A stretch of 64,000 nucleotides of DNA, from NCBI GenBank assembly GCA_021613535.1, contig CP075494.1:682001-746000 (forward strand), written 5' to 3'. Both the position numbers and the translations under genes were made by a program. Below, piece by piece: positions 1-64,000 of the stretch. The notes under the pieces were generated by a model. It ran no database searches. It was given only the letters and a program-made list of their open reading frames with translations, and was not told the DNA's origin. Source of the stretch: Adineta vaga (Eukaryota > Animalia > Rotifera). Every line of letters begins with the position of its first letter. Within the stretch, counting starts at the first letter, position 1.

Positions 1-297
1 ATCCATTTGGATTACAGAGTTTGCATTCGTATGAAATATCATGTTTTGTTTTTCTTTGTTTTGAAAGAACAAATGTTGTTCGTTTCTTTCTGTGTAATTT
101 GATTTGTAACTTTCATTTGTATATTCTATTGTTGCTTTTTTTTAAATCTTTTATTTTCAATGATTTAAAAATCGTTTTCTTTTCTTTAACTCAATATATT
201 ATTCTTTATTTATAAAACTTATCCTTTTTTTTATAGATACTCTTTTAATTATCAATTCTTCAAACTTGAATTCAATAATAATTATTTATTTATAATT

Positions 298-3200
298 ATG
301 GACTTAACTTCCTATCGACGAGTTGCATCTTCGGCACTTAAAGTTTCCGGCAGATCGAAAGCTATAGCTTCATATGCTCAACAACGTATTTGGCTCCATG
401 AGCAACTCTATTTTGATCGAATGTCTTCTTCACTAGCAATCTACAATATTCTTCTCCCATTAAGAATCAAATGTGGCTCGCTATCAGTAGAACATGTCCG
501 ACTCGCTATACTTGCAGTGCTTGAAAAGCATAAAGTTCTTCGAACGGCTGTTCGTTTTAATGCGGAAACAAATCAACTCGAACAAGAAGTACAACCACTC
601 AGCCATGATGCTTATTCGTTTGAACATACCCGAAATGTATGCTGTGCCGAACAACTGGATGCAATGCTCACGGCTGAAACAGTAACCAACTACTTTGATG
701 TAGAAAAGGGCAAAGTATTGCGTTGTCATTTAATACGAATCAATGACGAGAATGAATCTGTAAATCTTCACTCAGGGGATCTTCTTCTATTCACTGTTCA
801 CCATATTGCTTTCGATAATACTTCACTTCGATTATTTACTCTGGCCTTTGCCGAAGCATGCGGTCAATTAGAATCTGTACAGCCACCAAACAAATTACCA
901 CAATATGTTGACTTCACTCTTTATGAACAATCTTTAGTGCAATCATCGAGTGCCGAACGAACACGCCAGTTCTGGACATTATTGCTTCAGGATTATGATT
1001 GGACTAAAACATTTATATTACCGGTTAACAGCTCACAGATCACAACAACTGTTCGCTCTGGACGTGGCTATTCAATCGCATTTAATCTGAATGCTGATTT
1101 AGTACAAGCACAGATGGCATTTGCTGCACTTCACAATATTTCTATGTTTCAACTATATCTCGCTTGCTATTACGTGTTTCTTTTCAAATTAAGTTCAGTA
1201 CAAGATCTGTGCGTTGCCGGTACGTTCAATAATCGTCCTTTGGCAGAAATGAAATCGATGATTGGAATGTTTGCAAATACGATACCCTATCGAATCAATA
1301 TTAATCCAGACGGTTCATTCCAAAAGTTGGCTGAACAAGTACAACATTTATGCTTGTCCATTCTTAATCATGCTTATCTACCATATCAACAAATTCTTGG
1401 TGTTCAAGCAAACGAAAGATACCCGATGCCCCAAACATTCTTTCACTATGAATCACTTGTGTCTTCCACTACATATAGTACCACAGCGGAGATTGCTACA
1501 AATGATAAGAACGGTACGGTTTTCGATATTTATTATGATCGAGACCGATCACATGGCAATGGTATTGCCTTATTCGATATGACACTGGCTGTATCACATG
1601 ATCATCATGGAAAAGCTACAGAGTGCTTTCTAGAATGCTCAGCTGATTTGTTCCCCAATGAAATATACGTCAAACAGATGGTCGATCGCTTCCAATGTAT
1701 GCTTGAACAATTGTTTTTGGATCAAACATTTAATATCACCACACAATCCATGAATCAATTATCTTTGCTTCGTCCATCAGAAGTCAATGAAATCGATTCA
1801 ACTATCTTCAAGCGACTACCTAACATCAACGAAGGTAAAACTGCGAATTTTCTCTACAAAAGACTCTTTAAATGATATTTTTCTTTCTCTATTAGGACCT
1901 GCTTCATTTGCACAAGCTCGTATCTGGCATGATGAACATGTCAGATTTGATCCCAATCAACCTCAAGTGGCCATCTACAATATGCCATTTCTATTTCATA
2001 TTGAAAGTGGTTCATTATCTGTTGAAAGATTACGACAAGCTTTTCAATTAGTAATTATTAAACATAAAGCTTTACGTACTGCCCTTTATTTTGATAATGA
2101 TAAACAACAATTAATGCAACAAATTGTTAAATCAAAAGATAATGAAGAATATTTTACATTTAATGAATCGACATTGATTAAAAATGATGAAGATCTTATG
2201 AAAATAATGCATGAGGAACGAGGTAATCCTTATAATTTTAATCTTGAACAAGGAGTTGTTTGTCGTTTACATATTGTTTATGAAAATTTAAAAAATGATA
2301 ATCTTATAAAAGGTGATTCAATAATATTTAATTTTCATCATGCTTTATTTGATTTTCCATCAATGTATATATTTCATTGTGATCTTAATTCTGCATATAC
2401 AAATGGTTGTTTAGAATATAATGATGAAATACAATTACGATATCTTGATTGTAAGTTATATATAGATTAGATTTATAATTATTTCATTATATTTTATAGA
2501 TTCTATTATTGAACGAGAAATGCCAATGACAATAGCTAATAATTATTGGTTTGAAATGTTACATGATTATGATATAAATCGTTCATTAGCATTACCATTT
2601 GATCATCATCGTATTTCTAATGAACAAAGAACAGGACGTGGAATATCAATATCATTTGATTTTAATGAAGATCTTTCAAAACATTTTCTTTTATTTAGTA
2701 TAAATAATAATATAACAATTGAACAATTATCACTTGCTTGTTATTTTATTTTCTTATTTAAATTAACAAATGAAGAAGAAGATGATCTTTGTATTGGAAT
2801 GAATATAAAAGGAAGATATAAAGATGAATTACAATCAATTATTGGAATGTTTGTTAATGCAATTCCATTACGTCTTCAACATATTAATCCATATATATCA
2901 TTTTCTTATTTTATTCAACAAGTACAAGAAATGATAATAAATTCAATGAAAATGTCTTATTTTCCATTACAACGTATTCTTAATCAACATTCAAATAATG
3001 AAATAAGATTAGAATCTTTTCTTGATACATCATTTGAATATGAAACAAATGAAACAAAATTTAATAAAGAACATATAAATATTGATGAAATGAAATTATC
3101 ATTGGTACCCTATTCACTTAATATTAAAACAAATGAAATTGTTAGTAAATTTGATTTTTCATTACGAATTCTTCATAATAAAACAAATGAACAATTTACA

Positions 3201-6200
3201 TGTGAAATTAATGCATCATTAGATTTATTTAATCAAAAAACTATTGATTTAATATCACAAAGATTTCATATTCTTCTTCAACAACTCTTTTTATTTTCAA
3301 CATTTAATTTAATTAATCAACCTATTGTTGAATTATCATTATTATTATCTGATGATATACAAACTATTCAATCCATTAATTATAATAATAATAATAATAC
3401 AAATGAAATGTCTTTTAAATCATTAGATAAAGTACATTATGAATTTATAAAACAAACATTATATCATCCACAAAAGATTTCAATTTGTTTAGAAGAACAA
3501 TCATTAACTTATGCAGAATTACTTAATAAAGTTTATCAATTAATGAATTATATTAATAAACAAAATTGTTCAAATAAAATTATTTGTCAATGTGTTGAAC
3601 GTAGTATTGAAATGATTATTGGTCAATTAGCAATAATTACTTTAGGTTCTTCTTATTGTGCATTATCACCTGATGATCCTCCTACTCGTTTATCTAATCT
3701 TGTAACACAAACAAACTCATCATTTGTTCTTGTTCATTCAGCTACTGAAAATCATTTTAATAATCATCAAAATATAATTAATATTCAAAATTATCTCTTT
3801 GATAATACTATCAATAATAATAATAATATTGATTTTAATTTATCTTTGAATGACATTGCTTAGTAAGTTCTTATGAGTTTTTCTTTCTTTGTTTTTTTAA
3901 AATATTTTTCTTCTTCTTCTATTTCTTTAGTATTGTTTTTACAAGTGGTTCTACAGGAAATCCAAAAGCTGTAAGTATCTTTAGTTTTTCGATATATTCT
4001 AAATGTTTTACGAACTCGTGTTTCTCCAGGTTCAAATTACACATCGAAATTTTTCTTCATGCATCTCTTCTTTTCAACACTTAAGTATAATTACCAGCCG
4101 TGATGTGGTTGTTCAAATGGCTCAATGCTCTTTTGATGTTCATGTCAAAGAATGCCTTGGCACGATGATGTTAGGCGCTACCCTCGTTCTTTTACGTCCA
4201 CATGGTTATATGGATTTTAATTACTTATCAACTACCATACAGCAACATAAAGTCACTTTCTTCTCCGTTGTTCCAACAATGATGACAGTCTTGTTTGAAC
4301 ATCTCGTTGATAATGATCAAGTAGATCGTTTGTCTACTGTACGATCATTTGGCTTTCTTGGTATGTTTCTCTTTTTTCCCCTCAAATATACAGAAGTTTC
4401 TTCATTTTTTCCATTATCCTAGGCGAAGCAATTATTTGCACAACTCTCGCTAAAATGATAGAATATTTTGGTGAATCCGATATCAATTTTTACAATTTGT
4501 ATGGTCCAGCCGAATGTACACTTACATCAGTCTATCACCACATAACCAATGAAGATATTACAAGTGGTGTGATTCCTATTGGTATTCCATTTCCTGGCAT
4601 GCAAGCACAAATTCTTGATCAATATTATCAACCAGTTATTCCTGGTCATGTCGGAGAATTATATTTAGATGGTATACAACGTTTTCCTGGTTATTATGAT
4701 CGAGATGATTTGACTCAACGAGTTCTTATTGGATCATTTTATCGTACCGGTGATCTTGTTAGTCAAAATTCAATAACTGGCAATATATATTATCTGGGAA
4801 GACAAGATTTTCAAGTAAAACTACGTGGACAACGTATTGAATTAGCTGAAATTGAACGATGTCTTTTGGAGATTGTTTCAGCTTGTGTTGTTATTAAACA
4901 TGATGAATATCTTGTTGCCTATGTACAAGGACGTGATATTGATTTAGATACACTTCGTAATCATTGTCAATCTCGTTTACCTCCATTTATGATTCCATCA
5001 ATATTCATTGTTATGGAATCTTTTCCATTGAATAAAAGTGGAAAACTCGATCGACAAATGTTACCTAAACCTACAGAATTACCAACAATATCAAGTAATG
5101 ATCTTATCGAATTAAATACTGATATGGAGATTGAGATACATAAATTATGGTGTGAAATACTTAAATGTGATGTTCCTGCCTCTAAAACAAGTAATTTCTT
5201 TTCTGTGGGTGGTCATTCAATGCTTCTTATGCAACTCTATCATCGTTACCAAACTTTATTCATGTTTGATAGTAAAACCATTTCAATAACTTCTTTCTTT
5301 CGTCAATCAACCATTGGTGAACATGCTAAGTTATTAGAAGGTGTAGCGGATACAGTTACTAGTCATAAAATAACATCATGGTTACCATTACATATAAATG
5401 AAGGTAAATCTTATTATGTTTGAGGAAAGAATCGAAACTTTATTTTACTAATTATTTCATGTAGGTGTAGCATCATTTGCTCAAGAGAGAATTTTTCTTG
5501 ATGAGCAAATTCGATTTGCGACAACCGGCAAACATATGTATACGGTTCCACTAATATATCGTGTTTCAACCCACAGTAAATCTGTATTAGTATCGCGGCT
5601 GCAAAACGCAGTTCGAGAAGTGATTCGTAAACATAGTATTCTACGTACAGCACTTCGAATGAACACAACCGGTACGGTCACGCAATTATCAACTGATGGT
5701 TCCGATGGAGAACTCTTCGGTTTTAGTATACTTCATGCAGATGGTAACATGAAAAACATCTCCAAAATGATTCATGATTCAAATCTCTTCAATTTAAATG
5801 AAGGACGTGTTCTTCATTGTCATATTATTCGTCAACACTCACCTTCATTGCAAGATGATGCTGATCAACTCACTACCAACGACATCATCTTATTTCATAT
5901 TCATCACTCAGCATTTGATGGTATATCAACATCAATTTTCATGCGAGATCTTTCTCTTGCATATAATGATAATGATCTATTACCAATGGATGATAACACT
6001 CTACAATATATTGATTATTCAGTATATGAACGTCAAATGGATATGACATTATCAGGTGAATTTTGGGAAGCCCAACTCGATGGATATGATTTAGCGAATA
6101 AGTTGGTAATACCATTCGATCGACATCGATTACCTAACGATGAACGAACAGGAAAAGCTTCAATTGCTCAATTTTCATTTGACAATCAACTCTTACGCTC

Positions 6201-9200
6201 TTTTCTTACCTATGCTTCTACATTAAATGTAACACCATTTCAACTTGGTCTTGCTACATTCTATGCATTTCTTTTCAAATTAAGTAATGGTCAACAAGAT
6301 CTATGTATTGGTAGTGTTAATGCAAATCGATATCGAACTGAATTACAAGATATTATCGGAATGTTTGTTGCTACACTTCCTTATCGTATTCAATTAGATT
6401 CATCTCATTCATTCAAACAACTTGTTCAACAAGTTCGAAATTTATGTTTATCAATTCTAGAACATTCACATTATCCTCTTCAATATATCATTGGTAATCA
6501 ACATTCACCCGCTTTTCTTGAAATTATGTATGATTTTATTACAATATCATCTAATAATGAACAAATTAATCTTGATGGATCTATACTTGAACCAATATCA
6601 TTGGATAAAGATGATTTTGTTGCTAAATTTGATCTGATGTTAAGTTTTACACAGAAATCGTCGAACGAAATATCATGTAGTTTAATTTGTTCACAAGATC
6701 GATATGATCAATCAACAGTAGAAATATTACTTGAACGATTTTCACACCTTCTAAGTGACTTGTTTGTTGAACAAAAGTATGACCTCACCAAGCAACCCAT
6801 CGATCAATTATCTCTATTTCTTCCACGAGAAGTGAATGAAATAGAATCAAAAATCTTCAAGCGAATACCCAACGTTAACGAAGGTAAAACCACGAATTTT
6901 TTTACCAATGCTTCTTCAGAAGACATTTTTCTTTTGTTCGTAGGACCTGCTTCATTTGCACAAGCTCGTATTTGGCTTGATGAACGTGTCAGATTTGATC
7001 CCAATCAACCTCAAGTGGCCATCTACAATATGCCATTTCTATTTCATATTGAAAGTGGTTCATTATCTGTTGAAAGATTACGACAAGCTTTTCAATTAGT
7101 AATTATTAAACATAAAGCTTTACGTACTGCCCTTTATTTTGATAATGATAAACAACAATTAATGCAACAAATTGTTAAATCAAAAGATAATGAAGAATAT
7201 TTTACATTTAATGAATCGACATTGATTAAAAATGATGAAGATCTTATGAAAATAATGCATGAGGAACGAGGTAATCCTTATAATTTTAATCTTGAACAAG
7301 GAGTTGTTTGTCGTTTACATATTGTTTATGAAAATTTAAAAAATGATAATCTTATAAAAGGTGATTCAATAATATTTAATTTTCATCATGCTTTATTTGA
7401 TTTTCCATCAATGTATATATTTCATTGTGATCTTAATTCTGCATATACAAATGGTTGTTTAGAATATAATGATGAAATACAATTACGATATCTTGATTGT
7501 AAGTTATATATAGATTAGATTTATAATTATTTCATTATATTTTATAGATTCTATTATTGAACGAGAAATGCCAATGACAATAGCTAATAATTATTGGTTT
7601 GAAATGTTACATGATTATGATATAAATCGTTCATTAGCATTACCATTTGATCATCATCGTATTTCTAATGAACAAAGAACAGGACGTGGAATATCAATAT
7701 CATTTGATTTTAATGAAGATCTTTCAAAACATTTTCTTTTATTTAGTATAAATAATAATATAACAATTGAACAATTATCACTTGCTTGTTATTTTATTTT
7801 CTTATTTAAATTAACAAATGAAGAAGAAGATGATCTTTGTATTGGAATGAATATAAAAGGAAGATATAAAGATGAATTACAATCAATTATTGGAATGTTT
7901 GTTAATGCAATTCCATTACGTCTTCAACATATTAATCCATATATATCATTTTCTTATTTTATTCAACGAGTACAAGAAATGATAATAAATTCAATGAAAA
8001 TGTCTTATTTTCCATTACAACGTATTCTTAATCAACATTCAAATAATGAAATAAGATTAGAATCTTTTCTTGATACATCATTTGAATATGAAACAAATGA
8101 AACAAAATTTAATAAAGAACATATAAATATTGAGGAAATGAAATTATCATTGGTACCTTATTCACTTAATATTAAAACAAATGAAATTGTTAGTAAATTT
8201 GATTTTTCATTACGAATTCTTCATAATAAAACAAATGAACAATTTACATGTGAAATTAATGCATCATTAGATTTATTTAATCAAAAAACTATTGATTTAA
8301 TATCACAAAGATTTCATATTCTTCTTCAACAACTCTTTTTATTTTCAACATTTAATTTAATTAATCAACCTATTGTTGAATTATCATTATTATTATCTGA
8401 TGATATACAAACTATTCAATCCATTAATTATAATAATAATAATAATACAAATGAAATGTCTTTTAAATCATTAGATAAAGTACATTATGAATTTATAAAA
8501 CAAACATTATATCATCCACAAAAGATTTCAATTTGTTTAGAAGAACAATCATTAACTTATGCAGAATTACTTAATAAAGTTTATCAATTAATGAATTATA
8601 TTAATAAACAAAATTGTTCAAATAAAATTATTTGTCAATGTGTTGAACGTAGTATTGAAATGATTATTGGTCAATTAGCAATAATTACTTTAGGTTCTTC
8701 TTATTGTGCATTATCACCTGATGATCCTCCTACTCGTTTATCTAATCTTGTAACACAAACAAACTCATCATTTGTTCTTGTTCATTCAGCTACTGAAAAT
8801 CATTTTAATAATCATCAAAATATAATTAATATTCAAAATTATCTCTTTGATAATACTATCAATAATAATAATAATATTGATTTTAATTTATCTTTGAATG
8901 ACATTGCTTAGTAAGTTCTTATGAGTTTTTCTTTCTTTGTTTTTTTAAAATATTTTTCTTCTTCTTCTATTTCTTTAGTATTGTTTTTACAAGTGGTTCT
9001 ACAGGAAATCCAAAAGCTGTAATTATCTTTAGTTTTTCGATATATTCTAAATGTTTTACGAACTCGTGTTTCTTCAGGTTCAAATTACACATCGAAATTT
9101 TTCTTCATGCATCTCTTCTTTTCAACATTTGGGCATTTACACTAATTCAGATAATGTCATTCAAATGTCGCAATGTTCCTTTGATGCTCATATTCTAGAA

Positions 9201-12200
9201 ACGTTGGGCACCTTAATGTTTGGTGCTACAATCATTCTTCTAGGTGCTGGCCGTAATATGGATCTAGAGTATCTATCAACTACCATACAACAACATGAAG
9301 TGACGAATGTTGCTGTTGTTCCAACAATGATGACAGCCTTATACGATCATCTTGCCGATAATGATCAATTGCAACGTTTGTCTACTGTACGATCATTTGG
9401 CTTTCTTGGTATGTTTCTCTGTTTCCCCCTCAAATATACAGAAGTTTCTTCATTTTTTCCATTATCCTAGGCGAAGCAATTATTTGCACAACTCTTGCTA
9501 AATTGATGGATTATTTCAGTGAAAATACCATAAGATTCTACAATATGTACGGTCCAGCAGAGTGCACACTCGGATCGATTGCCCACCGCATAACCAATGA
9601 AGATATTACAAGTGGTGTGATTCCTATTGGTATTCCATTTCCTGGCATGCAAGCACAAATTCTTGATCAATATTATCAACCAGTTATTCCTGGTCATGTC
9701 GGAGAATTATATTTAGATGGTATACAACGTTTTCCTGGTTATTATGATCGAGATGATTTGACTCAACGAGTTCTTATTGGATCATTTTATCGTACCGGTG
9801 ATCTTGTTAGTCAAAATTCAATAACTGGCAATATATATTATCTTGGAAGACAAGATTTTCAAGTAAAACTACGTGGACAACGTATTGAATTAGCTGAAAT
9901 TGAACGATGTCTTTTGGAGATTGTTTCAGCTTGTGTTGTTATTAAACATGATGAATATCTTGTTGCCTATGTACAAGGACGTGATATTGATTTAGATACA
10001 CTTCGTAATCATTGTCAATCTCGTTTACCTCCATTTATGATTCCATCAATATTCATTGTTATGGAATCTTTTCCATTGAATAAAAGTGGAAAACTCGATC
10101 GACAAATGTTACCTAAACCTACAGAATTACCAACAATATCAAGTAATGATCTTATCGAATTAAATACTGATATGGAGATTGAGATACATAAATTATGGTG
10201 TGAAATACTTAAATGTGATGTTCCTGCCTCTAAAACAAGTAATTTCTTTTCTGTGGGTGGTCATTCAATGCTTCTTATGCAACTCTATCATCGTTATCAA
10301 ACTTTATTCATGTTTGATAGTAAAACCATTTCAATAACTTCTTTCTTTCGTCAATCAACCATTGGTGAACATGCTAAGTTATTAGAAGGTGTAGCGGATA
10401 CAGTTACTAGTCATAAAATAACATCATGGTTACCATTACATATAAATGAAGGTAAATCTTATTATGTTTGAGGAAAGAATCGAAACTTTATTTTATTAAT
10501 TATTTCATGTAGGTGTAGCATCATTTGCTCAAGAGAGAATTTTTCTTGATGAGCAAATCCGATTTAGTGGTGCTAGACATGATACGTATTCGGTGGGCAT
10601 CTACAACGAACTCAATGTCTTGAAGATTGCCAGCGGCACAGTATCCATCGCTCGTCTTAGACAAGCTTTTCGACATGTAATAAGAAAACATATGACGCTG
10701 CGAACTTCGCTTGCTCTCGAATACGTTCAAACGGGTCTTACACAACGCATCACGCAAATACACCATAAGTTCGATTTTGCACCAACACAAATATTCGACA
10801 ATGACAATCATCTTCATTCTCTTCTTCGAGAAACTAGTCATAATCCAAACTTATTTGATTTGAGAGATGGACATGTATTGTATTGTCAACTTTTTCGAAA
10901 ACGAATTTCAAACGACAGTTCTAACGATGAATTACTCTTCGCTCATGATCTTATTCTCATAGCTTTTCACCATATCACTTTTGATAGAAATTCCCGCCAA
11001 ATCTTCTTACAAGATCTTTCTCTTGCATATAATGATAATGATCTATTACCAATGAATGATAACACTCTACAATATATTGATTATTCAGTATATGAACGTC
11101 AAATGGATATGACATTATCAGGTGAATTTTGGCAAACACAACTTGATGGCTATGATTTAGAGAATAAGTTGGTGATACCATTCGATCGACATCGATTACC
11201 TAACGATGAACGAACAGGAAAAGCTTCAGTTGCTCAAATTACATTTGATCATCAACTTTCACAATCATTTCTCAATTATGCTTCAACATCAAATGTAACA
11301 CCATTTCAACTTGGTCTTGCTACATTCTATGCATTTCTTTTCAAATTAAGTAATGGTCAACAAGATCTATGTATTGGTAGTGTTAATGCAAATCGATATC
11401 GAACTGAATTACAAGATATTATTGGAATGTTTGTTGCTACACTTCCTTATCGTATTCAATTAGATTCATCTCATTCATTCAAACAACTTGTTCAACAAGT
11501 TCGAAATTTATGTTTATCAATTCTAGAACATTCACATTATCCTCTTCAATATATCATTGGTAATCAACATTCACCCGCTTTTCTTGAAATTATGTATGAT
11601 TTTATTACAATATCATCTAATAATGAACAAATTAATCTTGATGGATCTATACTTGAACCAATATCATTGGATAAAGATGATTTTGTTGCTAAATTTGATC
11701 TGATGTTAAGTTTTACACAGAAATCGTCGAACGAAATATCATGTAGTTTAATTTGTTCACAAGATCGATATGATCAATCAACAGTAGAAATATTACTTGA
11801 ACGATTTTCACATCTTTTATCTCAACTATTTGATTCATCAATATCTTCAATTGAAGAACAATTATCATTATATAAATTATCTATTATTTTACCAAAAGAA
11901 CAAATCATAATTGATACTATGAAAAATCATGATATTAATCGATCAGCAGCACCAAAACTGACCATTCCACAACTATTTTGTCAACAAGTAATGGATCATC
12001 CACAAAAGATAGCTGTTGAGCTTGACGAACAAATGTTAAGTTATAATGAATTATATTTTTATGTACAAGAATTATCAAGTATGCTGATAGATATAAATGA
12101 TGTAAAAGAAGGTGATATTGTATGTCAATGTGTAGAAAGAAGTATTTCAATGGTAAAACAAAGATTTCACATGAAGATTGTACACTTTTGAAAGCTTTAA

Positions 12201-15200
12201 TTGTTTGTATAGGTTATTGGAATTTTATCAATTGAGATGGTAGGTGCAGTCTATTGTCCACTATCACCACAAGATCCTCAACAACGACTGGAAACACTGG
12301 TGAACGAAACAAAAAGTAGTGTGATTCTTGTGCACAATTTGACTTGTGAAAAATTTGATATGGAATATATCACTATGAATATTGATATTTTAATTAATGT
12401 CAGTTGCAGTGTTATTGATACCAGTATCAATCATCTGTTGGATATTACGATAAAAGGTGATAATATCGCTTATATTATTTTCACAAGTGGCTCGACAGGC
12501 ATTCCTAAAGCAGTAAGTAGTTTGTATTAAATTGAGTTCAGTTTGTTACAGTTGTTGTCTCTCTAGGCTCAAATAAGACATCGAAATTTCGTTGAATCCA
12601 TTCGATCTTTGGTAGAAGTTGGCACATTTAATGGAAAGGATACAGTATTACAAATGGCTCGATGTTCATTTGATATCCATGTTGAAGATATAGTGGGTAC
12701 ATTATTAGTTGGCGCAACATTAGTTATGCTTCGACCAAGTGGTCTGATGGATTTTCAATATTTATGTGATGTAATTATTGATAAGAGCATTACCTATATA
12801 AATAGTGTACCAAGTTATCTCACAAGTCTATGCTCCTATCTGGAGACACGCTTTGAAGATGCATGCTGGAGTCGATTACGATCGCTGGTTTGTGGCGGTA
12901 AGTATATAATGAAGGAGTTGTACTGAAAAATTTCTCCTGAGAATTTGTTATACGATAGTTTTGAGAAAACAAGTTTGTTTTTTGAATATCTGGGATTAAT
13001 ATGTTTGACTAGCTGCTATTGTTCAAATGTTTTCATTGAGGAATGGAATTAATTCGTATTTACTTTATAGGTGAACCTTTACCAATTCAATTAGTACATA
13101 AATTAGACAAACATTTATCGTCAATGACACGAGCAAATGATCCATGCCGCATATGGAATCTTTATGGTCCAGCTGAGGTCACACTTGACTGTCTCTACCA
13201 TAACGTTAATCTTATGGATGAACAAAGTAGCGTTCCAGTTGGTCGTCTTTTACCTGGATATCAATGTATCGTTGTTGACGATTTCCTAGAGCCGATCTAT
13301 ATTGGCCAAGAAGGAGAGCTATTCGTCGGAGGTGTTGGTATCTTTGCTGGTTACCTTAGACGTGAGGATTTGAACGAACAAATATTAATCAATATCAACA
13401 ATCAACTGTTCTATCGTACTGGTGATCTAGTTCGATTGAATAGTGACAATCTCTTCTATTATGTCGGTCGAAAGGATCATCAAGTAAAACTTCATGGACA
13501 ACGTATCGAACTGGGCGAAATCGAACGATGTTTGCTTGATGTCTCATCAGATGTTTCGGCTTGTGTCGTTGTTAAATGGGGCAGTGATCATTTGGTAGCT
13601 TATGTTCAAAGCATTCATATCAATGAAGAACAATTACGCAACTATTGTCGATCTCATCTGCCACCATTCATGGTTCCTTCAATGTTCATCATTCTCGAAC
13701 ATTTACCAATGAGTGCAAATGGTAAACTCGATCGAAAGCTTCTTCCTACACCAGATATTGCTACACTTTCATTGAATTCTGCAATGTCGGGTAATGATCA
13801 GCAATGTACAGAACCAAAGAACGATATCGAAAGACGCATTCATTCACTTTGGTGTGAAATTTTGCAATGTAAACAAATATCCACCACCGTCAATTTTTTT
13901 GGTATTGGTGGTCATTCGCTGCTTCTCATTCAAATCTATCATCGATATAAGATAATGTTTAAGTTTGACACTCATGCAGTTAACATTGCTCAAATGTTCC
14001 AACATTCGACCATTGTCGATCATGCTTGTTTCATTCAACAAGCACAAGATACTGATCGACAAGAACACGAAGAAGAAGAAGAATATAACTGGCTTCCTCT
14101 ACACATCATTCAAGGTCAAGTATCATTTGCACAAGAAAGAATTTTTCTTGATGAGCAAATTCGTTTCGGTTCTCAAGGTAATCGTATGTATGGTGTGCGA
14201 CTAGCCTATGGTATTTCGAATTGTACAAAACCTGTTTCCATCAAACGGCTACGTCAGGCAATTCAAATACTTATTACTAAGCATTCAGCGTTACGCACAA
14301 ATATTTTTCTTGATATGGCAGGTGAAGTCATACAATCTGCAGTACCAATCATCGATTCAGACGAATTACTCTTTGGTTTCACCGTTCTTCACATCGATAA
14401 CCATGATATGGAAGACATCTCCAAAATGATTCATGATTCAAATCTCTTCAATTTAAATGAAGGACGTGTTCTTCATTGTCATATTGTTCGTCAACACTCA
14501 CCTTCGTTGCAAGATGATGATGATCAACTCACTACCAACGACATCATCTTATTTCATATTCATCACTCAGCATTTGATGGTATATCAACATCAATTTTCA
14601 TGCGAGATCTTTCTCTTGCATATAATGATAATGATCTATTACCAACGGATGATAACACTCTACAATATATTGATTATTCAGTATATGAACGTCAAATGGA
14701 TATGACATTATCAGGTGAATTTTGGCAAACACAACTTGATGGCTATGATTTAGAGAATAAGTTGGTGATACCATTCGATCGACATCGATTACCTAACGAT
14801 GAACGAACAGGAAAAGCTTCAGTTGCTCAAATTACATTTGATCATCAACTTTCACAATCATTTCTCAATTATGCTTCAACATCAAATGTAACACCATTTC
14901 AACTTGGTCTTGCTACATTCTATGCATTTCTTTTCAAATTAAGTAATGGTCAACAAGATCTATGTATTGGTAGTGTTAATGCAAATCGATATCGAACTGA
15001 ATTACAAGATATTATTGGAATGTTTGTTGCTACACTTCCTTATCGTATTCAATTAGATTCATCTCATTCATTCAAACAACTTGTTCAACAAGTTCGAAAT
15101 TTATGTTTATCAATTCTAGAACATTCACATTATCCTCTTCAATATATCATTGGTAATCAACATTCACCCGCTTTTCTTGAAATTATGTATGATTTTATTA

Positions 15201-18200
15201 CAATATCATCTAATAATGAACAAATTAATCTTGATGGATCTATACTTGAACCAATATCATTGGATAAAGATGATTTTGTTGCTAAATTTGATCTGATGTT
15301 AAGTTTTACACAGAAATCGTCGAACGAAATATCATGTAGTTTAATTTGTTCACAAGATCGATATGATCAATCAACAGTAGAAATATTACTTGAACGATTT
15401 TCACATCTTTTATCTCAACTATTTGATTCATCAATATCTTCAATTGAAGAACAATTATCATTATATAAATTATCTATTATTTTACCAAAAGAACAAATCA
15501 TAATTGATACTATGAAAAATCATGATATTAATCGATCAGCAGCACCAAAACTGACCATTCCACAACTATTTTGTCAACAAGTAATGGATCATCCACAAAA
15601 GATAGCTGTTGAGCTTGACGAACAAATGTTAAGTTATAATGAATTATATTTTTATGTACAAGAATTATCAAGTATGCTGATAGATATAAATGATGTAAAA
15701 GAAGGTGATATTGTATGTCAATGTGTAGAAAGAAGTATTTCAATGGTAAAACAAAGATTTCACATGAAGATTGTACACTTTTGAAAGCTTTAATTGTTTG
15801 TATAGGTTATTGGAATTTTATCAATTGAGATGGTAGGTGCAGTCTATTGTCCACTATCACCACAAGATCCAAAACAACGTCTGCAGACTCTAGTGAAAGA
15901 AACTAGAAGTCATCTTGTTCTCGTCCATTCATTGACACAAAGCAAACTTGATGCAAATGGAATCACGATGAACATGGACACAACAATAAATGTAAATAGA
16001 ATAATAAGCGATAATGATCTTGATCGCCTGTCATGCATTAATGTAACAACCGAGAGTATTGGTTATATTATTTTCACAAGTGGTTCTACAGGCATACCAA
16101 AAGCAGTTAGTGTTAAATAATTGTTTTGAAAACATATGTTTATATAATTTCGTGTCCTTTTTAAGGCTCAATTCCGACAACGAAATTTTATTGAATATAC
16201 TCGATCGTTTGTTGAAGTGGGAGTATTCAGCAAAAACGATACTGTACTGCAAACGACTAAATGTTCATTTGATATCCATGTTGAAGATCTTATTGGAACA
16301 TTTGTTATTGGTGCATCATTAGTCATGATGCGTCCAGATGGTCTCATGGATTTTCCATACTTGATTGATTTAGTTGATAGCAAAAAAATAACCTATTTCA
16401 ATAGTGTACCGAGTTATCTTGCAGCGTTGTGTTTATATCTTGATAGATGCTTGGAAAACGTCTCTTTAAATCATGTTCGATCTATCTGCTCAGGTGGTAA
16501 GTACAAAATCATTAAAGATAAGACTTAAATTTGGTCTTTTTGGAATGATTTTATTCTAAAGAAAGAAGTTTAGTAGTTGCGGGAAAAGGACGAACGTCAA
16601 GTCTTTCTATCGATGATTTAAGAAAATTCGATTAGTTTTTCTTATAAAAAATTATTAACATAAATACTGTTTTGTAGGCGAAACTCTACCAATTCAATTG
16701 ATACATCACTTAAACAAACATTTCGCGTCAACATCTGAAAATCGATGTCATATTTGGAATCTTTATGGTCCTGCTGAAATCACTATTGGCTGCACTATTC
16801 AACTAGTTGATGCTACTTGTGAACAGAGTACTATTCCAATCGGTTCCTTGATTCCTGGTTATCGTTGTGTAATCCTCGATGATTTTGGAGAGCCTGTCTT
16901 TGTTGGTCAAGAAGGTGAATTACTTGTGACTGGTGTAGGTGTTTATGCTGGCTATTTGGGACGTGATGATTTAACCGAGAAGGCACTTGTCCATATGCAT
17001 GACGAACTATTCTATAAAACTGGTGATCTTGTACGAGCGGACAATAACTGTGTAGTACATTACGTTGGTCGTAAAGATCATCAGGTCAAATTACATGGTC
17101 AACGCATTGAATTAGGTGAAATTGAACGTTGTTTACGTGACGCATCATCAGATGTCCTAGGCTCTGTCGTTGTTCAGTGGGGCAAAGATCACTTGATTGC
17201 TTATGTTCAAGGTTACAATCTTAATATAGAACAATTACGCAATTATTGCCGATCTCGTTTGGCACGTTTTATGATTCCATCATTGATTATTGCGCTGGAA
17301 AAATTTCCATTGAATCCAAATGGAAAATTAGATCGAAAGCTTCTTCCAACGCCAGACTTCTCAACAATGATTGAATCTCAAGATACTGATCAATCACAAT
17401 TAACAGAGCTTGAACAACGTCTATTGCCTATTTTTGCACAAGCATTTCATCTCGAATCACCGAATGTTAATGTTCCATTTGGTCAACTTGGTGGTACTTC
17501 ATTAGATGTCATCATGGCACTTTCTATGATTCGAGAACAAATCTATAAAAATATTGGAGTTACCGTTCTTTATGACAATCCATCAATAAGACAACTCGCG
17601 CAAATTCTCGAGCCATTGATCATCGACCAAGACGAAGAACAAAAACAAAATATATCTACAACACTAACAACGCCCCAACTTGAAGAAGATCAATATCGAG
17701 TCATGCCATCAATATTTATTGAAACATTAGGCATACTAGTTCTCATATGTCAATGGTTATTTCCAATATGGATGGCATATCGTTATAATTGTTACTTCTC
17801 TATCTTGTTAATGCCATTAGTTCATATGTTAATGTATGTTATCTGCCAACATTTATTACTTTGGTCAGAAACTAAGGTGACAAAAGTCAACATGTTGTAT
17901 TCGTGGAGTTATTATCGATGGTGGTTTCTAGAACGTTTATGGTCAATTAATAATTCATATTGGTTAAAATATCTGTTGGGTACACCATTTTATAATTTTT
18001 ATCTGCGGTTATGTGGTGCACGAATTGGTCGTGGTGTTCATATTTTTTCAACATTAATTGATGCACCTTGGTTACTTGAAGTGGGTGATTCGACATTCAT
18101 CGATACTGATGCAATCTTTTCTAATCTATCCTACTATGAACAAACATATAAACTTAATCTAATTCGTATTGGATCATATTGCTCGATTGGTACACGTTGT

Positions 18201-19718
18201 GTCCTTTATGATGAAGTCACAATACCAGATAATACTTATATTGAATCTATGTCTAAACTGACTGGTGATGTTTCGCCAACAATAAAACATACATCCATCA
18301 ACGATCGATCTTTCTCATGGAAACAAGTTATTTATCAATTAATATGTCTCCTTTGTCTTATAATCATCCATAGTACTCTTCTAACTTTAACTTACAAGAT
18401 ATATCAATTTTGTTTAACTATTTGTATGCCAATACCGATTGCTATCGCCTTAAGTTGGTTGTTCTGGACTATAATGTGTCTCTCCGTTGTTATGTTCTTA
18501 TTGAAATATATCATAGGATCTGTAACACCAGGCAATTATCCAGTCAATTCTTATTACTTTTTACATCGAGTATGGTTACGTCAATTGATAATATCGTCAT
18601 TTCATCGTTCGTATGAATTCTTATCATCATACAGCACAATCTCTAATGTTTTACTTTCTTGGTTAAATGCCGATATCGAAGATGACGTTAAATTTGGTGA
18701 ATTTCAACCAATTCTATCTTTTCCATCAAATCTTCTTAAAATTCAACAAGGTGTAACTACGTTTGCAAAAGTTAGATTAGCTCCATTTGAAATAACACCA
18801 GCGGGTGATTGTCGTTTAAATACGATTATACTTGGTTCTGGTTCAAATCTTGGTAATGGATGCACATTATTGCCTGGCACGCGACTTCCTAATAAAACTA
18901 TGGTCGGTAATTTGACTTTAATCACTGAGAATACATCTATCTCTGGTGCTGGATCAGTATTGCTCGGTATTCCATCTCGTCAAATGCCTTTTATAATGCC
19001 CGAAGAAGAAACAATGTCTATAGATAAATTACCATCATTGAAATCTTCATCTTTGCGCATTTTTATGAGTACATGTATGATTTACTTACTAAGCAAATGT
19101 ATATTTACTACTATCTATTGGCTATTACCTACTTTCATTGCACCAATAGTTCATGCATGTCTTTTCTGTATAATGCATCGTTACTTAATTTTAAGTACAT
19201 CATCAGAAGCAACTTTTACCTATTCAGAGACAATCACTCGTACACATGAATTCATTTCTACAGCTCTAATTGAATTTAATATCTTCATCGGTCCATTTTT
19301 ATCAGGAACACAATATCTTGTTCATCTCTTTCGTATACTTGGTGCTCATATTGGACAAGATGTCATTTTACCTACTATTGGTTGTCTTACCGATCCTCAT
19401 CTTATAACAATTGGTAATCATGTTCGTCTTCAAACAGAAGCTTGTCTTCAGGTTAATATATTATAATACAAATCTGTCTTTATGATAATTGTTTTTTTCT
19501 TCTTCTATTTTTAGCCTCATACATTTGAACAACGTATATTTAAAGTGGCACCAATTATTGTTCAAGATTCCAGTATACTGATGAGCTATTCAAATGTACT
19601 TGCTGGATCAACACTTCACGGTCGAAATCGTCTTTATCCTCTTACACTTGTCATGAAATATGATCAATTACCGTTGAATACGACTTGGTCCGGTGTACCA
19701 GCACGACAGATTGACTAA
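298..19718 (+). CDS. Giant multimodular NRPS, C-C-A-T-C-C-A-T-C-A-T-C-A-T plus Pls-type membrane terminal domain; 20 exons, ~6016 aa
   Basis: Exons by GT-AG and frame: 298-1834, 1896-2450, 2500-3862, 3931-3970, 4030-4360, 4423-5403, 5465-6883, 6944-7498, 7548-8910, 8979-9018, 9078-9408, 9471-10451, 10513-12152, 12213-12512, 12567-12897, 13071-15745, 15806-16105, 16166-16496, 16678-19451, 19515-19718 (sum 18051, divisible by 3). C domains start S(F/Y)AQxRI and carry HHIAFD, HHALFD, HHSAFD, HHALFD, HHITFD, HHSAFD. Each A domain has FTSGSTGxPK, NxYGPAE, Y(R/K)TGD, GRxDxQVKLxGQRIELxEIE and GKLDR. T-domain Ser motifs are GGHSM, GGHSM, GGHSL, GGTSL. Confidence 0.93.
1896..5517 (+). repeat. Copy 1 of ~3.6 kb intragenic duplication (C2-A1-T1); copy 2 at 6944-10565
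   Basis: Constant offset of 5048 bp (ORFs 2520/7568, 4003/9051, 4455/9503); introns are also almost identical. Confidence 0.97.
6944..10565 (+). repeat. Copy 2 of ~3.6 kb intragenic duplication (C4-A2-T2)
   Basis: Near-identical to 1896-5517 except ~9129-9378 and ~9490-9590. Confidence 0.97.
11012..12277 (+). repeat. ~1.27 kb duplication (C-terminal half of C plus start of A); copy at 14605-15870, partial third copy at 5946-6746
   Basis: Offset 3593 (ORFs 11935/15528, 12237/15830). 5757-6746 also matches from 14416 onward. Confidence 0.95.
17700..19718 (+). other. Pls/PosA-like NRPS terminal domain (6 TM helices, three hexapeptide-repeat beta-helix segments)
   Basis: Three pairs of hydrophobic helices, each followed by an LbH-like segment: YLRLCGARIGRGVHI...LLEVGDSTFI...IRIGSYCSIGTRCVL; LGSGSNLGNGCTLLPG; FRILGAHIGQDVIL...LITIGNHVRL. 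Ends PHTFEQRIFK...LYPLTLVMKYDQLPLNTTWSGVPA, which matches the Pls-type C-terminus as I recall it. Confidence 0.8.
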
Positions 19719-19868
19719 AATAAATTTAATTTACTTGTTATAATGTCTTTTTTCAAATTTTTAATATATATATATATTTATTGTAAATATGGTTTGTATT
19801 TAAACGCTTTTTTCAGATTTTTTTAACTTATTCTTCTCTCGGTCCAATTTGGAAATCTTCAAATTAGA

Positions 19869-21362
19869 ATGGCATGGTGGTTTTCCTTAATTTTAGTCTA
19901 TTTAATTAGTGTAGTGATATTTCATATTTACATTCGTTATTTATCTACTCAACGACATAATTTTAATTCAAAATATCCACCTGTAATAATCGAACCTTGG
20001 TATTGTCCATTTCTAGGTTCTATTCTTTCGATGTTAGATCTTGAATCATCTGTGAATAGATGGTCTACAAAATATGGTGATAATTTTACATTATTTATGT
20101 TTGGAAAATATTATACAGTTATTACAAATTATGTTGATTTGAAAAAATATTATCATGCAACTGAAGAAATGCTCAGTATGTCAAGAGCAGCATCAATTAT
20201 GTTAGGATCATCATATCCTGAAAGTCAATATTTAATAGAATATAATGTCGTACCTTATTTACATAGTATTTTAAATTCCAATCATTTATCTCGTATGATA
20301 TCAAATACTGAAATGGTTATAAATGATTATTTTAATAAACAAAATGGACAATTTTGGATTGAAAATAGTAATGAAACTAAAATTGATTTATTTCAATTTA
20401 TGTATCGTCTTGTCGTACGTATGAATTCAATTAATTTTATATCATCAAATATTTACAAAAATCATGCCGAAGAAGTTATTGATATATTTGCTTCATTAAC
20501 GGTTGAAAAAGATTTCCTAAGTCCAATTATAGATGGTGGTAAAAAACTATTAAAACTAAAAACTAAAAAAGATATTGCTTGGGAACGATGGATATCTCTT
20601 CTCATGCCAGATATTGAACGATGTTTAAATATGATTGAAAATCATATTGAACCAACTGATTTCGATATAATCTATGAAAATGTTAAATATTCAAAAGAAG
20701 AATTAGAAAAACGAGGTGAATTATTTACACCACGATTAGTGGCTTATTTTGCTTATATGTCTATTGTTCCAGCACAACATAACACATATATATCAGCGTC
20801 ATATATAATTCTCGAATGGATTCGTCATGAATATGATGAAATTGGTCAACGAATTAAAAATGAAATTGATAATGTACCAGTAAATGGTAAATTAACAATT
20901 GAATATTTGAATTCAATGGAATATGTGCAAGGATGTATTTATGAAGTAATTAGATTGCATACTGATTTTCTATTGAGTTTGAGACATGCTGGTGAAGATA
21001 TTCCTCTTTCACAAGACAAATTTATTCCATCGGGAAATCTTGTTGTAACTCCATTAACTGGTGCAAAAGATTTATATCTGAATCCAATGGAATTTGATCC
21101 CGAAAGACATTTGAAACCACGAGAAGAGATGAAAGCAGATCCATATAGAGCATTACCTTTCGGACGAGGCAGACATGCTTGTGTTGGAGAAAGATATGCT
21201 AAAATGCAAATTAAAATTTTATTAGTTCGATTATCAAAACTATGCAAAATGGAATTAATGTCGGAATCGATCAATTATGAAACAACAATCAATAAAAAGC
21301 AATTGGCAGGATTAAGTCATCCAACAAAACCTGTTTTCATTAAAATCTCCAAGAATGTATAA
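19869..21362 (+). CDS. Cytochrome P450, intronless, CYP51/CYP7-like
   Basis: N-terminal TM anchor, I-helix PAQHNT, EVIR (ExxR), FDPERH, heme motif PFGRGRHACVG; AATAAA at ~21418. Confidence 0.92.
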   Translation: MAWWFSLILVYLISVVIFHIYIRYLSTQRHNFNSKYPPVIIEPWYCPFLGSILSMLDLESSVNRWSTKYGDNFTLFMFGKYYTVITNYVDLKKYYHATEEMLSMSRAASIMLGSSYPESQYLIEYNVVPYLHSILNSNHLSRMISNTEMVINDYFNKQNGQFWIENSNETKIDLFQFMYRLVVRMNSINFISSNIYKNHAEEVIDIFASLTVEKDFLSPIIDGGKKLLKLKTKKDIAWERWISLLMPDIERCLNMIENHIEPTDFDIIYENVKYSKEELEKRGELFTPRLVAYFAYMSIVPAQHNTYISASYIILEWIRHEYDEIGQRIKNEIDNVPVNGKLTIEYLNSMEYVQGCIYEVIRLHTDFLLSLRHAGEDIPLSQDKFIPSGNLVVTPLTGAKDLYLNPMEFDPERHLKPREEMKADPYRALPFGRGRHACVGERYAKMQIKILLVRLSKLCKMELMSESINYETTINKKQLAGLSHPTKPVFIKISKNV

Positions 21363-22357
21363 TGAAATATATGTTAAACTTGTCAGAAGTCTTTAATCAA
21401 AAATTGACTTCAATGTAAATAAAGACATATTTATTTCATTTTAATAATGTGCATTTCGTAAATAAAAAAAAATGTTTTTCACTATTTTTTGATGATTTAT
21501 TGTTCCTTGATAGATGTTCGAAAACGAACTCTTGAGTTGAAAAGGCAACATCGAGATTGTCTATGGCTGAAAACTGATTGTGGTATAAGTAGTTTTAACT
21601 ATTAATACCTATCCATTTTATGTTAACTCCTGAAGAAGCAAAACTATTAATGAGAAGTTCATTCTCTTCGTTGGTTCATTTTATCTGTTGTTCTCATATC
21701 AATTAACTGAATGATCATATTATATGATGAATGAATAACAAGCACAAACATGACATAATCTACGTGTTACTATCTAATTAAAGTGAGATATTGATGGAAA
21801 AGAATGTACAGTGTGGTTTGTGACAGTCTTTATTTTGACATGTATTAAAAATGATGTCGATTTTCATAACTTTCTTTCATCGTTATAATCACCGTTATTT
21901 TTTTATGAAAAATATTTTTAAATAAATTTTTTAGAAATAAATCAAACAAGTAATACGATGTTATTGATATAGTTATATACACATTTATTTTAAAACTTTT
22001 ATTTGAGAATAAGATAAAAGCGAGCAAATATCTATTATGATAAATTTAACATGAATTCAAAAGGTTATTTAGAGTTTTGTTGAATACACTAATAGCAATA
22101 ATATCTAATCGATAATTACCATTTAAATCCGTAATTACTACTGTTGATAATTGTCTGTCCACTGTTAAAGCCATTGCTGAAGGTGGGTATGGAAGAAGAG
22201 CCATGAACACCTACATCATTGTGGAATTCACATATATTTTTTTTAGGGAAAATAATGGAGTGTAAGTCGAGAAATTCAGTTCGCTCCCCTCTCCTCGCCC
22301 TTCATTAAAGACACAACCCGATTTCAGCCCTAAAGGGACTGCATTGAAAAGCAAGCT

Positions 22358-22545
22358 TTTCAAGTTCTTTAAAATGACATCAGTAAAATGAGGATAGAAT
22401 TATCCACAGTGAAGATAAATGTATTATAATTATCGTGATCAGAGAGTTTCGTTCTTATAATTAATTACCACAAATATGCAATAGGTTTTCTTCGCTACTA
22501 ATTATTGAATCCTCCTTTTTCTGATGTCATTTTGAAGAGCTCGAA
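22358..22545. repeat. Imperfect ~40 bp inverted repeat, probably a DNA transposon relic
   Basis: tttcaagttctttaaaatgacatcagtaaaatgaggat pairs with atcctcctttttctgatgtcattttgaagagctcgaaa. Confidence 0.5.
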
Positions 22546-22984
22546 ATTCTGAACATAAAACATCAAATTGAATTATTTTCTCAAGAAAACGATTATTAAA
22601 AACTCTTTGTTTCTATTTTTCAATCATGAAAAACTGACCTTACAGTTCACTAAATAGCAAATATTTTATATTTACAAAAAAATCCGTAATGAAAACATAT
22701 TGAGAAAATCAATGTTAAATCACGGCTTAGTTTATTTCTAAAAAGTCATGTTTTAAATAATGTCAAAATATAATTGATAAGAAATTTTTCTTATAAAATA
22801 AAAAGAAGATGATTGATAATATATATATATATATAATAAAATTTGACGTTAGTAGAAAAATGTTCTTCTAGTTCAAAACTAAACTTCTCAATATCATTAT
22901 TCTCCTATTTTTTCTTTTTAATCGCAGATAAAGATGATTGAAATTTCATTTCTAGATTAAAATATCTTAATCATTCGAATATTA

Positions 22985-25900
22985 ATGAATTTAAAATCTT
23001 TATTTCATTGGATTTACGATCAAATACATGATTACAATTTATTTATAACGGAACCATTTGAAAATAACAATACCAATAATAATGAATCGATGGAACAATC
23101 AGAAATCATTATTAAACAGCAAAAATATACAACTTGGTTTTTTGTTTTTCTTCTTATCAGTAAGAAATATAAAAATTCATTTTTTTTTCTCAAAAAACCC
23201 TTTCTGGAATAATTATCATATTCTACGATGTTACCTACAGTAAAATCTCTTATATATCGTTTTAATATATGAACAGATAAACATAAAACTCAACAAAGCA
23301 ATATACTCTTTCATAATCTATAAGACAAAAGAAAAGTAAATTTGACATATTATTTTTTTTCTCTTTAGCATCTCTTTATATGATATTCTATATTGCACTT
23401 TTACATCCACATACTGAAAAGATCAATATTTCTTATATAAATTTAACCATTATTGACGAACTTCGATCAAATTATATTGAAAGTTTTTCATGTTCATGTT
23501 CAAAATCTACAATACCGTATAAAACTTTCGTTTCAAATACAATTACATTTCATCCTATTTGCTCGAGTATTTTCATCAGTAAACAATGGATTGAAGCATT
23601 TTATAATGACTATATAAATCAAAAGTTCGTTTATGAAATAAAAACAGTATTTGGTCCACAGGTAAATAAATCTTTAATAGTAAGGGTGTGGGTATGAGTG
23701 ACAGAAGATATGAATACCCACCCTTGTATTTATTGTTTTTATTTAGTTTAAACTTTTAAATTATTTATGTTCATCATTTAATGATATTGTATTACGAAAC
23801 AAAATTAAGTTTGAAAATCAAAATCTTTTTACAGTCGAATTTGTTTCAAAAAAACGACTTGAATTTGAAATAAATTCATATTTCGAACATATTATAAATA
23901 GTATGAATATAGAAATAATTACATTTATCAATTATATTCGACTTACAACTCATGCAAATTATTTTATATCGGGTCTAAGTACAAATTTACAACCTGTTAT
24001 TCATTCTCTGATAAAAAGAAATAATATGACACTTGTCAATGGTAAATGGACGAGAATTCGTACAAAAGAAGATATGCCTGAACAATCTAATCCTTTAACT
24101 TGTGTCAATACTAATGGAATTACACATTTTCTTTTCATAGAAGGTGTAGATTCTAATGGTTATGTAAGTATGCATATTAATTAATTAATGATAATTCTTG
24201 TACTTGATAAAAGAAAAGAAAATTTAATTTAAAAATACAAATTTCTATTTTCTTAATTAGCCTTATAATAGTCCAAATGGATTTGTTCAAGGATGTTTTG
24301 CATTTGAAGGACTTATTGTAAATACATTATATTGTTTACGTAATATTAATTGTACAAAATTAACATTTTCTTCTTTTGAAATATTTCAGAAAGTATTTAT
24401 TTAAAATATTTCTTTGTTTTTTTTTTGAAATATCTCTATTTATTTAGATAAAGATGAATTTGACGGATTATATTTTACCTAAAATAGAAAATGAAGAAAA
24501 TCAAACAATTTATGATCATTTACATAATCTTTTTATTGAAAAATGGTTAACAAATATAAATTATTCAGATTATTTCCATGAATGTTCACCATCATTTTGT
24601 ACATACAATAAAATACGACAAACAAAATTTTCTAATGCATTTGCTCTTTTAATTAGTCTTTATGGTGGTCTCATTATCATATGTAGAATTTTATCATTAT
24701 TTATTATTAATATTTTATTTAAAATTAAATATCAATCGAATAATATTCAAATAAATTCGGGTAAAATTTTTAATAAAATAAAATCAAATAAATCTTGATT
24801 TCATATTGTTTTAGAAAATATTCTTTTTTTATATCCAAAAGAATTTATTCAATGGTTAAAACAATTAAATTTATTTGAAAATAATAACAATCAAATAGAA
24901 TATTTAATTAAACAAGAAATTATCAGTACACGTGTTTATATAATCATGTTAATTGGTATAATTTATTATTCTAACTGAATTTATTTAAGAAATCATCATC
25001 TATATAAAATATCTGTGTGAAAATTAGAGTCTTGCACGGATACAAATTTTGATATCCGGAATCGACTGTAGTCAGATTGATTGCGAAATATGAGTTTATT
25101 TCGTTATAATGACTAACAAAGAAAAACAAATGAATCAGAATTTCATTTTGGTCACAATGCTTCGAGGATGGTTCCATGAAAGATACTCCCGCAATAGTTG
25201 CTCGCCCATGACATTTACTTCCGAGATTCAGGTCAAGACTGGCTCTCCCTCTATCGTCCTCATCCTCAACTATTCGATGAGCAAGTGTCTCGTAAGCAAC
25301 AGTCGTGTTATCATCACTTAATCATTAGCGTTGCTTTTTAAAAACTTCTTTTCTTTCTATATTAATAACAGTATTAGATTAAAATGTTAGAAAAAGTCTG
25401 CGATGTTACTAGTGACAGGGTTGGGTACCGGGTACTCACAGTATAGTACAGAATATGCCCTTCAGAGACAACATGCGTTGAGAGAAATATTTAATTCTGT
25501 TCTTTCTATTATAATTTAGGTTTAATTCTTTCGATTATTTTATTTAATTCATCGATGAGTCGAACAGTAACATTAACATTATCTAATCCATCGTTAAATG
25601 ATTATAATAGTTTACAAATATTATATTCAAATACAGTTAAATGTCCGTGTTCTACAATGATTATTTCTCATAATGATTTTATTAAATTAAATGTAATTTT
25701 ACATGAAATATGTTCAAGTGATTTTATAAGTAAATCATGGATAACAATTTTACAATTTTCTTTTATTGAAGAAGTTGAAAAAGATTGGCGTAATTATGCT
25801 CAAGCACAATTTCAATTATTATCAGATTTATGTAATTTCGCTCATAAAACAATTGATGATAATATTCGTAGTTTTCTTATACGAAATTTTATTACTACAA

Positions 25901-28900
25901 ATGTTATTGATGAAAATGAATTTTATCAACAATTAAATGTAACACTTGAACAATTTTTTCATCAAATAAAAACAACATTTTTAGAATATATTGAAATAGT
26001 TCGTTTAGTTATACAAATTGATCAACCATTTACTCATATTGGAAGAGATTGGAAACAAATTTCATTAAATTTACACACAACTCCTATAGCAAATGAAGAA
26101 GCCTATAAAGTATGTTGATTTAAATTCATAAGTTTTTATAATCTAATAGATTTATTATAAAATATTCTTTTTCTTTTAGATTCATTTCGTTTTAAATAGT
26201 TTACATGATGATAATACAAGTTCAATTCCATGTATTTGTGCTATAAATAGATATTGTCATATTCCATTTGCTCTTTATGATGTTAAATATACAATTGGTG
26301 ATGTATTTAATATAAACAAAGCTTATACAATTCCTGGTCTAGTCGAAGGTTGTTTTGTTATTGATTCATTATTCTTATCAACATTAGAATGTTTTTATCA
26401 AAATTCCAAATGTTTTTCAATTCTAATTAAATATATAAAAGATAAATATATTCAAAATCAACGAAATCCAAAATGGATTTTGCCCCGTTCACTTATTTAC
26501 AATGAAAATTTAAGTCGTTTTCCACCAAATATTTCTATTTCATCAATTATAGATGAAGTTATGATTGAAAAATGGATTTCATTAATTTCATTTAAAAATT
26601 ATTATGAAAAATGTTCACCAAATTCTTGTACTTATTCAACTAAAATTCGTTTGAAAACTTCATCTGAAATTTTAATAACATTAATTTCTATGATTAGTGG
26701 AATTATTTTAATATTACGTTTAATAATACCAAAATTTATTAAATTAATTTTTTATTTATTTAAATTACAAATCAATCGAGAACAACAAATTGTATCAGGT
26801 TATATCAATTATTTATAATAACTAATTTAGATAAAATTTTATTAAAAAATTTCGTTTTTTTTTAGTTCATCGAAAATTTATCGATCGAGTTCGATTTTTA
26901 ACAAAAAAATTAATAGAAATTTTATCAACAACATTAATTGATTTAAATATATTTCCAATAAATGATTTTCGACGAAATATTCATCCAATAACAGTTAAAC
27001 GTTTAGGTCAATGGGCAACTCGTCTTTATATTTGTCTTCTTCTAATTAGTCTTACAATTATTGCTATATATTATATTATTGAACCACAAAATTTAACTAA
27101 AATATTTAAACAACCAACATTTGATCGATACAATCAACTTCTAGATCAATATGATAATAAATTAAAATGTTTTTGTTCATCTTTAGCATCAACTTATGAT
27201 CATTATGTTACAATTGAAACAAAATTTCATCAAGTAAAAATAATATTTTGAAAAATGAAAATTTAATTTTAATAAATTCTTATTTAGATTTGTACAAGTG
27301 ATTTTATTTTAGAAGAATGGAGAAATAATTTAACAAAAAATCTTCTATATGATTTATCAATTTATGATTTAAATGATTATCGTCGTTTTCTTTCAATTCA
27401 TTTACAATTTCTACAAAATTTATGTGAACTTTCAATAAAATCAACGAAAACATATGTTAATCAATTTCTTAATTTATTTCTTATTTCATCAGAACTTTTA
27501 ACTAAAGATCAATTTGAAAATTATATTTATTCATCAATTGATCAAAATAAATTATATGATCGAACTAAACTTTCTCAATTACTTTCATTAATTTTACAAA
27601 TCAATCATGGAAATGGAATTATAACAACATATGGAACTAATTTTCAATATAAAGATTATCCACAAGGTTCAATACAAAGAAAATTATTTGTTAATAATAT
27701 AATTTATTCGAATTGTTCTTGTTTAATTCATTCGAATTGTACAAATCAAGGTTATTTTATTGATAAAAATCATTCAATTTTTATTCAAGGTTTTCGAATT
27801 GGATGTACACCAATTGAATCATTTCGTCTTTCAACACTTGAATGTTTTTATAATCAAACATGTGTTAATCTTATTGAAAAATATTTAATAAATAATGATT
27901 CAATTAAAACTCTTTTTTATGATAAAAATATAAATAAAACAATAAATGAATTAATTAATGAATTATTTATTGATAATTTTAATATTATATTAAATTATTC
28001 ATCTTATTATCATCAATGTTTACCTATAGATTGTTCATATTCTTATATACAAAAAATTAATTCAATTTATACATTAACACTTTTAATTGGTCTTCAAGGT
28101 GGTTTGACAATTCTTCTAAAATGGATTTCACCAAAAATAATTCAAATTCTATTTCTTATTTATCAATATCGAAAACAAAAAAGAAATATTATTCCAATAA
28201 ATCAATCAAATGAAATCAAAAATTTATCTAATAATCTTCAATTAACATCTCAAAATACTTTATTAGAGTATGTTTTAATTAATAAACTCTATATATATAT
28301 ATATATTTATAATATCTTTTATTTATAGAATTAATTCATATTCTATAAAACATATTTTAATATGGTTATTTGTAACAATAATATTAATAATAATTCTTCT
28401 ATTATTTTCTATTATTTATGCAAAATATCAACAAAAACAATCATTATCAACAATAACAGGTTATTAATCTTTCTATTTGATCGAATTCTTTTCTATAAAA
28501 TTCAATATTCTATATTTCATAGTTATTTCGACAACTTCAACTTCAACAAATAATATAATTATATCAAATATAACTACAGGTTAAGATATTCAAATATTTA
28601 TTATCTTTTTAATTTTTTCTCATAAAGAAGAGTCTATTAAACACGAGTAACGCTCTGATCTCTTGGATCTCACTTGATTTAATCCTAAACGGGGCAATAG
28701 ATAACTATGACTGTACACTCAGGTCTATATTCTCGTCAGCAGTCCATCCAGACTGTAGTCATATCTTTAAATCGAAAGCAAAGGACATGAATTTAATGTT
28801 TGTTTTTTTAAAAAGATTCTATAAACGATAAAAAATTATCATATTAGTTCTTAGATGATTATTCTGGTTTATTTAGATAGAAATTGTCAACTTAAATTTC

Positions 28901-30003
28901 AATCAAAATCTTTATACAAATTACCAATGTTTCTTTATCGAGGTTTTTATTTGAAAGCTGCAGATTTCAATGGTGATCAAGAAATAGATATTTTAGTTAT
29001 TGGTACTAGTTTTGATGATAGTTTTGTATTGATTACAAATAAGAATAAAACATTTGAAAAACATAATATATCTTTAAATATTTATCAGGATACTTTGATT
29101 GTTTATGGTGATTTTAATAATGATAATCAATTTGATTGTGCAATTACTACTTATAATAATATCAATATTCATCTTTGGAATAATAATAAAAATACATTTA
29201 AATCACCAATTGTCGCGTTATCAAAGAATATTGATTCAATATATGATATAAAAACTGGTCATTTTAATAATGATAACTATTTAGATATTGTTGCTTTTAC
29301 ATCAAATGAATATAAGATTTATATATTAATTGGAAATGGAAATGGAAGTTTTAATTATTCAAAAAAAAATCTTATTTCTCATCAAAAAACTAAAATGATA
29401 TCAATAGTTATTATTGATTTTAATAAAGATAAATATTTCGATATTATTTGTCTTAGTAATGATCAATATGAAATTTATATTTGGTTTGGAAATGGTGATG
29501 GAACATTTGCAAAGAAATCTATTTTATATACAATACATATTAGTATAAATCCTCAATCAATTGCTATAGAAGATTTTAATAATGATAATCAATTGGATTT
29601 AATTATATCTTATACAGAGAAAACATTTGTTACGATCATATTTGGATTAAATAATAATACATTCGATCAAACAACGGAATTTTTAATAGATATTGGTTTG
29701 AATTCACAATTAAATGCAATTTATAGTTTTAAAAATTATGATATTATTGTGAATGATATGAATAGAGATATGAATTTAGATTTTATTATTTATAATCTTG
29801 GAATAAGTTCTGTAAATATATTATTTGGAGATGGAAAAGGAAAGTTTCAAAGAGAAACAGGATTTTTTATTCAAGATTATGAAGCAAAGGATTTTAGTTT
29901 TCATGATATTCTTGATTTTAATCATGATAATTATAAAGATATTTTAACTCGTCATAACTTTGATGGTACAATTCATGTTCTTTTAAATACAGGTCCATGT
30001 TGA
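22985..30003 (+). CDS. Multi-exon membrane protein: three tandem TM/Cys-rich/TM units, Thr-rich stalk, FG-GAP/VCBS repeat domain
   Basis: In-frame spliceable exons include 22985-23159, 23369-23661, 23747-24163, 24261-24392, 24448-24760, 24815-24955, 25520-26109, 26180-26798, 26866-27233, 27288-28268 and last exon 28877-30003. CxCS..ICSS.FI..W and Y..C.P..C.Y motifs occur three times. Final exon has repeated DFNxDxxxD and GNGDG motifs. Small exons at 28329-28579 are less certain. Confidence 0.75.
23681..23726. repeat. Telomere-like palindromic element (intronic, degenerate)
   Basis: taagggtgtgggtatgagtg...tacccacccttg. Confidence 0.6.
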
Positions 30004-30057
30004 ATTGTTTTGCTTTAATATATTTTAAATTAAATATTATTGCTTTTTCATGTCTAT

Positions 30058-30116
30058 TAAGGGTGTGGGTGTGGATGTTAGATAGAGGTAGTACCCTTAC
30101 CCACACCCGCCCTTCG
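30058..30116. repeat. Telomere-like palindromic element
   Basis: taagggtgtgggtgtgg...tagatagaggtagt...acccacacccgcccttc, between convergent gene 3' ends. Confidence 0.8.
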
Positions 30117-30271
30117 TGGGTGTGTGAATTTTAATAAGTAAACGATACACTATTCATTCAATACTCTTATCCGTACTTTAATCCAAAATATATGAAGGTT
30201 TACTTTATAAGGTTAAAGAAAATAATGGAAATGAATGAAAAGTATAAATGTTTCTGTTCTATCTGATATAG

Positions 30272-31406
30272 TTAATTCAATTCTTTGGTCTTTTCAACAA
30301 TGATCTTTTCTGAATAATTCCACCATTCTTGAGCTCGTTCTGAATTGTTTGCATATTTATTTGCTAATTCCGTTTCATGACAATCGGAATAATATTTACC
30401 TGATACAGCATCGTCTGATACAGCGCAATATAAATTAGTTTGAGCACCTTCAAGTTGTGTTTTAAGAAGAAAAAATCGAAAAGGAGCAAATGCTAATTGT
30501 GGCATAGATATATGTCGTTGTAGTGCTGTGTCGACTCCACCAGGATGAAGAACATATGCATTAAGACCTTGTGAATGGAAACGACGATGTAATTCATGAG
30601 TAAAATAAATATTTGCTGTTTTGCTTAGAGAATATGCATTCCAAGATTTATATGTTTCTTTATTCAGTTGTTCAGCATATGTATCAGATGTACATGGTAC
30701 TTGCCATTTAGCATGAACTAACGATGAAACATTAACAATACGTGATTTAGATTGAAGTAATTGAGGAAGAAGTAATTGAGTTAAATAGAAATGACCAAAA
30801 TGATTGGTACCCATTTGCATTTCAAAACCATCTTTAGTAAGTGCATATGGACAGGCCATAACTCCTGCATTGTTAATCAAAGCAGTAATTGGAGCATTTC
30901 TGTTAATTAAAATCATACATTCATCTTTGAATATTATTTCATCATAAAATAGTTCCTTACTCTCCTTCAATTTTTTTATATTGTTCAATACCAGTTTTAA
31001 TCGCACGTAAATCACTTAAGTCAATTGGATAACCACTAACACGTTTAGAATCTCGTGCAACTTTTTTAACATCATCAATGGCTTCTTGTAAGTTACTAGG
31101 TCGTGCAAATAATACAACTTTAGCACCACGTTTTGCTAATTCAAAAGCTGTTTGTTTTCCAATACCACCTGCAGCACCAGTAATTAAATAAGTTTTTCCA
31201 CTGAGATCTTTTGTTTTCAGAGCATCATATTGACCGCCACGAGCAATCCATCGTACAAGTATGTAAACACCAAGAAAGTAGAATCCAGTAAATGAATATG
31301 ATGATCGAATATATGGCAAAAAACAATAGATAGGAATTGACGCAGAAAGTGTGAGCAAAGCTTTAACTTCTGGTTGACGAAGAAAACATAAAACTAAATT
31401 GACCAT
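30272..31406 (-). CDS. Short-chain dehydrogenase/reductase (retinol dehydrogenase 12/WWOX-like)
   Basis: Exons 31406-30961 and 30899-30272 join as ..[17 protein letters not shown]. Motifs [23 protein letters not shown]. Confidence 0.9.
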
Positions 31407-31625
31407 ATTTTATTATTACAAAATGTGTATGACCTGGTTCGAAAGGGGTTATATAGTCATATATTTTAAATCGTCATCGCATATTCAATCATATTAGTAA
31501 ATTTGGTAAAATACGGAACAGAAAGTCACGATCGAATTGCAATAGAGGGTGACACTGTACGATGTAAATTTCTCCAAATGAAATTCATTTGATCAATAAA
31601 TGAATATTTCGAAAATTATTTTGTC

Positions 31626-31693
31626 TTGAGGATGGGTGTGTGTGTGGTGTTGGTGTCGATAATACTCTTTCCTTCACCCACACATACACTCGA
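31626..31693. repeat. Telomere-like palindromic element
   Basis: ttgaggatgggtgtgtgtgtgg...cacccacacatacactcga, in the divergent SDR/UGT intergenic region. Confidence 0.7.
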
Positions 31694-31832
31694 TCACATA
31701 CGACATCTATCGAAATATTTTTCGAATTACAACTCCTATCTCTCTCTCTCATTGATTCTCAAAATGATGATTCATTCTTATATCAGTTATATAAAAGTAT
31801 GCCTTTTTTTCTTTAATATTTTCACAAGCCAA

Positions 31833-33488
31833 ATGAATTTCGTTGCTCCTTTAATTCTTAGTCTATTCTTATTATTCATACCTGGATCATTTTGTTTCAA
31901 TGTTTTACTAATCAGCATTGGTCATGCTGGTCATGTTACACCTTTATTCGAATTAGCAAAATCATTGCAACACCATCAAATTACATTTGTAACTCAACCG
32001 TTAGCTCAGTCTTACGTTAACTTTAATTATTTTTCTAATACATCTTCATTTCGTCTTATTTACACGAACAATTCAATCGATGCATTTATAGATGAAAAAC
32101 AAAAAGAACAGCAACTTATTGATTTCGCTGCTAATCATGGATTTTTCGATAACATGGCTCATACAACAGAACTATTCAGCGAAGATATCAATTCTCTATT
32201 CCATAAACTAATCGATCTTTTAATGAATGAAAAATTCGATGTCATTATTGCTAATTCAATCATCAAAGGTATTCATGTGCTATCTAAACAAACAAATACA
32301 TCTTGTGTCATACAAAGTACAGAATCTATTCCGAATATGTTAGATTTTAATCTACCAAATATATTTTCATTATTATCAAAAGAACAAATGACTCAAATCA
32401 AATATCGTATCTATAATGTGATCTACACTCTACGTCTTGGAGTGATTTTAATTAAAAAAGTCTTACCAACCATCGGTATGATCAATAAATCTCTTCCACG
32501 AGTGCCAGGACCGTTTTACGATAGTCTTTCGTTGAAAAATCTTTTCTTCACGGAAACACAATGTTTAGAACTTTTTAGTATACCACCAACATTTTACACA
32601 CAATCATATACAAATCATTATACAAAATATCTTGGAGCATTTATAGATGAAACAGAGATTAAATACACTGAGAATGAATTGAGTACGTGGGTTAGATCAA
32701 AAGCAAATAAGTCGATTATATATGCTGCTTTTGGTACTAGTTCATTGATTAAATTTGATCGAATGAGAAATTTAATCGATGGCTTAGCAGAATTTTTGCT
32801 TAAAAATACGAATTGCTTTTTATTACTTGTACTTCGTGGAAAAAACTATGACTTTTATCAAATGGTACTGAAGGCAATGAAGCGCGAAGATTATAAAAAT
32901 ATTTTTCAAAATCCAGAACATGTTCGAATTGAAACTGGATTTGTTCAACAAAAATGGATTTTACAAGAGAATTCAATAAAATTATTTCTCAGTCATTGTG
33001 GTATGGGTTCATGTTCAGAAGGAATATATTTCCAAAAACCCATCTTATGTATGCCATTTAATATGGATCAATTTATCAATGGAAATTCAATCGTTCAGTT
33101 AGGCATTGGATTGTCATTGTTTAACCCTCCTTCCTTATATCAATCATTACTTCGACCATATCATTTTTATGATTATAATTTTACTAGTGATAGTGTGACA
33201 AGGAAACTAACGGAAATATGGGAGAATGATAGTTACCAACGTATGATTAAGATTATGTCACTTGAAATGAAACATGCTGGTGGCTTGAAACAAGCAGTGA
33301 AAGAAATTGAATTTCTCGTTAGTTTAAATGGAAACTTAGATCGTTATGCGCCATTTCAAAGTACATTAGTATTCTATCAGAGATATCTGCTAGACTTGCT
33401 AATCATAATGGTGATAATACCTATGACAATCGTAGTGTATGGACTTATTAAATGTTGTAAACGACGTCAAAAAGAAAAACGTGATTAA
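31833..33488 (+). CDS. UDP-glycosyltransferase (GT1, animal UGT-type), intronless
   Basis: Signal peptide from ATG 31833 (MNFVAPLILSLFLL), GHAGHV, UGT signature FVQQKWIL..FLSHCGMGSCSEGIYFQKPILCMPFNMDQ, C-terminal TM with basic tail. Confidence 0.9.
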   Translation: MNFVAPLILSLFLLFIPGSFCFNVLLISIGHAGHVTPLFELAKSLQHHQITFVTQPLAQSYVNFNYFSNTSSFRLIYTNNSIDAFIDEKQKEQQLIDFAANHGFFDNMAHTTELFSEDINSLFHKLIDLLMNEKFDVIIANSIIKGIHVLSKQTNTSCVIQSTESIPNMLDFNLPNIFSLLSKEQMTQIKYRIYNVIYTLRLGVILIKKVLPTIGMINKSLPRVPGPFYDSLSLKNLFFTETQCLELFSIPPTFYTQSYTNHYTKYLGAFIDETEIKYTENELSTWVRSKANKSIIYAAFGTSSLIKFDRMRNLIDGLAEFLLKNTNCFLLLVLRGKNYDFYQMVLKAMKREDYKNIFQNPEHVRIETGFVQQKWILQENSIKLFLSHCGMGSCSEGIYFQKPILCMPFNMDQFINGNSIVQLGIGLSLFNPPSLYQSLLRPYHFYDYNFTSDSVTRKLTEIWENDSYQRMIKIMSLEMKHAGGLKQAVKEIEFLVSLNGNLDRYAPFQSTLVFYQRYLLDLLIIMVIIPMTIVVYGLIKCCKRRQKEKRD

Positions 33489-33517
33489 TCAATGAATAAA
33501 AGTTTCAAATCTAAAAC

Positions 33518-33588
33518 TAAAGGGTGTGGGTGTGGGTAAGTGGTATATTTATTCCTTAATCCCACCCAAACCCAAACCCACCCACAAG
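33518..33588. repeat. Telomere-like palindromic element
   Basis: aagggtgtgggtgtgggt...cccacccaaacccaaacccaccc, 30 bp after the UGT stop. Confidence 0.75.
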
Positions 33589-33785
33589 ATTTTCAACAAA
33601 CTTTCATCTATACCTGAGGGTGAGAAGGATTGTGTGATATACTCTCAGGTTTATCCGCGTATGTATAGATTTCAAAATTTTCGAATCTGAAGAGAAGATT
33701 AAGCATCATTTATATGATAAAGCAAAAAATAGATTTATCAGAGAGAAAAATGAAGAACAAAACAGTTTTTCTGTTAACATTACGA

Positions 33786-34265
33786 TTAATCAGAATAAAA
33801 TTTAATTGTTTTAGTAGCTGCAAGAATAGAAATAGTAGCAATAATAATAGTACCAAGAATTGTACCAAAAATGTTAAGAATTTTAGTCGATTTTGATGAT
33901 TTCAATGCACCTTGAAGGTCTCCAGAACACTTTCTATTTCTTGTTTCTTCAGACTTCATACAAGCAAAAATACCAAGTATGAAAAAACAAAATAAAATAT
34001 TGAGAATTGACCATGTTCTATATTCTGGAACATTTACTATCTGTGATGTCATTCCATTATTAATGATCCTTGTTCCATTGTTGGTCATGATAGGCATATT
34101 GTATCCATATTGACAATTGACTATCGATTGACCTGAATGAATATATGGGATACTGCTAGTGTTTAGAGGAGTATAAAGCGGTGGTGGTTGATGCATAACA
34201 ACTCCATTTGTTTCAATTTGTTTCTGATTACCATTATTTGAATCAATCATTGATATATCGTTCAT
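33786..34265 (-). CDS. CD225/dispanin (IFITM/PRRT-like) membrane protein
   Basis: Pro-rich N-terminus; WSILNILFCFFILGIFACMKS..R....GDLQGA...S...KILN followed by a TM helix. Confidence 0.85.
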   Translation of the reverse strand: MNDISMIDSNNGNQKQIETNGVVMHQPPPLYTPLNTSSIPYIHSGQSIVNCQYGYNMPIMTNNGTRIINNGMTSQIVNVPEYRTWSILNILFCFFILGIFACMKSEETRNRKCSGDLQGALKSSKSTKILNIFGTILGTIIIATISILAATKTIKFYSD

Positions 34266-34728
34266 GTTCAAGGTTAATATGAGAATTTTATCAAAAAAAA
34301 CTATAGAAATCCTTTCAGAGAATGAATTCTGAAGAAAAAAAACTAACTGTCAATCTTCATTTTGTTCATTGAAATAATAATATTTATTCATATGGAAATA
34401 TATTTTATCTTATCAATAAATAAATATCATAACAGATTTCTTTGTTCTATTCACATCTGTTTTATATTAATTAAATCTTTTTCGTTTAATTCGAATAGTT
34501 TTTCAAATGTTCATTTATTTCATATGAATTGAATTTAAAATAAGAATAATAACATTTTCAAGTTTAGATTTATGTTTATGATCAATATGAACATTTCTCT
34601 ATAATCATCAAGTGATTTCTTTACTCATAATTAAAAGTTACGATCGATTTCTATTTGAATTATTTTAGTCAATATTAAATGAAGAAAAACAAATGATATA
34701 GATTCAATTTGTCTAATTCAAAAAAAGA

Positions 34729-34780
34729 TAAGGGTGGGTGTGGGTACTTCACTTCTCTTCACACTGACACCCACCCTCAA
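34729..34780. repeat. Telomere-like palindromic element
   Basis: taagggtgggtgtgggt...acacccaccctcaa. Confidence 0.8.
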
Positions 34781-35662
34781 GATCTCATCAAGATGGCTGT
34801 AGGTCGCCAAAGTGCCTTTCAGATGACCGAAAAGTAACCGTGATCCTTTTACATTCAATAGAAAAGTTTAAAAATAATTCAGATAGTGTTTGATGAAGTC
34901 GGGAAAACTATGTTTTGCACCACCTCATCATTCTGAACTCTCAGAACAGATGTCTGTTATGAACTTTACACAAAAACTTATTCAAAATTTTAGTTACGAA
35001 GGTCAAAATAACAAAATTGAATTAAAGATCAAAATGAGAAAATGCAGGGGCCCATAACGACCAATACAGGAACGTCGTGACGAAATTACAAGGGATCGGA
35101 ATAAAAACGACAGAATGTATGTAAATAAGTTAAAATTTACGTATTGAGAGTGTGGGTCAGCTTGTAACTAGAAGAAACGATCATACACATAATGAAGTTT
35201 GTCTAATTCGTAATCGCATCACGTAGTAGTTTTCTTTTCGACATGATTTCCGAAATATTTTTTCTTTGTTAAATATATTTATATTTACTATTGTATTTGA
35301 TCAAATATACATTATTTCTCATTATTTCTCTTTTACTTCATAAGCGTCCTTCTCGACGTGGCAAACCTTCTCTGATGCAACTTATTGCGTAATTTCTTCC
35401 GCAATTTACGTAATAATTTTTATTCAAATTGCACAATATCCAACACACACATATATTTATAAAAATCATTCTCAGTTTCAATCGTCAAAAATGCATTTAT
35501 CAACACAACTATGAGTGTGAGATCAGTTGTGACAACTTGTGATCTTAACTTATATTGAAATTGTTTAGAATTTTTCTCTCATTATCAAAATGATATTTTC
35601 AATGTCAGAAATAAGTATTGCTATTTATGTTTCAGATTTTCTTGTATAGTTAGCATTCTTAG

Positions 35663-36379
35663 ATGGCTTTTACTACTCTAGAACAACTACCCAATGAATT
35701 ACAGATAAGTATATTGAAATATCTTTCTACCGTCGATCGTTATTCATCATTTTTTGGATTAAATTCTCGTTATGATGAACTTCTGAGATATAGTATTCCA
35801 TCAGAAATTAGTGAAAAATACTTGGAAATGGATATCAACGATGTTAGCCAATATTCACATAAAAAAATAAAACCTGAGTGGAAACCAACAAGGATATTTT
35901 ATTTAATTCCTACTTTCGCTCATCGTTCAACACTTGGATGGTTAGTGAACGGTTCATTACAACTACAATGGAAATTTATTAGTGAAAGAACTTTTCAAGG
36001 TTATATACAAAAACAACAAGATACAGATCCTAGACTATTTGAAATAAGCCTAAAATATCCAATTGAGTTAAGCTCCTTATTTTTTCGCTCTTATGATTTT
36101 CAATGGAAGATTCGTGACATGTCAAACTTTCCGATATTTATTGCATGGCTTCAAGAAAATTATTCGAAGGAATGTGCTATGCTACAACAATATTGTGAGC
36201 ATATGATGAATCTACCATATTATTATATTACCTATAATGATCCATATTATCAAACTTACATTAAAATTCAACGCCTTGAAGTTAAAAAGCAAATATCGAA
36301 AATCTATCAACAAGCTCAAAATATTTGGACTGAATTGAAAAATTTAGGAGACTTCAATTATTCTGAACTTAATCGATAA
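35663..36379 (+). CDS. F-box domain protein
   Basis: N-terminal LEQLPNELQISILKYL...SFFGLNSRYDELL; intronless 238 aa. Confidence 0.75.
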   Translation: MAFTTLEQLPNELQISILKYLSTVDRYSSFFGLNSRYDELLRYSIPSEISEKYLEMDINDVSQYSHKKIKPEWKPTRIFYLIPTFAHRSTLGWLVNGSLQLQWKFISERTFQGYIQKQQDTDPRLFEISLKYPIELSSLFFRSYDFQWKIRDMSNFPIFIAWLQENYSKECAMLQQYCEHMMNLPYYYITYNDPYYQTYIKIQRLEVKKQISKIYQQAQNIWTELKNLGDFNYSELNR

Positions 36380-36464
36380 ATGTAATCTAAACAGTGCTAC
36401 TATCTCTTCTATTTTTCAAAATATTGTATCATTCGTGTTTCTAAATAACCACTCTTATCTGAAT

Positions 36465-36526
36465 TAGAGGGTGTGGGTGAGGGTATATTCTCTTGACTCT
36501 CATCCACCCACCCATCCACCTCTCGA
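36465..36526. repeat. Telomere-like palindromic element
   Basis: tagagggtgtgggtgagggt...catccacccacccatccacctctcga. Confidence 0.8.
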
Positions 36527-36540
36527 CATCGAATATCATA

Positions 36541-36926
36541 GATTCTCCATGTGGAATTTTTACTGATAGTAACTTGAATTTATATGTAGTCGACTCTTTA
36601 AATCATCGTTTTCAAATGTTTTCACGAGGGCAATTGCAGGAAGTAGATTAGTTAATACTACTATTATTGGTCTTAATCATCCAACTGATATTACTTTCGA
36701 TCGTGATGATTATTTATATATCATTGATAGTTGGAACAATCGTATTGTTCGAGAAAAATCAAATAATTTTCTTTGTATACTTGGATGTGTTGCTACTGGT
36801 TCGGAATCGTACAAATTTAAGGTACCACGTCATATGACTTTCGATAGTTATGGAAATATTTATGTTGTTGATACAGATACTTATCGGATACAAACATTTA
36901 ATTATTTGAAAAAATCATGTGATAAG
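36541..36926 (+). pseudogene. NHL-repeat protein fragment, 5'-truncated and frameshifted
   Basis: DSPCGIFTDSNLNLYVVDSLNHRFQMF, frameshift at CAATTG ~36631, then IAG..LNHPTDITFDRDDYLYIIDSWNNRIV..PRHMTFDSYGNIYVVDTDTYRIQTF. Confidence 0.8.
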
Positions 36927-37303
36927 TATGAGATTATCATTAGATCAATTTTACAAGGATTTTAGTTATTATAGAATAGTCGAGAAGGCTTAATATTACT
37001 TTATGTTTTACTATATATTCACTTAGACAGAATTTACATGTTAATCTTTAAAATAAGAGTTTGTATTTATTTTTATTCGAAGCGTTTCTTTAAGAATCAC
37101 TCACAATGACAACAACTACATCTGCACTATTACACTCAACAAAAGGTCTAGCTATTGAGTGTTCAATATATAGTGGTCGATGCTTTATATTTCAAAATCT
37201 TTATCGCAACAACATTAATTATGCTCTTTTACGCATGCTTTTTTGAGATTTCAAAATCAAAATAACAATAGAATCTTTCTTGAAATGATCAACAAGTAGA
37301 TAA

Positions 37304-37374
37304 AGAAGGATGAGTGTGTGGAAGCGACATTTACATGTTATACTCTCAGCAAACACACACACTCACACCTTCAA
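37304..37374. repeat. Telomere-like palindromic element (degenerate)
   Basis: gaaggatgagtgtgtgg...cacacacactcacaccttcaa. Confidence 0.65.
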
Positions 37375-37518
37375 CATACATGTGTAAAACAGACAAGAAC
37401 GAAATTGATTTTATTATAATTAATAGAAGAAAAATTAAACAAAGGTTTCTCGTGAATAATTAGAAATATTTACAGAGAAGAAACGATAATTTCTCATCAT
37501 ATTCGACTGATAACAAAT

Positions 37519-38220
37519 TCATATAGATTGTATGATGATCACCGACAGGTCTCTACCAAAACATATATAACAAAATGTAATTAATATAAAATAGATTCGA
37601 GTAAGATTTAAAGCAAATGGGCGAGTCCAGATAGGCAACTTGTAATATATCCAAGTAACACCTCTTAAAAATATTGAATGTACTATTAATACTAAAAAGT
37701 AAGATATATTAAAATATAATATAAAATACATTTGATTATTGATATATAGAATAAGAATTGTCAAAATATTGAGCTTATACGTTAAGATTATGATGGTAAG
37801 TATCGCAAACAAAACGGCTACTTCATGCAATCGACTATCTTCTCCGTAAGTATTTCCGATTTGAGCATCATGAATACTTTCTATGAATCGTTTAAAATGT
37901 TCCAAATTTGATGGCCATTGAACAGTCAATGCAGATTGCTGAATCTTTGAAAAAAGTGGATAAAATATTATTCTATTGTCTAAAAAAGATTTTACCGCTG
38001 GTGCAATCCATACATGAGACACATATGATAAGGAATCTGTTGATATTGACGGTTTTCTTTGATATATAAATTCACGCCGTTTGAGTTTTCGAGAATTTTC
38101 AATAGCAGAAATAAAATATGAAGCATCACCACAAGAATCAAGTGATACATTTGACAAATATAGAAATCCATCAATAATATTAGTTAATTGTTTTCTCGAA
38201 ATTGTATTCGATGACTTCAA
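37519..38220 (-). CDS. Hypothetical protein with C-terminal TM helices, possibly the frameshifted tail of the F-box pseudogene
   Basis: 233 aa ORF overlapping the end of the upstream F-box/LRR frame; 3 hydrophobic segments. Confidence 0.4.
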   Translation of the reverse strand: MKSSNTISRKQLTNIIDGFLYLSNVSLDSCGDASYFISAIENSRKLKRREFIYQRKPSISTDSLSYVSHVWIAPAVKSFLDNRIIFYPLFSKIQQSALTVQWPSNLEHFKRFIESIHDAQIGNTYGEDSRLHEVAVLFAILTIIILTYKLNILTILILYINNQMYFILYFNISYFLVLIVHSIFLRGVTWIYYKLPIWTRPFALNLTRIYFILITFCYICFGRDLSVIIIQSI

Positions 38221-39548
38221 ACGAAGATATTCGATTTATTATATCATATGATTCAAATTTTAATAGATCATTTATTGATAATAACGATAAAAATTCCACA
38301 TGATTCAATGTCATCAGAGATAAAATATCTTGATGAGAAAAAGAATCCTTAAGGGATAAGTTTTTCACATTTGTATAATACGAACATATTTGTTTTGGAA
38401 TAGTTTCTTTAATAATTGAATTGACATATTTAATATTCATTGCATCAAAAGATTCATAGAACCATTCAGAAATAATTATATTAGTAAGATAAAAGTAAGA
38501 TTTAGTAAATAGACATTTATTTTGATAATCGACATACCAATGTTTATCTTCTAATCAATAAAATGTTTGAAAAGAATCAAGTGATATAGAACGATGATCT
38601 ATATGAAATTTAAAATTGAATATATCAACCGAATTTGTTAACGATTTCCATCGATATCCATCAATAAGATCTTCATTTCCACTTAGAATTAATGTCAGAT
38701 GTTTTAAACAAGAAAACTTTGAAATAAATTCTTCCAATTGATTCATTGTTACGGAATAATCTAAAAAAGAAATGGATTTAAATGAAAATATATGTTATAA
38801 AAACATATTTACTCTCAATTGTCAGATGAAGTCGAGTTAATTTTGATGATGCGAAATTTATATTGAAATCATTTTCATTTGTAAGGTGAAGACACACATT
38901 TAATGATTGAAGATTCGGTGAATTATGAATAATTGCTTGTAATTCATGAATAGAACATTCGTTTATTTTCAAATAACGAAGTTTTGTAAATGGTAACTTT
39001 GTTAAACCAAAAGCTTCATCTAATTTCAATCGGATTAAATAAGGCAAGAACTGTATATAACGATGAATAACAATCGAGTCCACTTGAAGATATTTTCTTA
39101 AAGACACAGAATTTCTATTAAACCTTTTATTTTTTATATAGTTGGCATTGAATGCAAACGTATTGAGTTGTTTTAGTTTGTATAGATTAGGAAAAATATG
39201 TTCTAACGATTCAAATTCAATGTCAAATAATGTCTAAGATTGTAAATGAACAAATTGTTGAAGTTGAAATCGAGAAAAAAATAATTTTGATAGATCAGGT
39301 GTATCACCATCGTCAGAAAGTGTTAATGAAATGACTTTGTCAGGTTGAATATATTGACAAATCAGATCAAAATGATTTCTTCGAATTGATCTGAAATCTA
39401 TCCAACTGGTAACATAATTAATTAAGACATTATTCAAATAATCACTAACATTGAGAAAAGTACAGAGAATTTCTCGTGTAGAAAAATAACTAAATAGAAT
39501 ATATGAAATTTCAACAGGTAAAATATCCAACATACACTGATATGACAT
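38180..39548 (-). pseudogene. F-box/LRR protein pseudogene
   Basis: LDILPVEISYILFSYF F-box; in-frame TAG at 39234-39236 (LQS*TLFDI); intron ~38811-38761; in-frame TGA at 38555-38557 (FY*LEDKHWYV, Trp expected). Confidence 0.8.
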
Positions 39549-40415
39549 GATAATCAAATGGTTATTCTTCTTCTTTTAGAGAGTATATAATAGCAAATAT
39601 AATCTTTCAAATCGGAAAAAAATATAAGTGTAATAAAGAACTTTTTTTAACGATTATTTTTATGATCTTTCACGGAAAAAACTAATTCATCGTGGTGCTA
39701 AATTATTTCTGTGATCTTATTTTATGTTCATCTGCTTCATGTTAGATTCGAACTCCATACCGTGTAATTGTCGTTCACTAATTCCATTGAAACATCTGTT
39801 CATATTCATACTAAGATTAAATAGAAAAACTTTATTCAGATTTCCTCTGACAACAGAATCTAGAGGATTACATTTATCCATCATAGTTTATGACCACTGA
39901 TATATAAACACACTTTATTCTGATAAGATTATACCTAGTGAAAGGCAGAGATTTATCAAAATTTGTGAATATTTAACCGTGGTTTTGTGCGTTATTGAAA
40001 AGTCTAACTATCGAATAGGGTATTGCAATACTAAAGCACATGTAAGTTGTTAAGGAAGTAAAAACATCTCGATTTCATCCACTAGCAAAACAAGTTTATG
40101 CATATTTCTATATCTGATAATGTACAAGTTCCTAAATATGATCAGAAGTAGTCATCTGAATTAATTGTGACGAAAGTATTCGATATATTCATATTTTCTA
40201 AAATCTGCTAAATCCTTAAGTATAGTTGACGTTTATCTACATTTGATGTTGATTTGTTTTATTTTCTCTCTAACTTCAACTTTTCAAATTATAATTTGTA
40301 TAATTTAAACTACACAATATACTGTCATAAAAATCGAAAAATTAATTTGAATATTACCGTTTTTTTGGCATTTAATAAAAATATTCTATTTTGATTAAAA
40401 AATCATATGTTTCTA

Positions 40416-40630
40416 CACTGTAAAAAAGTGGGGAACAACCAACGATAAAAGCGTTTATGATGGTCTCATAAACGTAGAAAAAGATTTATGAATTTTCAGC
40501 GTATAAAGAACTCCGTTTTTATTGTACTGGACGAAGATATAAATCCTTTTTGGATTTATGAAGCACTTCAAGACACTGAAAAGAGGTTTATTATACATTG
40601 CAAATCGGCTAATCGTTATTTTTTACAACG
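40416..40630. mobile_element. Putative MITE with CACTG-type TIRs
   Basis: ta-CACTGTAAAAAA ... TTTTTTACAACG-ta (2 mismatches). Confidence 0.45.
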
Positions 40631-41255
40631 TAGTTTTTTCCAACTTTCCATATTGTAGGATGATGGTAAATTCAGTTTTAATTGATGAGAAAATGTTTTC
40701 ATATCATACTGTGACTTTTATGTAGTAAGTTTTATTGATATAATATTATTAGAAAATCCAATCATGTTTTGAGAATAAATTGATTCAAATAATGATATTT
40801 TTCGAGATGATAATACCAGAACTAGTTGCTAACATACCGTGTTTTTTCGAAATAGCAGTTTTCAACGGTGTACACACCGCGGTTTTATGCAAGTGTACCG
40901 CGGTTGTGGGTGGTTGAAGGGAATAATGACACCCAGTCCGATCAAGTTTTATTTTTGATTTATCTAACTATTAACCCCATAAATGAACAACTAAATTTGG
41001 TCTCGGTATAAGACAATCAGAAAGGACAAGAGTACCAAAAAATTATCCAGATCCGTTAGTAGAAACAAAAATTATTATAGGCAAACACAACTTGAATCTC
41101 GATCGCATCAGAAGATTGCAATTCACTCAGCTATATTTGATATTCGAGAATGTAAGATATCTACCATTTGTACATGTAGGTCTGTCTTTTTTAATAATAA
41201 GAATACTATTACTGAGAAAAAAGTCTTTCACCAGAAGACTCACTCAAAAATACGA

Positions 41256-41852
41256 TCAGATATCATCATCCTCCAAATCAATTTTACTTTCTAATACCAT
41301 TTCAATCCAATCTTTAAATGTTCCAATTTGATACCATTCTGGTAAATTCAATATTTGTAAATAAATTGTACCAGTTCGTAATCCTAGTAAATATTGTTCG
41401 CAGTAATCATCCATACCTTCACCAATGACCAATACTTCAGTTTGCAATTTTTTAAATTCTTTTTTCTTGATAGTATTTTCTGTACCATCATATATTTTTA
41501 GATGTTCTTTTAAATCTTCTTTCATTGACTTGGGACAGTTATTCGAAACTACTGCTTCAAAAAGTAATGTACATCATTCTTCTGATTCGTACGGATACCA
41601 TTCGTTTAACGGCAAAAGATCAGTCGTGGGTGATCGGTAGCGAAGACCAAAACCGAATTTTGATCGACCATTGTGTATACGAAGAGCATTTTTCATATCA
41701 TCGGGTAGAAAAATGCCACCGAGACGTTTTTCAGCTTGCCTCAGATCATGTTCACTAACCCCAGAAACTGAGAGATTCTGAAATTTAGGACAGTGTTTGA
41801 AATGATTGTTGATTGTCTTCCATAGTTCTCTGTATTCGTTCAAGTCAGACAT
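41256..41852 (-). pseudogene. SMI1/KNR4 (SUKH) domain protein with one in-frame TGA
   Basis: GVSEHDLRQAEKRLGGIFLPDDMKNALRIHNG...LLPL; TGA at 41574-41576; same frame continues to VLVIGEGMDDYCEQYLLGLRTGTIY...TFKDWIE; no introns. Confidence 0.75.
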
Positions 41853-42699
41853 AGAAAGTGATGAGACGAGCTGAGCTAGAGAGAGAGAGATAGAGAAAAA
41901 TGGAATAAAATAGTTGTGATTCGAAAAAGTCGTATTAAGACGAACCATGTTGAGTTACCAGTTCTTCACTATTCCGAATGAAGATCATTTCAATTCCGTC
42001 GTCGAATACTATTCTTTCTGGATAAACTGGAAGAAACAGATGAAACATTTTGTAAAGCGTCGAACTTTAGCGAAACAGCATCGAGGTCACATAACTCTTG
42101 TGATAGAGATTTTAGTAGTACTGCCTTTTCTCGTCATGTCAATAGATAAACACTATTATTTCGGAAGAATAGTATCGTTATCCCAAAAAATGTGTCGTCT
42201 GCAGCTACAACATTAAGAAAAGTGAACTATAAAACCCACTTCTTTTCTGTGGTACTTGAAAGACAGCTTTGAGTTTTGCGATAATTGTTGGTTAATGTCT
42301 ACCGAATACTCAATTTCTCATGAATCTATTAAACTTTCCTATATTCAAAGCAAGTATGACCTAAGAAAATATTAATGTATGAAAAAAAACTTTTTCCGAA
42401 GCTGTGCTTGGCAAAAAACGGACGTTCTAGCATTTAAATTTGATGTTCGGTCGCTAAATGTTAGTCATCGTGGTTTTTTTGTCCTTTTCCCTGTGTCAAA
42501 CCTTTCATTCAAAATTACGTAAAAACATATAAAACCACCTTATTTGTTGAGTTGCTCGATAAGTATTGCAGTGCTGTTTGCATGATTTTTCTAGTGTACA
42601 TTTCCACGATCTCAGAGTCTTGAAGTGTTGGATCAGTTTTTTCTTAACTTAAGACGTCGATATTCTTTTTGATGAAAACATATTAGATAAACAAAGATT

Positions 42700-43544
42700 A
42701 ACGTGCTAAATCTTCTTCACAGTAGTTGCGTGCACAAGACGCGAGTATCTTTTAATTTTACCATACAACCAAAGATTTTCTTAAAATTTCTTTAAAAGCT
42801 TCTTGTCGTACTCTTCACGAGCTTGTATTTCAATTGTAAATGAATTTTGATCATTTCCATCCTCCACTAATTTACCGTCAGTGAGTATGTAGACAAAATG
42901 CGTTTTCTGTGATTCACTATCGTAAAGAAGGTTCGTGCTCGATGAAAAAGACTTACCAACCGCAGCTTGAGCTTCGACTTCGACGGTATCTTGGTTGATT
43001 ATTGATGCTTCACCGAAACTTCCAGTGTTTGCTTAAATAAACAGAAGAAATAAGGCAGAGATGTGGACCTTACGTACTCAACCCGTGTCAGTTGTACTAT
43101 TTTCGGTGCCTTAATTTTTATGATTTAGTCTATTTCAAGAATAAGAGTATCCTGCTTTTCAGCTACCTTGTCAGTATGTGCAGAATATCTTAACCACACA
43201 TCCATTTCAAACTTCATCTCTCTGATTCTACAGTTCATACCCATATTTTTTACGTGAATCTGATGTGGTCCATCTTCTACAATTTGTGTTTTTGTAAATA
43301 TCAGACGTCTTTTTAACGTTTTGTCTTGAGTTCCACGAGGCGTAAAAATTAAATTAATCTGTTGTTTCGCTTTTTTACTGTTTTTATTAATCATCGCTTC
43401 TTCATCTTCGTCAGCATCTCGATAAACAAAATCAACATGTCCGTCTTCTAATACTGTTAAGTGCCTGAGAGTATTATTGTCGATTTCTGTTGAAGCTTTT
43501 TCCGACGTGGAAGCAGATTTCCGTTTTACTTTGGATGTTGACAT
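42700..43544 (-). CDS. Hypothetical multi-exon protein; 3' end uncertain
   Basis: ORF from ATG 43544 (MSTSKVKRK..LEDGHVDFVYR); further GTAAG donors and AG acceptors near 43073/43032 and 42957; family not recognised. Confidence 0.4.
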
Positions 43545-44238
43545 TATTTGTTGTTGCTTCTGTTCTTCAAAGCAAAATAAAAACAGCAATATGTATACTT
43601 GTTCTAAACATGAAGGAAAGAAAAAAGAAGAAAATGTATTATGGTCGTCCTCTCTTCATCATAGACTTTGCGTTCTGTGCGATTTCTTTTCTTTTTTCTC
43701 GGTCTGTTACATTCTGCAGAATCCTTTATTTTTTGAGAGTATAGTAGAAATAAACATATAAAGGTAGTTCTTGCGAGAGTGTGTTGTAATGACATCAATT
43801 TTATCAAGTACCCACCAGAAAATTATTTTTTTAAAAACCGCGGTGTTCATTTTGGTGATTTTTAGCGGTATTATTCACCGCGGCTTTCAATGATAACGTT
43901 GTGAAATCGTTTTGCTCGACGAGTTTATTTTGGCCTGTCCCTAAAGACGCGCTGCACATCTTCAAAGGCAGTGTTTTTGATAAATCGTACATTTTTGAGA
44001 GAAGGACATCTAAAAAGACACCGCGGTACTCTCTCTTTTGTTTACCCACACCTACACCCACACCATCAAGATTTCGTCGAAAAACGATTTTGTTAATATT
44101 TTTATTCGAACGAGATTTGTAGTTTTTACTGCATTACAATCTTTCGAATTAAACCACATCATGGGCCAGTTAGTATAAATATATTGCAAAAAAAATAGTG
44201 TTCATATTGATGTCTTACATGCTTTTAGTTTTTCTCAA

Positions 44239-44829
44239 GTGTTGAGTTTGGTTCTACTTATTTTTGTCGTCTTCATCTATGTTAGTTTAACAATTACTAA
44301 ACTTGTACTTTACTCAAAGTTTTCACATCTACCATGCACAATTGAATCTAATGTGAAAACTTATCTGATTATGAGTGGTGTTGTAGAAATAGTATGGCCA
44401 TTTCTTTTCATAATTGTCTTTTTTTGTTGTAAAGAAGAAGATTTTCAAACGACTGTAATTACATATCAACATTGGGTTAAACACCCAGGTTGGTCATGGC
44501 AGAAAAACGGGACTACACAAGAAAAAAGACGAGGTATAAATTTTACAGTATCAAAATTCCATGTTCTCTTCTAATATTTTTTGTTATAAGGCATTGGTAC
44601 TTTGACTTTGTATGCAGCTCTGATCTGTCTATTTGCAAGTTTTATTCTATGGTGTTGTGGAAATGCTTGGATTGCGGTGAAATATAAATATGTTCAGTAT
44701 TATAATATAAATTCAACCGATTATTGTCATCCACAATTATTTAAAGGTGCTTTTGCAGTTATCATTATTGCAAATATAGATATTAGTTTCTTAGTGATAA
44801 CTGTAGTTTTTTACTATATCACAAAATAA
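44239..44829 (+). CDS. TMEM272-like multi-pass membrane protein; start uncertain
   Basis: C.....V..YLIMSG, W..GN.W, DYCHPQLFKGAF motifs; four hydrophobic segments across two ORFs. Confidence 0.55.
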
Positions 44830-45164
44830 ATAAATTCTCTTTTTATAAGTATAATTAAGCAACTCATGTGATTGAGATCGAAGAATGCGAAGCTGGTACC
44901 ATACATTCACTTACATTGTATATACACATTTGTTTTTTTCTTGTATTGGGCAAGGAATGCAATTGGACGGTTCGTTGATTCACTTAAATAAACATTATTT
45001 AGAAAAAACTAAGCAACTGTATTGAATACAGAGATAGAAAGGAGTTTGCTTGCTTCCTACGAATACATTTCAGCATTAATTTCCATCGTAATTATACTTA
45101 ATTATCTCGATATGGATTTGTTCACGTAATGCGACACTTCCGGCATAAGTATTTGTTTCAGAAC

Positions 45165-45226
45165 TTGAGGATGTGAGTGAAATGTCGAATTCAACGTACT
45201 CGCATTACACCCACACCCACCCTCGA
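45165..45226. repeat. Telomere-like palindromic element
   Basis: ttgaggatgtgagtg...acacccacacccaccctcga. Confidence 0.8.
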
Positions 45227-45837
45227 GCATAGATTCGACGAAAAAAAGAAAAAAAAACACTCCATATAATCGAATTCTTTTCTGTTTTGCACGTAGACAC
45301 ATAGATAATATGAAACGAAAGTTAACTCTTATCGAATCCACTGAAGAAATTACGAAACAAAATCATTTAATTATTAATACGTAAATTTGTAAACGTATTT
45401 TATTTTGAAGATTTATTGGTACCTTTCAATCGTAAATTTCATCGATCATACTTGTAAGTTCAGTTATAAATGAATAATCTTCCTACTATCAAAACGAAGA
45501 TTATAATAGAGTATTTTATTCTTTTTGCCTTTTCACATGTTGGGTATTTTTCTCTTTCTTGTAACAAACACGTGCTATTTGAGTTTTGTTTTTCTAATGT
45601 ATGTGCAGCAAGATATGTATGCGAAAGAAACGAGAAAAAAAATGAGGCAGTTAGTCAAACACTTCCTTAGATTGTGAGTTGCCTGTGTATATTTACTATT
45701 AATCGACTGTTGGAAGTTTTACTTTTATTTTTTAACAAATATTATCCCAGATAGCAACACGAATACGTATTTTTACTGAAACTGAGCACACGTCGATAAT
45801 GAAAATTTTAAATTTTATTTTTGTTTTGTAGTTTTCA

Positions 45838-46764
45838 ATGAATTCTGTCAATGAAATAACTGAAGGATTATCTCGACGAGATCATCCAGATTTAATAGAT
45901 GTTGATGCCGATGCAGCTTTTGCTTTTGAACTTCAAGCACAAGAATATGCTAAATATAATAATTCATCTTCTCGTCGTCATCATTATTCCTCAACTAAAC
46001 AAGTATCAAAAACTAATAACACTTCTTTACCCAGTTTTGCTGATGAGGATCAAGAGAAAATGGTTAGTGATGGCATACTAGCAGCACGTTTACAACAAGA
46101 AGAAGATCGAAAACGACATGATCCAGCAACGGCTAATGATGCACTACTAGCAGCGCGTTTACAAGAAGAAGAAAATAGAAAAAACCCACAAAATCAACAA
46201 CTATCTCATCGAACTTATCAATCGGATCATTCATCCACTGCACCTTTTGCGCAATCTAGATCTTTTAATCCACCAATTTCAAATTCATTTCGATCATTGA
46301 CCTCGGAATTTCCAAATAATTTCGATTTTCACCGTTCTCGAAATTTCAATAATAGAATTATTGATAATACAGAAGATTTGGATGTGGACGATAGTCCAGT
46401 AAATGCCTATATACTTAATTCGATTTAAATAAATTTTCTTTTCTTTCTAGAGTTCCTATGAATCAGAGGCATTAACACGAAGCAAAGCTTTGACTAACGA
46501 TCAAATAAATATCTTACCAACGGAAAAATTTCGTCGTACAGCAAATAAAAGTGATGAACAAAATAAATGTGGTGTTTGTTGGGATGAATTTCAACAAAAT
46601 GAAACATTACGTCGATTAACATGTCTTCATATATATCATAAAGATTGTATAGATCCTTGGTTACAAGTAAATATAGTATTGATTTGTTTGTTTTCAAATT
46701 TATCAAATGGTTTTTCTAGAAAAAAAATCAATGTCCAATCTGTCGAGAACCACCAATAAAGTAA
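45838..46764 (+). CDS. RING-H2 E3 ubiquitin ligase with MIU/UIM-like repeats
   Basis: Exons 45838-46398, 46451-46666, 46720-46764. CGVCWDEF..LTCLHIYHKDCIDPWLQKKNQCPICR; three D...A..LQ.EE repeats. Confidence 0.9.
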
Positions 46765-46928
46765 TTTCATACCTTATTGTGTAACACAGATGATCTGTAA
46801 ACAATGACAATCAATTTAAAAAAACTGATATTTTCTTATTGTTAAATTAACTGTTCAATGTGTCAACGAACTATGAAATTTCTCTAATATATATCTATGA
46901 TTTTTTGGCAGAGAGTAAAACAAGTCTT

Positions 46929-46995
46929 TGATGGGAATGGTAGATGTGGGTGTTAGATAGTTGTAGTAATCACACTCACACCCATCCCACCCTCT
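46929..46995. repeat. Telomere-like palindromic element
   Basis: gatgtgggtgttagatagttgtagtaatcacactcacacccatcccaccctc. Confidence 0.7.
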
Positions 46996-47229
46996 TCATA
47001 ATAGTTTTCCAAATATTGAAATACTTTATTTCTATGGGAAACTAGAAGGATCATATTCGAATTATGCAGCATCTGATATATTTAGAAATGATTTTCTTAA
47101 AAATAATCAAATACAATTTCCATTTGTGACTACAGTTTGTCTTAATATTGAACTTGAACGTTCTTTCTAATTATTTATTTGAAAAAAGTTTTTGCTTCTC
47201 AATAAATGTTCTGAAATTAAACTTACCCT

Positions 47230-47691
47230 CACCCCAAATATGAGTTTATGAAATAATTGAGAAAAAATGAATAAATAGTTTTCTGATTTATTTTGTTAAA
47301 CAATGACTTCATCAACAGTACATGTCGTGCAAAACACCAATAGAGAATAAGACCTTAAAAGAAATCATAGACTACAATATTAAAGATAGAATTCATTGAA
47401 AACTTAGCACCAATAGGAAAAAAAGCATATTATCAAAATCCAAATAAGTTTAGAACATATATCACGACTACTTGTGGTTAAAAGTTCAAAAATAGCAATC
47501 AGATCAAGAATTAAAATGATCTTTAATTAACAAAACATAAAATTTAATAAAAACTTTTTTCATATGAAACTTATTACTGAAGCTAATACACCACCGACAC
47601 TGGAACTAATAATAACAGGTCTATTGTCAGCATATACAACAGAAATTAATAATAAAATAAAAATAGATACGTAAATCAATGAATCTACCAT
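47230..47691 (-). CDS. Small membrane protein with PLDc_N-like hairpin (not in ORF track)
   Basis: Exons 47691-47578, 47520-47411 and from 47353 give MVDSLIYVSIFILLLISVVYA..IILILDLIAIFELLTTSSRDICSKLIWILIICFFPIGLILYW. Second donor is weak and the 3' end uncertain. Confidence 0.6.
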
Positions 47692-48027
47692 GTTTAACTA
47701 TTTTCAAATGACGTAATTACATTCTTGATAAAGAGAAAAAACAAAACTTACTCATCAACATGTACCTGTTCGCTTGTTTGTTAAATAAAGACCAATAATT
47801 GCTGAAGAATAGCACAAAAAATCAAACATACCTTAGTCATAGATGCAAGCAGATGAGTGAGAATGTGTATAGATGTAAAACGTGTATAATAATGATGATT
47901 CAATTCTTATTCATCGTATAACTTTCACCTACTCGTTTACTATAACAGAATAAATATTGATAAGATAATTCAAGTATATTAAAACTCCTTTATTATTGAA
48001 TTTTCTTCACACATACAATTGAAAGTC

Positions 48028-49397
48028 ATGGGTACATCAATATCTACTGTAAATGGTTTCAAACATTTTAATCAAAAACTTTATTCAGCTATCAGCCAAA
48101 CTCAAACTGGTAACAATATATTTCTTTCACCATCAAGTATTGCTTTAGCTATATCAATGTGTACTATTGGTGCTCAACATGAAACATTAAATCAAATGTT
48201 ACAAACACTTGAATTCTCATCAAAAGAAGAATTAATTCAATCATCTGAACAAATTCTTAATATCTTCAATTTAGTTGATAAAGATCGACAAATTCAATTG
48301 AAATTAGCTAATCGTCTTTATGCTCAAAAAACATATCAAATTCAAGAAGAATATTTACAAATTATTCGTAAATCTTTTTCAGCTGATATGAAACTTGAAG
48401 ATTTTAGAAACAAAAGTGAACAAATTGTTCAAGCAATTAATAATTGGGTTGAAGATCAAACAAATCAATTAATAAAAAATCTCCTCTCACCAATTGATAT
48501 TCGAGCTGACATACGATTAATTATCATTAATTGTATTTATTTTAAAGTATATAAAACTTTTTCATTAAAACATATTTATTTTTTTTTTGTTTTTTATATT
48601 TTAGGGAATATGGGTCAAACAATTTGATGAACGTAAAACTAATCATGATGCAAATTTTCATGAAGTTAATGGTACGAATTCAAAAATTAGTTTAATGTAT
48701 CAATATGGGAAATTTGCTTATGCCGAAAATAAATCTTTACAAATTCAAATTGTTCATATTCCGTATAAAAGTAGTAATGAAAATGTTCAATTTGTTTTTA
48801 CAATAATTTTACCAAATGAAGGTGTTTTATTATCAAAAATTGAAGAAAACTTTGCATCGAAAGTAGATTTATTAGAAGATATACTTCACCAACGAAATAC
48901 AACATCACAAGAATTAATGTTATATATACCAAAATTCAAAATGGAATTTTCATGTGAATTAAAAAGTGTTTTAGAACAACTCGGAATGAAAAATGCATTT
49001 GATGAAAATCAAGCAGATTTTAATGATATTTTCAAGAAACAAGATGATGGAGTTGGTTTATTTATTAGTAAGGTAGAGCATATTGTTTGTTAAAGAAACT
49101 TTTTTTATTGGTTTTATTTGATAATTTTAGGTTATTCATAAAGCATTTATTGATGTTAATGAACAGGGTAAAATCTAAGCATAGAAATGAAATGAAAAAT
49201 TTTCAATATTTTTTATAGGAACAGAAGCAGCTGCTGCTACAGCGATCTTAGGAGTGGCAAAAGGTATAGGACGACGACAACCACAACCAATTTTATTTCG
49301 AACTGATCGTCCATTTTTATTTTATATTCGAGAAGTTCGACAAAATCAAACATTATTTACCGGTAAATTTCTTACCTGTACAAATTTATCATCTTAA
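48028..49397 (+). CDS. Serpin, intracellular, inhibitory-type hinge
   Basis: Exons 48028-48546, 48605-49072, 49131-49167, 49219-49397. NIFLSPSSI, NCIYFKGIW, EQGTEAAAAT hinge, FRTDRPFLFYI. Confidence 0.93.
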
Positions 49398-49489
49398 TTT
49401 TTCGAATAATAAACATATACGACTATGCAATTCTATCAGATCATTTTTATTTCAAATTTGTCAACATATGAAATATCTTTTCAAATAGT

Positions 49490-50497
49490 TCATTCAATGT
49501 TTTCTAATTTCCCTTGTTGACATTCACTATTTGACCAAGACCATTGTTGAACTAGAACACCAACAATTGTAGTACACATTGGTATATCAATCCATTGATT
49601 TAAAGCATTTTTTGGTGTTAAATGATAATATCCATTTAAAAGTAATTCAAAACATTGAGTACTCGATTACCAGCACGATTTGTTAGACGATAGAAATCAT
49701 CGTTGAGGGATTCAACAATCTATTGTTGATTACTTGCACCTCCATATTCTAGTTGACTGATAAATGCATGATTTTGGTTATTAACTGCACAAAGACTGCT
49801 TCGATAGGAGCATATTTTGGTGTTATTCGATATATACCTCCGATTCCAGCTGCAGCTGCTGTTGAAGTTGTTCTGACAGTTGTAGATCCGGAGTTTGAAT
49901 TCGTACCATTATTTAATCGAATAATACTAATTCTGTCAGTTTTTGCATTGAAAATGATTTGATTGTTGTTGATTGGAAGATTGATAGTTTGAAGGTCGGC
50001 ATTGTTATTGAAAGTATAGAGTGTAGCATCAGAAAGTATATAACCACCTTGTAAATTAAGATGAAGCTGTTGTGGAAGTGGATATAAATCAAATTTACGT
50101 GAAACATCCCAACTTGATACTTCATTCCAAATCATTAAATAAAACTCACCATTACGTTTCTGAAAAATTAACTGTCGAACATTAGTTAAGTTTCCAGTGA
50201 GTGTATAAGTCAATGTATTTGGAAAGAAATTTGGTCCCTTATCATTTAATACTGATATTAAGTATTTTATTGCTCGAAATGCTGGTTTTTCTGTTAAATT
50301 ATTTCGCAATAAGCCAAATAATCCTTCCATACCTGGTAATGCTTGATCTACAAGTTCATACTTATATGTACGATCAATACCATGTGAAAGAATTCAGCAA
50401 ATATCTGAAGTGTATATTTTCCATTAGCTTCTTCTGATACATCACCAAGATCGATATAATTATTATGACCAGTTTCTGTATCTTGAATAGTTTTACG
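49490..50497 (-). pseudogene. Bacterial-like clan GH-A glycoside hydrolase C-terminal half plus ricin B lectin, truncated and frameshifted
   Basis: IQDTETGH..GKY..FAEFF/fs/GIDRTYKYELVDQ..EGLFGLLRNNLTEKPAF..QKRNGEFYLMIWNE; then QQ*(TAG 49720-49722)IVES..FYRL and NGYYHLTPKN..VQQWSW..CQQ; no introns. Confidence 0.7.
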
Positions 50498-50550
50498 AGG
50501 GTGTGTGTAGGAATCTCAGATGGATGTAGTACCCACACTCACACCCTCAA
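50496..50550. repeat. Telomere-like palindromic element abutting the GH truncation point
   Basis: cgagggtgtgtgtagg...gtagtacccacactcacaccctcaa. Confidence 0.85.
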
Positions 50551-50995
50551 CTAATTTAATATTTAAAAAATAATTTTGGCATACTTCGCCAATCGAATCT
50601 TTTAAATCTATTTTGTCATAGAGGTTATTATAGAAGATATTCAATTGCAATGTTATAGATACTAACATGTATGTTTATTTCGATCATACAACGAGAAACT
50701 GATTTTAGAGAAGCAAATGTGAGAATAGAAGTAACAAGAAATTCATTCGCAGCATGGGTTGATGTAGGATGTGAAGAATATTTCACTTCTATCTTTAGAT
50801 TTTATTTGATCAGATCTCGATTAGACAGACTAAGAGTTTAGCAAAACTCTTGGAATTTATCGTCCTACGAGTAGCTAAACTCATCACATAAGCTATCGTA
50901 AAATGGAGATCAAGACATAATACAGTTGTACTGTTCATTGACATAAAGTAATAACAATTCAACAGCTGATATGGAAACTCTGTTATCGTAAGATA

Positions 50996-51067
50996 TAGGG
51001 TGTGGGTGGGTGCGTGTAGATGTGAGTAGTGTATATACAAATTTATAGATTTATACTACACTCTCAA
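50996..51067. repeat. Telomere-like palindromic element (degenerate right arm)
   Basis: tagggtgtgggtgggtgcgtg...ctacactctcaa. Confidence 0.6.
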
Positions 51068-51970
51068 TAAATTGAAATTTATCTTTATTAATCAATTTTT
51101 AGTATTTGATTTTCTATTTCAATAAATCAATTGAAATTAAATTGAAATGACGAGAAATGTAATATTCTATATTTGTATGATCATTTCATGTCCACACCAT
51201 TGATAAGTTGTTTTATTAAACTTTTTACTTCTGAATCATAACAGATTTTTAATTTTATTCATTATTTAAAATAATATTTTACTAACAGGAATTTTATTTT
51301 AACCTTTAACATTTGAAATGTAATCAATGATTATTTACTGATTTGTAATAATAATAAAAATTGATGTGTTTTTCTGTTTTCTCTAAAAATCTTAAAAAAG
51401 AATGATTCATTAGTATTCTTATTTTGAAACGAAATTAATAGCTAATTTACGTGACCGTGAACAAAAAAGTACTAACATAGTACTTGAACGTTCTTTTTTA
51501 TCGTAAATGAACACGAAAAAGTACGATCATAGTCCTTGAATGTTCTTCCTAATTACATGTCACAAAAAAAACTAGTTGAAACGGATAATTGTAATATTTT
51601 CGAACGAAATCTATATCATTAGATTTACAAAAGAACAAATTTCTTTCTTCATTGAACTATTCGGAAAAAAGAAGAGAATTTTGTTTTTGCTTTTCTGGAA
51701 TATATGAAAACGAAATTCATCGCAGAATATAGATGATTTTCGCAATATAACAATATACGTCACGCTTCAATGGCCACTTATTTTCAGCGATTAAATAATT
51801 ATATATGGGGTCAAAATTTCATCAGTACAAATACCTTTGACAATACATTTATCTTCATGATTATTTCTTCTATATAATTTTTTATATATTGTACTCCTAC
51901 GGTAAAATACTAGATAATATTTCTATTCAATATTAGTCTTAGTTTTTTGATTTATTTAGTATTCAACAAT

Positions 51971-52437
51971 ATGAATTCATCAATTGTCGCTTTTGTCCTT
52001 TTTGGCATTCTCTTCATCAACGCAATCAATGCAAGAAGAATTAATGTTGAAGATTCAGATGAACGACCTTTTGAAAGTCTATATACGAAACGAGCTGCTA
52101 CTTAACGAAGGTATTTAGTTTTTAATAATATAATATTCTTCGTTTATCATAATATTATTAATGAATGTATTATTTATTTTCTTTTATAGCTATCAAAACA
52201 TCAAGTAGATGTGTAAGTATAATTAATGGTAAAGATTATGTTGGTGGTGATATAGATATTAATCATCCAGTACAATTACGTTCAACTGCTGCGTGTGCTG
52301 CATTATGCGACTCAATTCCAGATTGTTTTCGTTGGTCATTTGATAAAACAACTGGAAGATGCTTCCCCAAAGATAAAGCAGCTCGTTATATCGACAATTC
52401 CAAGACTTACACAGGCGAGTGTACCAAATCTACTTAA
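51971..52437 (+). pseudogene. Small secreted PAN/Apple-domain protein with an apparent 1-bp insertion
   Basis: Signal peptide, acidic propiece and KR in exon 51971-52110; intron 52111-52189; PAN exon C...GKDYVGGDI..CAALCDSIPDCFRWSF..CFPK..TGEC. Removing one T at 52102-52103 removes the TAA and restores phase. Confidence 0.7.
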
Positions 52438-53116
52438 AATTTTCTTCATCGATGGTGATGAAATAATAAAACACTTTTGAATACTAAAAAATATACTTCA
52501 TATCCATTTTATTCTTTTCTTTTCTTTTCTCTAATAACTAACAATAATCATTCTTTTTATCATATTATTAATAAAATTTTAAGCTTTAATTGGATATCTT
52601 CTTCACTCACACCCACCCACACCCACACCCTCAATTTGAATGAGAAAAGTAGGTATAGATCAATTGATTCATAAAAATCTCGTTTGATTAGTATTTTACA
52701 GAAGGTATAAGAGGAAGAAAACGAACATATATGAAACTTCGCTATTGAATCAAAGATTTATTGTCATGATTTACATCTTCAAGATTTCTCGATTGATTTG
52801 TTCTTGTTCACGAATTTTAGTAGACCATTTGTTTTCTAAAAACTACTTTTTTAGAATTGTGTTATGCACGAAGGACCCACGTGACAAGAATGATATATGA
52901 AATATTTGTCATTCACATAATCAAACAGACTAGGAAAGGAGAAAATATTATATTATTTACCACTTATTTCTTTCATGATATACGCTGTTGATTTTGTTTC
53001 TTTCTTCATTATTTCGACAAGGTGATTTTAATAGAAATATTTTCTTTATCTTAGTAAGATCATGAACAATTAAAATAAATGATTGTGTTTGTTACTAACA
53101 TAAAAAAAAACTTTCT

Positions 53117-53239
53117 CTTTTACCTTTACCAACAGAAATTATTCATCATATATTAGATTATTATGATGTTGAAATGATTCTCTTTCAAGTTCGTTGTGTC
53201 TGTACAACATTAAATAACATTGTTAACACTCACGACTGA
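53117..53239 (+). pseudogene. F-box remnant
   Basis: LPLPTEIIHHILDYYDVEMILFQVRCVCTTLNNIVNTHD*. Confidence 0.55.
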
Positions 53240-54349
53240 TTTGCATTCGATTACATTATTGATGATAGTATAATACGTGTTACTGGTTGCGTTAAACGTT
53301 GAATATTGTTAGAATCTGGGTAAACCATATATGATGTTAAGAATTCTTTATATTTCAAAATAAATAAACATTGATCAAACTTTATTTTATATTCAAACAA
53401 TTGATTTTTCATAAAAATTTTTCTTAAAAATATTTCGATATTTGTTTGATGAAAACAGATTTCAGAAGAACTTGTGATATAAACTGAGTGATAAACTAAG
53501 TTAAGATTTTCTTCTTTCAACGCTCAAACAAACAAAAAAAGAACTGTATAGTCATAAACTATGAATCAAACAGTAGCATACATAGCAATAAAGATTAACA
53601 GACAAAGATTATTCTAATCAAATTTTCTATTTTTCTACAACATGGTACCAAATTGATCTCTTCGGAATGTACGAAAAAGACATTTTTGCTTATCGAAAAA
53701 TATTAGGTCAGCTTCTTTCGTTCCTACACTGTTCTTACCTTCGTAAATATTTGTATATCACGTACTGATAAATGAAGCAATGATTATAAAACAAAAAGAA
53801 TAAAGGCATATGTCAACATATAATTAGTTATATAGGTAGTAATAATTTTTATCTTTGTCTTTATTAGTTGGTCAATTTACTTTTATGTTTCACATGTATA
53901 TCATAGAACATTTAAAAACAAAATATTCATTTAGAAAAAAGAAGTAATCCAACTTGGGTATAGAGTATCAGTCGCACCTGTATATTTGCAAAGAAAAGAA
54001 AAGAAATTGTTGACATTTCAGATAAAATAAAATCAGTATTATATTCTATTTATAGTATAAAATAAACTGAATATCAGTAAAAGTTTGTGAAAAAGTATCT
54101 TGATGATGAAATTGACGTATAATTATTCTATTCATACTCGTATCTTATATCTTGATCTATATCAGAATACGAGAAACAATGTCCATAAAATCGAACTATA
54201 AATCTAAGACAAATTCAAGTCAATTGTTACCTGTTTTTTTTATCTATGATTCATAACAGTCTTTTTAAACGCTAAGGACATTTAAAAAAAGAACTGATAA
54301 TAAATAATATGTGAAAAGATTTTATAAGAAAATTTTTTTAAATATATTA

Positions 54350-56281
54350 ATGTTCTTACTGAAATTATTTTTCTGTATTCTTCATTTTATTTCAATAACA
54401 ACATTAATCCAATCCCAAACAATATGTCTCGATAATTCAATCATTACTTGTCATTGTACAGAAAATAAACTTGTCGTAGCATGTATTCAAAATCTTCTAA
54501 GTGATGAAATTTTTATCGATTGGTCAACATTTTCATCAGATGAATATCAACATTATTCATTTATTTTTATTAACTTCACACGTTTAACAACTCAAACATT
54601 TACTAATTTTTCATCAAGATTTCCTTTACTTTCAGAAATTAAATTTCATTTTCTAAATGGAATTAATCAAATAGCTGAAAATACTTTTCAACAATTGAGT
54701 CCTTCTTCACAAACACGATTTTCTATTGAATTTAATTCACCAAGAGATTTTCAACTTGGTGATAATGCATTTAATACTTCTATGAAATATATGGAATTTA
54801 CTATTAAAAATATTCAATATAATACTATTCATAATCTTTCATATCAATTTAATTTAAACGCATTTAATAATACACAAATTTTTCAAATAGATATTCTAAA
54901 TTCTAAAGAATTTCAATTCATTTCAAATCAATCATCAATTTTACATTGGGAACAAGTTACATTTAATAATTGTTCATTAACAAATGTTGATCTTCTTATT
55001 GAAAGTTTATCATCTGAATTATTAGAATCTTTAGATTTATCATCAAATTATTTAATTCAAATTCCTTCATTAATGAAATTCAATAAAATTATTATTCTAG
55101 ATTTACAGGATAATTGGATTGAAGAAATTCCTTCAAATATTTTCTTTAATATGAAATATTTAACTGCACTCGATCTATCAAAAAATCGAATAAAACAAAT
55201 TGTACACGATGCATTTATTGGATTAGATAATTTAATTGATTTAAATTTAAATAATAATCATTTAACTTCATTGGAAAGTCTGATAAATCGTTATGAATTA
55301 AGATCATTTTTATCTCCATTAAATCAAACATTACATTCTCTTGATTTATCAAACAATGCTTTTCATGAACTTAATATAATAGAAAATCTTTTAAATCTAA
55401 AATCATTAGAAATATGTTGTAATCAAATAAAATCATTAAATGAAGATACATTTAAAAATTTACATAAACTTCAAGTAATTAATATAAGTTATAATCAAAT
55501 TGAATCAATTCATCCATGGACTTTTAATCAAACAATTTTAGAAAGTCTTGATTTAAGTTCGAATCCAATATCTTCATTAGAAACAATAATAACAGTTTAT
55601 GATGAACAAATGAAACCTAAAAATGAAACAACTTCGTTTCTTTATAGTATAGCAGAGACGCTTGAAGATTTATTATTAGCAAACTGTATGAATTTACTTG
55701 AAATCAACTGGTTTATTTTTACAAAATTAAAACAAATAACATCGATAAATTTTTCTGGAATTTCAAAAACAGATCAATTTTGGATATTAGAATCGAGAGA
55801 TGGTACACCAATTCAATGGAATCATCATTTACTTAATTTTGAAATTTTGATTAATAATATTCAGTTTAATAATAAGGATTATTGTTTATCGAAACCAATA
55901 TTTCAGATATTGAATCAAACAATTTTATTTCTTAATGAAAATCATCCATGTAATTGTTTTACATTTATGTGGAAAAATATTATTTATCCAAAACAAGTTC
56001 TAAATTGTTTATCAAATCAATCGATTGTTCATGAATTAACTAAAGAATGTATGCATATTGATTCTTATTGTTCATCTATGATCAGTACTACTACTACTAA
56101 ACCAACAAGAAATGATAATGGAAAATGGAAAATAGTATTAGCAATTGTGATTCCTTTAACAATTGTTATGATTATTTTATCTTTAGCTGCTTTTTATATT
56201 ATTCAAAGACGAAATAAGAGGAAGACAAACGAAAATGTTGACATAAAAGGAGGAATTGTGAATATTTTTACTAAGAAGTGA
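54350..56281 (+). CDS. Leucine-rich repeat type I membrane protein
   Basis: Signal peptide, Cys cap, many LxxLDLSxN repeats, PCNC cap, Thr stalk, TM, short tail; no TIR domain; intronless. Confidence 0.88.
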   Translation: MFLLKLFFCILHFISITTLIQSQTICLDNSIITCHCTENKLVVACIQNLLSDEIFIDWSTFSSDEYQHYSFIFINFTRLTTQTFTNFSSRFPLLSEIKFHFLNGINQIAENTFQQLSPSSQTRFSIEFNSPRDFQLGDNAFNTSMKYMEFTIKNIQYNTIHNLSYQFNLNAFNNTQIFQIDILNSKEFQFISNQSSILHWEQVTFNNCSLTNVDLLIESLSSELLESLDLSSNYLIQIPSLMKFNKIIILDLQDNWIEEIPSNIFFNMKYLTALDLSKNRIKQIVHDAFIGLDNLIDLNLNNNHLTSLESLINRYELRSFLSPLNQTLHSLDLSNNAFHELNIIENLLNLKSLEICCNQIKSLNEDTFKNLHKLQVINISYNQIESIHPWTFNQTILESLDLSSNPISSLETIITVYDEQMKPKNETTSFLYSIAETLEDLLLANCMNLLEINWFIFTKLKQITSINFSGISKTDQFWILESRDGTPIQWNHHLLNFEILINNIQFNNKDYCLSKPIFQILNQTILFLNENHPCNCFTFMWKNIIYPKQVLNCLSNQSIVHELTKECMHIDSYCSSMISTTTTKPTRNDNGKWKIVLAIVIPLTIVMIILSLAAFYIIQRRNKRKTNENVDIKGGIVNIFTKK

Positions 56282-56533
56282 TATTTTTTAATTGATCATA
56301 TCTCGTTTGATTTGAATATTTCCTCTTGATGAAAATTCAACTATACGTAATTTTGAAGTACATATTAATAATAAAATTATGAGATATATTGTTAAAGAGA
56401 AAGAATACGCGAAACGAAACTATCGAGAAGCAATTAAAAAAAGGTCATGGAGCTTATTTAATGTATCAAGAAGAAGAGGCTCAAATATTCAGTGTTTTTC
56501 TTGGTAATTTATCAGTACATAACGAAGCTATGA

Positions 56534-56589
56534 TCGAGGGTGTGGGTGTGGGTATTTCATCTATCCAACACCCACACCCACACCCTCAA
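56534..56589. repeat. Telomere-like palindromic element (best-preserved copy)
   Basis: tcGAGGGTGTGGGTGTGGGTatttcatctatccaacACCCACACCCACACCCTCaa: perfect 18 bp arms. Confidence 0.92.
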
Positions 56590-57214
56590 GTCATCTATAA
56601 TTGGTTTTATTTTCTCAAGAGGGTCGTTGTTAGAAATATCTTCGTTATTAGCAAAGTACAAGTAATGTAGAATGTCTTGATATCGATTTCGTGTAAAATA
56701 CTGACTGAAAATGGATGTAGATCATAAATGATCGGTGCTCTAGTAATTCGAAATCATATTTTTGTTGATAAGACCAGTAAGCATCGTAATCGCAAGAAAT
56801 ATATGGGTGAATTGCAAAAAAGTCTTTTTTCTGAAAATAATGATCGAATTCAAAGATGGTAAAACGATTTGAAATATGTATGTGATGATTTCGGACCCCA
56901 GAAATGAGAAATAGTATGTGTATACTTTTAATTCATTCAAAGAAATCGTATTTATACTGTATTTCTCCCGTTCTTATATTGTTCTCGGTACATACAGTAT
57001 CACACTATATGAAATATATGAGAGAAGGGAAAAGATAAGTGTATCAATATCCCTATAGGATACATAAAATAAGAGGCTAATATCTAAGAGGAAAAAAAAG
57101 TGTGCAATCATTTAGATTGTCACACTGTAAACGATCAGTTGTGGAAGAAACTTTTACTATAAAAATGTTGTTTCCTATGTTATCGCTTCACACCTATTCG
57201 AAGTTTGTTTGATT

Positions 57215-58714
57215 TTAATATTTAATGTAATAGATTGGCAAAATCTTTCGATTAGAATTGATAATATAAGTTCCTAGTTCATCTGTTGTAGAATCATATG
57301 CCAATGGATTTGCTCGAATTATTTTGTCCTTATGACATGTTCGACCAACAAGTACATTACACACAAGCAACGCGTTTGGACGACCATTTACTGAATCCGA
57401 GGATGAGTCGTTTGCTTGATAAGCCTCAGGTGATTGAAAGTGCCACCCATAAAGATATATTCTCACTAGTATATAAAAAGATAATTATAAGTGAAATGTG
57501 TCGATCAAATCACTAACATATATATATATATATATATATACCCTAATGATCATTATTAAATCCATGTTGAAGGATATGTAGAGCGCGCACTTGTGAACAT
57601 GGATAAACAAGAATTTTTTCAATTTGATCGTCATGTCGAAGATTATGAATAACTTCTTTATGATCACGATACTGAGAGGACCAAGATGAATTTTCGACTT
57701 CATGAATTTCAATCACATCTTCTCTTTGTCTGGCATATCTTTGGGATACTCTTTCGAACTCTTCAGATGATTCTTCAACAGGTTGTGAAACACTTGATGC
57801 CATTGACCAAACTTCATTTGTAGTCGGAATCCATAGTAGATTGGCTGAGTGTGGAGTCTCGATACGAGAATCAAATCGATCACGTGCTTCCTTTAACGAC
57901 ACAAGCGTATCATGAGGAGATACACAGTCATGAATAGTATTGGTGATCTCTATTCTTCCATTGTTATAGGCAAGACAAATCAAGATTGAAAACTTGACAG
58001 TATGCGATGAGGCTGAGGCTATTGTCTGCTTAATTTGATCACCTAAATGTTTTTGTACCATTTCCAAAAGTCTATATAGAAAGTAAATGGAACAGAGAAA
58101 TCTTTGATCAATTGCATCGAATAGATAATACGTGCCTCTGGTAGTTGATATCATTTGTTACATCCCATGCCCAAACAACAAAATTCTCCTCGATATAGTT
58201 GTAATATCATCGGTACATAAAACTTGATTACAAAACAAATTAGTATGCACACTTTGACCATTATATAGAAAAAGAATTAGTGGTTGAACCTACAAAAATT
58301 AATTTTACCATTTCATATCTGTTATGCAACAAAAAATAAAATACAGACATTGTTATAATTGTAAAGAGAATGTAGCAGTGCTTGATCAATTGAACCCATA
58401 TACAATGGTGGACCAGAGGTTGGATATTGTTCGGTGAATTCACTCAAAAACTGCTGCATCAGCTCAGAAATACGATTATCTGATAATTCTTCGTCAGCAC
58501 GCAGATCTTCCACTAATTCGTATTTCTGTTTATGTATTGATTTTAATTGAACAAGCAAACAACTTACTTAAATTCAGAGAATGCGGCGGAGAAGGATCAA
58601 TAAAACTTAGATGAATCTAGAATGAGATATCAATTGAAAGAAAATTTCATAATATCGACATACGGGCATATAATCAGGACTGATACATTCGTCTTCTTCC
58701 TGTAAGTTCGACAT
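57215..58714 (-). pseudogene. FAF1-type UAS domain fused to a degenerate PARP/ART catalytic domain; disrupted
   Basis: F.EQYPTSGPPLYMGSIDQAL, PLILFLYNGQSVHTNLFCNQVLC, frameshift ~58200, NYIEENFVVWAWDVT (UAS). SEEFERV..IHEVEN..EKILVYPC..ILQHGF and LLVCNVLVGR..YDST..ILPIYYIKY (PARP). TAG at 57543 precedes the donor. Confidence 0.7.
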
Positions 58715-58834
58715 TGATTGCGATGTTGATATTGTGTCAGTTATTGAATATGAATACGTACAATAATAAAATTCGTTGTTGTTTTATCTAAATTGCGAGA
58801 AAAAAGGAATACATATCCGTTGTTTTATCATAAT

Positions 58835-59797
58835 TGTAACGATATCTGTGACAATATCGTTCTATCCATTTTTCTTGCTTCTCCTTTTTCTGTCATCTAC
58901 ATATATCTCTCTCGTACATTTGTTTCCTGTGTTCTCTTTCTCTTGGTTGCACATGCACATATATAACTGCGTGTTTCTACCTGTTAAAGAGGCGGTTTAG
59001 GAGAGGAATAAATAAACAAAGGCAATGTTTCATCAGTGCATACATGACTTCCACAAAAAATCGTCATATTTGGCGAACCTGACAATTGATCCTCCCAATC
59101 TCTTGGGGATTACTTAGTGTACTGTTGTGGTAACTCTTCGCCTCCTCAGCGCGATGATTATCGATGGTCCTTTCATCCTCATACTAACAATTTCAATTTT
59201 GTCGGTTGGTTGAGATCGCAACACTTCGTGCCATTCATTGAGTCATCCGTGAGCAGAAGTTATGAAAGTGTCCCCGTTTTTATGCGGGTAATTTATTCCA
59301 CCAATCTTTCACTGGTACTCATACAACCGGTTAGTTAGTTTTACCGCAAAACTTCGCAACATCATCGTCATCATTAACGCCGATTGTTTCAACACCTACT
59401 AGTAAATGTCAACATCTTACTGTTAATCTTTTACAGAAGAACAGCACAACCAATGTTAAGAGTAACTTTTGATCTTTTGGGTACATATCTTTTCTCCCTA
59501 TTTTTGGATGCATAATATCTCTACCAGAATTTTCTTTGGACGAATTTTTTTGTTTCTCTGTAGACACGCTCGGGAATGCGTCTAATCTGCATCCGGGAGT
59601 GTAACAATATCTGTGACAATATCGTTCTATCCTTTTTTCTTGGTTCTTCTTTTTCTGTCATCAATATCTCTGACTCTTCGTTGCACATATATAACTGCGT
59701 GTTTCTGTCTATAAAAGAGGCGATTTAGGAGAGGAATAAATGAATAAAGGCGCAGTTCCACCAGCGCATACATGTCGGTCCATCAAAAATCATCACA
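58835..59797 (+). mobile_element. TRIM-like non-autonomous LTR element
   Basis: Diverged direct repeats 58835-59068 and 59600-59797, both starting TGTAAC; the second ends TCACA. TGGCGAACC PBS-like site follows repeat 1. Flanks ATAAT/GTAAT. Confidence 0.7.
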
Positions 59798-61423
59798 GTA
59801 ATAATCTCTATTACCCATGAGAAAAAAAAGGCAAAAAACCGCTGCCATATAGCGGTCCATATAAACCGCATTTTTTGCAGGTATTTGGCACCTTCATTAA
59901 TGCTCTAATTTCCGCTCTATGAAAAAACCGCATCTACCTGGGATCTTTGAAGAGCACCCTCAGTCACCCCTCTACATTCCAAGAGAGGTTGCCCTTCGAG
60001 GGACTTTGCAGGATCTTTTTCAAAAGTCCCAATGGACCCTTAAGTCATTTTTTGATCAGTAAATAATTCAAATTAACAGTAATTATATCAAAATATGATC
60101 GATATAGAATTAAATTCTGATCAGTAGTTTTTCAATTTAAATCAGTAAAAGTTTTACAAAAACTAGTAACAAAATATTTAATGAAGAAGTAAAGATTTTT
60201 TGAATTTTGAAGGCCAAATTCAACGTCTTTTCTTTTGCAGTTTTAGAGTTTTTGCAAAAGTATCGTTTACTTTTCTCTATTATATTCGTTTTAGTTTTTA
60301 TGAAATACTTAGTCTTTTCCCAACAGATACGCAATTTAATCGATTGATCACTATCAGTCAAGAGGAAAAGCAGATCCTCGCAGATATTTTTGAATTCTAG
60401 GATTTGAAAGAATCCAAAATGAATCAGGTAATACATCGAAATCTAAAAATTCATCTTTTCCCCTTGTTATTATTCCTATATCTAATATGACAATTTTCTT
60501 GTTATGAAATCACTTAAAGAACTTCATTCGTATGAATTTGATCATTTTGTACAACGCGAATATATGTTTCGAAGGAGAATTGGTGAGTGTAAGTTTTAAT
60601 TTAAGCGAGATTGCCATAGAAAGCTTTTCGAAAAATTTCAAATTTGAAACCTTTGAATTTAGATAATCCAAAATGTCAAAATATCTTTCTATTCTTTGTA
60701 ACTCTGTTAGTTGCTTCCACAGTGCTATGGTTAAAATAAAAACAATCCTAAAGACATTCATCTATTACATAAGTGTAAGGTATCGAGTAGATGTAATATT
60801 TAGAAAGTAGTTCACAAATAAACAGACAAGAAGTAGATCAATATATATGTGATAATCGAGGAATGTTATATAATGATGAATACTGGTAAAAATACCATAA
60901 TCTACTGAATTCTACTGATCATTTAATTTGTAGCCTAAAGTTTATCGCTTGTCAAACATTTCTATCTAGAAACTGACTGTTGTCTAGATCGAAGACAGTT
61001 GACATACAAATGAAATTATTTTGTGTTAAAATTAAACGCCCATTCTATTGCAGATTAAGACTTGTCTAAGATAAACTGTTGTTCTAAATTATTGTAATAG
61101 ACAGTCGTCGTTTAAGGTGGATGTGTGTCATCTGAAGGTGTTTCTTCGATGATCTCTTTCCATATTGAGGCTTTGAATTTAAGATGAATATTTTATCTAC
61201 ACCCTTGATTCATATTCAGTATTTAAGTAAATTAAACATCAATTTTTATTATAAGTTTATCTTCTTAAATACTTTGGAAAGATTTTCCATACTTATTATA
61301 CTAAATCTATAACTAGACTAAATGCACGTTTTAATATAGGCGTAGCATTGTATTCATTTGCTTACGAGTATAAATATCTATGAAAAAAGATTTTCCTTAT
61401 CATTTGTACACGGAATTGTTGCC

Positions 61424-62335
61424 ATGAATACTACTATCAGTCTTATCATCGATATAATGGTATTAACTTTTGCAGCAATTGGACTTTTATCTTCAATTAT
61501 AATTCTTTCTCTTATTTTTATATATCGTTCTAAATATCTTCTAAATACTCCGATGTTTCTCATATGTAATACCTATATCTCTATTATATTTATCTGTTGC
61601 ATTTTATTAAATATGTATGGATATAGTCTCTATGGTAGTCTTTATGAAATAATTCCATTAAATTATCCTTGGTGTTATATACGTTCATATCTTTTACATG
61701 TTGGTACTTGTTTATTATATCATTCATTTTTTCTCTTAACATGCTTTCGTTTTTTTCGAATTGTTTTATACAAATATAAACAACTTCAAACTTTTCAATT
61801 TATATTTCAATTAACTCTTATTCATTGGTTAATTGACTTTCTTTTATTGATTCCATTGTTAACTCAACATTGGATTGAATACATATCCGAATGTTATTTT
61901 TGTGAAATTTTGTTTTCAAATTTTCAAGGTACATTATATGCTGGTGTGATTGCTTATTCCTTTCCAATGTTTAGTATTGTATTGATGTATACTTCAATTA
62001 TTCATTATATGAACAAAACAAAAAGTCAATCTATTTTACAAAATCGTCAACAAACTAATCGACGAGATTTTGTTGTTCTTCGTCGGATTATTATCTTGAT
62101 AGGAATTCTTACTACACTTTCGTTTCCAACTATTATAATATGGCTTAGTTTTGTAGTTACTAATTATATTGATCCAATTTATTATAAAATTGGATGGTTA
62201 TTGTTTGCTTTATCATTTTCAGTTTTACCAATCACATTCGCTTTATTAACATCTCAATTACGTGAATTATTAAAGATTCTTTATTATAGACAAAAATGTC
62301 GTATACAACCTATACAAACAATGACAACACATTAA
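61424..62335 (+). CDS. Rhodopsin-like 7TM GPCR (orphan)
   Basis: Seven hydrophobic segments, LICNTY, WCYIRSY, FRFFRIV (DRY equivalent), CEI, RRDFVVLRRI; intronless. Confidence 0.85.
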   Translation: MNTTISLIIDIMVLTFAAIGLLSSIIILSLIFIYRSKYLLNTPMFLICNTYISIIFICCILLNMYGYSLYGSLYEIIPLNYPWCYIRSYLLHVGTCLLYHSFFLLTCFRFFRIVLYKYKQLQTFQFIFQLTLIHWLIDFLLLIPLLTQHWIEYISECYFCEILFSNFQGTLYAGVIAYSFPMFSIVLMYTSIIHYMNKTKSQSILQNRQQTNRRDFVVLRRIIILIGILTTLSFPTIIIWLSFVVTNYIDPIYYKIGWLLFALSFSVLPITFALLTSQLRELLKILYYRQKCRIQPIQTMTTH

Positions 62336-62871
62336 GATGTAGGTGTGAATGTGTATATTGTATTTCTCTCTAACTCATACCCATTTGCATCCTCGTCTGC
62401 TGCATCGACTTAATATAATATAAAACATTATAATAACTTCTACATAAATATACTTTTTCATCAGAAATAATTACTAAAAAAAGGTTTATAGATAATGAAA
62501 AAAAATTCATTATTGAAAATGTTGTTATCGGCTTAGAAAACTGAATTTCAATTTATTTTAACAAAACTGATGGAGGTGTTAAGCTTATATAACGTGATTC
62601 GCAATTACACAAAGATTCAGTAGCAGTGATTTCATAGTCATTATCATATGCACCAATTCAAGATGGATCGTATTTAATTGATCGGTATGGGTGAGGGTGT
62701 GGATGTAGAACAAAAATTGTAACCTTCATCAACACTCTCCGGTTTCTAAAAAACCTTTAGGAAGCGTCTTCTTCGAAAGAGACAAAAGTTTGGTTTTTAA
62801 GCTGAAGTTTGGCGAAAATAAAGATCTCAAATTCACTAATCTGCACGAAGACACGCACACCCACACCCTCA

Positions 62872-63443
62872 AGTAAGAAGCAAAATTCTGTGTTTTTTCT
62901 AAATATGTGTTCAGAGTTTTTGTCTGACTTAGGGCTGTTTCACTGCGAATAAATGTTTGTACAGAATTTTACTGTCAGCTATTTTGTGTTTTGATTGAAA
63001 TTTAATCAGACGAAATATGAAACGCTTTTTTAATATTTCTGTTTCGTAAAGCGAATTCTGCTCTACGAGATGTCATATCTAGTTTTCTTCTATATTGCAC
63101 GAAACACATTTAAAATCTGCTGCACTTTAAAAGGCCAATTGTGAAAAATTGGTGGTTTGATAAATGTCGATGTATGTGAAAATAGCTTTTAGGGAAATGA
63201 ACATAAGTTTTGTTTTTTTAGCTCTAATTTTTTGTAGAGAATTGAACGTTTTGCAATAATGTTGAGACAAACTTGTCCAAAAATACGATCTACGAAAAGT
63301 ATGGGATGCGCAAAAACCCCTTTTTTGCTTCTACAAACATCAATTTTGAGCCTTTCGAACATTTATTCGCAGTGAAACAGCCCTAAGTCAGACAAAAATT
63401 CTGAACACATATTTGGAAAAAACACAGAATTCTGCTTCTTACT
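62872..63443. mobile_element. Element with ~86 bp near-perfect terminal inverted repeats
   Basis: 62872-62957 is the reverse complement of 63358-63443 with about 3 mismatches; non-coding interior. Confidence 0.8.
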
Positions 63444-63644
63444 GACCACTTATGATTCTCACCAGTCGCTTTCATGTACTCGAAAAACGAACGAACATTT
63501 TGTCTCAGAACTTTTGCAACAGTGGTTATATCGATATACCGACAATATTTCTTTTTGTTTGAGAGGGGCGTAATCAAAGAGCTAGATAGAAATTTGCAAA
63601 AATATTCTTTCTCATAATTCAACTGTTTGCGTAGATACATGCAT

Positions 63645-63725
63645 GGGTAGGTGTGGGTGTGAAATGAAAAGAGTACCTATACTCACACCACACCCTCACC
63701 CATCCATCCATCCATCCATCCTCAA
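63645..63725. repeat. Telomere-like palindromic element with (CATC)n
   Basis: tgggtaggtgtgggtgtg...cacaccctcacccatccatcc..ctcaa. Confidence 0.7.
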
Positions 63726-63806
63726 TATGGCTTAAAAATCCCATCAGTAACATTTTTGCTATATATTTATTGTAGATTGTTGTCGAATTTTATATTGAGT
63801 TAACAA

Positions 63807-64000
63807 ATGACTTCGCCATCGTTGACACCACCACAAGACTTCGTTCGAGATCTTGAGGATTTACAGCAGTTATGTGTTAAAATTCAAGAAAATATTGATA
63901 TAAAAAAGTTTAGAATCCAGAGAGAGGTGGATCAATTCACTGAAGAAGTGAAGCAATTGTTCGACAAAGGCTCGAAGGAAGAATCGAGCGGTTATTTGAA
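63807..64000 (+). CDS. 5' part of an unidentified gene running off the window
   Basis: ATG 63807 MTSPSLTPPQDFVRDLEDLQQLCVKIQ..., open to the window end; an acceptor-like ttgtag lies just upstream. Confidence 0.5.
   Translation, partial: MTSPSLTPPQDFVRDLEDLQQLCVKIQENIDIKKFRIQREVDQFTEEVKQLFDKGSKEESSGYL

Follow-up and report, generated by a model that had tools for sequence, protein, structure and literature searches.

A spliced bdelloid gene joining a four-module NRPS to a Pls/PosA-type membrane domain

What does a membrane domain of the kind found in poly(amino acid) synthetases do at the end of a four-module NRPS, and is the animal locus that encodes this combination a single gene? We addressed both questions in a 64,000-nucleotide stretch of the Adineta vaga genome (the window), in which NRPS modules are followed by a Pls-type tail.

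Structure and transcription of the gene

When the open reading frame pieces are joined across introns, the NRPS-Pls gene is a single open gene on the + strand at positions 298–19718 of the window. Phase arithmetic and split codons give a spliced frame of 18,111 nt, coding for ~6,036 residues without an internal stop. The splice model for 298–19718 contains 19 coding exons and 18 GT-AG introns, which are short (49–68 nt) apart from two of 173 and 181 nt. An earlier reading of the letters alone (the sequence-only reading) had described an intact 20-exon gene; the open frame upholds its intactness, and the exon count is corrected to 19.

Exons 1–7, + strand, splice model: 298–1834, 1896–2450, 2500–3862, 3931–3970, 4030–4360, 4423–5403, 5465–7498
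Exons 8–13, + strand, splice model: 7548–8910, 8979–9018, 9078–9408, 9471–10451, 10513–12152, 12213–12512
Exons 14–19, + strand, splice model: 12567–12897, 13071–15745, 15806–16105, 16166–16496, 16678–19451, 19515–19718

Upstream of 298, a polypyrimidine-AG stretch at ~225–236 may mark a 5' UTR or a trans-splice acceptor, and no NRPS-like frame was found in the AT-rich bases 1–297 of the window. Genes for P450, SDR and UGT lie near the NRPS-Pls gene.

Four of the 18 introns are excised exactly as predicted in spliced contigs of three runs, and the same four 3' introns are retained in a 2013 DNA run:

Intron 15746–15805, + strand: 60 nt, GT..AG, skipped in contigs of three runs
Intron 16106–16165, + strand: confirmed by RNA-like spliced contigs
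Intron 16497–16677, + strand: 181 nt, at the conserved GG|E position of the A domain, confirmed by spliced contigs
Intron 19452–19514, + strand: in the tail's third beta-helix domain, confirmed by spliced contigs

These contigs, which are the RNA evidence, span 14605–19900, the part that encodes C6-A4-T4-tail; the other 14 introns were placed by splice-site consensus, by the conserved motifs restored on their removal, and by identity or conserved position with respect to the confirmed introns. The gene is transcribed and spliced in a bdelloid-type genome. GC is ~0.3, a host-like composition, and bacterial contamination is ruled out by the introns, the composition, the chromosome-scale contig and the spliced contigs. 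The gene derives from a horizontally acquired NRPS of bacterial type that has been domesticated, as its introns, host-like composition and transcription indicate.

Modules, adenylation pockets and terminal domain

All domain and profile searches were run exon by exon and not on the joined protein. The comparison with TIGRFAM and Pfam profiles that the sequence-only reading had suggested as a check gave, in this way, matches to TIGR02353, Condensation, AMP-binding, PP-binding and Hexapep. Pfam detected six Condensation domains, four AMP-binding and PP-binding pairs and a Hexapep tail, in the order C-C-A-T / C-C-A-T / C-A-T / C-A-T and then the tail, and in no exon did it detect a thioesterase (TE), reductase (R) or terminal C domain for release. 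This agrees with the four A-T modules, six C domains and lack of a TE or reductase that had been read from the sequence.

C1, 298–1734, + strand: N-terminal condensation domain, HHIAFDN; the first domain in the Rotaria socialis homologue too (47% identity)
Module 1, 1896–5403, + strand: C2 (HHALFDF), A1, T1 (GGHS at ~5208); Pfam and motifs
331-nt exon, 4030–4360, + strand: Stachelhaus pocket positions 235–301 of A1; equivalents at 9078–9408, 12567–12897 and 16166–16496
Module 2, 5465–10451, + strand: C3 (HHSAFDG), C4 (HHALFDF), A2, T2; Pfam and motifs
Module 3, 10513–14030, + strand: C5 (HHITFDR), A3 (pocket FDIHVED), T3; Pfam and motifs
Module 4, 14111–17640, + strand: C6 (HHSAFDG), A4 (pocket FDIHVED), T4 (GGTS at ~17490); motifs
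Pls/PosA-type terminal domain, 17700–19718, + strand: TIGR02353, hydropathy, AlphaFold, ESM Atlas

A motif check returned six HHxxxD motifs, four GG[HT]S motifs and four full sets of A3, A5, A6, A7, A8 and A10, so that all catalytic core motifs are present and the gene has the motif complement of a type I multimodular NRPS. Epimerisation domains in the C-C pairs were considered and ruled out: all six domains have C-type motifs (SxAQxR.., HHxxxD, IGMF..), and their nearest PDB matches are ordinary condensation domains. Module 1 is interrupted by four introns. From 6897 onward, module 2 is a 5,048-bp tandem copy of it; the DNA of the two modules is ~100% identical over ~3.5 kb, with a sharp difference confined to the specificity region at 4030–4540. 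The pair is a natural instance of a module that was duplicated and then had its specificity replaced.

To map the pocket codes, we used motifs and an ungapped match to the PosA chains 8G95–8G98 rather than a structure, and the PosA mapping assumes that the chain index is shifted by two residues from the published numbering. Read in this way, the FDIHVED motif of A3 and A4 corresponds to Asp235 and Glu239, whose position 239 is occupied by Lys in A1, which may favour an acidic substrate, and by Leu in A2, which may favour a hydrophobic one. In PosA, Asp217 and Glu221 bind both amines of ornithine, alpha and side-chain (PMC10522769; also PMC8117764, PMC8506220), and FDx[SAW]xEE is the reading in all 21 bacterial relatives that yielded the A3 anchor. 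Judged by sequence, A3 and A4 thus have the Asp/Glu pocket of diamino-acid-activating polymer synthetases. With Asp235 and Glu239 in both domains, the last two residues of the peptide are probably Lys-, Orn- or Dab-like, and this signature makes isopeptide products plausible. The last A domain of the paralogues mostly has Gln, not Glu, at position 239, and so the tail in this gene family is not always given a diamino acid. All four A domains are ~35% identical to bacterial Pls-type A domains. A4 is no closer to these than A1–A3 are, and so nothing points to a Pls gene having recently fused with an unrelated NRPS.

The tail begins in the exon that also encodes the C-terminal half of A4 and T4 (16678–19451). 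In the last two exons, TIGR02353 matches are colinear at profile positions 78–196, 529–632 and 634–695 of 695, and the frame stops after the last profile position, making the tail the final domain. The matches score 120.3 bits in exon 18 (E 8e-35) and 44.6 bits in the last exon (E 6.5e-12), far below the curated cut-off of 423 bits, and for this reason we regard the tail as a divergent relative; its identity to bacterial proteins is 19–24%. By hydropathy there are three hydrophobic hairpins (17712–17846, 18327–18500 and 19059–19175), after each of which comes a left-handed beta-helix domain; the last exon (19515–19715) completes the third. An AlphaFold model of the tail, excluding its last 67 residues, has a pLDDT of 88.9 and a pTM of 0.89, and its helices 5–53, 207–272 and 450–501 alternate with beta-helices. 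The Foldseek comparison, likewise suggested beforehand, placed this model at TM 0.84–0.87 (by query, residues 1–584) to bacterial ESM Atlas clusters named as the Pls/PosA family, and a fungal ESM Atlas cluster reached TM 0.81. Searches of the PDB by sequence and by fold found no solved Pls tail; only hexapeptide acyltransferases matched, weakly. A 39-row alignment that includes bacterial relatives lists one invariant column and 15 that are nearly so, and in each the window residue agrees. Sequence, topology and fold all identify the tail as a terminal domain of the Pls/PosA type. The proposal of a Pls tail with six transmembrane segments and three beta-helices is therefore borne out by TIGR02353 colinearity, hydropathy and predicted fold.

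The locus is one of a family. Pls-type tails occur at at least 13 loci in the source genome, and all 12 paralogous tails examined are preceded by NRPS modules on the same strand. In line with selection on the domain, 11 of the 12 paralogous tail matches with the highest scores lack an internal stop, and a match to the last exon lies directly downstream of the tail match in each of the 11 paralogues tested; within ~1.2 kb downstream of 11 paralogues, P450 was not found. This family of at least 13 paralogues diversified after intron gain. The bdelloid tails group together in a single clade (SH-aLRT 99) that excludes the bacterial proteins, and Rotaria has homologues of the NRPS-Pls gene. Public tail-bearing proteins likewise combine a multimodular NRPS with the same tail and differ in module number and in extra domains (methyltransferase, formyltransferase). 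A. vaga I4U23_004507 has 3,646 residues with three modules and the tail, a Rotaria socialis protein of 6,349 residues has six C and four A domains and the tail (the latter 43% identical to that of the window gene), and a eukaryotic assembly, GCA_017884045.1, encodes a 3,171-residue formyltransferase-A-T-C-A-T-tail protein. Public proteins of this architecture are annotated as hypothetical or unnamed. The sequence-only reading knew of no characterised animal example, and our literature search, in bdelloids and elsewhere, likewise turned up no paper on a multimodular NRPS that ends in a Pls tail; with at least 13 loci in the genome, the Rotaria homologues and the database proteins, however, the locus is not singular.

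Release of the peptide

The Pls-type tail takes the position in this gene that a release domain would hold. The explanation that we favour, with a probability of about 0.6, is a four-module NRPS whose tail works in place of a release domain, handing the peptide on T4 over to an amine at a membrane. The four modules would build a tetrapeptide tethered to T4, which the extra C domains may N-acylate or otherwise modify. The membrane tail would then stand in for the release domain and, by analogy with the epsilon-poly-lysine and delta-poly-ornithine synthetases, would catalyse the reaction of a free amine with the thioester on the carrier, so that the peptide would leave as an amide (isopeptide) at the membrane and possibly through it. 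The last two residues, if Lys-, Orn- or Dab-like, could provide acceptor amines. The acceptor could be a second molecule of the peptide, a small amine, an amine within the same molecule or an oligo(diamino acid) built by A4-T4-tail acting iteratively.

Other readings give the tail more to do, or less. It might iteratively join tetrapeptides head-to-side-chain into a sequence-defined isopeptide polymer or ladder, in line with the Pls/PosA tails, polymerases whose donor is bound to a carrier and whose acceptor is free (PMC10522769, PMC8117764), and with the diamino-acid signature of A3 and A4, from which each tetrapeptide unit would bear free side-chain amines. We consider this unlikely: products of this kind are not known, in the characterised enzymes the acceptor tunnel accepts linear homo-oligomers of single residues, and the same tail occurs in paralogues whose last pockets are non-acidic, which suggests a more general offloading role. 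The sequence-only reading proposed a sequence-defined peptide polymer with a putative role in defence or desiccation protection; by the chemistry, such a polymer would be one among several permitted products. Alternatively, A4-T4-tail, which alone has the complete three-domain architecture of Pls and has the Asp/Glu pocket in A4, might iterate like Pls to give an oligo(diamino acid), with modules 1–3 and C6 occasionally capping the N-side end of the growing chain. Such a capped polycation would fit the arrangement in Pls, where the donor sits on the carrier and the chain is free (PMC8117764, PMC10522769). This scheme is pure inference, though, and we give it little credence: A4 is no closer than A1–A3 to the bacterial Pls-type A domains, and with C6 intact, T4 should as a rule receive the upstream chain.

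The tail could also be a mere membrane anchor or export device, or catalytically dead, with release by hydrolysis, spontaneous cyclisation or a trans-acting enzyme. Its TIGR02353 score far under the curated cut-off and the nearby P450, SDR and UGT genes would fit this. We nevertheless think it quite improbable, given the agreement of the window residue with the listed invariant and nearly invariant columns across 39 sequences, a fold retained at high confidence, a domain whose frame has stayed open in Rotaria and in no fewer than 11 further diverged paralogues, and a gene that has neither a TE nor an R domain. Finally, the locus might not be one gene, either because the repeated modules were misassembled or because it is read as two or more separate transcripts. 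The near-identity of modules 1 and 2 could point that way, short-read contigs do break inside the repeated C domains, and the RNA evidence starts only at 14605. The two copies, however, differ sharply and only in 4030–4540, which an artefact would not yield; the frame is continuous, no intergenic gap exceeds the confirmed 181-nt intron, and the Rotaria socialis protein has the same six C and four A domains and tail. We therefore hold a split locus to be very improbable.

If the tail is a release domain, as we favour, a multimodular line ending in a Pls/PosA domain would represent a termination logic undescribed in NRPS enzymology, one that predicts new peptide chemistry through amide or isopeptide release at the membrane. 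We also raise, as a speculative and rather doubtful extension, that bdelloids recruited Pls-type membrane polymerase chemistry to terminate multimodular lines and that the product is an isopeptide-linked hetero-oligomer, made of tetrapeptide repeats or of a peptide-capped oligo(diamino acid). If true, an animal with a family of at least 13 such genes would be making a natural product class so far unknown in any organism. Because the gene is transcribed in an animal and has at least 13 paralogues and Rotaria homologues, it belongs to a defined gene set open to expression, knock-down and metabolomics, and the bdelloid NRPS story gains a concrete, testable enzymatic hypothesis.

Comparison with known systems

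To our knowledge, all characterised Pls/PosA enzymes are single-module homopolymer synthetases. The window gene does not have the single-module, C-less architecture of the cationic homo-poly(amino acid) synthetases (Pls, PosA, PDAP, poly-Dab). With Pls of Streptomyces albulus and PosA of Acinetobacter baumannii it shares an A-T didomain directly before a tail of ~650–700 residues, the alternation in that tail of three transmembrane hairpins with three hexapeptide beta-helix domains, and the Asp/Glu diamino-acid pocket signature in the A domain adjoining it. Whereas Pls and PosA have one module, no C domain and homopolymer products, the window gene has four A-T pairs and six C domains upstream of the tail, and, unlike them, it lies in an animal genome and has introns. 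The C-terminal domain of Pls/PosA is required for polymerisation (PMC10522769; also PMC8117764, PMC8506220), and in the published modelling of PosA the three beta-helices pack like an acyltransferase trimer (PMC10522769). Among solved structures, only those of maltose/galactoside O-acetyltransferases and LpxA/LpxD resemble the soluble parts of the tail (Foldseek E 2e-3 at best). Such left-handed beta-helix acyltransferases are soluble homotrimers that use acyl-CoA or acyl-ACP, whereas the tail has three copies in one chain together with six membrane helices.

Among animal genes, the closest comparison is with the horizontally acquired bdelloid NRPS/PKS genes (Nowell et al. 2024, PMC11258130; PMC10531068). 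A term search of these two papers found no mention of a Pls/PosA terminal domain, and the focal cluster of Nowell et al. 2024 is a PKS-NRPS hybrid with a predicted cyclic depsipeptide product (PMC11258130). Those genes come from the same kind of genome and are likewise intron-bearing, multimodular and transcribed, and the window gene, like the bdelloid NRPS genes among them, belongs to a large bdelloid-specific expansion.

Gene structure and transcription

In this AT-rich window (GC about 0.2-0.36), a run of open frames on the + strand extends from 298 to 19718, and in an exon-wise profile search every frame matched part of a non-ribosomal peptide synthetase (NRPS). Joining the frames takes 18 introns, all GT-AG, 16 of them 49-68 nt long. 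The remaining two lie at the GG|E position and measure 173 nt (12898-13070, module 3) and 181 nt (16497-16677, module 4); the corresponding introns of modules 1 and 2 are 62 nt long. Tracking the reading phase from exon to exon gave 19 coding exons totalling 18,111 nt, or about 6,036 codons; the frame contains no internal stops and has a sensible residue at each split codon. The sequence-only reading had counted 20 exons in an intact gene; the intact, intron-bearing gene stands, and the coding count becomes 19. A non-coding exon at the 5' end may account for the difference: a polypyrimidine-AG occurs at about 225-236, upstream of the coding start, and no NRPS-like frame was found in window bases 1-297.

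Features of the NRPS-Pls locus (C, condensation; A, adenylation; T, thiolation)
298-19718, + strand: NRPS-Pls gene; C1 / C2-A1-T1 / C3-C4-A2-T2 / C5-A3-T3 / C6-A4-T4 / tail (per-exon searches and motifs)
17700-19718, + strand: tail, the terminal membrane domain
19719-21362 including spacer, + strand: cytochrome P450 gene, starting 150 nt past the NRPS stop

HHxxxD is kept in all six C domains (canonical HHSAFDG in C3 and C6), the GG[HT]S serine in all four T domains, and motifs A3, A5, A6, A7, A8 and A10 in all four A domains; no exon of the gene matched a thioesterase (TE) or reductase family in the profile search. Profile matches and core motifs thus bear out the proposed four A-T modules and six C domains without a TE or reductase domain. 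C-type N-terminal and core motifs show that the C-C pairs are not of the E-C kind; the solved structures closest to C1 and to the C2 and C6 types are likewise ordinary condensation domains (fuscachelin PCP-C, teixobactin Txo1/2, LgrA, TycC). These tandem didomains (298-3290 and 5465-8340) comprise a C6-type then a C2-type domain, each with HHxxxD and neither resembling an epimerisation domain, and T-C-C-A-T is repeated in many paralogous genes of the genome.

RNA-like contigs from three runs of one 2024 sequencing study (X1-X3) span 14605-19900 and omit exactly 15746-15805, 16106-16165, 16497-16677 and 19452-19514, all with GT..AG ends, whereas a 2013 DNA run, differing by 1-5%, retains these stretches. 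Transcription and the predicted splicing are thus confirmed for C6-A4-T4-tail, and the tail is joined to the modules. Because the contigs are interrupted at the repeated C domains upstream of 14605, the other 14 introns are predicted only, several being sequence duplicates of confirmed introns. Over about 4 kb (15832-19900), the 2013 run, under the same species label, has 72 substitutions and 9 gaps relative to the window, which points to about 2% divergence between alleles or strains.

Spliced contigs from the three runs continue about 2 kb beyond 19900, from the NRPS tail through the 150-nt spacer into the P450 gene, which may reflect co-transcription or merely overlapping transcript ends. 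Further neighbours (28855-34271 and 54311-56281) are an FG-GAP repeat protein, an LRR protein, a CD225/interferon-induced transmembrane family ORF, an intron-containing short-chain dehydrogenase (- strand) and a UDP-glycosyltransferase-like ORF; with the NRPS and P450 these could form a biosynthetic cluster.

The terminal domain and its relatives

The last large exon matches TIGR02353, the 'Pls/PosA family non-ribosomal peptide synthetase' terminal domain (E 8e-35). Pieces of the tail match colinearly at profile positions 78-196, 529-632 and 634-695 of 695, the last being the 67-aa final exon, so the stop codon comes right after the model's final residue. The similarity to this TIGRFAM model that had been proposed was thus found, yet at about 165 bits in total the score lies far below the curated cut-off of 423, making the tail a divergent relative of the family. 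Hydropathy revealed three hydrophobic hairpins. In an AlphaFold model of tail residues 1-584 built from 39 aligned sequences (pLDDT 88.9, pTM 0.89), helical hairpins at 5-53, 207-272 and 450-501 alternate with beta-helices, and the entire model superposed on ESM Atlas clusters named Pls/PosA family with TM 0.84-0.87, in keeping with the predicted Pls-like fold. An Ascomycota cluster gave TM 0.81. The PDB held no solved structure of a tail-type domain, the only matches being weak ones to hexapeptide acyltransferases.

A six-frame search of the genome (100.8 Mb in 6 contigs) found at least 13 tail loci with 34-51% identity. The tail is stop-free in 11 of the 12 best-scoring matches besides the window's own, many of them near chromosome ends, and all 12 paralogous tails examined have NRPS modules on the same strand within 20 kb upstream, often in a T-C-C-A-T pattern. 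A final-exon match lay just 3' of the tail match in 11/11 paralogues tested, usually at about 60 nt, which indicates that the family expanded after intron gain. Most tail-bearing paralogues lie no more than about 0.2-1.7 Mb from contig ends and are therefore subtelomeric (for example C5:48 kb, C3:235 kb, C3:19.87 Mb, C4:14.9 Mb, C2:15.98 Mb and C6:13.69-13.71 Mb); the two on C6 face each other across 21 kb.

Against 1.84 billion representatives, the tail gave 56 matches below 1e-30, the named ones from Rotaria and Adineta, followed after a gap by bacterial proteins of the A-T-tail type, about 1,300 aa long (25-31% identity). Longer bacterial variants among the matches listed add to A-T-tail a PPTase, DUF418, FMN dehydrogenase or HGSNAT-like domain, and one bacterial metagenome fragment, also among the matches listed, is a polyketide module ending in a Pls-type tail (KS-AT-ACP-tail). 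In the tree, bdelloid tails form one clade (SH-aLRT 99) separate from the bacterial proteins; a Rotaria sequence adjoins the window's tail, and a formyltransferase-A-T-C-A-T-tail protein from the eukaryotic assembly GCA_017884045.1 is sister on a long branch. Neighbours of the latter's gene (8001-17516 of its locus) include histone and 7tm_3 genes. A 6,349-aa Rotaria socialis protein has six C and four A domains, a tail 43% identical to the window's, and a first C domain 47% identical to C1 with a shared start point.

Substrate pockets and proposed product release

Pocket residues lie in a 331-nt exon common to all four A domains. We placed the codes via the FDxxxx(E), GG|E and NxYGPxE motifs, using PheA numbering; if an offset of two residues is allowed for, this numbering is consistent with an ungapped alignment to PosA chains 8G95-8G98.

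Pocket codes by module
M1: D V K S G L L L T K
M2: D A L A G L M L G K
M3: D I E N V G L L D K
M4: D I E N C G L I G K

Modules 1 and 2 (1900-5403 and 6948-10451) are a 5,048-bp tandem duplicate with about 100% DNA identity, introns included, except at 4030-4540 of module 1, the specificity pocket, where identity falls to 68-91% per 100-nt bin. This pattern suggests that a duplication or conversion took place very recently and that the pocket alone was replaced or diversified.

In PosA, Asp217 together with Glu221, four positions further along, binds the alpha-amine and the side-chain amine; cationic homopolymer synthetases conserve both residues (PMC10522769). FDx[SAW]xEE occurs in all 21 of the bacterial relatives for which the A3 anchor could be located, and A3 and A4 of our gene read FDIHVED; on this comparison the last two residues of the product are probably diamino acids, a prediction we hold with moderate confidence. 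The last pocket of paralogues mostly has Gln at the Glu position, so across the family the tail does not require a diamino-acid donor.

With architecture, intact motifs, fold, transcription and family conservation established, we propose that the tail takes the place of a TE and would release the T4-bound peptide via aminolysis at the membrane, by analogy with Pls and PosA, which use a carrier-bound monomer and a free acceptor (PMC8117764, PMC8506220, PMC10522769). We give general amide-forming offloading by the tail a probability of roughly 0.6, an umbrella figure that covers two narrower readings and is not additive with theirs. Oligomerisation of the tetrapeptide, as the sequence-only reading had it, is unlikely; iterative action of A4-T4-tail, yielding an oligo(diamino acid) capped by the upstream peptide, is quite improbable. 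Outside the umbrella, it is very doubtful that the tail, with its Pls-like fold, is only an anchor or inactive. An artefact or split gene is scarcely probable.

The expansion of bdelloid NRPS genes has been published (PMC11258130, PMC10531068), and a term search of those two papers turned up no reference to a terminal domain of the Pls type in the text covered. The sequence-only reading knew of no characterised multimodular NRPS with such a tail in an animal; public databases contain multimodular NRPS-tail proteins, all labelled hypothetical or unnamed. Multimodular NRPSs with a Pls-type tail are thus uncharacterised, but not unique to this locus. The Pls/PosA literature describes a family of single-module three-domain enzymes, and the network analysis in PMC10522769 was cut to 1,100-1,800 aa. 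Our tail agrees with the published description of the Pls and PosA tail, in which six membrane helices are arranged as three pairs together with three acetyltransferase-like domains, in a modelled threefold-symmetric packing (PMC8117764, PMC8506220, PMC10522769).
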